A DNA stretch of 63,653 nucleotides, counting the filler. It is 6 parts of 6 records of this genome, joined end to end, with 100 filler letters (N's around TTAATTAATTAA, not from the genome) between each part and the next. Parts side by side here need not be neighbours in the genome. Positions count along the whole stretch, not along the records: positions 47,094 to 57,709 come from SRR31147125_13474; 5 more parts are not named here. One strand, given 5' to 3'. The position numbers and the translations under genes are program-made. Positions 1-63,653 of this stretch are shown here, piece by piece. Below the pieces are notes generated by a model, which saw only the letters and a program-made list of their open reading frames with translations, did no database searches and was not told the DNA's origin. Each line of letters opens with the position of its first letter. Positions within the stretch are counted from its first letter, which is position 1.

Positions 1-99
1 CAAAATGATCGTTTTCGGATCGAAACTATATTATATTCATCAGCGTAATTTCAATAGGTGATTGTTCTGATTTTAACTGTTTTAAATTAAAGGGATATC

Positions 100-716
100 A
101 TGGATTTTCTCTTCCCGATCGCCAGTTATCTTGTCGGGGCGGTACCATTCGGGCTGATGGTCGGCAGGGTGGCCGGGGTTGATGTGCGCAGCTCCGGGAG
201 CGGCAATATCGGCGCGACCAACGTCACGCGGCTACTGGGCAAAAAACTTGGACTGATAACCCTGGTACTCGATTGTCTCAAGGGCTTTCTGCCTATTTTT
301 GTAGCGTCGAGGCTGCTGCATGACGGGCCGTACAGGGAGTTGATTCTGCTGCTCTGCGGTGTTCTCGCCGTTGTCGGGCACATGTTTCCGGTCTACCTCG
401 GGTTCAAGGGCGGGAAGGGGGTCGCTACCAGCCTTGGCGTCTTCCTGTTTCTGTCGCCGGTCGCGATCGGCATCAGCACCGTTGTTTTCTTCGGATCTGT
501 CATCCTTACCGGGTTCGTGTCGGTCGGTTCGCTGCTTGCATCCGGTTTGTTTCCACTGTGGCTGTGGCTGCGTGGAGAATCGGGGGAGCAATTGCTGCCG
601 GTGCGGTTATTGCATTGCTGATCTGGGGGAAACATCACGAGAACATTGCCAGATTGTTGAAGGGGCAGGAAAAGAGCTGGAAGAAAAAGAACGGGGATGA
701 GACGCGTGATGAGTGA
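100..716 (+). CDS. plsY: Glycerol-3-phosphate acyltransferase PlsY (apparent frameshift near the G-run at ~582-586)
   Basis: Motifs SYLVGAVPFG, GSGNIGATN, GHMFPVYLGFKGGKGVAT. The C-terminal KHHENIARLLKGQE motif is in another frame ending TGA at 714-716. Confidence 0.93.
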
Positions 717-1565
717 CGAATTGTCGGCGCTGGTTGCGGCCGCGGCCTCCGTGAAACACCGTCCGGACGGGACATCGTATCGTTCACTGCCGTACAGGGA
801 CCAGGCGCTGCTGGCAATACAGTCCGGTATGGATCAGAGGCAGGTCCAGCTGGCTGCGCTGCACCTCCGGATCGTTCCTGAAGTATACGCAAGAAATCAG
901 AAGACACTCTCGTGCGAAGACCAGATAACACTGCTGAACTATCGGGTGGCGGTGATCGGCCTCGGGGGGCTGGGTGGTACGGTCACTGAAATCCTCGCAC
1001 GGATCGGTGTCGGAAATCTGACACTGGTTGATGGGGACAGCTTCGACGACTCCAACCTGAACCGGCAGCTTTTCTCCAGCGTTGACAGTCTGGGGAAGAA
1101 AAAGGCAGAGGTCGCTGTTGAACGGGTGAATGCGGTTAACCCGGCGGTGGCGGTGAGAATGGCCGATGTGTTTTTTACCGCTGCCAACGGGTTTGATCTG
1201 CTGGACAGTGTCGACATCGCCGTTGACTGTCTCGACTCAATAACGTCCCGGTTTGATCTCGAAAAGGCCTGCCTGAAAGCGCATATCCCGATGGTCTCGG
1301 CTGCGATCGGGGGCACGTCGGGACAGGTGACCGTCGTCTATCCCGGTGATCCCGGGTTGACTAAAATTTACGGCCATCCCGACACGGTTGCCGACCGGGG
1401 AATCGAGAAGACTCTGGGGACGCTCCCATTCGCGGCCATATCTCTTGCAGCAATGGAGTGCGCCGAGGTTGTCGGTGTTGCCATCGGCAGGGACGGGGGC
1501 TGAGGAACCGGCTGCTGATAACCGATCTGTTCGACCATTCCATGGACGTGGTGGAGCTGGGGTAG
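709..1565 (+). CDS. HesA/MoeB/ThiF family adenylyltransferase (frameshift near 1495-1500)
   Basis: VAVIGLGGLGG, LVDGDSFDDSNLNRQ, VDCLD. The alternative frame continues LRNRLLITDL...VVELG*. The ATG overlaps the plsY stop. Confidence 0.88.
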
Positions 1566-1590
1566 GCCCGCGTGACACCGTTGCAGGTGT

Positions 1591-2508
1591 TTACGGGGCT
1601 GCCTGCACCAGGGTTTCACAGACCAGCTCGACCAGTGCCCATATCCCGTCGCCTGCAAGAAGGACGTCGATCGACTGATCGAACAATACCGTCAGCCCCG
1701 AGTCGAGTTCGTCGTCGCCGCACCAGAGAATCAGTTTGATGGGGACTGTCGGGAATACCCACAGCCGTACGGCGGCATCGCCGATTTCACCGGTTTCGAC
1801 ACCTCCCAGCGTCAGTGCCGCATCAACCAGGTCCCGGGGGGCCGTACCGAAACGATTGAGGAGAGATCCGGTGCGGAGCTGATGGATACCCCTGAAAAAT
1901 GAGCTGCAGGACAGGTCTTTTTCCGTCACCCAGGTGCCGGTCAACGGGTGCGATTCGCTCTGGGCCAGATAGACGGCGGTGACAAACGCGAGCAGTGGCG
2001 GTGCGGGAACCCACGTTGCCTCGTGCTCGATGTCGATTCGTTTTCCTTTCACAGCCACCCGAACTCGTGTGTTCATCACATCGATCAGCAGGAAGTCTTC
2101 GGCAGGTCGGGATGCGCCGGTACAGCGACAAACCGTCTCGATACCCCGGTCAAGAATTTTCTGCCAGTGTTGTTCTGGTATCGCGAGTTGTCCAGCTGTC
2201 TGTTTTTTCACATCGAACTCCTTTTTTCTTCTCTTCTGCATAGCGAGAAATCCCCCGCTGAATGGATACCCGTTGGTTCCGTCACCGGAAAAATTTTCGC
2301 ACGGAAACTGCGGGCAATCCCTCATGCAATATTCCAGTCGATTGAGTCGGGCGCAGGCAAGGATCGGGCAGGGAACTCCGAGCAGCCGCTCCTGAGCATC
2401 GAGCTTGCATTGTGCCTGGTGGCTGGTTCCGCTACCGCACGGTGAACAGATTCCGGCGGCGTTGAGTCCGCATACCTTACAGTTTATTCCACAGGCGCCA
2501 GTTCCCAT
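1591..2508 (-). CDS. Cys-rich (DUF3795-like) N-terminus plus DUF3786-like domain protein
   Basis: GACGINCKVC..CSPC..CPILAC..YCMRDCPQFPC; C-terminal GDAAVRLWVFPTVPIKLILWCGDDEL. Confidence 0.7.
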   Translation of the reverse strand: MGTGACGINCKVCGLNAAGICSPCGSGTSHQAQCKLDAQERLLGVPCPILACARLNRLEYCMRDCPQFPCENFSGDGTNGYPFSGGFLAMQKRRKKEFDVKKQTAGQLAIPEQHWQKILDRGIETVCRCTGASRPAEDFLLIDVMNTRVRVAVKGKRIDIEHEATWVPAPPLLAFVTAVYLAQSESHPLTGTWVTEKDLSCSSFFRGIHQLRTGSLLNRFGTAPRDLVDAALTLGGVETGEIGDAAVRLWVFPTVPIKLILWCGDDELDSGLTVLFDQSIDVLLAGDGIWALVELVCETLVQAAP

Positions 2509-2736
2509 TTTCAATGCCTTTGAATTGGTACCTTTGTTTTAATGAAATGGACAAGAGAGAACAATTCTGGTCTCTAGATTGCAAGGTCTCCATCGAATGT
2601 ATCGTTCTGACAAAATTTTGACGATACAACCCCGGCACACCCGATGTGAATAATGATTTATAGGGTATTGGTCGGAAAGTCAAAGAGAGAGTCAAAACGA
2701 CAACAAGTATCATTGCTGTCCAGACAAGGGAACGGT

Positions 2737-3761
2737 ATGACCAGGCAATTCAGAGAGATTCTAGGATCGTATAAGGAGATGTCCGTTCGTTATGATCGGA
2801 ATCAGGAGGCTATCTGGGGGTACTTCAAACCGTCACGTCGTCCATGTTTTTCGCCCACCATCCTCAAAGAAGCGAAAACGATCATGAAGCGGATCATGAA
2901 CTATTTTGAAGCAGGGGTTGATGAGGAAAACTACCCCATTCGTTATGTAATCAACGCATCGCATACCCCCGGGATTTTCAACCTGGGCGGCGATCTCAAC
3001 CTGTTCATCGATCTCATCAGGAAGCAAGAGAAAGAAATATTGCTTGCCTACGCAAAAGACTGCGTCGATATCTGTTACATGTTTTCCACCAGCCTCGGGC
3101 TCCCGATCACCACTATCTCATATGTCGAGGGGTCTGCCCTCGGGGGGGATTCGAGTCTGCCATGTCGGGCAACGTGCTGATTGCCGAAAAGCATTCACAG
3201 ATGGGGTTGCCCGAAATCAGGTTCAACCTGTTTCCCGGAATGGGAGCGTACAGCTTTCTGGCACGCAAGCTCGGAATCCTCAAGGCCGAGGAGATCATTA
3301 CCAGCGGTAAAATATACGGTGGTCCGGAACTGCATACGATGGGCGTCGTCGATATACTCGCAGAGTCTGGTAAAGGCTATGAGGCGGTTGACTGCTTTAT
3401 CCGCAAGTATAGGAAATCTGCCAACGGGATGCGGGCAATTCAAAAAGTCAGGCAGATTTACAATCCTATTTCCTACGATGAATTGATGGAGATCACTAGG
3501 GTCTGGGTTGATACGGCGCTGCAACTCCAGGAGAAAGATCTGAAGACCATGGCCAAGCTCGTCCACGCACAGAATCGCGGGCAGCTTACCGCCGAGCATA
3601 AGCCTGAAAAACTACGCCTGGTAAGAACCAAGCAGGATCGAAGAATCGATTCATCGCAGGATCAGTTCCCGATTGTAGACAACGACGGCAATCATATTCT
3701 CTATGACCGACGCAGTAATTTTGACCGGCGTTCACTCGAGATCATGAACTTGAGCAACTGA
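2737..3761 (+). CDS. rpfF: RpfF-like crotonase / DSF (diffusible signal factor) synthase; frameshift in the G-run at ~3142-3148
   Basis: Joined frames give RPCFSP, FNLGGDLNLF, ALGGGFESAMS, GLPEIRFNLFPGMGAYSFL, and both catalytic Glu of RpfF are present. Confidence 0.82.
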
Positions 3762-3979
3762 GCCCGCTGCGCACTCATCACGGCTCTGCGCAGGGAACTC
3801 AGCCGCTTAATCTGCCACCAGGTTGTTCTCTGGTTTTTTTTCCGTAATTCCTTATTCTTAATCGAAATATTCTTTTACTTTCGTCTACATTCTGATACGC
3901 TTGTTACTGTAACAGGTAAGGGGCAGCTCCCTGCTATTGGTAGTTTTTCTATTGTCTCGTTATTTCAATAAGCTATTTA

Positions 3980-6316
3980 ATGATTACGATAGTCGATCCA
4001 GCCTTTCGCCCATCGAGCGATTTCACCAACCAGATCCTTGCGGACAAGCTCGACAACCTCTATTCGAGCAATAACATCAGTACCGCCGCCCATTTAACTG
4101 TCGGGCTGGTGTATCTGCTCTTCCAGTTTCGGGATCACTCTCCGTGGTCCCTTCTCCTCTGGTATGGTGTGTTGGCCACTGTTTTTGTCGTACGCTACCT
4201 TATGGTGCGCAGCTATTTCAGCCAGAAGGTGGGGTTCAAGAAGAGGCCAGTCTGGCTGATCAGATTCAGAGTTGCAAGCTTTGCCGTCGGCGCTGTTTTC
4301 GGTTCGACTATCATCTTTTTTCACCCCAACGACTCCATCCCGAACCAGATGTTTACCGCCATGTTACTCGCGGGACTGGCAGCAGGGGGACTGACGGTTC
4401 TGGTGGGGGATCTGGTCTGTTTTTACGAGTATATCATCTGCCTGCTTGTTCCGCTGATTCTTTACTCCCTCTTCAGGCTCGAATTTCTCGATATCTTCAT
4501 GGCGATCGTCGCGGTCACATACATGCTGGTCATGTTGAGAGCGGGCAAACGGCTCAATGAGGTGATGGTGTCCTCGTTGCATCTCCGATACGAGAACCTG
4601 TCCCTGGTTGAAGATCTCGAACTGGAGAAGAATAAGCTGAACAACCGGCTCGGCAGGATTCTCAACGACAGTTCCAATGAGCTTTTCATCGTCGAGGCCG
4701 AAACGCTGATTTGTCTGCAGTTCAACAAGGGGGCTCTGGAAAACCTGGGGTATAGCGAAAATGAGCTGGGGAGCATGACGCTTGACGATATCATAGTCGA
4801 CCTCAGTAAAGAGGAAATATTGAATCTTGTGCGCCCGCTTAAAAGCGGAAGCCGGGAGTCGCTGACCTACAAGACACTCCAGAAACGCAGGGATGGGAGT
4901 ACTTACCCGGTCGAGCTCCGTATTCAAGCTTCGGCGCAGGAAGACCCGCCGGTACTGGTCGTGACATCGCTGGATATAACAGAGCGGGATGAAGCGGAGA
5001 AAAAACTTATCCATCAGGCTAATTTTGACCAGCTTACCAACCTTCCCAACCGCTATTATATGCTCTCGTACATCAGGAGCGCATTTGCCCGGGCCAAGCG
5101 CCAGAACTCGAAAGTAGCGCTGCTGTTTCTCGACTTGAACAATTTCAAGGATATCAACGATACGCTCGGGCACGGTACCGGAGATGAATTGCTGAAGATG
5201 GTGGCCGACCGGCTGCGGTTGATGCTGCGTGAAACCGATACGGCCGCGCGGCTCGGCGGGGACGAATTTCTGGTGCTGCTGGAAGGGCTGCAGCGCCAGG
5301 ATCAGGCCGAGGTGGTCGTCCATAAGATCATACACTCGTTCGAAGAGCCGTTTGCCGTGAATTACAGTGAGATCTACACATCGGCCAGCATCGGTATCTC
5401 AACCTTTCCCGATGACGGCAATTCAGTGGAACTGCTGATGCAGTATGCCGATACCGCTATGTATTATGCGAAGAAAGACAGCAGCACGAACTACCGCTTT
5501 TTCTCACACGAACTCAGGGCCTACATCGATGAGCAACTGGCAATCGAAAACCGGCTGCGACATGCGGTCAAGAATAATGAGCTCGAGGTGTACTACCAGC
5601 CCAAGATCAACACGCTGTCCGAACAGGTGATCGGGGCCGAAGCCCTGCTGCGTTGGGAAAATCCGGATCTCGGCATGGTGCCGCCCTCCATCTTCGTCCC
5701 CGTTGCGGAGAAGTACGGCCTGATCGAGGAAATCGGCTCCTGGGTCCTGAGGACGGCCTGCATGGAAGCCGTCCAGTGGGAAGAGGTCGCGGGTACGAGG
5801 CTGCAGGTGGCGATCAACATTTCACCACGGCAGTTCCGGGCCAGTAATTTCCTGGAGATTGTCGACAGTGTGATCAGGGAAAGTGGTCTGGACGAGAGTC
5901 TGCTGGAAATCGAGATAACCGAAAACCTGCTCATGCAGGATGCTCAGGAGCCGCTGGCAATACTCAACGAGCTGTTGAGGCGCAATATTACCCTCTCCCT
6001 CGATGATTTCGGAACCGGGTACTCGTCGCTGAGTTATCTGAAACAATTTCCGCTCCAGGTCCTGAAAATTGACCGAAGTTTCATCGCTGATATGATGGAG
6101 AATCAGTACAATATGTCCCTCGTCGACGCGATTGTCGCCATGGCGCAGATTCTGGATCTGGACGTGGTCGCCGAGGGTGTGGAAACGAAGGAGCAGTTCG
6201 GGTTCCTGAAGAACAGAAATGTCGAGGTCGTACAGGGATATTTGTTCAGCCCCGCCATTCCGGCAGAGCAGTTCAGGCAGTTTATCCGGCAGCCCCTATC
6301 TCTCAAGGCTGACTGA
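3980..6316 (+). CDS. Membrane-anchored PAS-GGDEF-EAL c-di-GMP cyclase/phosphodiesterase
   Basis: Several N-terminal TM segments, PAS (KRRDGSTYPVE), RETD I-site with GGDEF, EALLRW, DDFGTGYSS, EGVE, QGY. Confidence 0.95.
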   Translation: MITIVDPAFRPSSDFTNQILADKLDNLYSSNNISTAAHLTVGLVYLLFQFRDHSPWSLLLWYGVLATVFVVRYLMVRSYFSQKVGFKKRPVWLIRFRVASFAVGAVFGSTIIFFHPNDSIPNQMFTAMLLAGLAAGGLTVLVGDLVCFYEYIICLLVPLILYSLFRLEFLDIFMAIVAVTYMLVMLRAGKRLNEVMVSSLHLRYENLSLVEDLELEKNKLNNRLGRILNDSSNELFIVEAETLICLQFNKGALENLGYSENELGSMTLDDIIVDLSKEEILNLVRPLKSGSRESLTYKTLQKRRDGSTYPVELRIQASAQEDPPVLVVTSLDITERDEAEKKLIHQANFDQLTNLPNRYYMLSYIRSAFARAKRQNSKVALLFLDLNNFKDINDTLGHGTGDELLKMVADRLRLMLRETDTAARLGGDEFLVLLEGLQRQDQAEVVVHKIIHSFEEPFAVNYSEIYTSASIGISTFPDDGNSVELLMQYADTAMYYAKKDSSTNYRFFSHELRAYIDEQLAIENRLRHAVKNNELEVYYQPKINTLSEQVIGAEALLRWENPDLGMVPPSIFVPVAEKYGLIEEIGSWVLRTACMEAVQWEEVAGTRLQVAINISPRQFRASNFLEIVDSVIRESGLDESLLEIEITENLLMQDAQEPLAILNELLRRNITLSLDDFGTGYSSLSYLKQFPLQVLKIDRSFIADMMENQYNMSLVDAIVAMAQILDLDVVAEGVETKEQFGFLKNRNVEVVQGYLFSPAIPAEQFRQFIRQPLSLKAD

Positions 6317-6366
6317 TCGGGGGCTTCTCTGTATCAGCGTGAGCAGAGGAAGGCGATACGTTCCGG

Positions 6367-6681
6367 CTATTTTTTCTGGGTGAAGCGGTCTGTTACCACC
6401 ATCTCCCCTCTGGGGAAGAGTGACTCGGTTTTTGTGTCGGGGTCCTCGGTGAATTCCTCAATCAGCGAAACCGATTGGAACGGCAGCATTAATTGTCTTA
6501 CTTCACTGAAATTTCTCCGAATCTCATCGTCTGCCGGGTTGATCAGTACCCCGTTTTCCGGAGGGAGAACCAGGTCCTTGATGGACACGAAATAGGGGTG
6601 GGTCATGTCGAGACTGCGGGCCTTGAGTTCGTACTGCTTTTCTTTCCAGGTGAAGTGAACGCGAAAAATGTTATTCATCAA
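6367..6681 (-). CDS. DUF1820-like small protein
   Basis: IFRVHF..YELKAR..FVSIKDL..LINPADDEIRRNF..LPFQSVSLIEE pattern. Confidence 0.65.
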   Translation of the reverse strand: MMNNIFRVHFTWKEKQYELKARSLDMTHPYFVSIKDLVLPPENGVLINPADDEIRRNFSEVRQLMLPFQSVSLIEEFTEDPDTKTESLFPRGEMVVTDRFTQKK

Positions 6682-6817
6682 AGTAGGCTTGGCATGAACA
6701 GGTGGAATTGGCTATTTCTGGTAATTTCATCAAAAGACAATTATTCTTCAAGCTGAGAGCCTTGTCAACCTGATGAAGAATAAAGGTACCATAAAAGGGG
6801 AAGAACCCGGAGGTAGT

Positions 6818-7870
6818 ATGCGAATAGACACGGAATATTTCGGTACAGTCAACGGGATGGATATCAACAGGTATCACTTGTGTCATGACAACGGGTCGGT
6901 CGTCTCCATAGCCGGATTTGGTGCGTTGATAACCTCCGTGCAGGTACCGGACCGCGATGGGGAGTTGGTCGATGTTGTACTTGGGTACGATACGCTGGAT
7001 GAGTATGTCTACGACAAGATCTTTATCGGCAGCCTGGTCGGGCGTTATGCAAACCGTATCAGGGAGGGCAAAATCCTGATCGGTGGCACCCCCCACCAGC
7101 TTACCTGCAATCGGCCGGGAATTCATCTGCATGGCGGAGAGACGGGGTTCAACAAGAAAATCTGGAAGGCCGAGTCTTTCGTGGATGAAAGCGGGTGCGG
7201 GGTTGAGCTCGGTCTGCTGAGCCTGGACGGCGAGGAAGGATTTCCGGGCAACCTCACGGTCTCCCTTCGTTACCTCTTCACACCGGACAGTGAACTGATA
7301 GTTCACTATCGTGCCGAGACGGACAAGCCGACCATCGTGAATTTGACCCAGCACTCCTATTTTAACCTGTCGGGCGGTGGGCCGATCACCGATCACCATC
7401 TCTATATCAATGGATCACACATTACCCCGGTCGGACCGGATCTGCTGCCGACAGGAGAGCTGATGGCGGTTGACGGAACCCCTTTTGATTTCAGAAACTC
7501 GCGGCCGATTTTTGCCGCCATGATAGAGGCAGATGCTCAGAAGCCCAAAGGAGACGGGTTCGACCACAACTATGCACTCGATACCGCTGGAGACCTCGAC
7601 AAAGTTGCTGCGCTCGTTTTCGAGCCTGCTTCCGGACGAACCATGGAGGTGCGGACGACCAAGCCCGGGATGCAGCTCTATACCGGTAACTATCTCAATG
7701 GAACACTGCGTGGAAGAGCCGGGCAGGTGTTCGACCAGCATGGGGCGCTCTGCCTTGAGACACAGTACTATCCGGACAGCCCGAACCATCCTTCATTTCC
7801 ATCGCCATTCCTGCTCCCCGGGCAGGTATATGAGCACACCACCGTCTATCGTTTTGGGGTGAAGGGGTAG
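6818..7870 (+). CDS. galM: Aldose 1-epimerase (galactose mutarotase)
   Basis: GRYANRI, HLHGG, NLTQHSYFNL, FDHNY, QLYTGN, CLETQYYPDSPN; SD GGAGG before ATG 6818. Confidence 0.95.
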   Translation: MRIDTEYFGTVNGMDINRYHLCHDNGSVVSIAGFGALITSVQVPDRDGELVDVVLGYDTLDEYVYDKIFIGSLVGRYANRIREGKILIGGTPHQLTCNRPGIHLHGGETGFNKKIWKAESFVDESGCGVELGLLSLDGEEGFPGNLTVSLRYLFTPDSELIVHYRAETDKPTIVNLTQHSYFNLSGGGPITDHHLYINGSHITPVGPDLLPTGELMAVDGTPFDFRNSRPIFAAMIEADAQKPKGDGFDHNYALDTAGDLDKVAALVFEPASGRTMEVRTTKPGMQLYTGNYLNGTLRGRAGQVFDQHGALCLETQYYPDSPNHPSFPSPFLLPGQVYEHTTVYRFGVKG

Positions 7871-7956
7871 GTGGGCGAGGTGATAACGGCAGGAAGTCCC
7901 GATGCTCCTGATGTGCTGCTTGCATCTGTGGTGAAGATGTATATTTTGTCGCACTA

Positions 7957-8852
7957 ATGAGAACATTTACCATATACATACCGACGATCCTGTTCTTCCT
8001 GACGGTCGGCCTGTCGGTACTGCTCTACTTTTCCGGTTGTGTCGCGGTACCGAAACAGGCGGTCGTCGTCAGCGGTGTAAACGATCAGGCCATTCATCGG
8101 CAGGCGGTTACCTGCAGCCCGGAACTTGAATTTGTAGCAGACACCGGAGTGGATGGCGGAATCGATCCGGAGGGATTCAGCCTTTTGAGCTGGAATTCCC
8201 ACCGCGGTATCCATCGTGACTGGCAGAAGGATCTGATTGCGTTCGGTAAAGCCAGTGATATTATCCTGCTCCAGGAGGCGGCGCTTGACTTGCTCCAGGA
8301 GGCCCAGGGCGATCTGTTCGCGGACCGGTGGCTCATGGCCACCGCTTTTGAGCTGGAGGACAGGGAGATCGGCATTCTGGCTGCAGCCCGCGTATCCCCC
8401 CAGGGTATTGTGTCTCACGAGAGCCGGAACCGTTATTCAGGATTCCCAAGATCGGTCTGGCAGTCGCGTATCCGCTAGCGGGTATGGATGCTCAATTGCT
8501 CGTCGTAAATATCCACATGGTCAATTTTACCTTTTCCACCGATGCGGTGAGGCGGCAGTTCGATGCGTTGTCTGAGATTGTGATGAACCATGAAGGACCG
8601 GTAATCATTGCCGGCGATTTCAATACCTGGAACGACAGCCGGGAATCGGTTGTTCAGCAGCGTATGGACGATCTGCATATGACGCCGGTCAGCTTTCTAC
8701 CGGATAACAGAGTCACGTTTTTCAATCGCGCGGTCGATGGCATCTACTTCCGGGGACTGGAAGTTACCGGTTCCACGTCTTACCAGGTGGAGAGTTCTGA
8801 TCACAATCCACTTGAGGTTCATTTCCGCCTGACTGACAGTACCCACGGATGA
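7957..8852 (+). CDS. Endonuclease/exonuclease/phosphatase (EEP) family protein, frameshifted near ~8400-8440
   Basis: LLSWNSH, LLQEA in ORF 7957; NIH, AGDFNTW, DGIYFRGL, SSDHNPL in ORF 8484. Confidence 0.85.
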
Positions 8853-9250
8853 AACAACGCCTTATCGTCATTCTTACCGTGCTGTTCGCTTCCGGTGCAT
8901 ATGCGGGCGACAGCTATTTCAAGGACGAAGTCGCCTATCTTCTGGACTTTATTGAGTATTCCGACTGTACATTCATCCGCAATGGAAAACGCTACACCTC
9001 TGTCGAGGCCAGGGCGCATATCGGGAGAAAATTCGACCATATCGAAAAACGGATATCGACGGCAGAACAGTTTATCAGATACGGTGCCAGCAAGAGTTCC
9101 ATTACCGGGCGGGTCTACCAGGTTGAGTGCGGAACGATGTCTATAGCCGCTGCTCAGTGGCTTGGAGAGGAACTGGCTCGGTACAGAGAGGGGCGGGCGG
9201 CAGACCCGGAACCGTCGGCATCGGTTGCACCGGATAGAGAAGGTGACTGA
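8849..9250 (+). CDS. Secreted DUF5329-like protein
   Basis: Signal peptide; CTFIRNG..A.AH...K, TAEQFI..ASKSS.TG..Y.V.C. Confidence 0.75.
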   Translation: MKQRLIVILTVLFASGAYAGDSYFKDEVAYLLDFIEYSDCTFIRNGKRYTSVEARAHIGRKFDHIEKRISTAEQFIRYGASKSSITGRVYQVECGTMSIAAAQWLGEELARYREGRAADPEPSASVAPDREGD

Positions 9251-9354
9251 GCTCACATTGAGTGGGGCTGCTCATAGGGTGAGAAAATAATTGACAAAAA
9301 TGAGAAAATGTTAGACGATTGCCCCCAAAGATAACGGCAATTTCAATGTGACGG

Positions 9355-10569
9355 ATGGTACAATTGTATACGGTTATACGGGTAATATCGCGCGTCTCGG
9401 TTCAGAGGCGTGGGGGCGCCATTGCCGGTTTTGCTCTTCTCCTGTTGTTATTCTCTTCCACACATCTCCTCGCTAACGGCGACCCCGCAGAGGCTCCAGG
9501 CATAAAGAAATCCCCGCAGGCTGTCGGGCAGCCGCTGATCGACGAGTCGGTTCAGCCGGCCGAACCCGAGGTGATGCGCGACTATGGGGAGATACGTATT
9601 TTGAGTACAGACCAGGAGAATGTGCTGAATAAAACTTCCGTTCAGGGAGAAGACATTCCGTTTGTCGACGATTCTACCGAGGACGGGCTCGATGCGCTCC
9701 AGGAAAAGGGTAGTGCTCTGGTCGTCGGTGCAGCGGAATGGATCGACTCGTTCTTCAATGACCCGCGGTACGTAGCGGAGGAAAACCGGACCCGGGCAAA
9801 AGTGAAACTGGGCGGTGGCTATTCGAAACACTACGATATCGAGACCTACGCGTCGATCGATCTCAAAGTCAGTCTACCCAAACTGGAAAACAGGGCGAAT
9901 GTCTTCCTGCGGATGAATGACGACAGCGATTTCGACGTGGAAAGTTCTCCCATTCCCAACACCGAAGGCGGCGCGAAAAACGACCGCGAACAGCTGACCG
10001 CCGGTGTCCAGTATTTCCTGAAAATGGGCGAAAGATACAATATCTCCGTCGATACCGGACTGTCCCTTAACTATGTGTACGGCGGGCTCCGTTTCCGGCA
10101 CCTGCACAATCTCTCTTCAAACGGGTGGACCGGGAGGTTCACTGACCGGATACGCTGGTACAGTGATGACGGGTGGGAGAACAAAGCGTCGTATGATATC
10201 GAAAAATTTTTTGGAGAGCGGTTCCTGTCGCGTACGATATTCACCGTGCTGCTTTCGGAGGAAACTGAAGGGGTGCCGTTTTCAGCTGTTACCCGGCTGT
10301 TCCAGGTTATTGATATCGACTCGGCCCTGTCGTATGACGTTTCGGCATTTTTCGACACCGAACCGGAGTTTGAGCTCACCGATTTCCAGCTTAAATTACG
10401 CTATCGACAGAGATTTTACAGGGACTGGCTCGTACTCGAGCTGAATCCACTGATTACATTCCCGGCTGAGTTCGATCATGAATACAATCCGGGCTTCATT
10501 GCGAAGTTCGAAATTGATTTCGGCTACCTCAGCAATCGAAAAGCGTACGACAGTATCTTCGAATTTTAA
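9355..10569 (+). CDS. Putative outer-membrane beta-barrel protein
   Basis: N-terminal hydrophobic signal, amphipathic strands (YRQRFYRDWLVLELNP), terminal Phe. Confidence 0.6.
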   Translation: MVQLYTVIRVISRVSVQRRGGAIAGFALLLLLFSSTHLLANGDPAEAPGIKKSPQAVGQPLIDESVQPAEPEVMRDYGEIRILSTDQENVLNKTSVQGEDIPFVDDSTEDGLDALQEKGSALVVGAAEWIDSFFNDPRYVAEENRTRAKVKLGGGYSKHYDIETYASIDLKVSLPKLENRANVFLRMNDDSDFDVESSPIPNTEGGAKNDREQLTAGVQYFLKMGERYNISVDTGLSLNYVYGGLRFRHLHNLSSNGWTGRFTDRIRWYSDDGWENKASYDIEKFFGERFLSRTIFTVLLSEETEGVPFSAVTRLFQVIDIDSALSYDVSAFFDTEPEFELTDFQLKLRYRQRFYRDWLVLELNPLITFPAEFDHEYNPGFIAKFEIDFGYLSNRKAYDSIFEF

Positions 10570-10627
10570 TCTGGACGAATTACCCCGAGCAGCACCACTC
10601 CTCATGCGTCGGTGACGACGGCCTCGT

Positions 10628-11692
10628 TTACCCGGTGGGCAGGGTGAGAATCGGAGCAGGTGCCTGGGAACCGCTTTCGGCCAGACTGAACAAAAAGAGC
10701 AGGAACGAGAACACCCGTTTCGAGCGGAAATCGGTGTCCTCGATATAGAACCAGAGGTCGCGATAATAGACGGAAAGAAACGCGTCCGAAGGTTGGTCGA
10801 CCCCACTCCTGATCATAACCCTCGATCTCATTTCTTCGGATGTTCCCGGCGCATCGGTGATACCTGGAGATGCCCGGTTTTCTTCCACGTGTTTCCGTGG
10901 GATTTCAACATACTGGGAGAGTTCGGAGAAAACATCGAGCATTGACCTGGTCAGCATTGCGATCTCCGCACCGGAGCCTGCCGATGAGCCGAAAACTAGC
11001 TTGAACTCCCGCTTGTCAGGATCCAGCCCCAGAAGCTTATCGACAGCCGAGACGTGCTGTTCGGTCTGGTTATCCAGACTCTTTCTGAAATAGATGATCG
11101 AGTGGGTGCCACCCCGTTCGATCAGGCGGCCCCCAAGCCCTCCTGCATGCTGGATCGCGGACAGGTGCGCGAGCAACTGGTCGAACTCTTTGTCTGCGCT
11201 GCGCCTCGCCATCCGTTTTCCACTGTTGTTGTGCAGATCGTTAATTGCCGTGAGGCAGATACGGAGGATGAAATCGGCATTCCAGCCGGACTGAATAAGC
11301 ATGAACAGGGCGTGCGGGGGGATCGGCGTCAGCAGACTTTTGTAAAAACGGTCTCCCATCAACGGAGTATATGTGATGGTCGGTTTGTCTGAGTATTTTC
11401 CCGATCCACCGAGGGTCAGCCCGTCTCCGACCAGATCGCCGGAACGAAGTAACGCTTCAGCCTCGAGTTGCCGCTCAAGGGTATACTGATTGACGATCGA
11501 GCCGACCTCCATAAATATCGGGGTGTCGCCATAGCGCAGTTTGACGATGTTGAGCAGCATCATCTCCTTCCACGATTCGGCGACCGCACCTGAATATTCG
11601 AACCGGTCTCGCTCGATACTTGATGGTCCGATAGTCGTGCAGCCAGAGAACAACAGCAGGCATATCAGGCCCAATGCATGGAATCTATTCAT
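10628..11692 (-). CDS. Conserved hypothetical lipoprotein
   Basis: Lipobox LFSGC; MLLNIVKLRYGDTP, PTITYTPL, WFYIEDTDFRSK. Confidence 0.7.
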   Translation of the reverse strand: MNRFHALGLICLLLFSGCTTIGPSSIERDRFEYSGAVAESWKEMMLLNIVKLRYGDTPIFMEVGSIVNQYTLERQLEAEALLRSGDLVGDGLTLGGSGKYSDKPTITYTPLMGDRFYKSLLTPIPPHALFMLIQSGWNADFILRICLTAINDLHNNSGKRMARRSADKEFDQLLAHLSAIQHAGGLGGRLIERGGTHSIIYFRKSLDNQTEQHVSAVDKLLGLDPDKREFKLVFGSSAGSGAEIAMLTRSMLDVFSELSQYVEIPRKHVEENRASPGITDAPGTSEEMRSRVMIRSGVDQPSDAFLSVYYRDLWFYIEDTDFRSKRVFSFLLFLFSLAESGSQAPAPILTLPTG

Positions 11693-12062
11693 GAAACACC
11701 TACCGTATCACGCCGAAACCTTTTTTAAAGTGGTCCCCGGAGACCGTTCACCCGATATGGAGTATACTTCAGATAAAAGGACGAGCGCAATGATAAGTTA
11801 CGGATTCTACATTGCATTTCGATTCTCGATGATCTACTTTGAGACTGTAGGTAACTGTCAGGTCGCTCGGGGACAGTGGTGATCAGCAGCAGAGTGATGG
11901 AGGTTTCGGCGTGGTTGCCGACCTGTGTTTCGGTTTTATAATCTTCTGATCACCCGTTCTTCAAGGTACCGGTTTGACTGCGGAGAAACAGTCTGATTAT
12001 ATCCAACACCTGAACGTTTCACGGTAACCCAACAAACAGTTCATTTCCTACGGAGAGGAGAT

Positions 12063-14737
12063 ATGAAGCTTTTTCTTAAAATTTTCGGTTTTACGCTGCT
12101 CTTTCTCGTTGGTCTGGTTGCCGTCGTATTGGTCGCGGTCCAGTTTATCAGCGATGATCAATACAGGAAATGGATTACCGGGGCAGCCGAGTCGGCCACC
12201 GGGCGTGAACTGACAATCGACGGTGAACTCGATGTGACACTTGGCACAACGGTCGGGCTGCTTGCCCGCGATGTTCGTTTCGGTAACGCGGAATGGGGGA
12301 GTCGGGACGAGATGGTGAATGTCGAGCGGCTGCTGGTGCAGGTTCCGTTGTTCCCACTGTTCAAGGGGGTGCTTGATGTGACGGTGGAGGTCGACGGCCC
12401 GGACATCCTCCTCGAGACCGACGCTGAGGGAACCGGGAACTGGGTGTTCGGTGAACCGTCTTCCGGGGTAGAAGAAAAAGCTGATGGCAGTGTGGAAGAA
12501 GGTGAAGACACGGCGAGCGGGCTGCCGATCAGGCCGTATATCCGTAATTTCGAGATCAATAATCTCGTCTTTGCATTCAAGGATGAAGCAGGCGGGCAAA
12601 ATATCGACGCGGGCGTGGAAGAGCTCCGCATATTCGTTGACGGTGAGCAGATCCCGCTGACGCTCAAGGCAACGTATCAGGGTGCGCCAATAACGCTGGA
12701 CGGTTCTCTGGGCAATATCGAACAATGGTTTGAAAACCAACAGACTCCACTCGCTCTGAACGGGAAGTTACATGAAGCACTCCTGTCTGTTACCGGAACG
12801 GTCGGGCCGGTATTACCGCAGCCTCGGGCGAAGATCGATATTGGTTTGAGCGCAGACAGTATCAGCACGTTCAGCGATTTTGCCGGAACTGCACTTCCCG
12901 ATCTTGAAGGACTTCAACTTGCGCTGACAACGGTGGCAGTTGATGGCAGGCTGTCAACCGAGAATATCACTATCTCACTGCAGGATCCTCGATTGAACGT
13001 AGAGGTGATCGGGGCGGTGCAGGACCTCACTGATACGGGAACCATAGATTTACAGGTGGCAATCAGCTCCGAATCGGCCAACGAACTCCTTGCCGGGCTC
13101 AATCAACAGATCCCCTATACCCTTCCGTCTGAGGTCGATGTAAATGCCTCGATATACGGAGATTTTTCAGCGATATCGGTAAGTGACCTTGAGCTGAGCA
13201 TCAAAGACGAGGGACTCGACGTGAATCTTGCCGGAGCTCTGGAGAATCTGCTGGCGCCTGAGGGAGGGGAGGTGGTCTTGCAGGTCCTCCTCGATTCAAC
13301 AGGCACGATCGGTCAATACATCAACCAGGAGATTCCATCGTTTGGTCCGTTGTCCGGGACAGCACGGATTTCCTCCGAGGGGACGCGGGTGCAGTTGGAG
13401 TCTCTTGAACTCGATGTATCCGATCCGTTGATAACTGCCAAAATAAACGGATCCGCCTCGGAGATCGGCCGTGATGCCGAGGGTGATTTCGCCGTAAACG
13501 GTATAGCACTGACCGGTGATATCACCTCCGAAAATCTCCAGGGGATTGCGGATACATTTGCAGTGGCACTGCCGGGAGAGTTGCCCGCGTCGTTTTCGCT
13601 TCATGGGGAGGCCGGAGGAAACCTCAGCGAACTCGCTCTGCAGGTGTTGAATGCATCGGTTCTTGACGAGGGTATTGAAGTGCAGGTGTCTGGCAACGTT
13701 GAAAACCTTATCGGTCTCAAAGGGGTTGAGGCCTCTGTTTTCGGAACGGTGGAGGATACGTCGCTGTTTACTAAATTTGCCGGCACGGAGATCCCCAGCC
13801 TTGGTTCCCTGGATCTGCAGGGACAACTCGTTTCAACCCCGGAAAGCTATCGTCTCAACAGCCTGGATGTAAAGCTGGCAGGGGGGCCTGCGGAGGTGAG
13901 CCTGAAAGCGGCTGTTGAAGACCTGCTGAAGCTGACCATGATAGAGGCGGAGCTGGATGTTAATCTCGAGTCGCTCTCAGAACTCTCGGAGCTTGCCCAA
14001 ACGGAGCTCCCCCAAACCGGACCATGGAAGGTTCACCTGGCCGCCAATTCGGATAACCTCCGGGAGAGTCCGCTGGTGCTGGCTGCAGACTTCGGAGGAG
14101 AAGGAATGAATGCCGTGCTGAATGCCAACGTGCCCGACATCTCTGCACCGCAGACGTTCCAGACAGAGTTGAAAGTGGATATGGTCTCGATCGCACAGGT
14201 GCTTGCCATAGCCGGTCGTGAGGTGCCCGAACAGGTTGATACGCCGATGAATATCGCTGTAAAGGCTAAAGGGAAACCTGGTGAATACAACCTCGAGAAT
14301 TTTTCTGTGACGAATGAGGAAAGTGAAATCTCCGGCGATCTGCTCTATCTCGTGCCGCCGGCAGAGGGTGTCGAACGTCCGAGCCTGTCGGGGAAACTTA
14401 CCATCAACAACTTTGATATAAACCCTTTCCTGGAGGCGAAAAGAGAAGCTGAAGAGGAGGTAGTGGCAGAGTCACCGGAGGCAGAGACCCCCGAAACAGA
14501 GGGTACAGACGCACCGGCTGATGCAGACGGCGAACCGAAGAAATTATTCTCAAGTGAGCCTCTGGCTGTCGGAATTCTGCACAATTACGATATCGACTTG
14601 AAAATAGATGCATCCAATGTAATCGTCAGGGACGGGGTGGTGTTGAACGGCGATATTGACGTAATCCTTGATGATGGTTACCTGAGTGTAGACCCACTCC
14701 AGCTTGATGAGAGCAAGGGGGGAACGGGGAAGGGATA
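12063..14737 (+). CDS. AsmA-family (bridge-like lipid transport) protein, 3' truncated
   Basis: N-terminal TM, ATGRELTIDG, DVRFGNAEWG, GNW motif, long beta-rich repeats; runs into the linker. Confidence 0.85.
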
Positions 14738-14837
14738 NNNNNNNNNNNNNNNNNNNNNNNNNNNNNNNNNNNNNNNNNNNNTTAATTAATTAANNNNNNN
14801 NNNNNNNNNNNNNNNNNNNNNNNNNNNNNNNNNNNNN
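14738..14837. other. Artificial contig linker 1
   Basis: N44-TTAATTAATTAA-N44, stops in all six frames. Confidence 0.99.
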
Positions 14838-15251
14838 CAATTAGCCATGGGGGGATTTCTTTTTTGGTTTTAGTCATTTATTTATCCTTTATTAAGCTTT
14901 GACATATATGTATTAGCATACTATGTTTTTGTGAAAAAACGCAACTTGGGGTTTTTGGCACAACGCCCCAAAAGGGAACCCTTTTGACATAAAAAACGGG
15001 AACTGGAATACGTCTTCGTCACTACCGGAACGGCACGAAAATGAAAGTGGAAGGTTTTACAAAAATCCTATGTGCGTTACGTACCTTTATGTAAGATGAC
15101 CCAAAAGTCTGAAAGATGGTAAAAAATATGGAACCGTTCTTGGGGACCATTCCCTTTTTTCGATTTTCACTTCTTCCATTCATATCACTCTCCGAGGCGC
15201 CCCCCAGTGGGATTGGTGCGGCTCGGGTCAGTTTAAGTTTAAAAAAAAATC

Positions 15252-15313
15252 TTTACATGGATGATTTTATATGACTATATACGAATAGTTTTTATACGGA
15301 TATAGTTTTTATA
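15252..15313 (+). promoter_or_regulatory. Putative promoter and WYL-regulator operator
   Basis: TTTACA (15252) with a TATATA-like -10 (~15276); inverted ACTAT/ATAGT and direct ATAGTTTTTATA repeats (15285-15296, 15302-15313). Confidence 0.5.
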
Positions 15314-15337
15314 TTCTTCAAGGGTGCGAAAATAAAA

Positions 15338-16174
15338 ATGAAATGGGGTGTCAGACAAAGGTTAGAGTTCATTGAGTATCGGCTTTTCTGGGAAGGTACG
15401 ATAAACAGGAAAGCTCTGATTGATACTTTCGGGGTTTCTGTTCCTCAAGCATCTGCCGATATCAAGAAATACAAACAGAATGCACCAGGCAATATTTATT
15501 ATGATAAGAGCCTGAAACGGTATCTGGTGACTTCTAAATTTAAACCTGTTTTGGGGCCAATTAATTCTCATAATTATCTGTCCCAGTTATCCCAGTTATC
15601 TGAAGGGGTTATAAAAAAGGATGATACTTTTTTGGGGTTCATTCCACAATATTCAGTGATGCCTTCATTTGAGAGAGCTATTGATCCTAATATTTTAAAG
15701 AAGATAGTAAAGGTGCTCAAGGCTGGGAATTTTATCAATATTCAATATCAGTCAATGAGCAGGCCTGACCCGGTTTGGAGGTGGGTTTCACCACATGCTT
15801 TTGCTTATGACGGGTTCCGTTGGCATATCAGGGCTTATTGTGAGCTTGTAGATGAGTTCCGGGATTTTATTTTAGGCCGGATCTTAGATGTTCAGAATGT
15901 GAAGGTTTCCAAAGTTGATTCTGCAGATGATTATAAGTGGAATCATTTTGTAACATTGAAGATAGCCGCTCATCCAGATTTAACCCCGGGTCAGCGCAAG
16001 ATAATTGAGAAAGAGTACAATATGAGTGATGGCGTTGCTCAAATAAAGGTCAGGGCAGCATTCATATATTATGTATTGCTCCGGTTTAGACTTGAAAATG
16101 AGGATGATACAAGATTTTCAAAAAATAAAAACGCTATATTATTGAATTATGATGAAATTGAAGCGTATATATAA
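15338..16174 (+). CDS. WYL-domain transcriptional regulator, CapW/BrxR-like
   Basis: RLEFIEYRLFWEG.INR, FGVSVPQASADI wHTH; YQSMS, SPHAF..DGFRWHIRAYC, FRDFILGRI; HPDLTPGQRKIIEKEY. Confidence 0.92.
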   Translation: MKWGVRQRLEFIEYRLFWEGTINRKALIDTFGVSVPQASADIKKYKQNAPGNIYYDKSLKRYLVTSKFKPVLGPINSHNYLSQLSQLSEGVIKKDDTFLGFIPQYSVMPSFERAIDPNILKKIVKVLKAGNFINIQYQSMSRPDPVWRWVSPHAFAYDGFRWHIRAYCELVDEFRDFILGRILDVQNVKVSKVDSADDYKWNHFVTLKIAAHPDLTPGQRKIIEKEYNMSDGVAQIKVRAAFIYYVLLRFRLENEDDTRFSKNKNAILLNYDEIEAYI

Positions 16175-16194
16175 CAAATCCAAGAGAATTGACT

Positions 16195-17127
16195 ATGTAT
16201 TTTAATCCAAAAAAAGTTGCGTTTTCCAGGCATGAATCTTTCGTCCTTCGGTTCGGTTGGCTTACAAAGGGATTTCGTGCATTTGAAGAAGACCAAGGTA
16301 TATTCAGCAATAATGATGCAGTCGTGACGTTAGGTGTTGGAAAGAATATGGTAAATTCGATTAGACATTGGCTCCGCGCATCCAAATTAATAAATTTAGA
16401 TACTGAAAAGAAGGAAACCACACCGATTGGAGATGCTATTTTCTCAAAAGAAAAAGGTTGGGACCCTTTTTTAGAGGACGAAGCGACTATTTGGTTGATT
16501 CACTGGTTGATTTCAACAAACCCAGACCATGCAACCGCATGGTATTGGTTTTTCAATAATTTTCATAAGCCTGAATTCACAACCGAAGAAGTGGTTTCTG
16601 CACTTTCTACTTTTGCAAAAGAAAAGATCGAGACCCGGTTTGCCATGGGTTCAATCAAACAGGATGCAGCTGTCTTGTTAAGGTCGTATGTCCAGTCGAA
16701 AAAGAGCAATAAGGCTGCTTATGAAGATGTTCTCGATTCTCCACTTTCGTTATTGAAATTGATTTCATATTCAACTGCAACAAAATCTTATCAATCAAGG
16801 TTGAAAGATCGTGAGAACCTGCCGATAGGTATCTTTGGTTATGCGATTTGTACTTATCTAAAACAGTTGAACCTGTCACAGGTGCCAATTGAAGATTTGA
16901 TTTATTGCAAAGAGGGAAGTGTTGCCCCTGGGCTTGTTTTCCGCCTGACAGAAAATTCTCTCTTAACCAAGTTAGAAAAGTTGATACAGCTATTTCCTGA
17001 AGAGTTTGCAATCGACCAGACAGCAGGGATTCACCAATTTTTTGTATTAAACGAACTTGAAAATCTTGAGCCTTTTGAAATGTTGAAATTTCATTATGGT
17101 TCAGGAAAAAAACACGAGGCAGCATGA
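16195..17127 (+). CDS. DUF4007 family protein (SspB-like)
   Basis: FSRHESFVLRFGWLTKG, LGVGKNMVNSIRHW, DPFLEDEATIWLIHW, PGLVFRL, TAGI. Confidence 0.88.
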   Translation: MYFNPKKVAFSRHESFVLRFGWLTKGFRAFEEDQGIFSNNDAVVTLGVGKNMVNSIRHWLRASKLINLDTEKKETTPIGDAIFSKEKGWDPFLEDEATIWLIHWLISTNPDHATAWYWFFNNFHKPEFTTEEVVSALSTFAKEKIETRFAMGSIKQDAAVLLRSYVQSKKSNKAAYEDVLDSPLSLLKLISYSTATKSYQSRLKDRENLPIGIFGYAICTYLKQLNLSQVPIEDLIYCKEGSVAPGLVFRLTENSLLTKLEKLIQLFPEEFAIDQTAGIHQFFVLNELENLEPFEMLKFHYGSGKKHEAA

Positions 17128-20100
17128 AGCTAACGGATTATATTGATATTGATACGGTTTACACCAGGTCAATAAACATTGAGCGTGATTCAGATTCTGA
17201 TGAGATTGTAAAAGCGTATATCCCGACGAGTCGAGCAGTAAACACGCTGCACCGCATAAACGATACCTTTGACCAGGAAAACACACCAAGGTCATGGGCA
17301 TTGATTGGGCCATACGGTTCTGGCAAATCTTCCTTTGCTGTGTTTCTGTCACACCTCATGAATAATAGTGAAAAATCAGCAACTCAGTCTGCATATGAAG
17401 TGTTAAGCCATATGGATAGTGACCTTTGTGACAGTTTTAAAGATCATATCAAAGATACAAAGGGATATCTGTCAATATTGATTACCGGTGCTCCGGAGCC
17501 TTTAGGTAAGCGGTTCCTTTCAGGGATGTTTGAAGCTGCACAGAAATATTGGAATTCTGTAGGACGCAAACCTTTAATTATCGACAAAATCAAAGACAAA
17601 TTAGACCAGTTAACTTCCACAAGTGCTGAACTCATCGGTTTGCTTGAAGAACTCCAGGAAGCGGTTCAGAAGTCTGGCTCCGGTATCCTGATAATATTTG
17701 ATGAATTCGGAAAATTCTTAGAATATGAAGCAAGGCATTATGGTGCAAATGACATATACCTGCTTCAGCTCCTGTCTGAATTGGCAGTAAAAAAAAATAA
17801 TGCCAATCTGTTTGTGTTCACATTGATGCATCAAGGCTTTGAAGAGTATGCGAAAGGCTTGAGTAAGACACTTAGGAACGAATGGAGTAAGATTCAGGGG
17901 AGATTTGAGACAATTCCTTTCTTAGAATCCACTGAGCAGACCATACATATTCTGAGCAAAGCTTTTATCAACAAGCTGCATAGTGAAGAGCAAAACATCA
18001 TCCACAAAAACTGTGAGAAGATTGCTGCAGTCTTATCAAAAGAAGGTGCCCTACCAGGTTCGTTAGATTCCGGGAAAGCTGCAGATTTGTTTGCAGAATG
18101 TTACCCTCTCCATCCGGTTACGAGCCTTTTGCTCCCAGTCCTCTGTCAAAAGATGGCTCAAAATGAGAGGACTTTGTTCAGTTATCTTGGGAGTCGGGAA
18201 GCATTCGGATTCAAGGATTCCCTGAAAAAGCTTGAATCTACATCAGAGTGGATTCTGCCATGGCAGATATATGAATATTTCATACAAAATCAGCCAGGGG
18301 TAATAACAGATCCGATTGCACATCGCAGGTGGGCAGAGGTTGTAACTGCGGTTGAGAGGTTGGGTGATGCACCGTCAAAAGATATCCAGGTGCTTAAAAC
18401 CATTGGGTTATTAAACATTATCGGTGCACAGGCTGGGTTCAAGGCATCAAAGAAGATCATTGAGTCATGTTCAACAAGTAAAAGAGCTGCAACCATTTCA
18501 ACCAAAGGGCTTGCTGAGAGGTCTGTCATCCAGTTCAGGAAGTTCAGCAATGAATTTCGGGTCTGGCAAGGTAGTGATTTTGATCTGGAACAGGCAGTTC
18601 AGGATGAGCTTGGTCAGGTTGGTCTTTTTGACCTGCCTGAGACTTTAGAAAAATTAAATCCATTGCAGCCGGTTGTGGCTCACCGCCACACAATTGAAAA
18701 GGTGACTCTCAGGTACTTTGTGCCGATTTTTGTTGATGCAAACAATTACAAAAATCACAAATCTAAAGTTCATCAACAAAGGATTATTTTTTGCCTGACT
18801 GAGAATGTGGATGAAATGGAGGTCGCAAAAAAAGAGGTCTCCTCCTATTTTGAAGAGTTTGACATAATCGTTATCTGCCCGAATGGAGACCAGCTAAGGC
18901 AAGCCGTAGGTGAAGTTCTGGCACTTAAGAGGGTTGAACAAAACAGCCCTGAACTGAACACTGACCCGATAGCAAACAGGGAATTCAAAGACCGACTTTT
19001 TGCAGCAGAAATTTTCCAGGATAATTTGTTATCCGCATTGATTGAGTCTCCGCAATCATCTCAATGGTATTGGAATAAAGAAAAGATTGAACTCAGCAAC
19101 AAGAGGGAATTGCAGCAGCATTTATCAACGATTCTTGATTCTATATATTCAAAATCACCAATCGTAAAGAATGAATTGATTAATAGAGATAAGCCTTCAG
19201 CTCAAGCGGCTGCAGCCCGGAATAAATTAGTTTTTGCAATGCTGCACAATCTTGAAAAAGAAGAATTAGGAATTGAAAAGTTTCCGGCTGAAAAAGGTAT
19301 CTACAAGTCTTTTCTCCGTGCAACTGGATTACACAGGCTTAATGAGGAGAAATGGGAATTAGTGCCGCCAGAAAAGGATAATCAATACAATTTATATCCG
19401 GTTTGGAATTATATTGAAGAATTCTTAGAAACAACACAGAAGACTCCGAAGTCTTTTGCAGAATTGAATGAAGAGTTGCTTGCCCCGCCTTATGGTGTGA
19501 AGGCCGGGGTTTTACCATTACTTTATCTGACGGTGTTTTTATACAAACAAAGTGAGTTGGCTTTTTATGAAAATGGCGTTTACACACCTTATATCACAGA
19601 TCAGCATATTGAGCGATTCATGAAACGCCCTGATTACTTTTCAATCCAGCTGTTAAAGATAAGTGGTATCAGGTCATCCTTATTCAATAGCTATTCTAAA
19701 GTGCTATATGGTGATAACCCTAACAAAGAAATAAGTTTATTAAATATTACCCGCCCCCTTGCAAGGTTTATTGCTGGGTTAGAAGATTACACAAAACAAA
19801 CGAACCGTTTATCTGATTCAAGTCAGAATGCATTGAAAGCATTTAATTTATCAAATTCTCCAGGCGATCTATTATTTAATAGGCTACCAAAAGCCTGTTC
19901 ATTTCATGAGATTGGTCCCGATGAGACTAATAAGAACAAGATTAAAGGTTTTACGAATGCTTTAATCAGCGTCATCAGAGAGCTTAGAGACGCATATAAA
20001 AATATGCTTGCGGAGTTTGCAGAGGTGCTCTCAGATTGTTTATTGCCAGATTATAATGAAAAATTAGAATTATCTGAGTTAAGAGTCAAGATTCGTGCAA

Positions 20101-20615
20101 GATATGAAGGTCTCGAAGAATTTACAGTAGACTCAGCGGGCTTAAGGCCTTTTATTGAGCATATAACTGCAAAAAAAGCTGATGATACGATCTGGTTTAA
20201 CAGGCTCTTATTATTTCTTGGCAAGAAAGCTCCAAACAAATGGACTGACATCGAAAGGGATAATGCAGTCTTAAGGTTAACTGAATATTCTAATCGGCTC
20301 ATTGATTTAAGGATCATACAAGGTCACTACATCAAGAATAAAGCTAAATTCCAGGATTCTTTTGAAATCATCCGTGTAAAGTCAATGCGTTTTGGTAAAA
20401 GTGATAATGAAGAAGTTATTACAATAGACCCTTCTGAAAGAGAGTATATTGATAAGCAAAAGGGGAAGTTCTATTCTTTTCTGGAAGATGTGAGCGATAA
20501 ATCATGCATTGCAATTCTGGCTGATATTCTTGATGAATACATGACTGCAAAAAAGAAAAAAAGTGGCAAGCAAGATAATAGCGACAGCCAAGATAGTGAG
20601 GTGTCAAATGGCTAA
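17124..20615 (+). CDS. Large P-loop ATPase (SspC/BrxC-related)
   Basis: RSINIERD, Walker A GPYGSGKS, Walker B ILIIFDEFGKFLE, EWSKIQGRF, YPLHP, QNERTLFSYL, PPYGVKAG; overlaps the upstream stop (ATGA). Confidence 0.88.
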   Translation: MKLTDYIDIDTVYTRSINIERDSDSDEIVKAYIPTSRAVNTLHRINDTFDQENTPRSWALIGPYGSGKSSFAVFLSHLMNNSEKSATQSAYEVLSHMDSDLCDSFKDHIKDTKGYLSILITGAPEPLGKRFLSGMFEAAQKYWNSVGRKPLIIDKIKDKLDQLTSTSAELIGLLEELQEAVQKSGSGILIIFDEFGKFLEYEARHYGANDIYLLQLLSELAVKKNNANLFVFTLMHQGFEEYAKGLSKTLRNEWSKIQGRFETIPFLESTEQTIHILSKAFINKLHSEEQNIIHKNCEKIAAVLSKEGALPGSLDSGKAADLFAECYPLHPVTSLLLPVLCQKMAQNERTLFSYLGSREAFGFKDSLKKLESTSEWILPWQIYEYFIQNQPGVITDPIAHRRWAEVVTAVERLGDAPSKDIQVLKTIGLLNIIGAQAGFKASKKIIESCSTSKRAATISTKGLAERSVIQFRKFSNEFRVWQGSDFDLEQAVQDELGQVGLFDLPETLEKLNPLQPVVAHRHTIEKVTLRYFVPIFVDANNYKNHKSKVHQQRIIFCLTENVDEMEVAKKEVSSYFEEFDIIVICPNGDQLRQAVGEVLALKRVEQNSPELNTDPIANREFKDRLFAAEIFQDNLLSALIESPQSSQWYWNKEKIELSNKRELQQHLSTILDSIYSKSPIVKNELINRDKPSAQAAAARNKLVFAMLHNLEKEELGIEKFPAEKGIYKSFLRATGLHRLNEEKWELVPPEKDNQYNLYPVWNYIEEFLETTQKTPKSFAELNEELLAPPYGVKAGVLPLLYLTVFLYKQSELAFYENGVYTPYITDQHIERFMKRPDYFSIQLLKISGIRSSLFNSYSKVLYGDNPNKEISLLNITRPLARFIAGLEDYTKQTNRLSDSSQNALKAFNLSNSPGDLLFNRLPKACSFHEIGPDETNKNKIKGFTNALISVIRELRDAYKNMLAEFAEVLSDCLLPDYNEKLELSELRVKIRARYEGLEEFTVDSAGLRPFIEHITAKKADDTIWFNRLLLFLGKKAPNKWTDIERDNAVLRLTEYSNRLIDLRIIQGHYIKNKAKFQDSFEIIRVKSMRFGKSDNEEVITIDPSEREYIDKQKGKFYSFLEDVSDKSCIAILADILDEYMTAKKKKSGKQDNSDSQDSEVSNG

Positions 20616-21396
20616 CAAAAATATCCGGCATGTCTGTGGACTTTCTGGTGGTAAAGATAGTGCTGCTTTAGCAATTTATCTTAAAGAGCAAGGATATCCG
20701 GATATGGAATATTATTTCTCTGATACAGGATGTGAACTTCCAGAGACATATGCATTCCTGGACAGGCTTGAGGCTTACCTTGGCGAGAAGATAGTTCGTC
20801 TGGGCAGTCAATCGACATTTGAGCATCATCTTTTCATGAGTGGGGGGATGCTTCCTTCACCCCGGCAAAGATGGTGCACAGTAAAAATGAAGTTGGAGCC
20901 ATTTGAAAAGTTTGCCGGCACCTCAGAAAATGTCAAAAGTTACATTGCTATTCGGGGGGACGAGCACAGAGACGGATATATTAGTTCAAAGCCAAATATA
21001 AAACCTGTTTTTCCATTTGTTCATGATGGGATAGTCCGAAAGGATGTCTTTCAAATATTGGAAGAGACTGTTGGTGTTCCTGAATATTACAAATGGAGGA
21101 GCCGGTCTGGATGTTATTTTTGTTTTTTCCAGCGCAGAGAAGAGTGGCTTGGGCTTTATGATCATCATCCGGATCTTTTCAAAAAAGCTATGGAGCTTGA
21201 AAAGGTTGATGCTAAAGGAAATGGTTATACATGGATTGAAGGCATGACCTTAGAAGAGTTACTGGATAAAAGAGATTCAATCATCGAATACGCCGAAAAT
21301 AGACGTAAAAATGACGACAATAAAACTTGGCAAGAAAAACTTCTTGAGCAGGGTGACGACCCCAACGACCAGGGGTGCCTGATTTGCAGTCTTTAA
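20608..21396 (+). CDS. PAPS-reductase family protein (SspD/DndC-like sulfur transferase)
   Basis: PP-loop SGGKDS, DTG.ELPETY, RWCT, SRSGCYFCFFQ, terminal CLICSL; translationally coupled to the ATPase. Confidence 0.88.
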   Translation: MANKNIRHVCGLSGGKDSAALAIYLKEQGYPDMEYYFSDTGCELPETYAFLDRLEAYLGEKIVRLGSQSTFEHHLFMSGGMLPSPRQRWCTVKMKLEPFEKFAGTSENVKSYIAIRGDEHRDGYISSKPNIKPVFPFVHDGIVRKDVFQILEETVGVPEYYKWRSRSGCYFCFFQRREEWLGLYDHHPDLFKKAMELEKVDAKGNGYTWIEGMTLEELLDKRDSIIEYAENRRKNDDNKTWQEKLLEQGDDPNDQGCLICSL

Positions 21397-21408
21397 ATTT
21401 GGGAGGTT

Positions 21409-21626
21409 GTGATGAGTGTTAGTTTAGTGGAAAATGGTGCTGCCCTTCAGTCAATGCGTAATTCTGATTTTGATGCATATAGTGCCTATGGTGAAGTCAT
21501 TGATAATTCGATACAGGCACATGCCAAAAATATAAGAGTCCATTTTGATTATGAGCCTGCAACTAATAAGCGTGATAAAGAAGGCCTCAAATATGTTGCA
21601 TTTGGTGATGATGGGGGTGGAATGGA
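21409..21626 (+). CDS. GHKL (MutL/MORC-like) ATPase, N-terminal fragment
   Basis: Bergerat motifs YGEVIDNSIQA and DDGGGM; SD GGGAGG; cut by the contig end. Confidence 0.8.
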
Positions 21627-21726
21627 NNNNNNNNNNNNNNNNNNNNNNNNNNNNNNNNNNNNNNNNNNNNTTAATTAATTAANNNNNNNNNNNNNNNNNN
21701 NNNNNNNNNNNNNNNNNNNNNNNNNN
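21627..21726. other. Artificial contig linker 2
   Basis: Same 100-nt N/TTAATTAATTAA spacer. Confidence 0.99.
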
Positions 21727-21898
21727 ACAGAGCTATTGAAACTTGCCACTCATTTTTGGGTTGAAAAATGCAACCTTAATCATTGAAGAGGTACAGGAAT
21801 CCGTAAGCCAATGGAAAACAATTGCCGCTGAGTCTCGTGTTTCCAAAGAAAACAGGCAGGGTATTCAAAAGATCCTGGACAAACTTGCAGGTACTTAA
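21727..21898 (+). CDS. C-terminal fragment of a HipA-like toxin kinase
   Basis: Manual translation, correcting one T-run indel: ELLKLATHFGLKNATLIIEEVQESVSQWKTIAAESRVS..., which resembles HipA C-termini. Confidence 0.55.
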
Positions 21899-22281
21899 AT
21901 TTTGCTTTTAGTTTCTTTATCCTGTACATTTTTATCAAATGACAACAAATTAAACATCTCACGCATTCGGCTCCATGTACCCTGTCACCATATCTTTGTT
22001 CAATCTAAGTCGCTGATAAATTAGTTGTAACATGTGTTAAGATTCTTTTACAAACAAATACTATCGACTTAACAACACTTTTTAAATCACAATTATTGCC
22101 AAAATGCTTGTGAGGTTGCTCAATTCCCAATTCGTCAAAACAAAAGCTAATCCTTTGTCATAGGCTGGAAGATATACCATTTCCATACCAGGTTATCACT
22201 TTAAAACCAATCTCACTAATTGATTTTAGTAGGTACTTCACTTAAATACATAAGCCTAATATGTGTAAACTAGGAGAATTT

Positions 22282-22545
22282 TCAAATTAGATAACTCAAT
22301 ATCTCATTCAAGGAAGTATCACCACTATAAAATAATTGTAATGCCGTTTCATTCAATTTTGCATACTTTATAGAATCTTCTTTGAAGTTGTTATTCCTGA
22401 TCTGCTCAGCTATTTTACCAGTGACAGGAATAATCTCATAAATTGCTTTACGACCGCTGTAGCCGGTATAATAACAATGGTCGCAACCTTGCGGAGTATA
22501 ATGTTTATCAATGGCTTTAGGTAGTTTTACCCCTTCAGGTAATAA
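22282..22545 (-). pseudogene. 3' part of a GspE/PilB secretion ATPase, separated by IS200
   Basis: Manual translation LLPEG...GCDHCYYTGYSGRKAIYEII...GDTSLNEI* (second CxxC of the Zn motif). Confidence 0.85.
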
Positions 22546-23109
22546 CTAAAAAACCACCTTCTTAGAAGGTGGGCTTGTAAGAAAGCCCCTATAAGGGGCC
22601 AAAATTGAGCCGCTGTTGCTCTTCAAGACGTTCTTGATCTTCTTGATACTTGACATATTTCTTGATCTTTTCTTCATCAAGACCAATTGTGTCCACACAG
22701 TAGCCCCTTGACCAGAAGTGATTGCCCCAATAAGGCTTAACTTTTAACTGTGGATAGCTTTTGAATATTTTTATTGCTGTCTTTCCTTTCAAAACTCCCA
22801 TGAGTTTCGATATGGAAAGCTTTGGAGGAACACTAACTATCAAATGCACATGATCTGACTGGATATTTATTTCTATCAGTTGGCAGTCTTTCCATTCAAG
22901 CAACATCGGGATATCTCGACTCAATTGATCTTTGACAAAACCTTCAAGAATACGGTATCGATATTTCGGAGTCCAAACGATATGATAGGAACACCGGTAG
23001 ATAACATGACTTAATTTCTTGAAATTACTCATGTCACTAAATTAAGAATTTTTAATGCAAAGCATTTTGAACATGACCACCACCAAAGGAGGTGGTTTTA
23101 TAGATTATA
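22546..23109 (-). mobile_element. IS200-type insertion sequence (~560 bp, tnpA only; ends approximate)
   Basis: tnpA flanked by related subterminal hairpins CCACCTTC-TTA-GAAGGTGG (22554-22572) and ACCACC-N9-GGTGGT (23076-23096); interrupts gspE. Confidence 0.88.
22589..23032 (-). CDS. tnpA: IS200/IS605 Y1 HUH transposase
   Basis: YHIVWTPKYR, DHVH (HUH), FWSRGY, YVKYQ. Confidence 0.95.
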   Translation of the reverse strand: MSNFKKLSHVIYRCSYHIVWTPKYRYRILEGFVKDQLSRDIPMLLEWKDCQLIEINIQSDHVHLIVSVPPKLSISKLMGVLKGKTAIKIFKSYPQLKVKPYWGNHFWSRGYCVDTIGLDEEKIKKYVKYQEDQERLEEQQRLNFGPL

Positions 23110-23715
23110 ATAAATTGAAAATTCTTCTTCTTTTTTACATTTGGGACACAAAACCCTTAACAGTCTTTGTGCCATTGAGATATTTAAAGTATTAGCCAAT
23201 AAGTACGGAGGTATATCCATGTCCAGCAATCTAGATATTGTACCATAAGCTGAATTAGTATGGATAGTTGAAAATACAAGATGACCAGTTAGCGATGCTC
23301 GAATTGCCATTTGGGCTGATTCTTTATCACGTATTTCCCCAAGCATGATTATATCAGGATCCTGCCTTAAAAACGTTCGCAAAGCTGCTGCAAAAGTAAG
23401 CCCAATATCTTCCTTGACCTGTACTTGATTTATTCCTTTCAATGTATATTCTACCGGATCTTCTATAGTTAAGATGTTAACATTTTCTTTATTTAAAAGC
23501 TTTAAGCTAGCATACAAAGTTGTTGTTTTCCCTGAACCTGTAGGGCCACTAATTAAAACAATGCCATGTGGTTTTTGAATAGATTTGAGATATTCAACCT
23601 GTTGATCTTTAGAAAAACCTAAATATTCAAGACTAACATTACCAATTTCTTTATTGAGTAGGCGAAGAACAACTTTCTCCCCATACAGGGTAGGCATTAT
23701 TGAGACTCGGATATC
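23110..23715 (-). pseudogene. Central part of a GspE/PilB ATPase, fused in frame to an IS4 transposase N-half
   Basis: DIRVSIMPT, GPTGSGKTTTLY, TIEDPVEY, LRQDPDIIMLGEIRD, TGHLVFSTIHTN, CPKC. Confidence 0.9.
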
Positions 23716-24505
23716 ACTTCTAAACTTTAGGTTTTTCTTTGCTCGTAAAACAAAGAATGCCGAGTGAGTTGTAATCACATAGAGTCTCGTAAAGTCATTA
23801 TATCCACGATCAAATATGTAATATGCTCCAGCTTCGTAAAATAGTTCATCCATTGCATTAACATCATTTACTTTGGCGGATGTTATGTATATAAATACAG
23901 GTATTTGAGTGGTTATTTCAAAAAGAGTATGGAGTTTAATTCCTCCTTTCTTTTTGCGAAACTTAGCCCACCAGAAAATGTTTAAACATAGGTCAATTGT
24001 TGATGAATCAAAGGCATAAATTTTTCCCTTTATCTGAAACTCATCATTAGCATTTTTCTTTCTGGCAGTATTAATTAAGCAATAAGCAAACTCTTCAAAT
24101 ATTTTGTAAGAACGTCTCTTGTTGGCTTTGGCTAGGTTGCCTTTAGTGACACTTTTACCAAAACCAAGATGATAAATCTTGTTGTAATGTGCATTAATAA
24201 CCAATATCAAATCACTTAAACTTTCACGATGTGTAAGTTGACCAAACATCATACAGAGTAATTGGTTCCAACAAGTAAAGTGCCGTACATATTTGTTGCC
24301 TGAATACTTGGCAACAATAGTATCAAACTTATTCTTATCAAGGAATGATGTTAGTTGAGCAAACACATATTTTCCAGTATTCATAGCAACGATTAATTAT
24401 TGCTAGAATATACCGTTTCAAATCCAATGGTTACGCAAATCACTCACAATATAGATTCACAAAGGATTTCAAAGAACGTTTTAATATTTTTAGTCAACAC
24501 TAGTG
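23716..24505 (-). mobile_element. Truncated IS4-family element (DUF4372 + partial DDE transposase, ATG at 24384)
   Basis: MNTGKYVFAQL, FTCWNQLLCMMFGQL, DSSTIDLC, IKLHT, FDRGY; probable left end CACTAGTG at 24505; third catalytic residue and right end missing. Confidence 0.82.
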
Positions 24506-24512
24506 ATATTAA

Positions 24513-26813
24513 TTAGTTATTTAAATCCATTTTTAGTTTTACAAGTTCTAATTTAGAATCGTATCTCCCTTTTTGTTTTTCTCCATTAACAATTGCTGAA
24601 GATGATTTTGAATAAAATTCAAAATCGATATTCTTCTGCCCTTGAAACAAAATTTTTGGGGCAATATTAAAATCTAAAATATTCGCTGTATATTTTGATA
24701 AGGCATGAACGAGTACCTGATCATTACGTCTGATATAACTTCCGTGCGTAACAAAGAGGTTTGAAATATTGTCTATTTTACTTTTATCCTGCCCCGTTTT
24801 AAATGTAAGCGCCATTAAGTAAGCATCTGTATCCCAGCCATTCATATTAACAACGCTGTTCCGGTGTTTTAAGCTGCCATCTGCCAAAAGGTTTAAGTAC
24901 ACTTCTGTGGTTTCTCCATTTTGAGTAATACGTACACCCAAAAAATGTTTTCCTTCAAAGCGTTCTACTTGAGGAAGATTGTTTCCAGTTTCTTTATCTT
25001 TTAAAATGATTGCATTCACGAACTTTGTTCGTGCGGTTTTTTCAGGGTGACTTACAGACCAATATGGAATCTTATTTTCAGGATGATGATCTTCCCAGCC
25101 CCAACGTTGTTGGAGTGTCATCTGCTCTGGAAAATCATGTGGCAATCCTCCATCTGGAAAAGTCTCAGGGAATAATGGTTTCACTATTACTTCTGCATCT
25201 CCATCCTTAATTGAAAGGTTTTGCCCTCGTCGCTTTGATTCTCCATTGTAATGCAACAACCATTCGAACTTACCCGGTTCATAAGCCAACAAATCATCAA
25301 CAACCAAAATTACATCACCAATCCATAAGAAACTTCTGTAGTTTCTTGAAAGGATGCGGGAATAAGGACCTGTTGCATTCGCCAAAACATATTTTAAATT
25401 TCCGGCATCAATTAAATTATGAATTGATGCATGATTGACTGAGCCAAAGTAAGGTGCATTTTGTTCTTCCCCTTTTCCATTCCATAGCACAACATTGTGT
25501 GCCTCGCTTTGACAGTAATATTTAGTGTATAGTGGATTTCCATACGAAGAATTCCCGGAATCAATAATCAGGTTTTTTCCCTTATGAAACAGGATATATG
25601 ATCCAGCATCTGCATGTGCATGATTCCAGGTAAATCCTGATTTTACAGCTAAAAGTGTGGCATTATCCTCCCAGGAGTTTCGCAGAGTTGCCCATCCCAT
25701 ATCCGGATAAATAGATGATTTGGATATATCCGGTCTATAATCTTTATCAAGTTTTTCAAACTCTGGATACAGAAGCAAGCCTACGGGTGAATTTAACTGG
25801 AGACCTTCTTTATCTGTTCCTTTTGAGACTTTATTTAAATACCAGGCATAGCGATCCTGCTGAAAACCTAAATTCCACAATAGAAGTACGCAGGCATTTC
25901 CGTTTCGGCGTATACTACTATCACCAAAATTTACCGATAATGGTTTTCCAGTCTCAACATAGTAAGTTGTTGAAATGAAAAAATCAGCCATCTTATCCAA
26001 AACCGGAATTTCACTTTGTTTGTACTTTGGCATCACATTATTCAGAGCAAGACGGAACAAGAGGTATTGTGAAACTCCATAGGAAGCATAGTTAATACTT
26101 TCCCAAAAACCACCGTTGCGATCGAAAGTAAAAATCTTATTCTGAAGTATACTCCCTGAATAATTGAACCATTCACTTGAAGTCGCTTCAATCTCCTTCG
26201 CCCAAACTTCAGCTTCGGGAACTTCATTGCGTATTGCAAGTGAGGCAAATCCGGCCATGTATACACATGCACTCCACCAGTTGTGCCCCATCGTATCAAA
26301 GGTGTGAAAATTGGTCGTAGGAATAATCCAATCCTCACGTAAAGGGGCTATGCCTACTTTAACAAAACCTTTGGAAATTTTATTGCGTTCAGATTTTGTC
26401 AAAAAATCATAAACACAATCATAACCAATAGCAATATAAAAACTGGTATGTGAAGTAGGTAAGCCACCCCGCCACGGAGGAGTTCGGTTCAACAGGTCAC
26501 GACCTTCCCAAGTTTCCCTACTGGTATAATCAATCAAGATTTCCTTAATAGATTCAGCATATTTAGCTTCACTAGTCATTCGGTAAACCAACCCCAAAAC
26601 CTGACAATCAGCCGATCCAAGCCGATCTCTTTCTAACAATTTATTAGCTATTTCCAATTGGGTTTCCCAGGCGTTGCGAACGTCTTCGTTCTTTACTATC
26701 TGTTCTTTTAAACGACTTATATTTTCATCGGTGTGAAGCAGGTAAGCACGTTTTTGAGCATAAACTGAGATGCTCAAAACCAAAGTGATAATTAGAATGC
26801 AAATCCTTTTCAT
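24513..26813 (-). CDS. Heparinase II/III-like polysaccharide lyase, secreted
   Basis: Signal peptide; HNWW, ESINYASY, HAHADAGS, IIDSG..Y, HNVVL. Confidence 0.8.
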   Translation of the reverse strand: MKRICILIITLVLSISVYAQKRAYLLHTDENISRLKEQIVKNEDVRNAWETQLEIANKLLERDRLGSADCQVLGLVYRMTSEAKYAESIKEILIDYTSRETWEGRDLLNRTPPWRGGLPTSHTSFYIAIGYDCVYDFLTKSERNKISKGFVKVGIAPLREDWIIPTTNFHTFDTMGHNWWSACVYMAGFASLAIRNEVPEAEVWAKEIEATSSEWFNYSGSILQNKIFTFDRNGGFWESINYASYGVSQYLLFRLALNNVMPKYKQSEIPVLDKMADFFISTTYYVETGKPLSVNFGDSSIRRNGNACVLLLWNLGFQQDRYAWYLNKVSKGTDKEGLQLNSPVGLLLYPEFEKLDKDYRPDISKSSIYPDMGWATLRNSWEDNATLLAVKSGFTWNHAHADAGSYILFHKGKNLIIDSGNSSYGNPLYTKYYCQSEAHNVVLWNGKGEEQNAPYFGSVNHASIHNLIDAGNLKYVLANATGPYSRILSRNYRSFLWIGDVILVVDDLLAYEPGKFEWLLHYNGESKRRGQNLSIKDGDAEVIVKPLFPETFPDGGLPHDFPEQMTLQQRWGWEDHHPENKIPYWSVSHPEKTARTKFVNAIILKDKETGNNLPQVERFEGKHFLGVRITQNGETTEVYLNLLADGSLKHRNSVVNMNGWDTDAYLMALTFKTGQDKSKIDNISNLFVTHGSYIRRNDQVLVHALSKYTANILDFNIAPKILFQGQKNIDFEFYSKSSSAIVNGEKQKGRYDSKLELVKLKMDLNN

Positions 26814-26833
26814 ATTTTTTATCTTATCATTTA

Positions 26834-27854
26834 CTAATTCGTAATGTAAAAACTTTGCTCAACCGGATCAGCCGATTGTATTTTGGGTTCATCGAAACGT
26901 CCGTATTGCCAGGCTACTACTGTAACTTTTAAAGGAAATTTACTGCGAGGAGGAATTTTTGTGAATACTAACTTTCCATTCTTAAACTCTACAGGACCTT
27001 CTTTTACATAGAAATAAACTGGTAATTCAGAACTCGATTTTGCATGAAGTTGAACTGACTTATTTTTTTGCTCTTGATCGGAAATAGGCTCAAATGTAAT
27101 GCACTGCCTCAAGCCTTCTTTATGCCGATATGGAATTCGAATATTTAATTGTTGAACCGTACTTTTGTAGTTTTCATCGCCCAAATGATGAGCCAGCAAC
27201 CATATATCTCCAGTTCTTCTTTCATTATTCATTCCCATTCTGTAAAAACGAACAGTAAAAGTTGTGTCATTAACTTTTTCAACCGGCCCGCAAATCCGGC
27301 TTATTTCGGGCAAGCCATCTGCATGATCATCAGATAATCGACTTCGCAAAGTATCGGTAAAAGCTGCTTTTAAATAAAAGGTGAGTCCATCAGCTTCAGG
27401 AACAAATTTTCCGGCAATTCGGGCATGAAGCTTTTCGTTAAAAGGCAATAATTTGTCTTCTTGCAGATATCCAATGTACTGATCTTTCTTACCACGCTCG
27501 CGGGCATAATATGCTTCGGTCGTTTCGGCCATTTCCCGATCGAAATACCAAAAAGCATCATGCGAATCACCGGAGTATTTTTTGAACGGTGCTGCGTCGG
27601 CTCGTTGCTGTTGATTGAGAGACCATCTTTCGGCTAACCAGCCATTACTTGGATTTAGTTTTGCCAACTGAACAGTTGTGTCCATTGGCTGATTTTCAGG
27701 CAGACGGTATTGTGCAGCCTTTTTCAGAAAAAGCGACAGATATGCCACCACTTCATCGGACACATCGAAATGCCCATGTCCCGAATCGCACAAAAAGGAA
27801 ATACAACTTTCAGGGTACATCATTCGGAAAGCCAGTGCCGGATTTACCCGGGCT
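26834..27854 (-). CDS. Hypothetical protein of a polysaccharide-utilisation region, 5' truncated
   Basis: Open frame to the contig end; GHGHFD motif and a beta-rich C-terminus. Confidence 0.55.
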
Positions 27855-27954
27855 NNNNNNNNNNNNNNNNNNNNNNNNNNNNNNNNNNNNNNNNNNNNTT
27901 AATTAATTAANNNNNNNNNNNNNNNNNNNNNNNNNNNNNNNNNNNNNNNNNNNN
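27855..27954. other. Artificial contig linker 3
   Basis: Same 100-nt spacer. Confidence 0.99.
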
Positions 27955-28546
27955 CCCAACCGTTTCCATACTATTAATAAATATTTGTAAGGAGATTGTG
28001 GTCGGGGTGCTTTTAGGTTTTCTTGCTTCTATGCTGTTTGCTGGCATTGAATTAGCGGGCCAACTGATTGCTGTACAAATGGGTTTTGGAATGGTGAATA
28101 TAATGGATCCACAAGCTAAGCACAATATTACAATTATTAGTCAAATTCAGGTTTTGCTCGCCAGTATGATTTTTCTGGCTATTGATGGGCATCATTTTTT
28201 ACTGAATGGTTTGTTTCAAAGTTTTTCAGCCATTCCACCATTAACTGCTCATTTTCAACAGGAAATTTTTAACGTCAACATGAAGATGGCCAGCTCAATT
28301 TTTTTGGCAGCGGTTAAAATAGGAGCTCCGGTTATTGTATCATTGCTGATTACGAGCATTGCTTTAGGGCTTACGGCACGTGTCGTTCCGCAAATGAATG
28401 TTTTTATTGTGGGAATGCCTTTAAAAATTGGTATAGGATTAGCTGTCATGGCTTTTTCGTTACCTTTGTTTGCCTATGTTTTTAACTCGGTTTTCATTCA
28501 GTTTAAATCTGATTTTTTTGTTATGATGGGTCTTCTCGGTAGGTAG
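27955..28546 (+). CDS. fliR: Flagellar export protein FliR, 5' truncated
   Basis: AGQLIAVQMGFG..DP, DGHH, RVVPQMNVFIVGMPLK. Confidence 0.95.
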
Positions 28547-28596
28547 TAACTGAACAACTATATTTGAAAACATTTTTTAAATCTATTAAATAAGAT

Positions 28597-29664
28597 ATGG
28601 CACAGGAATCTTTTCAAGAAAAAACTGAACAGGCAACGCCGCAGCGTAAAAGAGAGGCGAAAGAGAAAGGGAATGTTCCCAGAAGTAATGAGGTGAACTC
28701 AGCTGTCATCCTGATTATCTCAAGTCTTGTTTTTTTAATCCTGGGTAAATCAATGTATCATCAATTATTAACTCTAATAAAGTTGGTTTTGATGAATTTA
28801 TCATCTATTGATATAAATATTGATAATATGCAGGATATGGCAATCAAAGGAGGGACTAGCTTTGCCCTTATCACTGGCCCTTTCATGTTAATAATAATGA
28901 TTGGCGGCGTTATTTCCAATGTAATGCAATCGGGTATTACATTTACAGCAAGCTCGTTACAGCCCAAAATTGAAAAGATTAGTCCACTGGCTGGTTTTAA
29001 ACGTATGTTTTCACTTCGCTCTTTGGTGGAACTGGTTAAAAATATTTTAAAATTGTTAATAATTGGATATGTAAGCTATAAAACTGTTAAAAATGAATTT
29101 GATGCATTTTTATATCTTTCAGGTCAGGATGCTTCTCAAATAGCCGCTTTCATCGGCGTAATGTGCTTAAAACTTTCTATCAGAGTAGGTTTGGTTTTTG
29201 CCGTGATAGCTGCTTTAGATTTTGCTTATCAGAAATATGAATACCTAAAGAATCTCAAAATGACCAAACAAGAGGTTAAAGAAGAGTTTAAGCAAACAGA
29301 AGGGGATCCGATGATAAAGTCCCGGATCCGTTCTATCCAAAGAGAACAATCCAGGAATCGGATGCTAAAGGATGTACCACAGGCCGATGTGGTTATAACA
29401 AATCCAACACATTATGCTGTAGCAATCAAATATGATCCTGAAAAATCATCAGCACCTATTGTCGTTGCCAAAGGTATGCGGAAATTGGCACAAAAAATAA
29501 AACAAATTGCCAGAGAAAATGATGTCCCTGTCATTGAAAAACCACTGGTTGCCAGAATGCTTTACAAATCAGCTCAGGTCGGAGACGAGATTCCAATGGA
29601 ATTGTATCAGGTTGTCGCTGAAATATTAGCGCATGTTTATCAAATGAAGAATAGAATGAATTAA
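28597..29664 (+). CDS. flhB: Flagellar export switch protein FlhB
   Basis: EKTEQATP, KMTKQEVKEE.KQTEGDP, autocleavage motif NPTH. Confidence 0.97.
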   Translation: MAQESFQEKTEQATPQRKREAKEKGNVPRSNEVNSAVILIISSLVFLILGKSMYHQLLTLIKLVLMNLSSIDINIDNMQDMAIKGGTSFALITGPFMLIIMIGGVISNVMQSGITFTASSLQPKIEKISPLAGFKRMFSLRSLVELVKNILKLLIIGYVSYKTVKNEFDAFLYLSGQDASQIAAFIGVMCLKLSIRVGLVFAVIAALDFAYQKYEYLKNLKMTKQEVKEEFKQTEGDPMIKSRIRSIQREQSRNRMLKDVPQADVVITNPTHYAVAIKYDPEKSSAPIVVAKGMRKLAQKIKQIARENDVPVIEKPLVARMLYKSAQVGDEIPMELYQVVAEILAHVYQMKNRMN

Positions 29665-29750
29665 ACTGTTGAACATTAATTTACCCTTTTAAGCTAACTT
29701 GTGGTATAATCGCACTAAATATAACATTCAATAATAAAGAGCAATGACAA

Positions 29751-31828
29751 ATGCCCCCAGGTATTAATTTAAAAACAATCACAAAGAATAGCGATATTGC
29801 TTTAGCTGCCGGAGTTATCGGCATTTTGATCGTGATGCTTATTCCTTTACCTCCAGCTATCATGGATTTGTTACTGGCACTTAATGTCGCTTTGGCTTTG
29901 CTCATACTGTTGGTTTCCATGTATATCACCAAACCGCTTCAATTTTCTGTTTTTCCGGGTTTGCTGTTGATTATAACACTTTTTCGATTATCCCTAAATG
30001 TTGGGACAACAAGACTCATACTTGGAGATGGTTACGCAGGTAAAATGATCGAGGCTTTTGGCGCTTTTGTGATGAAAGGTAATTATGTTGTTGGTTTTAT
30101 TATCTTTCTCATTCTTGTTATCATAAACTTTGTTGTCATTACCAAAGGTGCTGGAAGAATTGCAGAAGTCGCTGCCCGGTTTACATTAGATTCTATGCCT
30201 GGTAAACAAATGAGTATTGATGCTGATTTGAATGCAGGGATTATTGATGAATCAGAAGCAAGGGCACGTAGAGAGGAAGTTTCTCAGGAAGCGGATTTCT
30301 ATGGAGCTATGGATGGTGCCAGTAAATTTGTACGCGGAGATGCTATTGCCGGATTGATTATCACAGCATTAAATATTGTTGGTGGTTTTATTATCGGTAT
30401 TGCACAACTCAATATGAGCCTTACTGATGCACTTGGTACCTTTACTCGTTTGACTGTTGGTGATGGACTCGTTTCACAAATACCCGCTCTTATCATTTCA
30501 ACAGCATCCGGTATGATCGTTACAAGGGCGGCTTCATCGTCTAATTTGAGTCAGGATTTGTTGAAACAACTTTTCCTGAATGCCCGCGTTGCCTATATCG
30601 CAGCTGTTGTACTGATTCTGCTTGCTATGACGCCTGGTTTACCGTTTTTCCCTTTTTTTTACTGGCCGGTGGTATGGGAACTGTGGGGTATCTGCTGAAT
30701 AATAAACCGGAAGAAATAGTAGAAGAAGAAGGTGACGAAGATGAACCTGTAATAGAAGACAATATTCAAGATTACCTGAGAGTCGATCAAGTTGAGTTGG
30801 AAATAGGCTATAATCTAATTCCATTGGTTGATGCAAATCAGTCAGGGGATCTTTTATCGAGGATAACACAGATTCGGAAACAATGTGCCATCGAATTGGG
30901 TGTCATAATACCGCCTATCCGGATAAGAGATAATATGCAGCTCAAACCGAATGAATATATTATCCTTATTAAAGGCAACGAGGTGGCCCGGAACAGTGTG
31001 ATGTTAGGTCACTATCTTGCCTTAAATCCAGGTGCAACTGAAGTGGAATTAAAAGGTGAAAAAGTCAAAGAACCGGCTTTTGGACTGCCAGCAACCTGGG
31101 TCAAAGGTGAGGAAAAAGATAAAGCTGAATTAATGGGATATTCCATCGTCAGTCCCACGTCTGTAATGGCAACTCATTTATCTGAAATATTAAAATTAAA
31201 TGCACACCTGATTTTAACGCGCCAGGATGTTCATGAGTTATTGGATAATTTAAAGCAACATCAGGCAGCCCTGATTTCTGAACTCGTCCCCAATGTTTAT
31301 ACCGAGGGTGCGGTTGAAAAAGTTATAAAAAATTTACTTGGCGAAAGAGTATCTGTCAGAGATCTGGCCACAATATTGGAGACCATGGGTGAACACTCTG
31401 GTCAGATAAAAGATCTGGATTTACTTACAGAATATGTACGCCAGGCTTTGAATCGAACCATTGCCGCCCAGTTTAAGGATGGTGAGGGAATTATTAATGC
31501 ACTTACTCTCGATGGTCAGCTTGAGCAAACACTAAATAAGGCTATCGAAGATGCGAAAAAATCCGGTGTTAATAATACACAAGCGCTCGGATTTGCTCTG
31601 TCAACAGAAGTATTGCAGAGATTATTGGCTTCCATATCAGAACTTATTAATAAATTAGAAGAACAAGGGATACAGCCAATTATCATCACATCACCTACAC
31701 TAAGGGTCTATTTGAAAAAACTTGTTGAACCTATTTTTAAAACGTTAATTATTTTGTCTTATGCTGAAATACCTGCAAATATAGAGATAAAATCATTAGG
31801 AAGCGTGAGGTTAAATTATGAGGGTTGA
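29751..31828 (+). CDS. flhA: Flagellar export ATPase-platform protein FlhA (frameshift in the T-run ~30653-30660)
   Basis: [51 protein letters not shown]; cytoplasmic domain in ORF 30674. Confidence 0.95.
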
Positions 31829-33296
31829 AAGATTTAAGGCCTCAACCATGAGAGAGGCTTTAGCAGCTGTTAAATCCAAACTGGGTGAGGATGCAGTTAT
31901 CTTACATTCACGCAGTAAAGATGATGAGGTTGAAATAATTGCCGCCAGGGAAGAGGCGCAAAATACGCCTGATAGTTGGCTTGGAATGGAAAGACCCAAA
32001 GTCAAGGAATCGGCGCAAGCCACTGCTCACAAAATTAATGTGTCAACGCCGGATATAGCGGGAACTGCAGGTTTAAATGGTTCCGCGCAATATACCCGAA
32101 ATACAGGCATGCAAAGACAAAATGCAGAGGGAACCCTGACCGGGATTCAATATAAAAAAAGCGACGAGAAAAATGGGTGGGAAGAGGTGCTTTCCGCTGC
32201 CATGAAGGATCAGAGTAGCTACACAGATGAAATAATTCATTCTGTATCGGAGAAAAGTGACAAGAAAGAAAATAAAAAAGGTGAGTTAAAGGCTTCTATC
32301 GATAGCGATGAAAAGGCAAATCTTAAACAACAACAAAAGTTATGGATAAAATCTGAAAAGAAAATGCAGGAACTGCGTCAGGAAATCGCGGAATTAAAAG
32401 AAGTGTTGCTGAGACAGGAATTAGCAGATTTGAGGGAAAGAAATGAGCTATTGCAACAGGAAAAGCTTTTGCGAAAAACTAATAATTCCAGGAAAAATAC
32501 ACAAAATCGGGCTGACATATATAAAATAATATCAAAAAAATTACAGGATCGGGGTATCACGTCACGTATAGCAGATCATGTAGTTGAACATATATGGAAA
32601 AAAGCGGATTTGCAAGGACTCAGTTTGCGAACGAATACCGGTCTGCGACGATTACGTGAATTACTCAATGGTGAGATTAAAAATTTAATCAACATTGCGC
32701 CACAAAAAGATATTACAGATCAGACAATAAAAACTATTGCCTTTGTTGGCCCCAATGGCTCGGGTAAAACAACATCTTGTATCAAATTAGCTTTAAAAAA
32801 CTCATTAATTCACGATAAAAAAGTAGCTCTTATTCTTGTCAGTAAAGCTGAAGATATAACCGTAAAACATCTTGGTATGTTGGCGAGTGTGGCTAAACTA
32901 CCGATGGCTTTTGTTTCAAAACCATCAGAATTGGCTTCTTCAATAAGAGCGCATCTAGACAAGGATATTATCTTCATCGATTTTGCTATAGATGAGCAAG
33001 AAACAGTCGATTTGAAAGATTACATAAAATCGGCATCACCAAGTGAGACGCATTTAGTATTATCAGCAACCACAAAATTAGATGAGGCTAAAAAAGTGGT
33101 TAAAAAGTATGACTTTACAGGCTATAACCGTGTTTTATTCACCCATTTTGATAAGCTGAAGAAAACAGGCCATATCATTCCTCTCAGCTTAGCTGCTCAT
33201 CAGCCATTATCTTATATTGGTAATGGTCAAGTCATCCCGGATCATATTGAATCGGCAAATGCGACAAAATTAACCTATCTGATACTGAAGGGATAA
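31818..33296 (+). CDS. flhF: FlhF-like SRP GTPase with degenerate G motifs
   Basis: N-terminal F.A.TMREAL..VK..LGEDAVIL; GPNGSGKTT; SYIGNGQVIPD; position between flhA and flhG. Confidence 0.85.
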   Translation: MRVERFKASTMREALAAVKSKLGEDAVILHSRSKDDEVEIIAAREEAQNTPDSWLGMERPKVKESAQATAHKINVSTPDIAGTAGLNGSAQYTRNTGMQRQNAEGTLTGIQYKKSDEKNGWEEVLSAAMKDQSSYTDEIIHSVSEKSDKKENKKGELKASIDSDEKANLKQQQKLWIKSEKKMQELRQEIAELKEVLLRQELADLRERNELLQQEKLLRKTNNSRKNTQNRADIYKIISKKLQDRGITSRIADHVVEHIWKKADLQGLSLRTNTGLRRLRELLNGEIKNLINIAPQKDITDQTIKTIAFVGPNGSGKTTSCIKLALKNSLIHDKKVALILVSKAEDITVKHLGMLASVAKLPMAFVSKPSELASSIRAHLDKDIIFIDFAIDEQETVDLKDYIKSASPSETHLVLSATTKLDEAKKVVKKYDFTGYNRVLFTHFDKLKKTGHIIPLSLAAHQPLSYIGNGQVIPDHIESANATKLTYLILKG

Positions 33297-33299
33297 ATT

Positions 33300-34122
33300 A
33301 TGGTAAATCAGTTAAACCGCATAAAGCAGCTTGTGGAAAGTAAAACATCAAGTGATTCGAGAGTAATTGCGGTGACCAGTGGGAAAGGCGGTGTCGGAAA
33401 AACCAATATTGCAGTGAATTTAGGTATTGCTTTAGCCAGAGAGAATAAACGGGTTCTGGTCGTTGATGCCGATACAAACCTGGCAAATGTTGATGTTTTA
33501 CTTGGGATGAACCCAAAAGAATTTGATAAATTATGTTTTCGACAACTTGCCTATAGAAAACATTATTTGTCGACATGAAACCGGTATCGATATCCTGCCG
33601 AATGCTTCAGGAAATCGAATTTGGAAAGATATTGATGAGACAATAAAAACAAGTCTCATAGAAGCACTTTATCAATTAAAAATTAAATATGATTATGTGA
33701 TTTTAGATACAGCCGCCGGTTTATCACCGCTGACTTTGGACTTTGCGACTCGAGTGGACGAGGTGTTTCTTGTAACAACATCGGAACCGACAGCTATTTC
33801 CGATTCCTATGCCATGGTAAAGGTTCTTGACAGCATTAAAAAAGATATCGATATAAAACTGTTAATGAATATGGTTTCTACCACAGCAGAGGTTTCAGAT
33901 GTCTATCAAAGGCTTTCATTGGTACTGGATCATTTTTTGAATATCAGTATTGGCATTACCGGCTATATCACATTTGATCAGCATGTAAGAAAATCCATAA
34001 ACCTGCAAAAACCGTTTATGCAATTATTCCCTGAAACAGATGCATCAGAGGATATTCGAACGGTTGTGGAGAGAATTCTGGAAAATAAGGACATGGTAAA
34101 GGATCAATCCAGTACTGGATAA
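33300..34122 (+). CDS. flhG: FlhG/FleN MinD-like ATPase (frameshift ~33514-33525)
   Basis: TSGKGGVGKTN, DAD..LANVDVLLG, DTAAG, EPTAISDSYA. Confidence 0.92.
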
Positions 34123-34185
34123 TTTATTTTGACCAGTGGAAGAATGAATATCATGATTGGCTAATCAAAACGGAAGGTAACTACC

Positions 34186-34434
34186 ATGAAAGATGTGATA
34201 AGCGCCTTTAGTCTGGCTATAGGATTCACCGTATTCGGAATTTGTGCATGGCAAAATGTAAATATTGAATCAGCTGTTTTTCGTGCTCTGGTCTGTTCTG
34301 CTGCCTGTTATATTTTAGGTTATTGGGGTTGGTTTGTCGTAAAAATTCAATTAAGACAGCAAACCGATGATCCTAAAAGTTCCGGCACGACACAAGGGCA
34401 TGAACATGGCGCTAAAATGACTGCTTCTGCATAA
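34186..34434 (+). CDS. Small two-TM hypothetical protein
   Basis: Two hydrophobic helices, SD GGAAGG, lies within the operon. Confidence 0.55.
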   Translation: MKDVISAFSLAIGFTVFGICAWQNVNIESAVFRALVCSAACYILGYWGWFVVKIQLRQQTDDPKSSGTTQGHEHGAKMTASA

Positions 34435-34460
34435 GATTAAACCAGCCTTAATGGAGGATT

Positions 34461-35236
34461 TTGTTGCTACCAGACGTATTACAAAATTGGCAGAATTACA
34501 AACAAAACAAAGATGATCTGTCTCGGGAATTTTGGTGAAACATTATCAACCTCTCGTTCATTATGTTGCGAGAGGTTTCAATGGCCGTTCATCAAGAGTA
34601 CTAGAGTTTTGTGATCTTGTAAGTGCTGGAATGATGGGATTGCTGGAGGCGATAGAACGTTTTGATACCGCAAAAAAAATAAAGTTTGAAGCTTTTGCTG
34701 TGCTGCGCATTCGTGGAGCGATACTTGATAGCTTGAGACATATTGATTGGGCACCACGGTTAACCCGTAAAAAAGTTAAATCCGCTATCAAAACGATTGC
34801 CTCTTTGCAGGATAGTCTAGGTCGGAATCCTACGGAAATAGAAATTTCGAATAAATTAGGAATTAGTTTGGAAGAATATCGAAAAATATTGCAATGTATG
34901 AATTCAATGCGAATCGTTTCGTTGCAAGATGTTATGTATATTGATGAAAATGGAGAAGTAACTCGCGAACAATCTATAAATAATCGTGTACAGGATGATT
35001 TTTATAATCCACATGATTCTAAAAATTTAAAAGAATATCTTGCGGCAATTTTACAAAATTTGCCTGCAAAAGAACGGTTAGTTTTAACGCTTTATTATTA
35101 TGAAGGTTTAAATCTACTTGAAATATCTGAAATTTTGGATGTTTCAGAGTCACGTGTTTCACAATTACATGCGCAATCATTGATGAGAATAAAAAGTCAA
35201 TTTTTAAAGATAGAGACAGGTGTTGTTGACTATTAA
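34461..35236 (+). CDS. fliA: Flagellar sigma factor sigma-28 (TTG start; T-run indel at ~34529-34533)
   Basis: DLVSAGMMGLLEAIERFD, RIRGAILDSLR..DW, LYYYEGL, VSESRVSQLH; SD GGAGG at ~34453. Confidence 0.92.
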
Positions 35237-35248
35237 AAAAGGCAGAAT

Positions 35249-35577
35249 ATGTCTGCTCCAATCGATACACCACATAATATAAATATATATGTGCAGCATA
35301 CGGAAAAGGTGGTTGAGCCTCCAAAAACACAATCTGGAAATGATTCTTCTTTTCAAACCTCTATTGGATTGGAAAACAAGAATACCTCCCGAGATAAAGT
35401 GAAAAATGACTCGCAGAAAAAGAAAAAAATAAAAATAACAAGCCTGGATTGCGAGAAAAAACTAAAAAAAATGAAAATCTAGCCGATAATAACGAAGAAG
35501 TGGTATCTTCAAATGATTCTATAGATGTCAATTCAAATAAAGCCATCCTTGGCCAAAAATTAGATCTTTCTGCGTAA
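35249..35577 (+). CDS. Small hydrophilic hypothetical protein (A-run frameshift), ends AILGQKLDLSA
   Basis: Two overlapping frames; the terminal LG..LD..A motif is common in small flagellar-locus proteins. Confidence 0.45.
35463..35489 (+). promoter_or_regulatory. Sigma-28 (FliA) promoter
   Basis: Exact consensus TAAA-N15-GCCGATAA, ~220 bp upstream of cheY. Confidence 0.75.
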
Positions 35578-35708
35578 AATGATAAACTGACCATTATCAA
35601 ATTTAATTTATATTACATTTTATCAGAGACGGTACTGGTTATTTTAAGAATCTTGTGAGAGTAAATTTATTAACAGACAGAATTGCATTAAATTGTGGAG
35701 ATGGAATT

Positions 35709-36116
35709 GTGAAAATTAAAGCATTGGTGATGGATGATTCTAAGGTTATGAGGATTATGGTAATGAACTCGCTCAAGAAAACGGGCCTGGCTTCTTTTAG
35801 TTTTGTGGAGGCAAAAGATGGTGCCGAAGGTTTATCCAAATTTGATCCTAAAACAATTGATATCTGTTTTGTTGATTGGAATATGCCAAATCTGAGTGGA
35901 TTTGATTTTGTAAGAAAGGCACGAACCATCAGTGGTGCAGCAAAAACGCCGATGGTGATGATAACAAGTGAAAAAAGTATGGGGAAAATGATGGATGCAC
36001 TGGATCAGGCAGGAGCCAATGCTTACATCTGCAAACCTTTTACGATTGAAGAATTGATTCTAAAATTAGGCCCCATTTTAAAAAATTATAGTAACAACTT
36101 AATTTCACTTGTATAA
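35709..36116 (+). CDS. cheY: CheY-like response regulator
   Basis: MDDS, VDWNMP, ITSE, CKPF; GTG start after GGAG. Confidence 0.9.
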   Translation: MKIKALVMDDSKVMRIMVMNSLKKTGLASFSFVEAKDGAEGLSKFDPKTIDICFVDWNMPNLSGFDFVRKARTISGAAKTPMVMITSEKSMGKMMDALDQAGANAYICKPFTIEELILKLGPILKNYSNNLISLV

Positions 36117-36157
36117 ATATATTCGGATGATGAATATTCCCATGTGGAGAGAATGAA

Positions 36158-36685
36158 ATGCAAAAAAATGAAACGGAAGATAATGTCCTTGTATCTGAAC
36201 TTCAAGCTGAATGTCTCAAGCAATCTGTTTTATCAACCTTTTCCAGTATACTCAGTGAAGATCTAAAGTTCCTCGGATCAGACGCACAACAACTGAACAA
36301 CAAAACTGAAGGCATTATTGGAATTATTTCTTTAATTGGTGATATTGCCTGGTCAATTATGTTAGGATTGCCCAAAAAAACAGTAATCAACCTTGTACCA
36401 AAATTTACAGGATTCGACATAGAGTATGAGAGTGAGGATATGGGGGATGTAGTCGGCGAACTTGCAAACATTATTGCCGGTGATTTAGTGGCGCGCCTGG
36501 ATGAGATCGGTACAAATGTAAATATGTCATTACCTACTGTTGCCAGAGGCTCTGATCTGGAACTATTATTTCCGGACAGATTGCCTTCTATGCTTATGGG
36601 TTTTTCTACAAAAGAAGAAGATTTTTGGATTAAAGTTGCAATAGGAAAGCCTCAGAACAATCAGCGTAATTGGATTGGTAGATAA
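36158..36685 (+). CDS. cheX: CheX phosphatase
   Basis: DVVGELANIIAG (ExxN), SLPTV.RG. Confidence 0.88.
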   Translation: MQKNETEDNVLVSELQAECLKQSVLSTFSSILSEDLKFLGSDAQQLNNKTEGIIGIISLIGDIAWSIMLGLPKKTVINLVPKFTGFDIEYESEDMGDVVGELANIIAGDLVARLDEIGTNVNMSLPTVARGSDLELLFPDRLPSMLMGFSTKEEDFWIKVAIGKPQNNQRNWIGR

Positions 36686-36687
36686 CA

Positions 36688-39243
36688 ATGCAATCTAAAA
36701 ACAATGTTATGATAAAAAAGCTTAAAAAATTAAAACCAATTATCAATTTTCTTTCACCTGATGACGAAAAAACAAAAACAAAAGTTATTCAAGCATTAGA
36801 GTCAATTATTCCTATGCTCGAGGAAGATCAAAATCTGAGTGAGGATTTGTTGAATCTATGCATTCAGGTTGTCGATTCCCTCGATGAAACATCCAGGGAT
36901 CACAGTACCATGATATCCCTTATTTCTGATACCATTATAATTTTAGTGAACGCAATGAGCGCTGCACATGAACAGGACCATCAGAATGAGCTTTTAAAAG
37001 CCACAGAACAATTGAAAAATGTGCTTTCCTGTCAACAGGAGAATTACATAATGGATCAGGACAATATATTACCTCAGGCTCTTAACCATTTGTTAGCAAG
37101 ATTTGTTCAAGTGGATCCTTCCGAACACCATGATCTGCTTCAGCTAACTAACGAGCTTAAAATGATCGCTGGTAAAAATACTCTGGAACAGGTTTCTGGA
37201 TTTTTAAATGCGGCTTTAAATTATCTGGATCAGATTTTTAATGGAACAGTTGCGGATGTACAGGAACACATTGATAATGTCTCCTATTTTATAGAAAAGG
37301 CTATTCAGAACCTGGAGGGTAATAATAGTGATGAACTCGTGGATGATGATGAATCATCAGAGGATTCATCATCATATGCTGAAGAAAAGTTGAAAGAGGC
37401 ATTTGAGGATCATGATCCTGACCAATTCAGTCAGTTACCAGCTGATGCAGATGAATCATTGTTAAAAGAATTTATCATTGAATGTTTTGAATTTCTGGAT
37501 AATGCGGAAGCGGCTTTATTGACGCTTGAAACAAATCCAAAAGATTTGCAATCGATAAATACTGTTTTTAGGGCGTTTCACACCATTAAAGGCACTGCCG
37601 GATTTATTGGCTTATCATTAACATCGGAATTTGCTCATCGTGCAGAGTCCTTTTTAAGCCGTATTCGTGATGGAGAGATTAATTGCACAGGACTGGCTGC
37701 CGATTATGCCCTGCGGGCAGTGGATGTAATGAAAACGTTAACACATGGTGTGCAGAATGCCCTGGATGGAGAGAAAATTATCAAACCAGCGGAATATGAT
37801 AATCTGATGGAAATCTTGGCAAAGGATGATTTGAAAAAAATCTGCACCGAGTCTGAAGGCCCATGTGTCGACCCTGCAGAAGCAATATCAAATGATTCAC
37901 TGGAAGCGATGGAGAATAAAACAGGCGATGAGAAAAAAAAATTATACGACGATATCTCTACGCAAGACCAGTTAAAACCAATTATACATGATGTGATCGC
38001 TTTACAAAAAGAAAACAAAAAAACAAATAAAAGTACAGAGACTTTTATACGCGTTAGAACAGACAAATTAGATAGTCTTATAGATATGGTGGGTGAGCTG
38101 GTTATTGCCCATTCAATGATTGCTCAGGATGAAATTGTTACACATAATTCCAATTATGAGCTTTTGAAAAAAGTGAATCATGCTGGTAAAATAATCAGAG
38201 ATTTTCAGGATTTAAGTCTCTCAATGCGTATGATCCCGTTAAAGGGTACATTTCAAACAATGGCTCGATTGGCTCGTGATGTGTCAAAGAGAAATAAAAA
38301 ACAGATTGATTTTATCATTGTTGGAGAAGAGACAGAAATTGATAAAAATATGGTGGAATTGGTTAAAGATCCACTTATTCATATGGTTCGAAATGCCATC
38401 GATCATGGGATAGAATCGCCTGAAGATAGAGTACTCGCTGGAAAACCAGAAACCGGTTCTTTGAAATTATCTGCATTTCATTCAGGTGGTAATGTCATTA
38501 TTGAGATTGAAGACGACGGCCAAGGATTAGACAGACAAAAAATTGCATCAAAAGCTCTTTCAAAAGGATTGATTAAGGATGCAGATAATATTGATGAACA
38601 ACAAGCACTTAATCTCATTTTTGCACCGGGATTTTCAACCGCTGATAAAATAACAGAGATTTCGGGCAGAGGCGTGGGCATGGACGTCGTAAAACAAAAT
38701 ATTGAATCCATAAATGGTACTATTGATATTCGATCTAAAAAGGGGCATGGTTGCACATTTTCAATTATTATTCCTTTAACGTTAGCCATAACAGATGGTA
38801 TGCTTGTTAAAGTTGGAGCAGAGCGCTACATCATTCCAACATCAAATATGCATATGACATTACGGCCAACAAAAGAATCGCTGGCAAGTGTTGCAGGCAA
38901 AGGTGAAATGATTGTTCTGAGAGACGAATTATTACCCATGTTCAGATTGCATTCATTGTTTGATATCGAACATGCTATAACTGATCCCACGTCCGGATTG
39001 ATTGTTATCGTAGGAGATGGAGAGCGCAAATGTGCCATTTTGGTAGATGAATTATTAGGTCAGTATCAGGTGGTTGTCAAAAGCCTTGGTGTTGAAGTTG
39101 GAAAAATTAAGGGAATTTCAGGTGCAGCCATACTCGGCGATGGCCGGGTTGGTTTAATTATAGATACCTCAGAGTTGTCGCAACTGGCAAGGCAAAATTC
39201 CAAAAATGATGTTAATAAATCAAATTTTAATTCAGCCGCCTAA
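36688..39243 (+). CDS. cheA: Chemotaxis histidine kinase CheA with a long N-terminal helical extension
   Basis: Hpt FRAFHTIKG, DPLIHMVRNAIDHG, DDGQG, SGRGVGMDVV, C-terminal CheW domain. Confidence 0.96.
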   Translation: MQSKNNVMIKKLKKLKPIINFLSPDDEKTKTKVIQALESIIPMLEEDQNLSEDLLNLCIQVVDSLDETSRDHSTMISLISDTIIILVNAMSAAHEQDHQNELLKATEQLKNVLSCQQENYIMDQDNILPQALNHLLARFVQVDPSEHHDLLQLTNELKMIAGKNTLEQVSGFLNAALNYLDQIFNGTVADVQEHIDNVSYFIEKAIQNLEGNNSDELVDDDESSEDSSSYAEEKLKEAFEDHDPDQFSQLPADADESLLKEFIIECFEFLDNAEAALLTLETNPKDLQSINTVFRAFHTIKGTAGFIGLSLTSEFAHRAESFLSRIRDGEINCTGLAADYALRAVDVMKTLTHGVQNALDGEKIIKPAEYDNLMEILAKDDLKKICTESEGPCVDPAEAISNDSLEAMENKTGDEKKKLYDDISTQDQLKPIIHDVIALQKENKKTNKSTETFIRVRTDKLDSLIDMVGELVIAHSMIAQDEIVTHNSNYELLKKVNHAGKIIRDFQDLSLSMRMIPLKGTFQTMARLARDVSKRNKKQIDFIIVGEETEIDKNMVELVKDPLIHMVRNAIDHGIESPEDRVLAGKPETGSLKLSAFHSGGNVIIEIEDDGQGLDRQKIASKALSKGLIKDADNIDEQQALNLIFAPGFSTADKITEISGRGVGMDVVKQNIESINGTIDIRSKKGHGCTFSIIIPLTLAITDGMLVKVGAERYIIPTSNMHMTLRPTKESLASVAGKGEMIVLRDELLPMFRLHSLFDIEHAITDPTSGLIVIVGDGERKCAILVDELLGQYQVVVKSLGVEVGKIKGISGAAILGDGRVGLIIDTSELSQLARQNSKNDVNKSNFNSAA

Positions 39244-39274
39244 TTGCAAATGTTGAATATGTGGAGAATTTATT

Positions 39275-39828
39275 ATGAATTATTCAAATACAACTCGTTT
39301 AAATAAGCAACATTTGAATGTACAAAAAACTCTTCAGCAGGATACTGGAAAGTTTCTGACGTTTTTTTGGCCAATGAAGAATATGCAGTTGAAATATTAA
39401 AAGTTCATGAAATCATCGGGATGATGCAAACGACTCATATGCCAGGATTGTCAGATTTTATAAAGGGGTTTATTAACCTGAGAGGCAGAATTATTCCTGT
39501 CATTGATATAAGAAAAAAATTTGGAATGGAATCTATTAAAGATACAAATGAAACGTGTATTATTGTTATTCAAACCGGTGGACTTCAGATGGGAATCATT
39601 GTGGATAGAGTTTCAGAAGTATTGGATATACAGGTTGAGAACATTGAAGATATCCCCGCATTAGGTGCTAATTTAAGGACAGATTATTTTAAAGGTATTG
39701 CCAAATCCGATGATAATATAAAGCTGATCCTGGATCTGGACAAATTGCTTACCTCTGATGAGGTTTTAAATATGGAATCAGTCATTATTTCCACTAAAAG
39801 TGAAGCAATGAGTGAAAGTATTAACTGA
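39275..39828 (+). CDS. cheW: CheW (T-run indel ~39362-39368)
   Basis: GKFLTF..EEYAVEILKV.EI, GFINLRGRIIPVID, GIIVDRVSEV. Confidence 0.92.
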
Positions 39829-39899
39829 TTTGTGCTAAACTGGAAATATAAAATAATAGAGTAGTTCTCGTAGCTTTTTTATCAAATGAGTAAAAGATA

Positions 39900-40664
39900 A
39901 TGAATCGTATCATCTCTTTTTTAAATCAAAAGGGTGGCGTCGGAAAGACAACATCGGTTGCCAACATTAGCAAAGGTTTACTTAAATTGGGGCAGAAGGT
40001 ACTGGCTATAGATCTTGATCCACAAGCAAATCTTACATATTCTTTTGGTATTCAGGCTCATGAGCTCGACTCTTCTGTTTATGAGGTTCTCAAAGGCGAG
40101 TGTTCCATTACAGATGTAAGTATCGTTAAGAATGGAGTGGAAATCATTCCCGCTTCCCTTGAACTGTCAGGAGCTGAAATAGAGTTTTCAAGTATACCCG
40201 GGCGTGAATTCTTACTTTCACAAGCATTAAAAGAAATTCCCTCTGTTGATTATGTTTTGATTGATTGTCCCCCTTCTCTGGGAATTTTAACATTGAACGC
40301 ACTTACCACTGCCTCTGAAATTTGGATTCCATTACAAATGGAATTTTTACCTGTTCAGGGTATAGCAAAGCTCATACAAACGGTCGAGATTGTTAAAGAG
40401 AGACTTAATCCAAATCTCCAGATAACAGGTGTTATTTGTTCACGTTTTGATAAACGTAAGAGACTTAATAATGAAGTTGCTGACATGATAATGAACCATT
40501 TTGGTGATAATGTATTTAAAACATTTATAAGAGAAAATATAAGCATCGCAGAAGCTCCAAGTTTTGGTCAAACTATTTTTGATTACAAACCTAATAGTCG
40601 GGGAGCACAGGATTTTTTAGCTCTTTGTAGAGAAATTTTAGCACGAGGCTGTTCAAATGAGTAA
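39900..40664 (+). CDS. ParA/Soj family ATPase within the chemotaxis operon
   Basis: NQKGGVGKTT, DLDPQAN, IDCPPSLG, EAPSFG. Confidence 0.93.
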   Translation: MNRIISFLNQKGGVGKTTSVANISKGLLKLGQKVLAIDLDPQANLTYSFGIQAHELDSSVYEVLKGECSITDVSIVKNGVEIIPASLELSGAEIEFSSIPGREFLLSQALKEIPSVDYVLIDCPPSLGILTLNALTTASEIWIPLQMEFLPVQGIAKLIQTVEIVKERLNPNLQITGVICSRFDKRKRLNNEVADMIMNHFGDNVFKTFIRENISIAEAPSFGQTIFDYKPNSRGAQDFLALCREILARGCSNE

Positions 40665-41391
40665 AAAAGCAAGATTAGGATCTGATCCTCTTAGTTGGAT
40701 AAAAGACAGCAGAGCGAATAAAGAGAATGATCCGGAAAAAACAAAAAAAAATCTAACGGCTGAACCAGAAAATAAAAACCCGGATACTCCACAAGCGAGC
40801 GACTCTGATGTTTGTTTTATTGATAAAAAGTCAAATAAGGAAATTAAACCACATAATACTGCTCCACCAGAATCAACCCATATTGAAATGGCAGAAAGTC
40901 TGACGATAGCATCGGAGCATAACCGTACTTTATTAAAGAATCTAAATCAAAGTGGAAAATTTTTGACCTGTTTTCTTGATGGAGAAGAGTATGGAATTGA
41001 AATATTAAAGGTACAGGAAATAATTGGTGTTCAGCCTATAACACGAATTCCCAAAACTCCGGAATTCTTAAAAGGTGTGATAAATTTACGTGGCAGGGTT
41101 ATCCCGGTCATAGATTTAAGGAGTAAATTTAATATGCCGCCTGTTGAACATACGAATAAAACATGCATAATTGTTGTGAAATCGCAAGGTGTTACCCGAG
41201 GCGTCATAGTAGATGAAGTATCCGAAGTTATAAATATGACTGACATGGAAATTGAGGATGTCCCCAGTTTTGGTTCATCAGTTCGCATCGATTACCTACT
41301 GGGAATTGGAAAGAATGCAAATAATGTAAAACTCCTTTTAGACATTGACAAAATATTATTCAATAAAGAAATGGATCAGGTAGAGGCGTAA
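40657..41391 (+). CDS. cheW: CheW-domain protein with a ~95-aa N-terminal extension
   Basis: MSKKARLGSDPLSWIK plus a disordered linker, then GKFLTC..EEYGIEILKVQEI, GVINLRGRVIPVIDLR. Confidence 0.9.
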   Translation: MSKKARLGSDPLSWIKDSRANKENDPEKTKKNLTAEPENKNPDTPQASDSDVCFIDKKSNKEIKPHNTAPPESTHIEMAESLTIASEHNRTLLKNLNQSGKFLTCFLDGEEYGIEILKVQEIIGVQPITRIPKTPEFLKGVINLRGRVIPVIDLRSKFNMPPVEHTNKTCIIVVKSQGVTRGVIVDEVSEVINMTDMEIEDVPSFGSSVRIDYLLGIGKNANNVKLLLDIDKILFNKEMDQVEA

Positions 41392-41490
41392 ACTATAAAG
41401 ACGTAAAATAGTAGCCAGTAGCCAAAGCTTAAAACAGAAATGATGTCATAAAAAAATAAAGAATCCTTTATAAAAATATTGCAAATATAA

Positions 41491-42315
41491 ATGAGTATTG
41501 ATCAACTTTCAATCGGATTAAATAAATCGCAATTTATTAAAATCAGTCGCCTTGTCTATGAGTCTTGTGGCATAAATCTGCAGGAAAGCAAATTAAGTTT
41601 GGTTCAATCCAGACTGATGAAAAGATTACGCGAACTTGGCCTGAACAATTTTGCGCAATACATTACATTCCTGGGAGAAGATACTTCTGGTCAGGAATTT
41701 ATTACCATGATTGATATTATTACAACCAATAAAACCAGCTTTTTCAGAGAACCACAGCACTTTGATTATATCCGAAAAATTATATTACCTGATTTAAAAG
41801 AAAAAAGTAAAATTCGAGTATGGAGTGCGGGTTGCTCCTCTGGCGAAGAACCCTATTCTTTAGGGATTTTATTTAAAGAAGAATTTAACGATTATGTGAA
41901 TAAGGATATCAAAATATTGGCCACAGATATCTCTCCAAGTATGCTTAAAATAGCAAGAGATGCTATTTATGACCAGGAATTGCTCGAAGAGATACCACAT
42001 CCTTATTATATGAAATATTTCAACCGAACAGGTGGTCCGGAAACGTCATTATTTATGATTAAAAATCAAGTTAGAAATCTTGTGCGATTTGCAGGTTTGA
42101 ACCTGGTGGCAAAATGGCCAATGAAAGGGCCATTTGATTTTATATTTTGTCGCAATGTCATGATATATTTCGACAAAAAAACGCGGGAGAATTTAATTAA
42201 AAAATTTTGGCAAATATTAGCACCAGGCGGTTATCTTTTTGTTGGACATTCAGAAAGCTTGACTTCTATTGCTCACAAGTTTCATTATGTTCAACCCGCT
42301 GTTTATCGTAAATAG
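41491..42315 (+). CDS. cheR: Chemotaxis methyltransferase CheR
   Basis: TTNKTSFFRE, WSAGCSSGEEPYS, ATDIS, FCRNVMIYFD, GHSESL. Confidence 0.97.
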   Translation: MSIDQLSIGLNKSQFIKISRLVYESCGINLQESKLSLVQSRLMKRLRELGLNNFAQYITFLGEDTSGQEFITMIDIITTNKTSFFREPQHFDYIRKIILPDLKEKSKIRVWSAGCSSGEEPYSLGILFKEEFNDYVNKDIKILATDISPSMLKIARDAIYDQELLEEIPHPYYMKYFNRTGGPETSLFMIKNQVRNLVRFAGLNLVAKWPMKGPFDFIFCRNVMIYFDKKTRENLIKKFWQILAPGGYLFVGHSESLTSIAHKFHYVQPAVYRK

Positions 42316-42406
42316 GTAGAGCTGATCTGTGAACCAGAAATAGTATTTTTCTCATGAAATACGCCTGGAGCACCAGGGAAACCGAATTCAATTACGAGAT
42401 GTTGAT

Positions 42407-44799
42407 ATGGAAAATGTGAGCGGAATTTTGGGTGGAAAAGGATTTTTCAAAAGGGGATTTTTTCAAAGATTAAATCTTAAAACTAAGATATTAATCTCCA
42501 TATTGAGTTTAAATATCCTCCTTTTTTCACTATTCTTTTGGGTTAGTCTACATCATTCTAAAAAAATGCTGTTTGAACAAACAAAAAACAGAGCAATTGA
42601 CAGAGTTATAAGTAGTGCCAACGACATTGAGGGATTTTTAAAAGAAAAAGCAAAGGCAGCATGGACAATGTGCCAGGATCCACTTTTACAGGAATGGCTG
42701 ATAAACAATTCAACCAGAGGTATGGATCATAGTGAGGATGGCACATACAACCAGATCATTCATTATTTCAATTCCATTGTTGATGGCGATGAGGAAATTA
42801 ATTCTGTATTTGTTGCCAGTGAGCAAACTCAGGAATATTATGATCATGCTGAGCGATATCCAGGACCGGATTATTATGTAGGACAAAGACCATGGTACAA
42901 ACAGACCGTTCAGGCAGGAAAACCCGTTTTCAGTGTGAGTACGGACCTTTTAGATAAAAAGATTTATGTGTCTTACCAGGTACCCATTTACACCGAGCAA
43001 AATAAATTTTTAGGAATTGGTGGTATAGATATATCCTTTAATACCTTAAAATCCTTTATTCAAAATTCAAAACTTTTTGAAAAAAACGAAAGTTTTTGGT
43101 AGGAAAAGATGGTACTTTATTATTCCATCAAAATGAAGACTGGGTTCTGAAAAAGAATATACAGGATTTATACGCTGTAACTTCAAAATTATTTTCAACT
43201 AGTAATACGAGTGGTAGTAACCGGAATATGGCAGGTGGCGTTGAAGAAGTGTTTTATAATGATGAAAGCTATTATTTTATCTATACGCCCATAGATATTC
43301 TTCATGCCACATTAATCTCAGCTATTCCTTTTAGTGAGATAAATAAACCGCTTAAATCATTGGGAAATTCATTTGTTGTGATACTTTTTGTTTCTCTAGG
43401 TTTATTAATTCTCATTATCCCTATTTTAACAAAATCGATAATTGAGCCTATTAATAAATTAGCAAAAATTAGTAGCAAAATAGCAAATGGAGACATCTCT
43501 CAAAGCTTATCATTGGATAGAAAAGATGAAATAGGTATACTGGCAGCTTCTTTTCAAAATCTTATCGACTATATGAAAGGTATAGCTGATGCCTTTCATG
43601 GATTAAGTAAATCTGATAATAAACAGCTCATTAAACCTCGTTCGGAGAAAGATGAGCTTTCTATGGAATTTATCAAAATTAATCATTCTATTCACAGCAT
43701 GATGGATGAAATAAATAATCTCATCAATGCTGGTCAAAAAGGTGAATTGTCTGAGCGAGGGAATCCGGAAGCCTTTGCAGGCACCTATCGCACACTTGTC
43801 ATGGGTATTAACCAACTACTCGATGGCATTATTTGTCCTTTGAAAGAAGCTTCTGAGGTACTTGATAGAATTGCGTCTCGCGATTTAACATCCAGAATGA
43901 CGTCCGACTATGAAGGAGATTTCCTGGCACTCAAGCGTTCTCTAAATACGGCTATGGCTAATCTTAATACTGGATTATGCCAGGTTGAGGCTGGAGCTAA
44001 AAGAATCAATGTTGCTGTTCTGGAAGTTCAGAAGACAGGCAAAACAGTTTTGAACAGTGCTAATGAACAGCAAAACTCTGTTGTGAAAATTTCCAGTCAT
44101 TTAGATAAAATGGAATCTGTAACAGTTCAAAATTGTGAGAATGCAGATAGAGCCAAAAAATCAACCAATTTTGCGAGACAAAGTATTGGATGTGGTAGAG
44201 ACAGCATAAAACTGTTGTCCGAAGCTATATTGAAAATAAAATCATCATCGGATGAAACTTTTCAAATTATCAAGACTATTGATGAAATCGCCACTCAAAC
44301 CAACCTTTTAGCTTTAAACGCAGCAGTTGAAGCAGCCAGAGCCGGTGAGGCTGGTAAAGGATTTGCGATTGTCGCAGAAGAGGTCAGAAATTTGGCACTA
44401 AAAAGTGCCGTAGCTGCCAAAGAAACCGGACGTATTATCGAAGAATCAATGAATAATTCAAAAGAGGGAGTAACGTTTTACCAGCAGGTATTGGCAAATT
44501 TTACAACGATTAATAATCATGTTAAGGAAATAGATGATGCAATGGATGATACGATCTTGTCATCTGAAGAGCAAATTACCAGCATTCAACAAGTAAATAT
44601 AGCTGTAAAACATGTATTCAAGGTTACCAGACAAAATGTTCAACAGTTTGAGAATTCAGTGAAAATAATTAATAAACTAACAAAAGAAACAAATGAAATG
44701 CTTAAAATGGTCGGAGGATTCAAACTGGATAGAAATTTACAGTTCAATAGCAATAGCAGGGAAGAAAATAAAATAAACTATGCATCTTTTACTGGATAG
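42407..44799 (+). CDS. Methyl-accepting chemotaxis protein with dCache sensor (frameshift ~43081-43098)
   Basis: TM, dCache (RPWYK, D..D), HAMP domains, [26 protein letters not shown]. Confidence 0.92.
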
Positions 44800-44907
44800 T
44801 TGAACTATCCGGTAAATACTGTTTATAAAGTGAGCATCGCAAACAACATACGCAACATAAACTCAACGATAGTAATTTGAATCACAGCTTAGGGAAGGAG
44901 ACTCGAT

Positions 44908-45444
44908 ATGAAACGGATAATGGGTATTATGCTTGTCATTTTCATGATGATTGGTGTGGTGGAAGGAGTAAAAGCGGGTGATATTAATGCATTACAACTT
45001 TATTATCTTGTTAATCAGACATTTCCGGAAGCTCAGAATGTGTCTGTGTTAATTTCAAAGAATGAGCTGCCTGATGAGATCAATAAGATCAAAATAGCAT
45101 CAAAACAAAGTAATATAAAAACAGAAATTTATCAGGTCGACAATTCTGTAGATATAGGCCAATCAATAAAAAAAATTGCGGAAAAATCCATTTTAATCAT
45201 TTTTGAATCGGCCTTGTTAAACCAAAATAAGAATAAACTTTATGTTCTGTCGAAATGCAAAGAAAAGCAAATTAGCATAGTGACTTCCTCTAAAGATCTC
45301 ATCGAATCGGGAGCCCTGATTGGATGTTTTAACGCTGGCGGTGAATTAAATATTATTTTAAACCTCAAGCATTATGAATATTTAAAATCCAAATTCAGCG
45401 ATGATTTAATTCAGCAAGTAGGGATTAATCGGGTCATTTCCTAA
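44908..45444 (+). CDS. Periplasmic YfiR/ABC-substrate-binding-like protein
   Basis: Signal peptide; C-terminal ESGALIG...GELNIILNL......FSDDLI resembles YfiR (DUF4154) C-termini. Confidence 0.5.
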   Translation: MKRIMGIMLVIFMMIGVVEGVKAGDINALQLYYLVNQTFPEAQNVSVLISKNELPDEINKIKIASKQSNIKTEIYQVDNSVDIGQSIKKIAEKSILIIFESALLNQNKNKLYVLSKCKEKQISIVTSSKDLIESGALIGCFNAGGELNIILNLKHYEYLKSKFSDDLIQQVGINRVIS

Positions 45445-45525
45445 AGTGATAAATTTTAAATTAGTAAAGGTGAGCATTGTCAGCCTTTATTGTGAGGTTC
45501 CAATATGTCAATGCAGGAGCATTAA

Positions 45526-46993
45526 ATGAATTTTAAATTTAAAAGTTTACGCAGAAAAATGTTGATGTCGTTTATCGTAACAATTGTTTTTGTCATGATT
45601 GCGATAATTTTTATTAATACAAATATAACCCGTCGCACTCTAGATACTAATTTGAACTCTTCTCTTGAAATGATAAGTAATATAGCGGCTTCAGCTGTGC
45701 GAACCGGCCTGGAATTTGAAGATGAAGAGACTGTATCGGATGCCATTAAGGCTTTTACGACGCAGACTGGTATTTCATATATCAGGGTCAATGACCAGAA
45801 AGGAAAGGCTTATTTTCATTACCGCAAAGAAGGTCTGAATATAGTGGATGCAAATTCAAATGATCTTTTGGGTAAAATTGGTGATGAATTATTTTATCAT
45901 GTACCTGTAATTTCAGATAATAAAGAAATAGGATCGATTACAATCGGTATGAGTTTGGAAGGTCGAAATCGAACACTTGCCTCTGCAACTCTGTCGACGA
46001 TTATTCTATCTCTGGTGATGATTGCATTATTTGTGATTGTGACTATTTTCATTGCGAATTTAATAACTCAACCAATACGAAAGATCACACATATTGCTAA
46101 TGAACTGGCACAAGGAAAAATTAACCAGGAAATTACAGTTCATAGTCAGGACGAAATAGGTGATCTGGCAAAAAGTTTTCGGGATATTATAAAAGCGCAA
46201 AATGAAAAAGCCAACGCGGCTTTGGAAATTGCTCATGGTAAGCTGGATGTAGAGATCACTGTTGCTTCAAGTGAAGATGTTCTGGGTGATGCCATGAAAA
46301 CAATGAAAAAGAGCATAAATGCCCTTGTCTCTGATGCCAACACACTGGCGAATGCGGCAGTGGCTGGACAACTTGGTGTTCGTGCTGACATTACAAATCA
46401 TGGTGGCGATTTTGGAAAAATTATCCATGGAGTTAATGCTACGCTGGATGCTCTGATTGGTCCCATCAATGATACGGCTGCTGTTTTATCAAAGATGGCT
46501 GACCGGGACTTAAAGGTGAGGGTTGAAGGGGAATATCATGGAGATCATGCAAAAATAATTAAAGCTTTGAACCTGGCTGTTCAACAACTTGATGAAGGAC
46601 TGCAACGGGTCTCTATAGCTGCTGAACAGGTGGCAACCGCTTCAAAACAAATTAGTAGTGGAAGTCAAATTGTGGCTAGTGGGGCAGCTGAACAGGCTAG
46701 TTCTCTTGAGGAAATATCCAGCAGTTTACAGGAAATGTCAGCCATTACATCTCAAAATACGGCCAATGCAAAAGAAGCACAATCCCTGGCAGATGTCGCT
46801 CGTTCAAGTACAGCAAAAGGTATGGAGAGCATGGATAACTTGTCTCAGGCGATAATTAAAATAAAATCATCTTCTGATGCAACAGGCAAAATTGTTAAAA
46901 CAATCGATGAGATTGCATTTCAGACAAACTTACTTGCTTTAAATGCTGCCGTGGAAGCAGCCCGAGCAGGTGAAGCCGGAAAAGGTTTTGCTG
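45526..46993 (+). CDS. Methyl-accepting chemotaxis protein, CHASE8-like sensor, 3' truncated
   Basis: TM-periplasmic (GLEFEDEETV)-TM, multiple HAMP domains, [20 protein letters not shown]. Confidence 0.92.
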
Positions 46994-47093
46994 NNNNNNN
47001 NNNNNNNNNNNNNNNNNNNNNNNNNNNNNNNNNNNNNTTAATTAATTAANNNNNNNNNNNNNNNNNNNNNNNNNNNNNNNNNNNNNNNNNNNN
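46994..47093. other. Artificial contig linker 4
   Basis: Same 100-nt spacer. Confidence 0.99.
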
Positions 47094-47094
47094 T

Positions 47095-47268
47095 GGATTT
47101 GCTTCAAGAGAATTTAGAGATACAGAAACAGCAAATACAACAGGTGTTGTTGCAACTGATGCAATTGTTGCAATCGTTAATTTAGATAACCCTTATACAA
47201 ACATGACAGCTTCAGCATTAAAGAGAATTTATAGTGGTGAAGTAGATGCATGGTCAGATTTTTCATAA
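47095..47268 (+). CDS. pstS: Phosphate-binding protein PstS, C-terminal fragment
   Basis: Manual translation GFASREF...VATDAIVAIVN..NP...LKRIYSGEV..WSDF*. Confidence 0.85.
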   Translation, partial: GFASREFRDTETANTTGVVATDAIVAIVNLDNPYTNMTASALKRIYSGEVDAWSDFS

Positions 47269-47289
47269 TAAGAATTTACTTAAAGCAAT

Positions 47290-47332
47290 AAAAGTAAATT
47301 ACACCAGTCTAAGTGATTGGTGTTTTACTTTT
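47290..47332 (+). terminator. Stem-loop between pstS and pstC (partial terminator or mRNA stabiliser)
   Basis: AAAAGTAAA..ACACCAGTC / GATTGGTGT.TTTACTTTT inverted repeat. Confidence 0.65.
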
Positions 47333-47349
47333 GAATAAGGAGGAACAAT

Positions 47350-48333
47350 ATGCAATCAGTTAAATCGTATGTGACAAAAGAAAGCATACGTAAAAAAAAT
47401 CGTACTGATGCTATCTTTAGAAATATTTTTAGGACAGCAAGTATTTTATCAGCATCATTTGTGATTATTGTCATTATTGTGATTGCCGTTAGAGGTATGA
47501 CACCTTTTGTGTCATCATATACGGGATATCACACAACAACAGGAGAAATATTATTAGATCCTGTCAATCCTTTTAGATTTATTACAAAAATGGAATGGTT
47601 ATCAGGTGCAGTTGGTGCAACCAGTGACTATGGTGTGGGTTTTGCGATTATTAATACAATCATCGCAGTCCTTTTATCATTAGTGATAACAATTCCAGTT
47701 GCAGTGTTAACTGCACTACTTATTGCAAAAGTCGCACCAAAGAAAATTTCAGCTTTTTTATCAACAGTTGTAGAATTGCTTGCATCGATTCCATCAATTA
47801 TTTATGGTGTTATCGGACTTGGTGTGATCACAAACATTGTCAGTTGGATTGGTGGACTCTTCAATTATCAAACAGCTGCAGGATTATCTTTATTATCAAC
47901 AGTGCTTGTGTTATTTATGATGACACTTCCAACAATCACTGCAGTTGCTGAAACGTCTATTAGAGCGGTTAAAAAAGACATTATTGAAGGCTCACTTGCT
48001 TTATCCGCAACTCCGATGCAAACATATTTTAAAGTCGTTTTAATAAGTGCAAAAAGTGGTATATTTGCAGGTGTTATCCTAGGTGTAGGTCGTGCGCTAG
48101 GTGAAGCGACTGCGGTATCTATGGTATCTGGTAACTCATTTAGCGGTATTACGTTAAATCCGTTAGCGACAACATCAACCTTAACTTCTAGAATGCTATT
48201 AGGGATTAAAGAAACATCTGGAATCGATTATGATATTAGATTTTCTGTTGGTCTTGTTTTAATGGTTGTTATCTTAGTGACCAATGTTTTACTGAAACTA
48301 GTGATGAAGAAAGTAGGTAATCTTGATGAATAA
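47350..48333 (+). CDS. pstC: Phosphate ABC permease PstC
   Basis: ELLASIPSIIYG, GRALGEATAV. Confidence 0.95.
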   Translation: MQSVKSYVTKESIRKKNRTDAIFRNIFRTASILSASFVIIVIIVIAVRGMTPFVSSYTGYHTTTGEILLDPVNPFRFITKMEWLSGAVGATSDYGVGFAIINTIIAVLLSLVITIPVAVLTALLIAKVAPKKISAFLSTVVELLASIPSIIYGVIGLGVITNIVSWIGGLFNYQTAAGLSLLSTVLVLFMMTLPTITAVAETSIRAVKKDIIEGSLALSATPMQTYFKVVLISAKSGIFAGVILGVGRALGEATAVSMVSGNSFSGITLNPLATTSTLTSRMLLGIKETSGIDYDIRFSVGLVLMVVILVTNVLLKLVMKKVGNLDE

Positions 48334-49552
48334 TTCTAAATCACTTAAAAAACGTTATGATATCATTGCAAAAACAGCGATTTATAGTTTAGGGTTTGTA
48401 GGCGTTGTGATTCTTGCGATGGTTGTATTCTATGTCTTTTCTACAGGGTCATCACTTGTGAGTTGGGATATGATTACAGGAGATTCACAAGATATTAACA
48501 CCAATGTTTACTTAGAAGTAACACCTTCAAGTTATCCACTAGAATCTAGTATTTCAGATGATATATATTACTCAGAATCTTGGGGTATTGGTTTTATTGA
48601 TGAAACAGATCGTGAAGGACATGCCATCGTTGAAATTGGATATATTCATCCAGATAGTCCATTTTTAGCATCTCTTGATAAAAATAATATTGATGAAAAC
48701 GGGGATCCTGTTATTATTACATTAAACGAAAACACATCTGTACAAACTGCTATTTTTAACAATTTTCAGTTATTTGCTTTTTATAGTGATGGTGCTGAAT
48801 CAATGAGAGATAACTTTGAACTTGCTACTCAAATTGACGATTTAACAGTACAAATTACAGGTGGGGGTATTAGAGGATCAGTCATTACGACATTATGGAT
48901 GATTGTGATTACATTGATACTGGCGATTCCAGTAGGTGTCGCAACTGCCATATACTTTAATGAGTTTTCTAAAAAATCAAAATTTACAAACATTATTCGA
49001 TCACTTGTTGATATGCTCACAGGTGTACCCTCAATTATTTATGGTTTACTTGGGGCTGCTGTATTTATTCCTCTACTAAATAATACAGGACTCACAGCTG
49101 GAGGTTCTATTTTAAGTGGTGCATTAACAATGGCAGTTATCTTACTACCGACGATTATTAAAAGTACAGAAGAAGCACTAAAAATTATACCAGATGACTT
49201 AAGAAGAGGTTCACTTGCACTTGGTGCAAACCAAACACAAACGATATTCAAAGTTGTATTGCCTAATGCTACACCTGGTATATTAACTGGTGTTTTACTT
49301 GGTATTGGTAGAATCATGGGTGAGTCTGCAGCATTAATATTTGCAGTTGGCGCTGTGACAAAAGATACAGTTACACTTACAGAAAGATCATCCACACTTG
49401 CTGTACACATTTGGGTTATTATGGGTGGAGAAGCACCAAACTTTGAATTAGCATCAGCGATTGCGATTATTATGCTAATAGTTGTCTTTATCATTAATTT
49501 AGGTGTAAAGATATTTGCAAAACGTCTACAGAAAAATATGAATTGGAGTTAA
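48323..49552 (+). CDS. pstA: Phosphate ABC permease PstA with a large extracytoplasmic insertion
   Basis: [30 protein letters not shown]. Confidence 0.95.
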
Positions 49553-49556
49553 AAAA

Positions 49557-50333
49557 ATGGAAAATAATACAAAAGAAATGAAGCCGGTTTTCCAATTAAA
49601 AAATATAGATTTATTTTATGGAGAATTTCAAGCGATAAAAGATATTACTATGGATATAAATTATCATGAAGTCACAGCATTCATCGGACCATCTGGGTGT
49701 GGTAAATCAACATTCTTACGTATATTAAATCGAATGAATGATTTAATTGACATATGTAAGATAACAGGTGATATTATCTATGAAGGTCAAGATGTTTATG
49801 CCAAAGAATTTGATGTGATTGATCTTCGCTCTAAAGTGGGTATGGTTTTTCAAAAACCAAATCCATTTCCAATGAGTATCTATGATAATATTGCATATGG
49901 TCCTAAATGCCAAGGCATTAAAAATAAAAAAGTATTAGATGAAATTGTTGAATCATCACTGAAAAAAGCAGCTTTATGGGATGAAGTTTCAGATCGTCTT
50001 AATAACTCAGCAATGGGACTATCAGGAGGACAACAACAAAGATTATGCATTGCAAGAACGATTGCTATGGAACCTGATGTCATCTTAATGGATGAACCAA
50101 CATCAGCACTTGATCCGATAGCAACTACAAAAATTGAAGAACTTATTGTAGAATTAAAGAAAGAGTATACCATTGTGATTGTGACGCATAACATGCAACA
50201 AGCTGCACGTATATCAGATAAGACTGCGTTCTTCTTATTAGGAGAGCTCATTGAATTTGATGAAACAGCAAAAATGTTTTCTACACCGACTCACCAAAAG
50301 ACAGAAGCATATATTACAGGTAGATTTGGATAA
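49557..50333 (+). CDS. pstB: Phosphate ABC ATPase PstB
   Basis: [37 protein letters not shown]. Confidence 0.98.
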
Positions 50334-50355
50334 TATAGAAAGAGAGTATGAATAA

Positions 50356-51012
50356 ATGAGACAAACATTAGAAGAATCAATTCAAATATTAAAAAAAGAT
50401 GTTGCTGATATGGCAGATCATGCATTAAATAATTTAAAAGATGGATTAAAAGCATTTAAAACAGAAGATTTCAATCTTGCAAAAGAAGTTATTAAAAGAG
50501 ACGATATCATCGATTCTTATGAAGAAGATATTGCAAAACAAGCTTTAAAAATCATTTGGAAAGAACAACCACTAGCAAGTGACTTAAGACTTGTCACAGG
50601 TATTTTAAAACTCATTACTGATTTAGAACGTATCGGAGATCATGCCACAGATGTAGCAGAAATGACACTTCATTTAGAACCACAAAGAAACTTGCGTGTA
50701 CTACCGATTACTGAACAAATGGCAGAAGATGTCGAAATGATGGTTTTAGAAAGTATTAAAGCGCTCGTTAACATCAACGTTGTCAAAGCTAAAGAAGTGA
50801 TTGAAAAAGATAAAGATGTCAATAAACTCTTTAAAAAACTTATCAATAAAATGACAAGTGAACTTAAAAATGATAAAATTGATGCAAATGAAGCGATTTA
50901 TGTTTTAATGGTTGCAAAATATTTCGAACGTGTTGGAGACCATGCATGTAACATTGCTGAATGGATTATATTTATGGATCAAGGGACGCATAAAGACACA
51001 CCATTATTTTAG
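50356..51012 (+). CDS. phoU: Phosphate signalling protein PhoU
   Basis: QPLASDLR, DLERIGDH, FERVGDH..NIAE. Confidence 0.96.
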   Translation: MRQTLEESIQILKKDVADMADHALNNLKDGLKAFKTEDFNLAKEVIKRDDIIDSYEEDIAKQALKIIWKEQPLASDLRLVTGILKLITDLERIGDHATDVAEMTLHLEPQRNLRVLPITEQMAEDVEMMVLESIKALVNINVVKAKEVIEKDKDVNKLFKKLINKMTSELKNDKIDANEAIYVLMVAKYFERVGDHACNIAEWIIFMDQGTHKDTPLF

Positions 51013-51022
51013 GAGAGATATC

Positions 51023-51685
51023 ATGCCGTTAGTTTATTTTGTAGAAGATGATCACGCGATTGCAAACATCATCGATAAGACGTTAAAAAATGCTGGGATA
51101 GAAGGCCAGGGATTTCAATCTGGTGAAGCATTTTTAGACATGTTTAGAAAGCAAAGACCAGATATGATATGTTTAGATATCATGTTACCTGACTTTTCTG
51201 GACTAGATTTATTAAAACTCATCCGTAAGATGGATAAAGATGTACCTATAATGATGATTTCCGCATTACAAAGCGAAATGGATAAAGTACAAGCATTAGA
51301 CTTAGGGGCTGATGATTATATGATTAAACCATTTGGTATCTTAGAATTAACTTCTCGTATTCAAGCGAAATTAAGAAAACTATCTGATGATAAAAGATTT
51401 CAAATTAGAAATGTTTTATTGGATGATAAGAAACATGTAGTTTTAATTGATGAAGAAGAAGTGTATTTTACACAAAAAGAATATGATATTTTAAAATTAT
51501 TATTAAAAAATCATATGGAAGTTGTCACAAAAGAACAAATATTTAAATCAGTATGGGATACTGATTTTATTGGTGAAACAAGAACACTTGACATGCATAT
51601 TAAATCACTTAGAAAAAAATTAAGTGATTTCAATGCTGACATATCAATAAAAACTGTTAGAAGTGTTGGATATCACATACAATGA
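51023..51685 (+). CDS. phoP: OmpR-family response regulator (PhoP/PhoB-like)
   Basis: VEDD, LDIMLP, GADDYMIKPF, RTLDMHIKSLRKK; real start MPLVYF. Confidence 0.88.
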   Translation: MPLVYFVEDDHAIANIIDKTLKNAGIEGQGFQSGEAFLDMFRKQRPDMICLDIMLPDFSGLDLLKLIRKMDKDVPIMMISALQSEMDKVQALDLGADDYMIKPFGILELTSRIQAKLRKLSDDKRFQIRNVLLDDKKHVVLIDEEEVYFTQKEYDILKLLLKNHMEVVTKEQIFKSVWDTDFIGETRTLDMHIKSLRKKLSDFNADISIKTVRSVGYHIQ

Positions 51686-53376
51686 AAAGAGCAATTATAA
51701 GAAATAATATGATTCTATTGATTATCGCATTCATATTGTTTTTTTGTGTTGCCTTTTTTTCTGTTTATCGATACGAACGACAAAATCAAGTATCATTTAT
51801 GACATTTATTCTTAATGAAGTTGAAAATGAATATGAAAACTATGATGGTACCATCTATACATTTGTTGCACTTTATGATGAAGATGACAGAAGAATTACT
51901 ATTTTAGATGAAAACGGGATTGTACTTGTTGATTCACATGACTTAAATGTTGGTCAAGATAAAAGTCAAAGACCTGAAATATTAGATTTAGGCACTGTTT
52001 CTTCTAGAACATCAGCAACCATTGAAGTTGAACTACTCTATATTGCAACAACGCTAGATGATGGTAACATCTTAAGAGTATCCATTCCTATGTCATCACA
52101 GATCAATTTGTATTCAACGATTGCTTGGTATTTAGGTATAACAGCTCTTGTAGTGACTATCATATATTATTTTAGTTTAGAGCGTATTAATAGATACGTT
52201 TTATCGCCGCTTAAAACGATTAAACAAGGACTTGTAGCACTTAATCAGGGAAGATATCAAGTGATGCATTTAAATAGTAAATATGGCGATGTCAATGAAT
52301 TGATTCATGAGATGAACTTGATTAATTTAGAGACCTCGACTTATTTAAAACAAGTTGAAGCATACCAAAATGAATTAAGCGCCATACTGAATCAAATGAA
52401 ACAAGGTGTCATGTTATTTGATTTTGAAGGTAACATAACATTTTATAATAAAGATGCACAAAAACTATTTGACCTAGCACTAGAAGATTTAAATCAACCA
52501 TTATATCAAAAAATAAGAGATGTTGCTTTAAAAGAAGCCATTGAAAAAACAAATCTTAATCATATTGACTTAAAATTCGATTTAACCTTAAAAGATAAAA
52601 TATTAGAAGTTAAAACCATACGATTAGATGATACGAAACTATTAAAAAACCAACCAACTGTACTCGCACGATTAAAAGATGTCACCAGTGAAAGACAACT
52701 CGCACAAGTTAAACGTGACTTTTTCTCGCATGCTTCCCATGAATTAAAAAGTCCGCTTACAGCAATCAGTGGTCATGCGGAGTTAATTGAACATGGTTTT
52801 ATTAAAGAAGATCAAGAGATTATCGATGCAGCACAGATGATTCACAATCAAGCGATGCATATGAGCCTACTCGTAGAAGATATGTTGATGTTATCTAGAT
52901 TAGAGCAATTAGAATCAAAAGACTATGAAAAACATGACCTCAATCAGATTCTTCAATCAACAATTGAAATGTTAAAACCTATTGTTCAATCTAAACATAT
53001 GGTTTTAAATGTAGAATCTAAAAAAACTTTAATGATTTGTGATCCAATTGATATGCAAAAACTATTCAAAAATTTGATAGAAAATGCATGTAAATACAGT
53101 AAAGAAAACAAGACGATTAGCGTGGAACTATATCGAAAATCAAGTGATATATATTTCCATATAATTGATCAAGGTTTCGGCATTAGTTTAGAGCATCAAC
53201 AGCGCGTTTTCGAAAGATTTTATCGTGTGGATAAAGGACGTTTAGATGGTGGTACTGGACTGGGTTTAGCAATCGTGAAACATATCGTTATTAAGTATCA
53301 TGGAAAGATAGAATTAGATTCTCAAATTGGAAAAGGAACTGAAATATTAATTCGATTAAAAGATTTTAAATCGTAA
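51682..53376 (+). CDS. phoR: Sensor histidine kinase (PhoR-like)
   Basis: SHELKSPLT, NLIENACKY, FERFYRVDK, GGTGLGLAIVKH, PAS domain. Confidence 0.9.
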   Translation: MKRAIIRNNMILLIIAFILFFCVAFFSVYRYERQNQVSFMTFILNEVENEYENYDGTIYTFVALYDEDDRRITILDENGIVLVDSHDLNVGQDKSQRPEILDLGTVSSRTSATIEVELLYIATTLDDGNILRVSIPMSSQINLYSTIAWYLGITALVVTIIYYFSLERINRYVLSPLKTIKQGLVALNQGRYQVMHLNSKYGDVNELIHEMNLINLETSTYLKQVEAYQNELSAILNQMKQGVMLFDFEGNITFYNKDAQKLFDLALEDLNQPLYQKIRDVALKEAIEKTNLNHIDLKFDLTLKDKILEVKTIRLDDTKLLKNQPTVLARLKDVTSERQLAQVKRDFFSHASHELKSPLTAISGHAELIEHGFIKEDQEIIDAAQMIHNQAMHMSLLVEDMLMLSRLEQLESKDYEKHDLNQILQSTIEMLKPIVQSKHMVLNVESKKTLMICDPIDMQKLFKNLIENACKYSKENKTISVELYRKSSDIYFHIIDQGFGISLEHQQRVFERFYRVDKGRLDGGTGLGLAIVKHIVIKYHGKIELDSQIGKGTEILIRLKDFKS

Positions 53377-53394
53377 ATTTTGTTAAAAATACTA

Positions 53395-53423
53395 TTGCAT
53401 ATTTGTTAAAAATTCCTTATAAT
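53395..53423 (+). promoter_or_regulatory. Sigma-70/SigA promoter of the nrd operon
   Basis: TTGCAT-17 bp-TATAAT. Confidence 0.85.
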
Positions 53424-53429
53424 AAAATC

Positions 53430-53558
53430 ACAACAAAGATTAAACGAGAAAAGCTTCTAAGGGGATTTTAGAATATGTTTTAGTAAGGGACAACCACGTT
53501 CTTTTTTAATCATATCCAAAATCACTTTAAAGCATACTATTGTATGCTTTATTTTTTT
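53430..53558 (+). ncRNA. Candidate cis-regulatory leader RNA (attenuator/riboswitch) of the nrd operon
   Basis: ~150-nt 5' UTR with alternative stems, ending in an intrinsic terminator 22 nt before the nrdI ATG. Confidence 0.55.
53528..53558 (+). terminator. Intrinsic terminator in the nrd leader
   Basis: TAAAGCATAC-TATT-GTATGCTTTA followed by T7. Confidence 0.85.
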
Positions 53559-53580
53559 ATCATATAGAGGAGATGATGAT

Positions 53581-53967
53581 ATGGTTGTCGTTTATGACAG
53601 TCTGACAGGACAGGCCAAACGGTTTGCTGAAAAACTGAATATGTCATGTATGGATATCAATCATTTTAGCTTAGATGATCATGAAGATGTCTTATTAGTA
53701 ACCAGGACGTTTAATTTTGGAGAAGTACCTGAACCAACAGCAAATTTTTTAAGAGAACATGCTGAAAAAGTAAAAGGGGTTTGTGTTTCAGGCAATAGAA
53801 ACTGGGGTAAGAACTATGGTGCAGCCGGTGATAAAATCGCTGCTTCATATGCAATACCACTCATATTAAAGTTTGAAGCATCAGGTTTTGACCGTGATGT
53901 TCATATAGTAAAACAATGGATAAAAAATCAAGAAAGTAAAGGGGACGAAAGTCATGTCAATGTTTAA
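53581..53967 (+). CDS. nrdI: Class Ib RNR flavodoxin NrdI
   Basis: YDSLTG..KRF, T.TFNFGEVP, SGNRNWG.NYG.AG, KFEASG. Confidence 0.95.
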   Translation: MVVVYDSLTGQAKRFAEKLNMSCMDINHFSLDDHEDVLLVTRTFNFGEVPEPTANFLREHAEKVKGVCVSGNRNWGKNYGAAGDKIAASYAIPLILKFEASGFDRDVHIVKQWIKNQESKGDESHVNV

Positions 53968-55903
53968 AACTACAGAAGAATTAATTAACAAATTTATCGG
54001 TAATGAAGAGGATAAAAGATCGGATTATTTAAAAAGAGAAAATAGTAATTTCGTATATTCATTACCACTACTAAGAAAAAATATCTCTAACAAAGCTGAA
54101 GAAGAATATTTAATGAAGCATATTTTTCCTAGAAAACTTGTTGATTTATATGAAGATGGTGTTGTATACATTCATGACAAACAGCTTAGTTCATATTGCC
54201 AATCAGTAAGCTGTAAGGATATTGCAACAAAAGGTATTCCTTCAATTGCTAAAAATATGTTGGAATCAGGTCCTGCTTCATCTCTACCTACACTTATTCG
54301 TCATTTTAGTAATATCGTTACTTTAATGAGTCAACAAGTATCAGGAGCTGTGATGTTATCACAAATGACAACGATTTTAGCTTCATATTTATATCAAGAA
54401 GAACTAGATCGTCAATTTTATACAGAACATACATTAACAAAATTAATGTATCAATTAATTTATGAATTAAACTTACCACTACGCTCAGGTTCAGAATCAG
54501 CATTTTCTAATTGTACATTAGAATTTGGTAAACCTTCAGAAGAAATTAAAGAAGAGTATGTCATTATTGGTGGTGAAGGGATGAACTATACATATAGTGA
54601 TATTCCAGGAGAATACTTTGACCGTATTAACGTTGCATTTATTAATGCGATGGCAAAAGGGACAAAAAAAGGTATTCCATTAACTTTCCCGCTGATTACT
54701 GTACAAATTGATGATAATTTTAACTATGATAATGATGTGTTTAGACATTTATTGACTAAAATGTATCAATGGGGTGGTGTCTATTTTGAAAACTTTAGAA
54801 CACGACCATTTACAGATCACTATTATACAAATTTAAATCCATATATTAAACCAAAAGATCCAAGTGTTTCACGTAGTTTATGCTGTCGATTAAACATTGA
54901 TTTATCAGTTTTATCAAGAGCTGGAGGCGGTATATTTGGATCATCAGTGGGTAATGTTGGTGCAATACAAGTATTAAATTTAAATATGAATCGTATGCTG
55001 ATTGAATTTGGACATGATCAAAAATTACTTAAGATGAAAATTAGAGAGTATTTAGAAGTCATGGAAGAAGGACATATGGCTAAACGTTCTTGGGTTGAAA
55101 ATCATAAAGAACTCTATCCGACATTCTTTGCATTTAATCATGATTTAAGAAATTATTTCAATGTCTTTGCAGTGACTGGTATGCATGAAGGTTTAGTCAA
55201 TGTTGGTTTTAGTGATGGAATTAATGATAAAGATGGTAAATTATATGCACATGAATTAATGCAATACATCACAGATGTCATTAATGAATTTATTGTTAGA
55301 GATCATGTAGCATGTGGTATTGAATATGCACCTGCAGAAAATGCTGGCATTAAACTTGCAAGAAGTGATGTTAAATGGGCTAAAAAACATGGTAAAGAAA
55401 TATTTGTTCAAGGTAAAGACGATGAAGTGTTCTTAACATCAGGATGTATGTTGCCATTTAGTGAAGAAGATTTCACAAAACAAATTGAAAATGCAGCAGA
55501 GTTCCAAGGTTATGCAACATCAGGATCAATTCTTCATCATTTTATTGAAGATAAAATTGAACCTGAAGTATTGTCTAATTACTTACAAAACTTATTTAAA
55601 AAACCAATTAACTATATAACACTGACACCAACAATTACATCATGTCAATCATGTGGTCAACGTATTGTTGCTAAAGATGCGAAAACTATTGAAACATGTC
55701 CTGTGTGTGGATCAACTGATATTGCGACATTCTCAAGAGTTATAGGTTATGTTCGTATGATTGCAAGACAAAACATATCTGTTGATAAAGAAGGATTCTA
55801 TAGAGGTAAATACAATTTCTGGAGTAAAGCAAGAAGACTTGATTGGGCACAAAGAAGAAGATTCCAAGATGAAGATGCTACAGCAGCACCTACAAAAAAA
55901 TAA
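53954..55903 (+). CDS. nrdD: Class III (anaerobic) ribonucleoside-triphosphate reductase lacking an ATP cone
   Basis: ENSN, YIHD..YC, TFPLIT, SLCCRL, EYAPAE, CQSC..CPVC zinc site, glycyl-radical motif SRVIGY. Confidence 0.93.
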   Translation: MSMFKTTEELINKFIGNEEDKRSDYLKRENSNFVYSLPLLRKNISNKAEEEYLMKHIFPRKLVDLYEDGVVYIHDKQLSSYCQSVSCKDIATKGIPSIAKNMLESGPASSLPTLIRHFSNIVTLMSQQVSGAVMLSQMTTILASYLYQEELDRQFYTEHTLTKLMYQLIYELNLPLRSGSESAFSNCTLEFGKPSEEIKEEYVIIGGEGMNYTYSDIPGEYFDRINVAFINAMAKGTKKGIPLTFPLITVQIDDNFNYDNDVFRHLLTKMYQWGGVYFENFRTRPFTDHYYTNLNPYIKPKDPSVSRSLCCRLNIDLSVLSRAGGGIFGSSVGNVGAIQVLNLNMNRMLIEFGHDQKLLKMKIREYLEVMEEGHMAKRSWVENHKELYPTFFAFNHDLRNYFNVFAVTGMHEGLVNVGFSDGINDKDGKLYAHELMQYITDVINEFIVRDHVACGIEYAPAENAGIKLARSDVKWAKKHGKEIFVQGKDDEVFLTSGCMLPFSEEDFTKQIENAAEFQGYATSGSILHHFIEDKIEPEVLSNYLQNLFKKPINYITLTPTITSCQSCGQRIVAKDAKTIETCPVCGSTDIATFSRVIGYVRMIARQNISVDKEGFYRGKYNFWSKARRLDWAQRRRFQDEDATAAPTKK

Positions 55904-55910
55904 ACGATTC

Positions 55911-55998
55911 TAGGAAGTGCATATCAAATGATATGCACTTCCTATAGAAACTTAATGATAAAATCCTTTAAAGTCAGCTTTAAAGGACTTTATTTTTT
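55911..55998 (+). terminator. Tandem hairpins between nrdD and nrdG
   Basis: Perfect 16-bp IR 55911-55944; 10-bp IR 55964-55987 followed by CTTTATTTTTT. Confidence 0.75.
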
Positions 55999-56020
55999 CA
56001 TCAAGACAAGGGGTATAGAC

Positions 56021-56698
56021 ATGATTCACTATTATAATAAATTAATATTATCACTATCTGAAATTGAGCATCACCCATCGCTTTTAGTTCATGGGTTAAC
56101 GGGATGTATGTTTCATTGCTTTAAATGCTTTAATTATGATGAATTAGTGATAAAAAAACATGAAGATTACTATTTAATCGATGATGTGATTACATATATT
56201 GAAAGACAAGAAGATCTATTTGAATATATTTTGTTTAGTGGTGGAGAGTATATGTTAGCACCACTAGATGACCTTATTTATGATTTAAGCAAAATTAGAA
56301 AAAATACAGATAAGAAAATTATTATTTACACAACGGGGTTTGAACTTAAAAAAATGATCAGATTAACTGAACTAGGTCTTGTTGATGGGTATCATATTGA
56401 CATGAAATTACCTTATCATTTACTTACTGAGGATGACTTTGAACTCATCAAGCTTACTATGGGTATAACAGTCCAAGATTTAAGTATCGTTAATCGCCTT
56501 ATAGAGGCAATAAAGTTTGTTGTAAAAAATGATCAAGGCTATAGTCAAATTCGAAGTGTAAAATATCCTTTTTTAGACCAAAGCGCATTTGATGAGTGCA
56601 AATCATTTATCATGAGCTTAAATGATTTGTATAATAAGAACATACCGTATGAAGCACATACATTTATTGATGCTGATGGGGATAAGGAAGAGGGATGA
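56021..56698 (+). CDS. nrdG: Radical-SAM activase of class III RNR
   Basis: CMFHCFKC (CxxxCxxC), FSGGE, IDMK; real start MIHYY; directly follows nrdD. Confidence 0.85.
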   Translation: MIHYYNKLILSLSEIEHHPSLLVHGLTGCMFHCFKCFNYDELVIKKHEDYYLIDDVITYIERQEDLFEYILFSGGEYMLAPLDDLIYDLSKIRKNTDKKIIIYTTGFELKKMIRLTELGLVDGYHIDMKLPYHLLTEDDFELIKLTMGITVQDLSIVNRLIEAIKFVVKNDQGYSQIRSVKYPFLDQSAFDECKSFIMSLNDLYNKNIPYEAHTFIDADGDKEEG

Positions 56699-56701
56699 TT
56701 T

Positions 56702-57709
56702 ATGGATAGAAATACAATACCAGAGTGGATCGTTTTAAACAATCAAATCGTTGATGAAAATGGGAATATCAAAGATTTAGGTAAAGACAAAGAAGCGGTT
56801 CATTCATATTTTTTAAATGAGATTAATAAAAAAACACAGTTTTTTCATTCATTAGAGGAAAAACTGCATTATTTAATAAAAAATGATTATTATGAAGAAG
56901 TTTTTTTATCAAAATACAGCCAAGAACAAATTGCTGAAATTTATAATTATGCTTATGCGCAAAAATTTAGATTTCCAACATATATGGGTGCATTTAAATT
57001 TTATAATGATTATGCGCTCAAATCGCGTGATAAAAAAGTCTTTTTAGAGCGCTATGAAGATAGACTTGCAGTTAATGCACTTTATCATGCAGATGGTGAT
57101 TTTGAGATGGCAAAACGTTTGATTAAATCACTCATGGCCCAAGATTTCACTCCAGCGACACCAACGTTACTAAATACGGGGAAGAAAAAACGAGGAGAAT
57201 TTGTCTCATGTTTCTTACTTGAAGGTGGCGATTCATTAAATGATATTTCTAGAATTTCTGAATTTTCTATGCAACTATCTAAAATTGGTGGTGGGGTTGC
57301 CATTAACTTAACGAACCTTCGTGCTAAAGGTGAAACGATTAAAGAAATTCCAAATGTTTCTAAAGGTGTTGTAGGGGTTGCAAAACTACTTGATAATAAT
57401 TTTAGATATGCTGATCAAATGGGTCAACGTACAGGCGCTGGAGCTGTTTATTTAAATGTATTCCATGCTGATATTGAGGATTTCTTAAACATTAAAAAAT
57501 TAAATGCAGATGATGATATCCGAGTTAAAACACTATCGATGGGTGTGGTTATGCCTGATAAGATGATTGAACTTGCCAGAGAAAATAAAGATATGTATGT
57601 ATTTTATCCACATACAGTCTTTAAAGAATATGGTAAAAACTTTGCCGATATCGCGATTGATATGGAAAAATGGTATGATGTGTTAGTTGAAAATCCAAGT
57701 GTTAGAAAA
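56702..57709 (+). CDS. nrdE: Class Ib RNR alpha subunit, 3' truncated
   Basis: LNNQI, DKEAV..YF, FHSLEEKL.YL, YMGAFKFY..YALK, PATPT.LN.G, VSCFLL, QMGQR.GAGAVYL. Confidence 0.95.
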
Positions 57710-57809
57710 NNNNNNNNNNNNNNNNNNNNNNNNNNNNNNNNNNNNNNNNNNNNTTAATTAATTAANNNNNNNNNNNNNNNNNNNNNNNNNNNNNNNNNNN
57801 NNNNNNNNN
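57710..57809. other. Artificial contig linker 5
   Basis: Same 100-nt spacer. Confidence 0.99.
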
Positions 57810-57854
57810 GGTGATGATGGTGATGATGATGATGATGATATGCGGGAACCACAG

Positions 57855-59219
57855 GTTACCAGGACACCGGGTGGCTGGCACAAAGGACCTGGAGGAATTC
57901 GTCTTTGTCAGGCGTGCTACAAGTACTACAAGATGAATGGACGAATGCCGACGACGGCGATCGCAACAACAACTACTACTACTATAACTACTACAACAAC
58001 TACTACAACAGCAACAACAACAATGCCGTCGGGTATGGCCATGGACCCCTCTTCCCCTTCCTCTGCTCCCCTCTCCAAGATCACAACTCCACCTTTTATG
58101 GATGTTCCCTCTTCTCCAGAAGAATCGATTGGAGGAGGAGGCAGTGGCGGTGTCACAGGTCGGTTTGGCGAGTGGGTTGGTGCCCCTCTGGGTCGCTTCG
58201 ATGGTTGTGTTTCCTATGGTGCAGTCGTACTAGCGGACACGGGCAGCACGATCAACGTGGGAGACCATGTCCTACTTTACGAGGGGTGTGACACCGGCCT
58301 TCCTTTTGTGGCTCGTGTCGTGGCTCTTTATGAAGCCGAAACGGGTGAAAGGATGCTTCACGGCCAATGGTACTTTCGCCCTGGGGAAACATCCATGGGC
58401 CAAGTGGCCTCAACGGATCCACGCGAGATCTTCTACTCCGAGACATACGACAGCAACCCTATTGCCTGTATCCTTCGACACGCTTACGTTTTGTTCCACG
58501 ATGATGTGATCAACTGGATCGAATTCCGTGCAGCGGATGACCATTTTTTCTACCGGCGCACGTACAATCCCCACACCTCCACCTTTCTCCCTCTTCGTGA
58601 GCGGGCGACACCAAGCAAGACGTCAAAGAACCGATTCCGCCGTTGTTCCGTCATTCCTGTCACACCTCTGCCCATCCTTCCTTCTTCCTCCGCCGCCTTC
58701 TGTTCTTCTTCGGTCGTAGTATCGACACCTCGCCCCGAGACACGTTTTTCAACACCCCCTCCTGTCCTCTCTACCTCAGTTCCCTCCTCCTCCTTCTCCG
58801 CCTCTTCCGCCACGCATCGAACGCCTCGTTGTGTTAGCTCCTTTGACATCGACGCGCTTGTTTGTTTCCCTGACAAGGATTTCACCGTCACCATCCCTGT
58901 GCGGAAACCTGTGCACATCCATACACCCAAGTGGAAACAAGTAAGCAACACGCGGAGCACAGCACGATTGAACAGAGAGCCCGAATCAAGCGAGGAGGAT
59001 ATCACGGATCAGTCCATTGAGGCACGGCATACTCCCTATGAATTGGCCGAGAAGAAACGTGTAGAGACACTTTTGCGTGCTGTGGAACGTGGACAAGGGC
59101 GTGGTCTTCGCAAGCATCGAGACAATAGTGACAAGATCGACGCAGACGTTCCTCCTACCTCCCAGCATCGTCCTAAATCCTCAACACGTGAACAAACGAT
59201 GCTGGCCGCCAAGGGCTGA
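57855..59219 (+). CDS. Eukaryotic chromatin protein exon: partial GATA-type Zn finger, BAH domain, PEHE-like motif
   Basis: TPGGWHKGP..LCQAC; VGDHVLL..FVARV..QWYFRP.ET..REIFYS..DSNP..CI (BAH); TPKW..EDITD....RH..YE..EK.R; acceptor CACAG at 57850-57854. Confidence 0.75.
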   Translation, partial: VTRTPGGWHKGPGGIRLCQACYKYYKMNGRMPTTAIATTTTTTITTTTTTTTATTTMPSGMAMDPSSPSSAPLSKITTPPFMDVPSSPEESIGGGGSGGVTGRFGEWVGAPLGRFDGCVSYGAVVLADTGSTINVGDHVLLYEGCDTGLPFVARVVALYEAETGERMLHGQWYFRPGETSMGQVASTDPREIFYSETYDSNPIACILRHAYVLFHDDVINWIEFRAADDHFFYRRTYNPHTSTFLPLRERATPSKTSKNRFRRCSVIPVTPLPILPSSSAAFCSSSVVVSTPRPETRFSTPPPVLSTSVPSSSFSASSATHRTPRCVSSFDIDALVCFPDKDFTVTIPVRKPVHIHTPKWKQVSNTRSTARLNREPESSEEDITDQSIEARHTPYELAEKKRVETLLRAVERGQGRGLRKHRDNSDKIDADVPPTSQHRPKSSTREQTMLAAKG

Positions 59220-59606
59220 CCTATGTATATGTGTGGGTGTGCGTGTGTGCGGGCGTGTGATGAGGATGGTCATGTACAGTCGTTGTGTTTCCCTGCTTCA
59301 TTCCCCTCTGTTGTGTGGGGTGTCTCTTATGCGTCCATTCTCATGTAATGTAACCTATGAGGCACTAGGGATTTTGCAACACGTCAGGGGAGTCTGCTCG
59401 GCGCGAAACGCACGTGTCGAAGTGGAGAGGGATGGTGTGTGTAGCCCTGGCTAGAGAAGTAGTCGGTGTGATACGTACGTACGACAGAAAGAGGACGATG
59501 CTGTCTTTCTGTTTCCGGGCAAGAGGAGGATGGCGACACAAACGAATGGTTCATCCCGGTCGCTTGGCTTAGAACTGCTTTGTGTGTGGAGGAAGAAGCC
59601 CAAGAG

Positions 59607-61988
59607 ATGGCTACGCTCACTCTGACGTGTCCTCTGCGCCACGAACGGCTGATATTGGTACGTACGGGGTCGACGATCGTTTCCTGTCGCCAATGGATCC
59701 CCACGTGTCTAGCGAGCACGGAAGAGTGATCTGGAGACGCTGAGGAGTCTTCTTACAACACTTTCCTCATCCCCGTCCTCATCGTCTGACATCCCACTTG
59801 TTCCTTTTCGCAAACCGATCCCATTGCTCAAGAAGAGAACGACTTCTCCTCCCCCACACCGTCCCGTGGTGGTGGATCCACCACCACCGTCACCACCACC
59901 ACCTCCTCCTCCTTTCAAGAGAGTGCGATCCGATCCTTTGCCTCAATCGTCTCAATCGTGTGGTGCGGTGGTGGAGACACCTCCTCGGCCCTGTCCTCCT
60001 GCCGTGTTCTACGGTCAAGCCAACACAAATGTCTGGGAGGATCTACTCATGAAAACACGGCTGTATCGTTCTCTCCTGCTTCGAAAGCAACCCCGCCCTC
60101 CGGTATGCGAAATGCAAGGGGAAGTCACACATACACTCACAACACACCTTCCTCCAGACACACATCCCAACCTGGACTTGGTTTCCCCGTCAAGCAATGG
60201 CATTTGACTATTGTGCAACTTCCTGTGATCCGGTGAGTTCCGTGTGTGTAATGCAATCTCTTTCCATGGATGACCTCTTGCAAAAGGAATTGGTCACGTT
60301 TGCCTATGAAGGCGAGACGTTTACAGGAAGACGCTTTCTTGTTGCAAACTATGACGGTGTCACGCATGTGGGGAGCACCTCTTGCCGTCCCACTCACGTA
60401 TTTTCCCTTGATCTAGTGTTCTGGAGATCCTACTGGGCACTTTCTCCCTTGCAGCGTCATCATTATGAGGTTATTCGCGAAGGAACAGCCTGTCATCTCT
60501 ACTTCGACTTGGAATTTCCTCGATCGGCCAATCCCGTTCGCTACCTGGAACCCGATGGGAGAGGGTTGTCCCCCACCCCTAATGCCACCATGTCCTACAG
60601 GATATCGATGGCGATGCTATGGTGGATCGTCTTTTTGTGTGTTTGAACGAACACCTCATGAAAGATTACGCATTGTTACTGGCACGTGAAGACGTGGTTC
60701 TGCTTGACTCGTCAACAGAAACGAAGTTTTCACAACACCTCATCTGTCATGTATCAGGTGCTGTATTTGAAAACAATATTGTGATGGGGTGCGTCTACCC
60801 GTAGCTCCGCTTTCAATTCATCACTATTCACGGGCAGCCACTACGTGAAGAAACTCGTTCACGACAATCAAGATGCATTCTCTGTTTATGATACCAAAGG
60901 TTGGTCAGTAAGTGTGGTGTCCCGCCTCCTTCCAATAGGTACGTTCGTTGTATTGATAGGCAAGACGATATCCTTTGTGGATCTGGGCGTGTACACTCGG
61001 AATCGGATGTTCCGATTGTGCTTCTCCACGAAACTGGGCATGTCGTCTGCGCTTCTTCCTGCACCACAAAATTGCTATCCCTTCAACACGGAGCGCGATC
61101 TCTTCTTGGCCTCGTTGGTGTGCAATACTCAATGTGTGGAGGGACTTCGCCTCCTGACATGGCATGTGGTGCGGATCTTGGTGGTGTGTACGCAACCAGG
61201 GCATTGACCTAACCACGAAACTAGTCTCCGTCTATTCGTACATTGACACGTGCCGAGGCGGAGGCACTCCACCGCGTTCAGCCAGTCGAACGCCATCTCA
61301 TGTCAATCCCGTCCCCCTTTCCACAAGTGGATCAGTTCATTGGGGAGTGTGTTCGCAAACGTGGTGGAGTAGAGGGTGTCATCCGTTCCTCTACCTACAG
61401 CCCCGGTAGCAGCATAGTGGTCTATCAGATTGGGCGAAATCGTTTCTGTGAGAATATTCAACGCCAACACAAGAGCAACCACATCTTAATCGTGGCTGAT
61501 ATCCGACGAGGCGTCTACTACCAGAAGTGTCTCGTTCGTTTCCGTTTGCGCGTGCATTCCCACGGAGAGTAATTCCTGTTTGTACCACCCACCAGGACCC
61601 GGAATGTCGTGCCATTGATTATCGATCACCCGAGCAGCCACTTCCATTGGATCTCTTACCGTACACACGTACGATCCCCGACGGACAACAACAACAACAA
61701 CTACAACAAGAGGAAGAGGAAGAACACGTGTACGAAGACATCATGCGTATGGTTGCTGCATTGGAAGCCTCACGAGCAAATGCCCCGTGGCATGCTGAGA
61801 ATCCTTCCACCCCGGCAACACTACGAACGAACATTTTTTCTGCTCATGAGGAAGATGATCCCTCTGCGGTACGTTTCGTATGTCATACATGATATGGCAG
61901 TGCACCCATGGTTCGAAATCAGGCCATCTTTTCTGAGGTGATGAATCTCCTTGAAGAGATCGAGCAACTTCGAGCCGAGACATCATAA
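59607..61988 (+). CDS. PRIMPOL: PrimPol (AEP primase-polymerase), multi-exon; 5' end uncertain
   Basis: Spliced product gives PPAVFYG, FPRQ, HHYEVI, CHLYFDLE, KFSQHL, FVDLGVYTRNR.FRL, FCENI.R.HKSN, QKCL/DPEC. GT-AG introns 59658-59712, 60103-60157, 60233-60286, 60357-60416, 60536-60600, 60789-60837, 60900-60959, ~61169-61224, 61534-61595, 61869-61922. Confidence 0.9.
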
Positions 61989-62080
61989 CAATCAACCAAT
62001 CAAAGAACCACAGATTTCCTGATACCAAGAACACTGAGAAGGGATTGTGTTCTTCGTCTTCCATCCGCAGCCACACAAAG

Positions 62081-63653
62081 ATGCACGGTGCGGAGAGCAT
62101 CCGGGCCGGTAATGAATCCCAGTCGTACCATCGCAAATTCCCCCTCCTCTCTCTCCCCCTCTTGCTGCGGCATTCCGCGTTGTGCGTGCCCCGATGGGGG
62201 ATGACTCGGAAGAGGTGTTCCTCCAGTGTGTGGTATGTAGGCGCGCGTGCGACCCCGCCACGACACACCACCACCGTTACTAAAGCCCTCCTCCTCTCTT
62301 TCGCCAGTGTGAAGCGAATGGAATTCACGAGGGGGATGTGACCGATGGTGGGGTTGCTTCGTTGTCCCTCCCGACACCCATTTGACTGCTTACCATCATC
62401 ATCATCATCATCACACGGATACAGGCGCCCCACGTGTATCCTCTCTGGAAATGTTTGACTTCAACTTACCACGCACGGTCGTGCTTCGTCGCTTCTCCTA
62501 TCTTCGCGAACTGACGGTCATGCGGCAAGAGGTGTGCACGTACGACACATGTCCACGACCACGACGGTCCGAACGCTCCGTTGCACGCATAAGGTGTCTG
62601 TTATTGAGGGATTAGACAACTGTGGACTCTTAGAAACACTCTGGATGAGTGAGAACTGCATAGAACGCATTGAAGGTCTACAGGGGTGTCCACATCTACG
62701 AAAGCTCTACCTGTACGTCGCAAGTTCCATCGGAATCTATTGAATTCATGTTCACATTTCCATCCTGTACACCAGACACAGCAATCAGATCGCACGCATC
62801 GAGAACCTCGCACATTTGAGTGATCTCGAGGTGCGTGATGGATCATGATGGATGTCTCTCTCATGCGACAGAGGGAAGGTTCTGTGGCTGTGCGATAATC
62901 ATATTCGCGTCGTGGAGGGGCTGGACTCGCTGGTGGCCCTGAAGCAATTGTGGCTGGCCCGTAACGACATCACTACGTTGGGTGATGGATTGTCGGCCTT
63001 AACAGCGCTGGAGGTTCGTCGGTTGCCAATCCTTTCCTTCTGACAAATAGATGAACCACAGGACTTGAACCTGGCAGACAACAACATCGGCTGGCTAAAG
63101 GATGTGATTCGTTTGTCCTCGCTCCCCAGGTTGCGATCGCTCGCATTCTCCGAGCCACACTACGGAGACAGCCCTGTGTGTCGCCTCTACAACTACCAAA
63201 CCTTTGTCTTGTGCCATATGAAGCATCTCACATCGCTCGATTCGTTACGGGTACTTCCCGACGCGCGACGCATGGCTTCTACAACTCTATTGAAAAAGAA
63301 ACTGTGCGTGTGCATTTGTGTGGGCATGTGTGTGTGAAAGAGCGGATTGGCCAGGTTCTACAACATGCAGATGAAGGCATGGCAGCGGACTGTCTGGACG
63401 CAACTGTCACGATGTAGGCTCACAGTCACGGAACGTCTTCGTGGTGTTATGCAGGCGTACCAACCTCTCCAGCGCGGCATGTACGCACAACACCACGCGA
63501 ACAGGCAATCTCACCCAAACTCGATATTTCAGAAGAGAGGAAGAAAAGATATCCACATCTCCCGAAAGTGGAGTCGTGTCGATGGAGGATAAGGTGGGCA
63601 GATGTATTCCACGAATTCAGTTGGACACACACACATACACACACACACACACA
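62081..63653 (+). CDS. LRRC9-like leucine-rich repeat protein, multi-exon, 3' truncated
   Basis: LEMF..PR, SDS22-like LRRs (IEGL), P.YG..PVC.L.NY.T.VL.H, KKKL/FYNM; short GT-AG introns. Confidence 0.8.
63626..63653. repeat. (CA)n microsatellite; also (GAT)n at ~57812-57839 and (CAT)n at ~62395-62412
   Basis: Directly visible simple repeats in the eukaryotic contig. Confidence 0.9.

Follow-up and report, generated by a model that had tools for sequence, protein, structure and literature searches.

Which restriction partner serves an SspBCD phosphorothioate (PT) writer is a question raised by 2,211 of 2,678 sspBCD modules (given as 83.9% in the paper), which are reported without an adjoining SspE or SspFGH (PMC8092258). 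The locus described here poses this question in a concrete form: its writer genes are followed by the first codons of a GHKL ATPase gene. The initial annotation had proposed that this gene opens an effector module of neither the SspE nor the SspFGH type, a proposal that is upheld by a complete relative, designated L001, whose ATPase is ~92% identical. We consider it likely that the locus represents the writer half and the first restriction gene of a PT-based, restriction-modification-like defence operon, by which unmarked DNA would be cut. The gene cassette that follows the writer in L001 is probably an undescribed enzyme set that destroys unmarked foreign DNA, and a full-text literature search returned no paper describing it.

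Gene content of the locus

The window, i.e., the whole stretch of DNA that was analysed (63,653 nucleotides), consists of six contigs joined by spacers, each composed of N44 + TTAATTAATTAA + N44, and the locus is carried by the contig at positions 14838-21626 (6.8 kb). Five genes are present on its + strand, in the order WYL regulator, SspB, SspC, SspD and truncated GHKL ATPase, and their coordinates agree with the initial annotation, which had described five co-oriented, tightly spaced or overlapping genes and a contig end inside the GHKL gene. The artificial inter-contig spacer, which has no biological meaning, starts at 21627 and extends to 21726.

The second gene (16189-17127) encodes SspB, the DNA-binding subunit of the PT writer (Pfam DUF4007, 9.7e-84; PADLOC SspB, 1.2e-90), with another in-frame ATG at 16195. 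It is overlapped by 4 nt by the gene for SspC (17124-20615), a P-loop ATPase that resembles BrxC and is 1163 aa long, which matched the PADLOC SspC profile over residues 1-1065 (E = 0, 1394.7 bits) and scored just 51.9 bits against NCBIfam BrxC, for which the cut-off is 400. SspD, a PAPS-reductase-type sulfur-transfer enzyme (20608-21396; PADLOC SspD, 2.7e-98; Pfam PAPS_reduct, 9.6e-8), overlaps SspC by 8 nt and exhibits the PP-loop motif SGGKDS. An ATG is present at 20608, and it is favoured over the GTG at 20563, which had been listed as the SspD start, since with the latter the alignment to the PADLOC SspD profile sets in only at residue 22. The families of all three subunits of the Ssp writer core, i.e., SspB (DUF4007), SspC (BrxC-like ATPase) and SspD (PP-loop PAPS-reductase type), are hence represented, as had been proposed. 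No gene for a cysteine desulfurase (SspA or IscS) was found on the 6.8-kb contig; IscS is able to act as cysteine desulfurase for the Ssp system (PMC8092258).

The first gene (15338-16174) encodes a 278-aa WYL transcriptional regulator (Pfam WYL, 5.5e-10; PADLOC WYL, 3.2e-13). Full-length matches to the CapW/BrxR structures 7tb6, 7tb5, 9c5g, 7t8k and 7qfz, with E-values from 3e-61 to 2.5e-29, place it in the CapW/BrxR family, whose members the initial annotation had named as heads of anti-phage operons; CapW 7tb6 was matched with 3e-61 across residues 2-275, and BrxR 7t8k with 1.5e-43. CapW/BrxR WYL proteins head CBASS and BREX operons, and the present gene likewise occupies the first position of what is probably a defence operon. 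Among the loci examined, tblastn found such a regulator only in the window and in L001. Literature searches directed at other aspects of the system yielded no description of an Ssp operon with such a regulator at its head. Upstream of the WYL start codon, the last ~100 nt are conserved between the window and L001, and the sequence beyond is unrelated. This conserved stretch (15240-15337, + strand) harbours an inverted repeat with 14-nt arms (15274-15287 and 15293-15306; 86% complementary, 5-nt spacer) and may, judging from its sequence, constitute the promoter/operator of the operon.

The fifth gene (21409-21626) starts at 21409 or 21412, 12-15 nt past SspD and with GGGAGG just upstream, and is cut after 73 codons because the contig ends at 21626; an ORF at 21409-21678 is an artefact that reads on into the spacer. 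The encoded fragment matched Pfam HATPase_c_3 (9.7e-7), and the motifs EVIDNS and DDGGGM, on which the GHKL assignment had been based, are both found in its translation. The rest of the cassette is encoded nowhere else in the window (tblastn). The value of the window itself is limited because only 73 cassette codons are present, and the cassette beyond them is read from the relative L001 instead of from window DNA.

The complete relative L001 and the cassette proteins

L001 is collinear with the window operon, with identities of 84, 87, 82, 88 and 93% for the WYL regulator, SspB, SspC, SspD and the ATPase, respectively. Its sspD gene is followed by genes for a GHKL ATPase (564 aa), a PC4-like protein (207 aa), an SF2 helicase (544 aa), a single-HKD PLD nuclease (319 aa) and a YwbE/AlbA_2 protein (DUF2196+AlbA_2; 294 aa), the last of which is added in some loci and not in all. 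The window fragment is about 92-93% identical (66/72 residues) to the start of the 564-aa ATPase. The earlier guess of an Mza-type MORC/Z1/DUF4420/AIPR module was not sustained: beside its MORC-like ATPase, the module encodes a PC4-like protein, a helicase of superfamily SF2 and a nuclease of the PLD type. The Mza system was rejected as a candidate: MzaB (NCBIfam) scored 40.8 bits against a cut-off of 850, through the N-terminal ATPase fold only, and the neighbours in L001 are the PC4-like, helicase and PLD genes.

A structural model of the L001 ATPase, of moderate quality (pLDDT 70.4), returned the ATPase modules of MORC4, MORC2 and MORC3 as its best Foldseek matches (E = 2.5e-14 and weaker), spanning about 420-490 alignment columns, and thus supports a GHKL plus S5-type module of the MORC kind. 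Residues E32, D35, N36, D70, G72 and G74 are invariant in the alignment of the family, which comprises 295 representative clusters at E <= 1e-30, mostly with full-length matches. A 711-aa variant of the ATPase occurs without the cassette in L112 and L113.

The helicase profile matched RadD (6.8e-50) and SauUSI (2.1e-28), with the Q motif, PTGSGKT, DEAH, TATP and Q..GR..R invariant in the alignment, and the L001 helicase was further matched by PADLOC PbeA (2.6e-27) and by TIGR04095, 'DNA phosphorothioation system restriction enzyme' (4.2e-19). In the PLD nuclease, H94, K96, S109, N111 and E126 are invariant, and its model (pLDDT 90.8) matches NucT, the restriction enzyme SauUSI (E = 1.1e-6), Nuc and BfiI. 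A search for a PT-reading domain in the cassette, which covered the PLD C-terminal domain and the helicase N-terminus, identified none: the former gave weak winged-helix leads only (TM 0.37-0.57), and the latter gave no informative match.

The N-terminal domain of the PC4-like protein matches human PC4 (6.3e-11), and homology to the tail of the ATPase was detected over the last ~120 residues of its C-terminal part (hhalign probability 99%, E = 2.6e-18). A complex model of the two tails scored 0.76, as compared to 0.00 for the best control, a level that 51 of 78 solved complexes attained, as did two of 108 mismatched pairs; contacts agreed by at least 77% between runs, with partner pLDDT of at least 71. 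The ATPase tail is accordingly predicted by modelling to contact the PC4-like tail, with the qualification that, because the docking domains are homologous, a homodimer-like interface that the predictor has learned for one or the other protein may underlie the score.

Linkage of the cassette to phosphorothioate writers

The linkage between the GHKL gene and Ssp, which the initial annotation had suggested checking in homologous neighbourhoods, is conserved across loci. Among 79 genome loci found with SspD, eight possess helicase and GHKL genes adjoining sspBCD (L001, L013, L014, L016, L023, L032, L066 and L071), seven of them with a PLD match, and 69 are without the cassette; on the cut contigs L003 and L004 the helicase gene lies directly 3' of sspD. 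The SspD-found records represent Pseudomonadota, Planctomycetota, Bacteroidota, Actinomycetota and one 'archaeon' bin. Cultured strains with a complete cassette include Sediminihaliea albiluteola F7430 (L014), Maribellus mangrovi FJH33 (L066) and Rhodobacteraceae bacterium SC52, on whose plasmid CP049030.1 a distance of 5.9 kb, in which an annotated IS3 transposase gene is located, separates the four-gene cassette from sspD-sspC-sspB and the gene for a cysteine desulfurase. The locus of an Amycolatopsis strain (L032) is cut inside the ATPase gene, so that its cassette is only partly in view.

The linkage was also surveyed from the ATPase side, in the best 80 metagenome loci with this ATPase family, for which genes were counted using HMMs built from the genome loci and our own ORF calls. 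The helicase gene lies within 1.5 kb downstream of the ATPase gene in 41 of the 43 loci that offer at least 2.5 kb of downstream view, and the PLD nuclease is likewise present in the gene maps of cassette loci. PT writer genes are visible in 39 of the 80 loci (30 Ssp and nine Dnd), within 100 nt of the cassette in 21 of these 39, and the 41 loci in which none is visible, where a writer may be truly absent, are nearly all short contigs. When at least 3 kb is available on each side, a writer is visible in 13 of 14 loci, and when at least 4 kb is available, in nine of nine. PADLOC confirmed the Dnd genes in two loci: the cassette is immediately preceded by DndB-DndC-DndD-DndE in L126, while L128 has DndD-DndE. 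L164, with 10 kb upstream and 3.3 kb downstream in view, is without a writer, carrying a DndB-like gene only, and adjoins Mokosh genes. In many loci the cassette and writer genes are convergent and do not form one transcription unit. In none of the inspected loci did the cassette include a methylase.

Proposed function and alternative explanations

Family membership suggests that SspB, SspC and SspD, together with a cysteine desulfurase encoded elsewhere, would sulfurate the backbone of the cell's own DNA, while gene linkage suggests that the MORC-like ATPase, PC4-like protein, helicase and PLD nuclease would form the restriction arm. It is proposed that the ATPase dimer clamps or loops DNA, that the PC4-like subunit, docked on the ATPase via the shared C-terminal domain, senses unwound or single-stranded DNA, and that the SF2 helicase, which is RadD- and type III Res-like, translocates. 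A dimer of the PLD nuclease would then cut DNA without the PT mark, marked self being spared as with SspFGH and DndFGH, and the CapW/BrxR-type WYL repressor may hold expression low until DNA damage or infection relieves repression.

Two alternatives retain the cassette as a defence module and differ in its relation to the mark. It is rather unlikely that the cassette would operate in the manner of SspE, with host PT marks switching on the ATPase/nuclease and incoming DNA then being damaged, in which case a cassette deprived of its writer would fall silent and not become toxic. This is how SspE, the Ssp partner studied in most detail, operates (PMC8092258), and the occurrence of cassette and SspE-type genes together in L014 and L145 means that the logic could be common; the separation from the writer by IS elements that the cassette tolerates on CP049030.1 would also suit such a mode. 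However, a motor ATPase with a helicase and a nuclease is the architecture of classical ATP-dependent restriction enzymes and of MORC restriction-modification systems (PMC2292703), which attack unmarked DNA, as do the multi-subunit arms SspFGH and DndFGH (PMC8092258). The computed results are compatible with either mode. Defence genes cluster in islands, and neighbourhood alone may therefore mislead; yet it appears improbable that the cassette works as a defence system of its own, without any PT dependence, and has nothing but such islands in common with Ssp and Dnd. The near-constant presence of a writer in wide views (13/14 and 9/9 loci) and the gaps below 100 nt in 21 of 39 loci argue against this, as does the fact that the linkage holds with two unrelated writers and in several phyla. 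MORC-type ATPase/helicase/nuclease modules do have other partners, e.g., methylases (PMC2292703), but no methylase was seen inside this cassette in the loci inspected. L164 beside Mokosh, the variable orientation to the writer, the IS elements that can intervene and the 41 of 80 loci with no visible writer would be compatible with independence; in the ATPase tree, however, rows with no visible writer neighbour writer-bearing ones, which fits truncated views and not a separate writer-less lineage.

A very improbable role is that of an aid to modification or repair, in which the cassette might, e.g., unwind the duplex to assist PT writing on a single strand, or act on nicks that are related to PT. 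Strand opening or repair would be plausible tasks for a PC4-type single-stranded DNA binder combined with a RadD-like helicase, and MutL-type GHKL ATPases function in repair, but SspBCD and IscS modify DNA in E. coli without such proteins (PMC8092258), 69 of the 79 Ssp genome loci are without the cassette, and the nuclease, with its invariant HKD motif, has a fold nearest to those of nucleases and restriction enzymes. That the locus is a cut-off ordinary system, i.e., BREX type 4, SspE- or SspFGH-type Ssp, Mza or PbeABCD, is scarcely credible. SspC does score against BrxC models, SspB and SspD score weakly against BrxP, the ATPase fragment weakly matches MzaB (0.0072) and the helicase matches PbeA, as noted above; against this, the L001 operon has no adjoining PglZ, BrxL, SspE, SspF, SspG, Z1, DUF4420, AIPR, PbeC or DndE, the MzaB score falls far short of its cut-off, and PbeA is a fused HKD-helicase whose partners are an ABC ATPase of the CxC type and a protein resembling DndE (PMC10853773), whereas separate genes and a GHKL ATPase are found here.

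The preferred reading, a PT-coupled arm directed against unmarked DNA, can be extended. Ssp and Dnd writers mark different sequence motifs, on one or both strands. It is possible, and put forward tentatively, that the MORC-like cassette is a general, sequence-independent reader/effector of the PT backbone mark, interchangeable between Ssp and Dnd; pairing with two unrelated writers would then imply that it senses the sulfur mark, or its absence, and not the site. The PC4-type subunit on the ATPase tail would present unwound single strands for inspection, and helicase and PLD nuclease would act once licensed by the ATPase clamp. If true, this would be a prokaryotic MORC that reads a backbone epigenetic mark, a mechanistic counterpart of mark-guided eukaryotic MORC action. 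More generally, the cassette would fill part of the gap in restriction partners of sspBCD modules and would tie PT epigenetics to the MORC ATPase family; its pairing with both writer types, Ssp and Dnd, provides a way to study the reading of the backbone sulfur mark, and because complete versions exist in several cultured strains, the idea is directly testable.

Comparison with known systems

The SspABCD-SspFGH system of Vibrio anguillarum FF-93 (PMC8092258) has the writer core in common with the present locus, for which SspA or IscS would be encoded elsewhere. Like the cassette, SspFGH is a multi-gene arm beside the writer that is able to coexist with SspE, and the logic, by which unmarked DNA is attacked, is probably common to both. 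The components differ: SspF has a Walker A motif and SspH resembles FtsK-like translocases (PMC8092258), whereas the cassette has a GHKL ATPase and an SF2 helicase as its motors and a nuclease of the PLD type. The PADLOC models for SspF and SspG, which both fire on L021, gave no match on any L001 cassette protein. The SspABCD-SspE system (PMC8092258) also shares the writer core, and its effector is likewise encoded directly 3' of sspD, but SspE is a single DUF262/GmrSD-type protein, in whose place the window and L001 carry the ATPase cassette. SspE models, which do fire on L019, had no match in L001. The initial wording that the GHKL ATPase stands 'instead of SspE' is too strong: in L014 and L145 the cassette occurs alongside an SspE-type gene, and in L002, whose SspD is 89% identical to that of the window, the slot is occupied by an SspE-type gene that encodes GmrSD N- and C-terminal domains. 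As regards BREX type 4, no PglZ or BrxL match was found among the L001 neighbours scanned.

PbeABCD is a PT-linked system centred on a CxC ABC ATPase (PMC6459918, PMC10853773), and its HKD nuclease and SF2 helicase are of the same broad kind as those of the cassette. In PbeA, nuclease and helicase are combined in one protein, and the partners are the CxC ABC ATPase PbeC, the DndE-like PbeD and a small disordered protein (PMC10853773), while the cassette encodes nuclease and helicase in two separate genes and combines them with a MORC-like ATPase and a PC4-like protein. PbeC and DndE had no match in L001, and a true Pbe-type arm is found beside SspBCD in L015.

SauUSI targets modified cytosine DNA. 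This ATP-dependent type IV restriction enzyme (PDB 7clg) resembles the cassette in joining a PLD nuclease to an SF2 helicase, although it does so in one polypeptide and without a GHKL or PC4-type partner, whereas the cassette consists of separate proteins.

The MORC/paraMORC restriction-modification operons described by Iyer, Abhiman and Aravind in 2008 (PMC2292703) likewise combine a MORC-type GHKL ATPase with a helicase of superfamily II and with a nuclease, which in some cases belongs to the HKD type, and in these operons the ATPase has been predicted to loop DNA, the helicase to unwind it and the nuclease to cleave it. 'PAPS' and 'DndC' each have zero occurrences in that paper. The self-marking partner of those operons is a DNA methylase (PMC2292703), whereas that of the cassette is a PT writer, Ssp or Dnd; on the basis of gene linkage, the cassette is read as a PT-coupled restriction arm that would constitute a fourth kind, beside SspE, SspFGH and Pbe.

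Organization of the operon and its regulator

The operon is located on the second contig of the window (14838-21626), where five genes share one orientation and are tightly packed. The first (15338-16174) encodes a regulator of the WYL type (Pfam WYL), and is followed by sspB (16189-17127; Pfam DUF4007, PADLOC SspB 1.2e-90), by sspC (17124-20615; PADLOC SspC E = 0), which overlaps sspB by 4 nt, and by sspD (20608-21396; Pfam PAPS_reduct, PADLOC SspD 2.7e-98), which overlaps sspC by 8 nt and whose product contains the PP-loop SGGKDS. The fifth gene, encoding a GHKL ATPase (Pfam HATPase_c_3), starts at 21409 or 21412, i.e., 12-15 nt 3' of sspD and behind a GGGAGG ribosome-binding site, and stops at the contig end (21626) after 73 codons. 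Gene calls, Pfam and PADLOC agree on this layout, and the initial annotation, which had described five co-oriented, packed genes and named their families, was correct in all details. The direct evidence from the window consists of this phosphorothioate (PT) writer operon, its regulator and 73 ATPase codons only, the rest of the system being read from relatives.

The WYL protein is related over its full length to CapW (3e-61) and to BrxR (1.5e-43). Upstream conservation with L001, a complete relative of the operon, is limited to the last ~100 nt 5' of the WYL start codon, so that the two loci become similar from the promoter onwards. This conserved stretch contains a 14-nt inverted repeat, which represents a plausible candidate operator. 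No nucleotide match to the operon was found in E. coli genomes.

Genes following the truncated ATPase gene in close relatives

A search for SspD relatives in one genome per species returned 79 loci, of which L001 was the best and shows the same gene order as the window, the five proteins being, in order, 84, 87, 82, 88 and 93% identical between the two; a BLASTP alignment of the ATPase fragment with the L001 ATPase matches 66 of 72 residues (92%). Downstream of sspD, L001 encodes, in this order, an HATPase_c_3 protein of 564 aa, a PC4-domain protein of 207 aa, a ResIII/DEAD/Helicase_C helicase of 544 aa, a PLD protein with a single HKD motif (319 aa) and a DUF2196(YwbE)+AlbA_2 protein of 294 aa. 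The helicase matches PbeA (2.6e-27), RadD (5.9e-36) and TIGR04095 (4.2e-19), a family named 'DNA phosphorothioation system restriction enzyme', in all cases far below the family cut-offs. None of these five downstream proteins matches SspE, SspF, SspG, PglZ or BrxL, and neither the pglZ nor the brxL gene that the initial annotation had considered for homologous loci is seen in L001; the PADLOC models for SspE, SspF and SspG do detect other Ssp loci, i.e., SspE in L019 and SspF with SspG in L021.

The non-canonical restriction arm that had been proposed for this operon is upheld by L001, whose arm is devoid of SspE, SspF and SspG matches, but it does not extend to all close relatives: in locus L002, the SspD of which is 89% identical to that of the window, the slot of the window's ATPase is filled by a gene of the SspE type, which has both GmrSD domains (N- and C-terminal). 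Closely related writers therefore bear different arms. The NrdD proteins of the window and of the genome containing L001 share only 30% identity, as against 82-93% for the island proteins. This difference is indicative of a horizontal transfer of the operon as a whole, with the caveat that the window contigs, although from one bin, may not all derive from a single organism.

Other arms were encountered among the relatives. In L015, PbeA (1.5e-229) and PbeC (2.5e-179) are encoded immediately 3' of sspD (11037-15465), while L021 encodes, beside SspBCD (10777-16898), a 1513-aa protein in which protein-kinase-like regions are joined to a part resembling SspF, and after it an SspG-like protein. A 570-aa GHKL gene after sspD in L008 (only 21% identity) appears MzaB-like (2.4e-22) and was left uncounted in the analysis below.

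Linkage of the cassette to phosphorothioation writers

The linkage of a GHKL gene to the writer core, which the initial annotation had observed, proved to be conserved when homologues were collected and their downstream genes tabulated. Among the 79 genome loci, eight possess helicase and GHKL ATPase genes beside sspBCD, seven of these also with a PLD match, and two cut contigs have the helicase immediately after sspD. Two gene orders of this cassette were observed, i.e., ATPase, PC4-like protein, helicase and PLD protein (L001 and L016), or helicase, ATPase and PLD protein (L013, L014, L023, L066 and L071). In L014 (15460-17778) and in L145 (8958-11015), a single sspBCD is accompanied by both the MORC-like cassette and a gene of the SspE/GmrSD type, a situation comparable to the coexistence that has been reported for SspFGH and SspE.

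When 1.84 billion representative proteins were searched, 295 clusters were assigned to the ATPase family at E <= 1e-30, mostly by whole-length alignments; the cassette ATPase thus constitutes a defined family of ~560 aa. Scanning metagenomes with the family alignment yielded at least 492 relatives, the best 80 loci of which were tabulated using HMMs built from the genome loci. Within these best 80 of at least 492, downstream sequence of 2.5 kb or more is visible in 43 loci, and 41 of these have a co-oriented helicase gene no more than 1.5 kb downstream; the remaining two are L112, where a 711-aa variant of the ATPase stands alone, and L152, which contains gene fragments. A PC4-like gene is present in 53/80. 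A writer is in view in 39 of the 80 (30 Ssp and 9 Dnd), with a gap to the cassette of less than 100 nt in 21 of these 39, while nearly all of the 41 loci with no writer in view represent short contigs. Where at least 3 kb is visible on both sides, a writer is present in 13 of 14 loci, and where at least 4 kb is visible, in 9 of 9. The sole exception among the fourteen, L164 (886-5831 and 7943-9139), has a DndB-like gene upstream and adjoining Mokosh genes (MkoA, 1.7e-237; MkoB, 2e-73), with no PT writer in view.

In two of the Dnd-linked loci, PADLOC identified Dnd proteins encoded directly upstream of the cassette, namely DndB, DndC, DndD and DndE in L126 and DndD with DndE in L128. In a FastTree phylogeny of 80 ATPase sequences (7 genome and 73 metagenome loci; ORFs of <480 aa left out), Dnd-linked sequences fall mainly into two well-supported clades, and those from loci where no writer is in view adjoin those with a writer. 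The cassette is also carried by CP049030.1, a plasmid of a cultured Rhodobacteraceae strain, on which its four genes lie 5.9 kb from sspD-sspC-sspB and a cysteine desulfurase gene, with an annotated IS3 transposase gene in between. The cysteine desulfurase gene on this plasmid is followed, beside sspBCD, by a gene with the annotation 'DNA phosphorothioation-associated putative methyltransferase' (343368-345395, corresponding to 18369-20396 of L085). Two further plasmid ATPase matches, H2 and H3, at ~28-30% identity and in other contexts, probably belong to other GHKL families and were excluded from all counts.

The ATPase variant of L112 (2053-4188, 711 aa) is identical in the tree to that of L113 (9992-11686, cut at the contig end) and lies on a long branch of the family, with no helicase, PLD protein or PT writer nearby. 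In L095, two paralogous cassette-type helicase genes (3906-5549 and 8086-9729) flank a single ATPase gene.

Proteins of the cassette

The Bergerat-fold motifs of the ATPase are invariant across 39 sequences, and its AlphaFold model (pLDDT 70.4) best matches the ATPase modules of MORC4, MORC2 and MORC3 (E = 2.5e-14 and weaker), followed by Hsp90, GyrB and MutL. The N-terminal domain of the PC4-like protein matches human PC4 (6.3e-11). A complex model of the ATPase tail with the PC4-like tail scored 0.76, a mark attained by 51 of 78 solved complexes and by 2 of 108 mismatched pairs, against 0.00 for the best of three controls, with contact agreement between runs of at least 77% and partner pLDDT of at least 71. 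The model supports a contact between the two tails, although, because both domains are homologous, the score may equally mean a self-dimerisation domain of either protein.

All SF2 motifs of the helicase are invariant across 42 sequences, and among proteins of solved structure it is most closely related to RadD (6.8e-50) and to the restriction enzyme SauUSI (2.1e-28). In the PLD protein, the HxK...D...GSxN residues are invariant or nearly so across 40 sequences; the N-terminal half of its confident model (pLDDT 90.8) matches NucT, SauUSI, Nuc and BfiI, and the C-terminal half is helical with a terminal beta-hairpin and gave only weak winged-helix leads. No PT-reading domain was found in the cassette, structure searches with the PLD C-terminal and helicase N-terminal domains returning weak leads only.

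Composition of the window

The six contigs of the window are separated by artificial spacers of 100 nt each (N44 + TTAATTAATTAA + N44) at 14738-14837, 21627-21726, 27855-27954, 46994-47093 and 57710-57809. ORFs 12063-14789 and 21409-21678 run into these spacers and are artefacts, and genes located on separate contigs are not true neighbours, as applies, for example, to the operon and the AsmA-like gene that precedes 14737. A tblastn search of the window identified no other cassette pieces elsewhere in it. The first and last contigs (1-14737 and 57810-63653) have a G+C content of 49-57%, as opposed to 31-42% for the four middle contigs (14838-57709); the bin may comprise more than one organism, or else the contigs of low G+C content may be of foreign origin. 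The gene content of the low-GC contigs at 27955-57709, i.e., an SRP54-type GTPase of FlhF size, a CheA kinase, two methyl-accepting chemotaxis proteins, a histidine kinase and the anaerobic ribonucleotide reductase NrdD, suggests a motile anaerobe.

A 428-aa ORF at 23098-24384 (- strand) combines N-terminal IS4-type transposase domains (DUF4372, DDE_Tnp_1) with a C-terminal T2SSE part, the latter corresponding to the C-terminal portion of a type II/IV secretion ATPase (6.2e-88), and represents either an in-frame insertion junction or a misassembly. The GC-rich last contig encodes a 459-aa ORF (57840-59219, + strand) with a BAH domain (1.3e-18), which is unusual in a prokaryotic bin because this domain is mostly eukaryotic and chromatin-associated.

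Proposed function and relation to known systems

The operon is most likely a PT-based system resembling restriction-modification, the restriction arm of which would be a machine composed of the MORC-like ATPase, the helicase and the PLD nuclease, complemented in this lineage by a subunit of the PC4 type. The pairing of the cassette with writers of the Ssp as well as the Dnd kind argues for PT as the functional link between them. By analogy with SspFGH and DndFGH, which attack unmarked DNA according to PMC8092258, attack by the cassette on unmarked DNA is favoured; an SspE-like mode, in which PT would activate the cassette, is less likely.

The cassette might also be co-located with the writers merely by accident within defence islands, it might serve as a helper of modification or repair, or the locus might be a known named system in truncated form. 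All three explanations are weakened by the counts of linked loci, by the invariance of the nuclease motif and by the negative outcome of the tests for membership in named systems. The Hma system (helicase, methylase and ATPase) was rejected because its ATPase, HmaC, is of the DUF499 type and not GHKL, as described in PMC12839542 and PMC8565338. The GHKL-Shedu system of Vibrio cholerae (PMC12137116) was likewise set aside as unrelated to PT, which occurs in that paper solely in the reference list.

In the open-access full texts, to which the literature search was confined, no GHKL/MORC ATPase is described as an Ssp or Dnd partner, and the text of PMC10853773 is free of the words GHKL, MORC, MutL, HATPase, Hsp90 and gyrase; the supplementary gene-neighbourhood tables of PMC8092258 and PMC10853773 may list such neighbours. 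Both the writer core and the family of the regulator have been described, and modules of a MORC-type ATPase, helicase and nuclease are known as a predicted kind. The coupling of a MORC-type module to PT writers is absent from the open texts searched. Restriction-modification operons with MORC/paraMORC proteins were predicted in 2008 (PMC2292703); their arm has the same make-up as that found here, whereas the position of their methylase is taken here by a PT writer.

Follow-up and report, generated by a model that had tools for sequence, protein, structure and literature searches.

The window, i.e. the whole stretch of DNA that was analyzed (63,653 nucleotides, filler included), contains an operon of ribonucleotide reductase (RNR) genes. 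The supply of dNTPs is determined by RNR, which is under tight control nearly everywhere, as a rule through NrdR and ATP-cone allostery. In silico analysis with Pfam distinguished nrdI, a cone-less nrdD, nrdG (encoding the activase) and nrdE, the last of which is cut at the contig end, where a run of N begins (from 57710); in relatives, nrdE is followed by nrdF (Table 1). The operon is preceded by pstB, phoU and genes encoding an OmpR-type regulator and a PhoR-like histidine kinase. The kinase is a conserved neighbor, located upstream of the leader described below in L001-L010, L028 and L034, and no terminator was found between its stop codon (53376) and the promoter of the leader.

Table 1. 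Genes and sequence features of the RNR locus (positions refer to the whole window).
Feature	Position	Strand	Basis and details
pstB	49557-50333		Pfam ABC_tran
phoU	50356-51012		Pfam PhoU
OmpR-type regulator	50912-51685		Pfam Response_reg, Trans_reg_C
PhoR-like histidine kinase	51682-53376	+	Pfam HisKA, HATPase_c
Putative promoter TTGCAT-17-TATAAT	53395-53423	+	-35 at 53395-53400, -10 at 53418-53423; motifs read directly
Leader 5' end (ACAAC...)	53430-53452	+	putative start about 7 nt past the -10 box
Sensor/antiterminator 5' strand	53453-53477	+	GCTT (copy of the terminator 3' arm), TAAGG, GGGGAT (53461-53466), spacer, ATG (53475)
Long imperfect hairpin (Fold B)	53458-53529	+	MFE folds, half-swap test; extended to 53453-53533 it is the antiterminator
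Putative mini-ORF ATG TTT TAG	53475-53483	+	9 nt past GGGGA
Apical hairpin AAGGGAC/GTTCTTT	53485-53507	+	MFE folds; T-tract TTCTTTTTT (53499-53507), candidate RNA polymerase pause site
Intrinsic terminator	53528-53558	+	10-bp stem, 4-nt loop: TAAAGCATAC (53528-53537), TATT, GTATGCTTTA (53542-53551), T7 (53552-53558)
nrdI Shine-Dalgarno and start	53566-53583	+	AGAGGAG (53566-53572), ATG (53581)
Controlled operon nrdI-nrdD-nrdG-nrdE	53581-57709	+	Pfam
nrdI	53581-53967	+	Pfam Flavodoxin_NdrI, 6e-26
nrdD (cone-less)	53954-55903	+	Pfam
nrdG (activase)	55928-56698	+	Pfam
nrdE	from 56702	+	Pfam; cut at contig end (57709)

An earlier note on this DNA described a promoter, a leader and a strong terminator placed 22 nt before nrdI, and all of these are present in the sequence. 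The putative promoter lies about 150 nt ahead of nrdI and would yield a leader of approximately 130 nt. The arrangement TTGNNN-17-TATAAT occurs at the same place in all 13 leaders compared (the window and 12 relatives), and in the leaders of the relatives the -10 box is followed by ACA(G/A)C. An automated promoter scan of the window did not flag this promoter, because TTGCAT fits only three of the six positions of the -35 consensus used by the scan. In most, not all, relatives the MFE folds include a hairpin at the 5' end or close to it; the leader of the window has no 5'-terminal hairpin. The terminator stem contains three G-C pairs, and the structure as a whole has the features of an intrinsic (Rho-independent) terminator; two terminator-like sites were detected by a scan, compared with 0.4 expected in shuffled sequences. 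The earlier note had also considered that nrdI transcription might start downstream of the hairpin. The ATG is located only 22 nt past the T-run, which leaves no room for a promoter of nrdI, and all the RNR genes thus depend on read-through.

Besides the window, 12 of the 307 genomes of the order have the leader, between the gene of the PhoR-like kinase and the RNR genes. The conservation among relatives on which the earlier note had staked its proposal is borne out. In L028 the leader precedes a different RNR gene, an nrdD with an ATP cone and without nrdI. The architecture shared upstream of the RNR genes in these 12 further genomes comprises the promoter, the GGGGAU block, the T-tract and the terminator, and its recurrence is more than chance. 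Given the narrow distribution and the relatedness of the sequences, the leaders represent about five independent lineages. A metagenome scan for the pattern (GGGGAT, gap, terminator) gave 17 matches, of which three were real, all of them duplicates of known leaders (L061 of L028, L064 of L010 and L067 of L006); the remaining 14 were chance matches, mainly within coding sequences. When a covariance model of the leader was applied to 151 genomes, only the known leaders and two ordinary gene-end terminators (L077 and L078) were retrieved.

As the earlier note had proposed, the leader belongs to no Rfam family: there were no matches above the gathering thresholds in the window, only chance-level ones at E≤10 in the region 53350-53620, and none at E≤5 in the leaders of 11 relatives. 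Neither search (E≤10 in the region of the window, E≤5 in the relatives) gave a match to the purine or 2'-dG riboswitch families. The csRNA family (RF02379) reached 20.4 bits (E 1.8), compared with a threshold of at least 57 bits, in an alignment that rests on a helix specific to the window (the Fold A helix, see below) and skips the central segment of the family. No description of such a leader was found in openly searchable full text, which was the scope of the search.

Orthologous nrdD genes elsewhere (L011, L015 and L079) are preceded, at the same position, by a cobalamin riboswitch (RF00174) followed by a terminator, which indicates that nrdD is commonly under the control of leader RNAs. 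That the leader is a relic or variant of this riboswitch is nevertheless highly improbable. The three riboswitches, which served as positive controls, scored 82-115 bits (threshold 31.5 bits), and their 5' part (GGTGC..., ...AGGGAAT) resembles GTGCTTAAGGGGAT by eye. However, RF00174 gave no match at E≤10 in 53350-53620 or at E≤5 in the 11 relatives, and local alignment of the three cobalamin leaders with 11 of our leaders gave z <2.5 in 31 of 33 pairs, the best alignments falling in the T-run/RBS region. Our leader is, moreover, about 100 nt shorter, and neither a cobalamin riboswitch nor the B12-dependent reductase NrdJ was found in the five complete leader-bearing genomes.

The structural core of the leader is the long imperfect hairpin (Fold B), which is the MFE structure in the window (-32.6 kcal/mol, z -3.24). 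The fold of 53445-53558 has a z-score of -4.45, with none of 200 shuffled sequences being equally stable, and the z-scores of the leader folds range from -1.5 to -5.0, with 10 of the 12 folded leaders at or below -2.4. RNAalifold applied to a MAFFT alignment of the leaders recovered the terminator alone, because sequence alignment leaves the covarying strands out of register; alignment-free swap tests were therefore used. In 11 representatives (L008 and L009 were left out as near-copies) the native halves of the hairpin pair with a mean energy of -23.9 kcal/mol, compared with -18.0 kcal/mol (sd 1.2) for swapped halves, and none of 50,000 permutations reached the native value; a swap test restricted to the duplex gave p=0.0012. 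The halves of Fold B, which had been proposed from the window sequence, are thus conserved and co-evolving. The asymmetry in conservation between the strands is modest (identity of 0.78 for the 5' strand vs. 0.69 for the 3' strand).

The base of this hairpin overlaps the terminator. A copy of the terminator 3' arm, RUGCUU, is located just 5' of GGGG, and the terminator 5' arm reads AAGCAY. In the window, GCTT (53453-53456) and TAAGG pair with CTTTA-AAGC (53525-53533), which takes in 5 nt at the start of the 9-nt terminator arm AAAGCATAC (53529-53537). In MFE structures computed without the terminator 3' arm, between 3 and 7 nt of the 5' arm are paired with the segment upstream of GGGG in 11 of the 13 leaders; since the base of Fold B pairs RUGCUU with the terminator 5' arm in these leaders, the hairpin would act as an antiterminator. 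In all but one of the 13 leaders the duplex of the block with the arm has an energy between -4.0 and -8.5 kcal/mol. An upstream segment that is kept across species and pairs with the 5' arm of the terminator, by which terminator/antiterminator attenuators are recognized, is therefore present. In the full-length folds of L010, L001 and L034 the antiterminator is retained in the MFE or centroid structure, the two states being close in energy. L002 and L004 are the exceptions: their long hairpin stops one base short of the terminator, no nucleotide of the arm is sequestered in the MFE structure, and the partner of the hairpin is a look-alike of the 5' arm located in the spacer.

The near-invariance of the terminator stem, alongside a variable loop, is explained by this double pairing duty. 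Across the 13 leaders the stem is identical except for three one-sided changes, each of which keeps the pairing, and the loop is 2-5 nt long; the stem being invariant, the terminator itself gives no covariation signal. The hairpin alone has an energy of -10.0 kcal/mol in L028, its formation adds -8.2 kcal/mol in L002/L004, and the U-run is broken up in L028 and L034. The exact form of the terminator occurs once per genome in all five complete genomes. A role of the palindrome as a DNA operator was ruled out, as its center of variable length (2-5 nt) fits an RNA hairpin and not the operator of a dimer.

The earlier note listed four pairings, presented as mutually exclusive, and all of them exist in the window. 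The competition of upstream pairings with the terminator is conserved, but the particular switch proposed, built on a three-way junction (Fold A) and on TATGTTTTA as antiterminator, was rejected as specific to the window. The closing helix of Fold A forms 12 of 13 pairs in the window (-10.0 kcal/mol), compared with -1.0 to -6.9 kcal/mol in the 12 relatives, and native combinations pair no more strongly than permuted ones (p=0.74). Likewise, TATGTTTTA pairs with TAAAGCATA over 9 bp only in the window (-7.0 kcal/mol); elsewhere 2-5 positions are paired, with energies of -0.7 to -4.6 kcal/mol.

Taken together, these data lead us to regard the leader as a transcription attenuator of RNR genes that is new and of narrow distribution, and whose effector would be a metabolite, a protein or the ribosome. 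It appears rather likely that it acts in cis, with a sensor block that governs the choice between terminator and antiterminator, on a single operon comprising all the RNR genes (nrdI-nrdD-nrdG-nrdE-nrdF), and it probably decides whether these genes are read. According to the proposed model, transcription would begin at the leader's own promoter, and the emerging GGGGAU block would zip with the spacer made about 50 nt later, giving the long hairpin, whose last turn would pair RUGCUU with AAGCAY. With the base closed, the terminator would be blocked and the polymerase would enter nrdI; if the GGGGAU block were occupied before its partner is made, the 5' arm would remain free and transcription would terminate (OFF), assuming this direction of the switch. 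Candidate occupants are (i) a 30S subunit or ribosome bound to the RBS-like site, (ii) a specific RNA-binding protein, and (iii) a ligand-stabilized local hairpin with a GGGA or GGGG loop. The T-tract past the apical hairpin may cause a pause during which the decision falls. Eleven of the 13 leaders have TTNTTT between the GGGGAU block and the terminator, and the apical stem becomes GCAG/CTGC in L001, L006 and L009. Downstream of the apical hairpin, L001 and L009 carry AGTCTTTTC and the window carries GTTCTTTTTT, while in G001, G002 and G004 the rRNA leader has the rrn-type boxA sequence (G/A)GTCTTTGAAAAC after a hairpin; the 6-7 T-rich letters shared with boxA are indistinguishable from chance. 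Four RNA runs under the same species label contributed no reads to 53200-54400, a result that carries no weight for or against transcription of the leader.

There is physiological room for such control by a leader, as neither NrdR, a cobalamin riboswitch nor NrdJ was identified in the five complete leader-bearing genomes. NrdR (TIGR00244) exceeded the cut-off in only one of the 307 genomes of the order; in a positive control, the same model detected it in 9 of 14 reference genomes. Each of the five genomes encodes one NRDD protein and one class I large subunit, both behind the leader. CsrA (PF02599) was found in none of the five, and both CsrA and NrdR were rejected as effectors, their genes being absent.

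The proposed sensor, GGGGAT, is invariant in all 13 leaders and is located 59-63 nt ahead of the terminator in each. Apart from the terminator, it is, with the T-tract, the only conserved element, and few conserved nucleotides are unpaired. In the MFE structures of the truncated leaders the first three G residues of the block are paired in 11-12 of the 12 distinct leaders, and G-A is unpaired in 6-8 of the 12, the pairing partner varying (C or U). Three leaders (L005, L008 and L007) have an additional hairpin in which a G.U pair closes a GGGA loop and six of eight pairs change on both sides (covariation of 0.725 vs. 0.287 in shuffled sequences; 0/500); GGGGAU recurs over a covarying stem in two lineages. 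A local GGGG-loop hairpin acting generally as an anti-antiterminator is not supported for the main copies, which have weak energies (0 to -6.2 kcal/mol) and whose native flanks pair no better than swapped ones (p=0.15). A covariance model of the GGGGAU hairpin, applied to the five complete genomes, gave 34 matches at E≤10, three of which were the nrd-leader hairpins used for training and 31 of which were located elsewhere. The eight of these 31 that were inspected (all with E<1) lie in coding sequences or ordinary ribosome-binding sites, and no further copies before other genes were credited; there is therefore no regulon pointing to a trans-acting factor.

It is conceivable, if rather unlikely, that this architecture is that of a metabolite riboswitch, in which an RNR-linked small molecule (a deoxynucleoside, dNTP or cofactor signal) binds the GGGGAU hairpin, or the long hairpin at its internal loop, and alters the competition of terminator and antiterminator. 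The block is invariant despite its varying partner, its G-A is often unpaired, and the extra hairpin keeps its loop over a covarying stem. Furthermore, neither RNR of the window carries an ATP cone according to Pfam, which, with NrdR missing, means that product feedback would have to act elsewhere. On the other hand, a ligand pocket would have very few conserved nucleotides outside the helices to draw on, neither a junction nor a pseudoknot is conserved, most main copies have a weak local hairpin, GGGGAU is wholly Watson-Crick paired inside the long hairpin in L028 and L034, and no known riboswitch family matches. A new and very small riboswitch class that senses a deoxynucleotide, a deoxynucleoside or another direct read-out of RNR output and shuts off the only RNR operon of the cell is likewise rather unlikely. 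A precedent is provided by Mesoplasma florum, in which 2'-dG riboswitches ahead of RNR genes are reported to be OFF switches (PMC3159443, PMC5435998). In both systems RNR genes follow a leader RNA that ends in an intrinsic terminator, the lineage is wall-less, derived from Firmicutes and devoid of the usual protein control, and OFF-switch logic would be expected; unlike those riboswitches, our leader has no conserved three-way junction or purine-riboswitch match in Rfam, and its core is a G-rich block of 6 nt in a long hairpin.

Attenuation mediated by a ribosome or a protein, to which we also assign a low probability, would treat GGGGAU as a real RBS with a start codon, or as the site of a protein that also binds the RBS of nrdD, with occupancy blocking the antiterminator. 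The SD-like block is present in every leader, AAGGGGAU pairs with the 3' end of 16S rRNA with -5.5 to -8.2 kcal/mol (real nrd RBSs: -6.6 to -17.8 kcal/mol), and the flanks of the block are AU-rich and poorly structured. In 7 of 11 close loci, as in L028, nrdD has GGGGA as its RBS, and so do unrelated genes in L092 and L104. An ATG follows GGGGA by 7-10 nt in 8 of the 13 leaders, across three deep lineages. The resulting putative ORFs, however, differ in length (2, 3, 3, 13, 11, 33, 33, 8, 26, 3 and 34 codons), are absent from L006 and L009, and encode no peptide conserved among the 13 leaders. Depending on the species, their stop codon lies ahead of, within or past the terminator, so that opposite effects would be predicted in different species. 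It is also hard to see which RNR-relevant signal a ribosome would report, and no candidate protein emerged. Attenuators of Firmicutes (PyrR/pyr leaders and the uORF attenuators reported for ABCF resistance genes, e.g., vmlR; PMC9226507) similarly combine a competing sensor, antiterminator and terminator, with the sensor site overlapping the antiterminator 5' strand and a T-rich pause element ahead of the decision point; here, no PyrR-type binding loop was recognized, the leader uORF is unconserved, and the controlled genes are those of RNR.

An unlikely explanation is that no regulated switch exists: the hairpin and terminator would stop pst-pho read-through and set a fixed, leaky level of nrd expression, or the terminated product of about 130 nt would be a small RNA, since sRNA genes, too, consist of a promoter and a terminator behind it. 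The role of the 5' hairpin and of the SD-like block, elements that are classic RNA stabilizers in Firmicutes, would then be limited to stabilizing the RNA. The lack of a terminator between phoR and the leader promoter fits this explanation, as do the hairpins of L002 and L004, which do not overlap the terminator. Against it stand the dependence of all the RNR genes on read-through, there being no other promoter for nrdI, and the copy of the 3' arm, which 11 of the 13 leaders keep in a position to pair with the 5' arm and which would be needless for a plain terminator.

Should the leader indeed be a regulated attenuator, DNA-precursor synthesis in these bacteria would be controlled mainly at this point. 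The order is almost wholly without NrdR, the reductases of the window and of the relatives with nrdI plus a cone-less nrdD lack ATP cones (as judged by Pfam analysis of the window genes), and in the five complete genomes every RNR gene is located behind the leader. A metabolite effector would make it a new riboswitch class for deoxynucleotide metabolism, and one sensing deoxynucleotides would mean that RNA replaces a near-universal protein feedback on dNTP supply; a ribosome or protein as effector would imply an attenuation system that is new for RNR. The general reach of these conclusions is limited by the narrow distribution of the leader, which is itself a compact and tractable case, with one locus per genome.

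Control dedicated to the nrd operon is a feature that the leader would share with the NrdR repressor and its NrdR boxes. NrdR, in contrast, is a protein acting on DNA, and the variable center of the leader palindrome sets it apart from such boxes. In Bacilli loci with orthologous nrdD (L013, L014, L016 and L017), tandem palindromes, which we take to be NrdR boxes, are located at the promoter.

The ribonucleotide reductase (RNR) operon of the window is preceded by a new cis-regulatory RNA motif of the terminator/antiterminator leader type, with no counterpart in Rfam or in the literature searched. The promoter, leader and terminator described in the earlier note were confirmed, with every pairing listed there present in the window, and its broad proposal of an orphan attenuator is upheld: in the Rfam 15 comparison that it had proposed, no known family was matched at gathering thresholds by the leader or by the rest of the window. 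At E≤10, the region 53350-53620 gave chance-level matches only (best csRNA, 20.4 bits vs. a threshold of 57), the leaders of 11 relatives gave no match at E≤5, and such a leader was not described in the open-access papers and preprints covered by a full-text search. The leader is more stable than shuffled sequences (z -3.24 for 53425-53580; z -4.45 for 53445-53558). On its 3′ side lie nrdI, genes for an NrdD-family reductase that lacks an ATP cone and for a radical-SAM activase, and nrdE, of which the N-terminal part is present, while pstB, phoU and an OmpR-type regulator gene lie 5′ of the kinase-leader locus.

Features of the nrd leader in the window, and cobalamin riboswitches at orthologous loci (L, retrieved locus; G, genome)
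Feature	Position	Strand	Description
PhoR-like histidine kinase	stop at 53376		upstream neighbor of the leader
Promoter	-35 TTGCAT 53395-53400; TATAAT 53418-53423	+	17-nt spacing; sequence reading
Leader			~130 nt, between promoter and terminator
Antiterminator pairing	53453-53456 (GCTT) and TAAGG with 53525-53533		partner CTTTA-AAGC
Terminator hairpin	53528-53551		TAAAGCATAC-TATT-GTATGCTTTA, then seven T; sequence reading and terminator scan
nrdI	start 53581		first gene 3′ of the leader
Cobalamin riboswitch	L011:3728-3900		Acholeplasma MAG; directly before orthologous cone-less nrdD; 82-115 bits for the three riboswitches
Cobalamin riboswitch	L015:3662-3855		Vulcanibacillus; directly before orthologous cone-less nrdD
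Cobalamin riboswitch	L079:3190-3359	-	G292; directly before orthologous cone-less nrdD

The bacterial contig (~31% G+C) stops within nrdE at 57709. Since N runs flank the linker TTAATTAATTAA (57710-57809) on both sides, the window is a concatenation of contigs; the following piece (~53% G+C) encodes eukaryote-type BAH and PEHE domains in its first long ORF (57840-59219). The nrdG-nrdE gap is 3 nt in the window vs. 176 nt in the related locus L002 (6715-6890).

A NrdD search with one genome per species yielded 20 loci, half of which (10/20; Acholeplasmataceae MAGs and one strain-named Mycoplasmatota record) share the order kinase, ~200-nt gap, nrdI, nrdD. The terminator pattern was then searched for in 307 genomes of the order. 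Its exact form matched 10 genomes, and one or two mismatches added two more distant leaders, L028, which precedes an ATP-cone nrdD without nrdI, and L034, which precedes nrdI in a genome of higher G+C. The remaining mismatch matches with retrieved loci (7 genomes, with 9 places, were left out) are ordinary terminators or coding sequence. A leader covariance model applied to 151 genomes recovered the known loci only, plus two false gene-end terminators; a metagenome pattern scan returned duplicates and no new leader, and the exact terminator is single-copy in each of five complete motif-bearing genomes. The element is real but narrow, comprising 13 species (window included) in about five deep lineages.

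All 13 leaders share (i) a TTGNNN-17-TATAAT promoter, (ii) an invariant GGGGAU block 59-63 nt ahead of the terminator, (iii) a T-tract, mostly GTTCTTTT, after a small apical hairpin, and (iv) a terminator stem that is identical except for three one-sided, pairing-preserving changes. The terminator loop is 2 to 5 nt long; this variable center argues for an RNA hairpin and against the palindrome being a DNA operator for a dimer, a reading that was rejected. Just 5′ of the -35 box, the window has TTTTGTT (within 53377-53394) and the relatives have TTTACA (L002-L005, L007, L008, L010) or repeated TTTCAT (L001, L006, L009); beside phoP-phoR genes, the latter two sequences could be response-regulator boxes.

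RNAalifold on the sequence alignment recovered the terminator only and not the long hairpin, whose strands have diverged, and alignment-free tests were therefore used. Folded without the terminator 3′ arm, i.e., in the state before that arm is transcribed, every leader forms one long imperfect hairpin that joins the GGGGAU block to the spacer and corresponds to Fold B of the earlier note. Swapping 5′ and 3′ halves between species costs ~6 kcal/mol (native -23.9 vs. permuted -18.0, sd 1.2; 11 representatives, near-copies L008 and L009 left out); the native energy was reached in 0 of 50,000 permutations, and a duplex-only version of the test gave p = 0.0012. With GGGG as the anchor for the 12 distinct leaders, its first three G were paired in 11-12, the following G-A was unpaired in 6-8, and the next four positions were paired in 10-12, with A-U, U-A and G-C all present. 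The three-way junction that the earlier note had set beside this hairpin did not hold up: its closing helix reaches -10.0 kcal/mol in the window vs. -1.0 to -6.9 in 12 relatives, with no advantage of native over permuted pairs (p = 0.74). Likewise, the antiterminator proposed there, TATGTTTTA:TAAAGCATA, has its 9 bp in the window only.

A different antiterminator pairing is shared. In 11 of the 13 leaders the base of the long hairpin extends into the terminator, where RUGCUU, which directly precedes GGGG and nearly copies the terminator 3′ arm, is base-paired to 3-7 nt of the 5′ arm. This double pairing duty of the 5′ arm explains the frozen stem sequence. The exceptions are L002 and L004, in which the hairpin pairs with an arm look-alike in the spacer and ends one base before the terminator. 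Block-to-arm duplex energies are -4.0 to -8.5 kcal/mol in 12 of the 13 leaders. At full length, leaders with the overlap favor the terminator state by only 1-6.6 kcal/mol, and the MFE or centroid structure retains the antiterminator in L010, L001 and L034. An unregulated leaky terminator or an sRNA appears unlikely, and we consider the leader to be probably a regulated attenuator.

In such an attenuator, the emerging spacer would by default allow the long hairpin to form and capture the terminator 5′ arm, so that polymerase reads through; an effector holding the GGGGAU block would leave the 5′ arm free, and termination would follow. The T-tract after the apical hairpin could time the decision. 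It matches TTNTTT, the NusG-dependent pause motif of Bacillus subtilis, in 11 of the 13 leaders. The string TTNTTT occurs as a term in two papers (PMC9963633; PMC11602163).

GGGGAU is the only invariant block that pairing leaves unexplained, because its partner varies. A second copy lies upstream in L005, L008 and L007, within a clean 8-bp hairpin whose GGGA loop is closed by G.U. Across five hairpins (the three extra copies, and the main copy in each of the window and L003), two-sided changes affect 6 of the 8 pairs, 90% of cells are paired, and covariation is 0.725 vs. 0.287 in shuffles (0/500), slid controls being far lower; a hairpin presenting this loop is therefore under RNA-level selection. 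The local hairpin of the main copy is weak (0 to -6.2 kcal/mol), and co-evolution of its flanks was undetectable by native vs. swapped flanks (p = 0.15). Within the attenuator reading, a metabolite effector is a rather doubtful candidate.

A ribosome or protein effector is similarly doubtful. The block resembles a ribosome-binding site: its duplex with the 16S 3′ end of these genomes has an energy of -5.5 to -8.2 kcal/mol, an ATG follows after 7-10 nt in 8 of the 13 leaders, and GGGGA serves as the nrdD ribosome-binding site in 7 of 11 close loci and also as that of unrelated genes. The ORF after it varies from 2 to 34 codons, is absent in two leaders and stops before, within or beyond the terminator, which argues against a real leader peptide. 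A hairpin model found no further copies ahead of other genes in the five complete genomes, among 8 inspected (all at E<1) of 31 matches outside the nrd leaders, and hence no regulon pointing to a trans-acting protein. Other effectors take up the remaining probability of the attenuator reading.

In three lineages (L005:3520-3630 with L008, L034:1448-1552 and L028:1453-1555) the ORF just after GGGGAU is open through the terminator; its end overlaps the nrdI start in L005 and L008 (TAATG) and in L034 (ATGA), and in L028 it continues in frame into nrdD. This may be chance or translational coupling, but is at odds with the ORFs of 2-3 codons in the window, L003 and L010 and at the first ATG of L028. 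In rRNA operon leaders (L080-L085, from G001, G002 and G004) a hairpin is followed by a boxA-like (G/A)GTCTTTGAAAACTGAATGATGATGAG; in L001 and L009, AGTCTTTTC stands directly after the apical hairpin of the nrd leader, a likeness that is short and T-rich.

The leader precedes the sole NRDD-family gene and the sole class I large-subunit gene of each of the five complete genomes, none of which has CsrA, NrdJ or a cobalamin riboswitch. The operon of L002 runs nrdI-nrdD-nrdG-nrdE-nrdF. NrdR (TIGR00244) scored above the cut-off in 1 of the 307 genomes and in none of these five; 51 weaker matches are ATP-cone domains, mostly within ~700-aa reading frames such as RNR large subunits. The leader is predicted to control all RNR genes of a narrow clade without NrdR, and demonstration of a deoxynucleotide-type ligand would make it highly interesting.

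This nrdD type is present in only 14 of the 307 genomes. Where the leader is missing, in G292 and L011 (most likely the G295 match among the 14), a cobalamin riboswitch precedes the orthologous nrdD, as it also does in Vulcanibacillus. Kinship of the cobalamin leaders with this leader was rejected, the sequence similarity not being significant. Three MAG contigs labeled Bacillales/Staphylococcaceae (L018:1330-1860, L019:920-1442, L020:3020-3540), with nrdD 83-85% identical to that of the window, have in common another conserved leader, ~230 nt long and preceded by a TATAAT box, which matches nothing in Rfam at gathering thresholds and could be a second uncharacterized nrd leader. Four Bacilli loci (L013, L014, L016, L017) carry tandem AT-rich palindromes at orthologous nrdD promoters, ~100-300 nt upstream of nrdD, which resemble NrdR boxes; those of L013 and L016 precede a small thioredoxin-like ORF.
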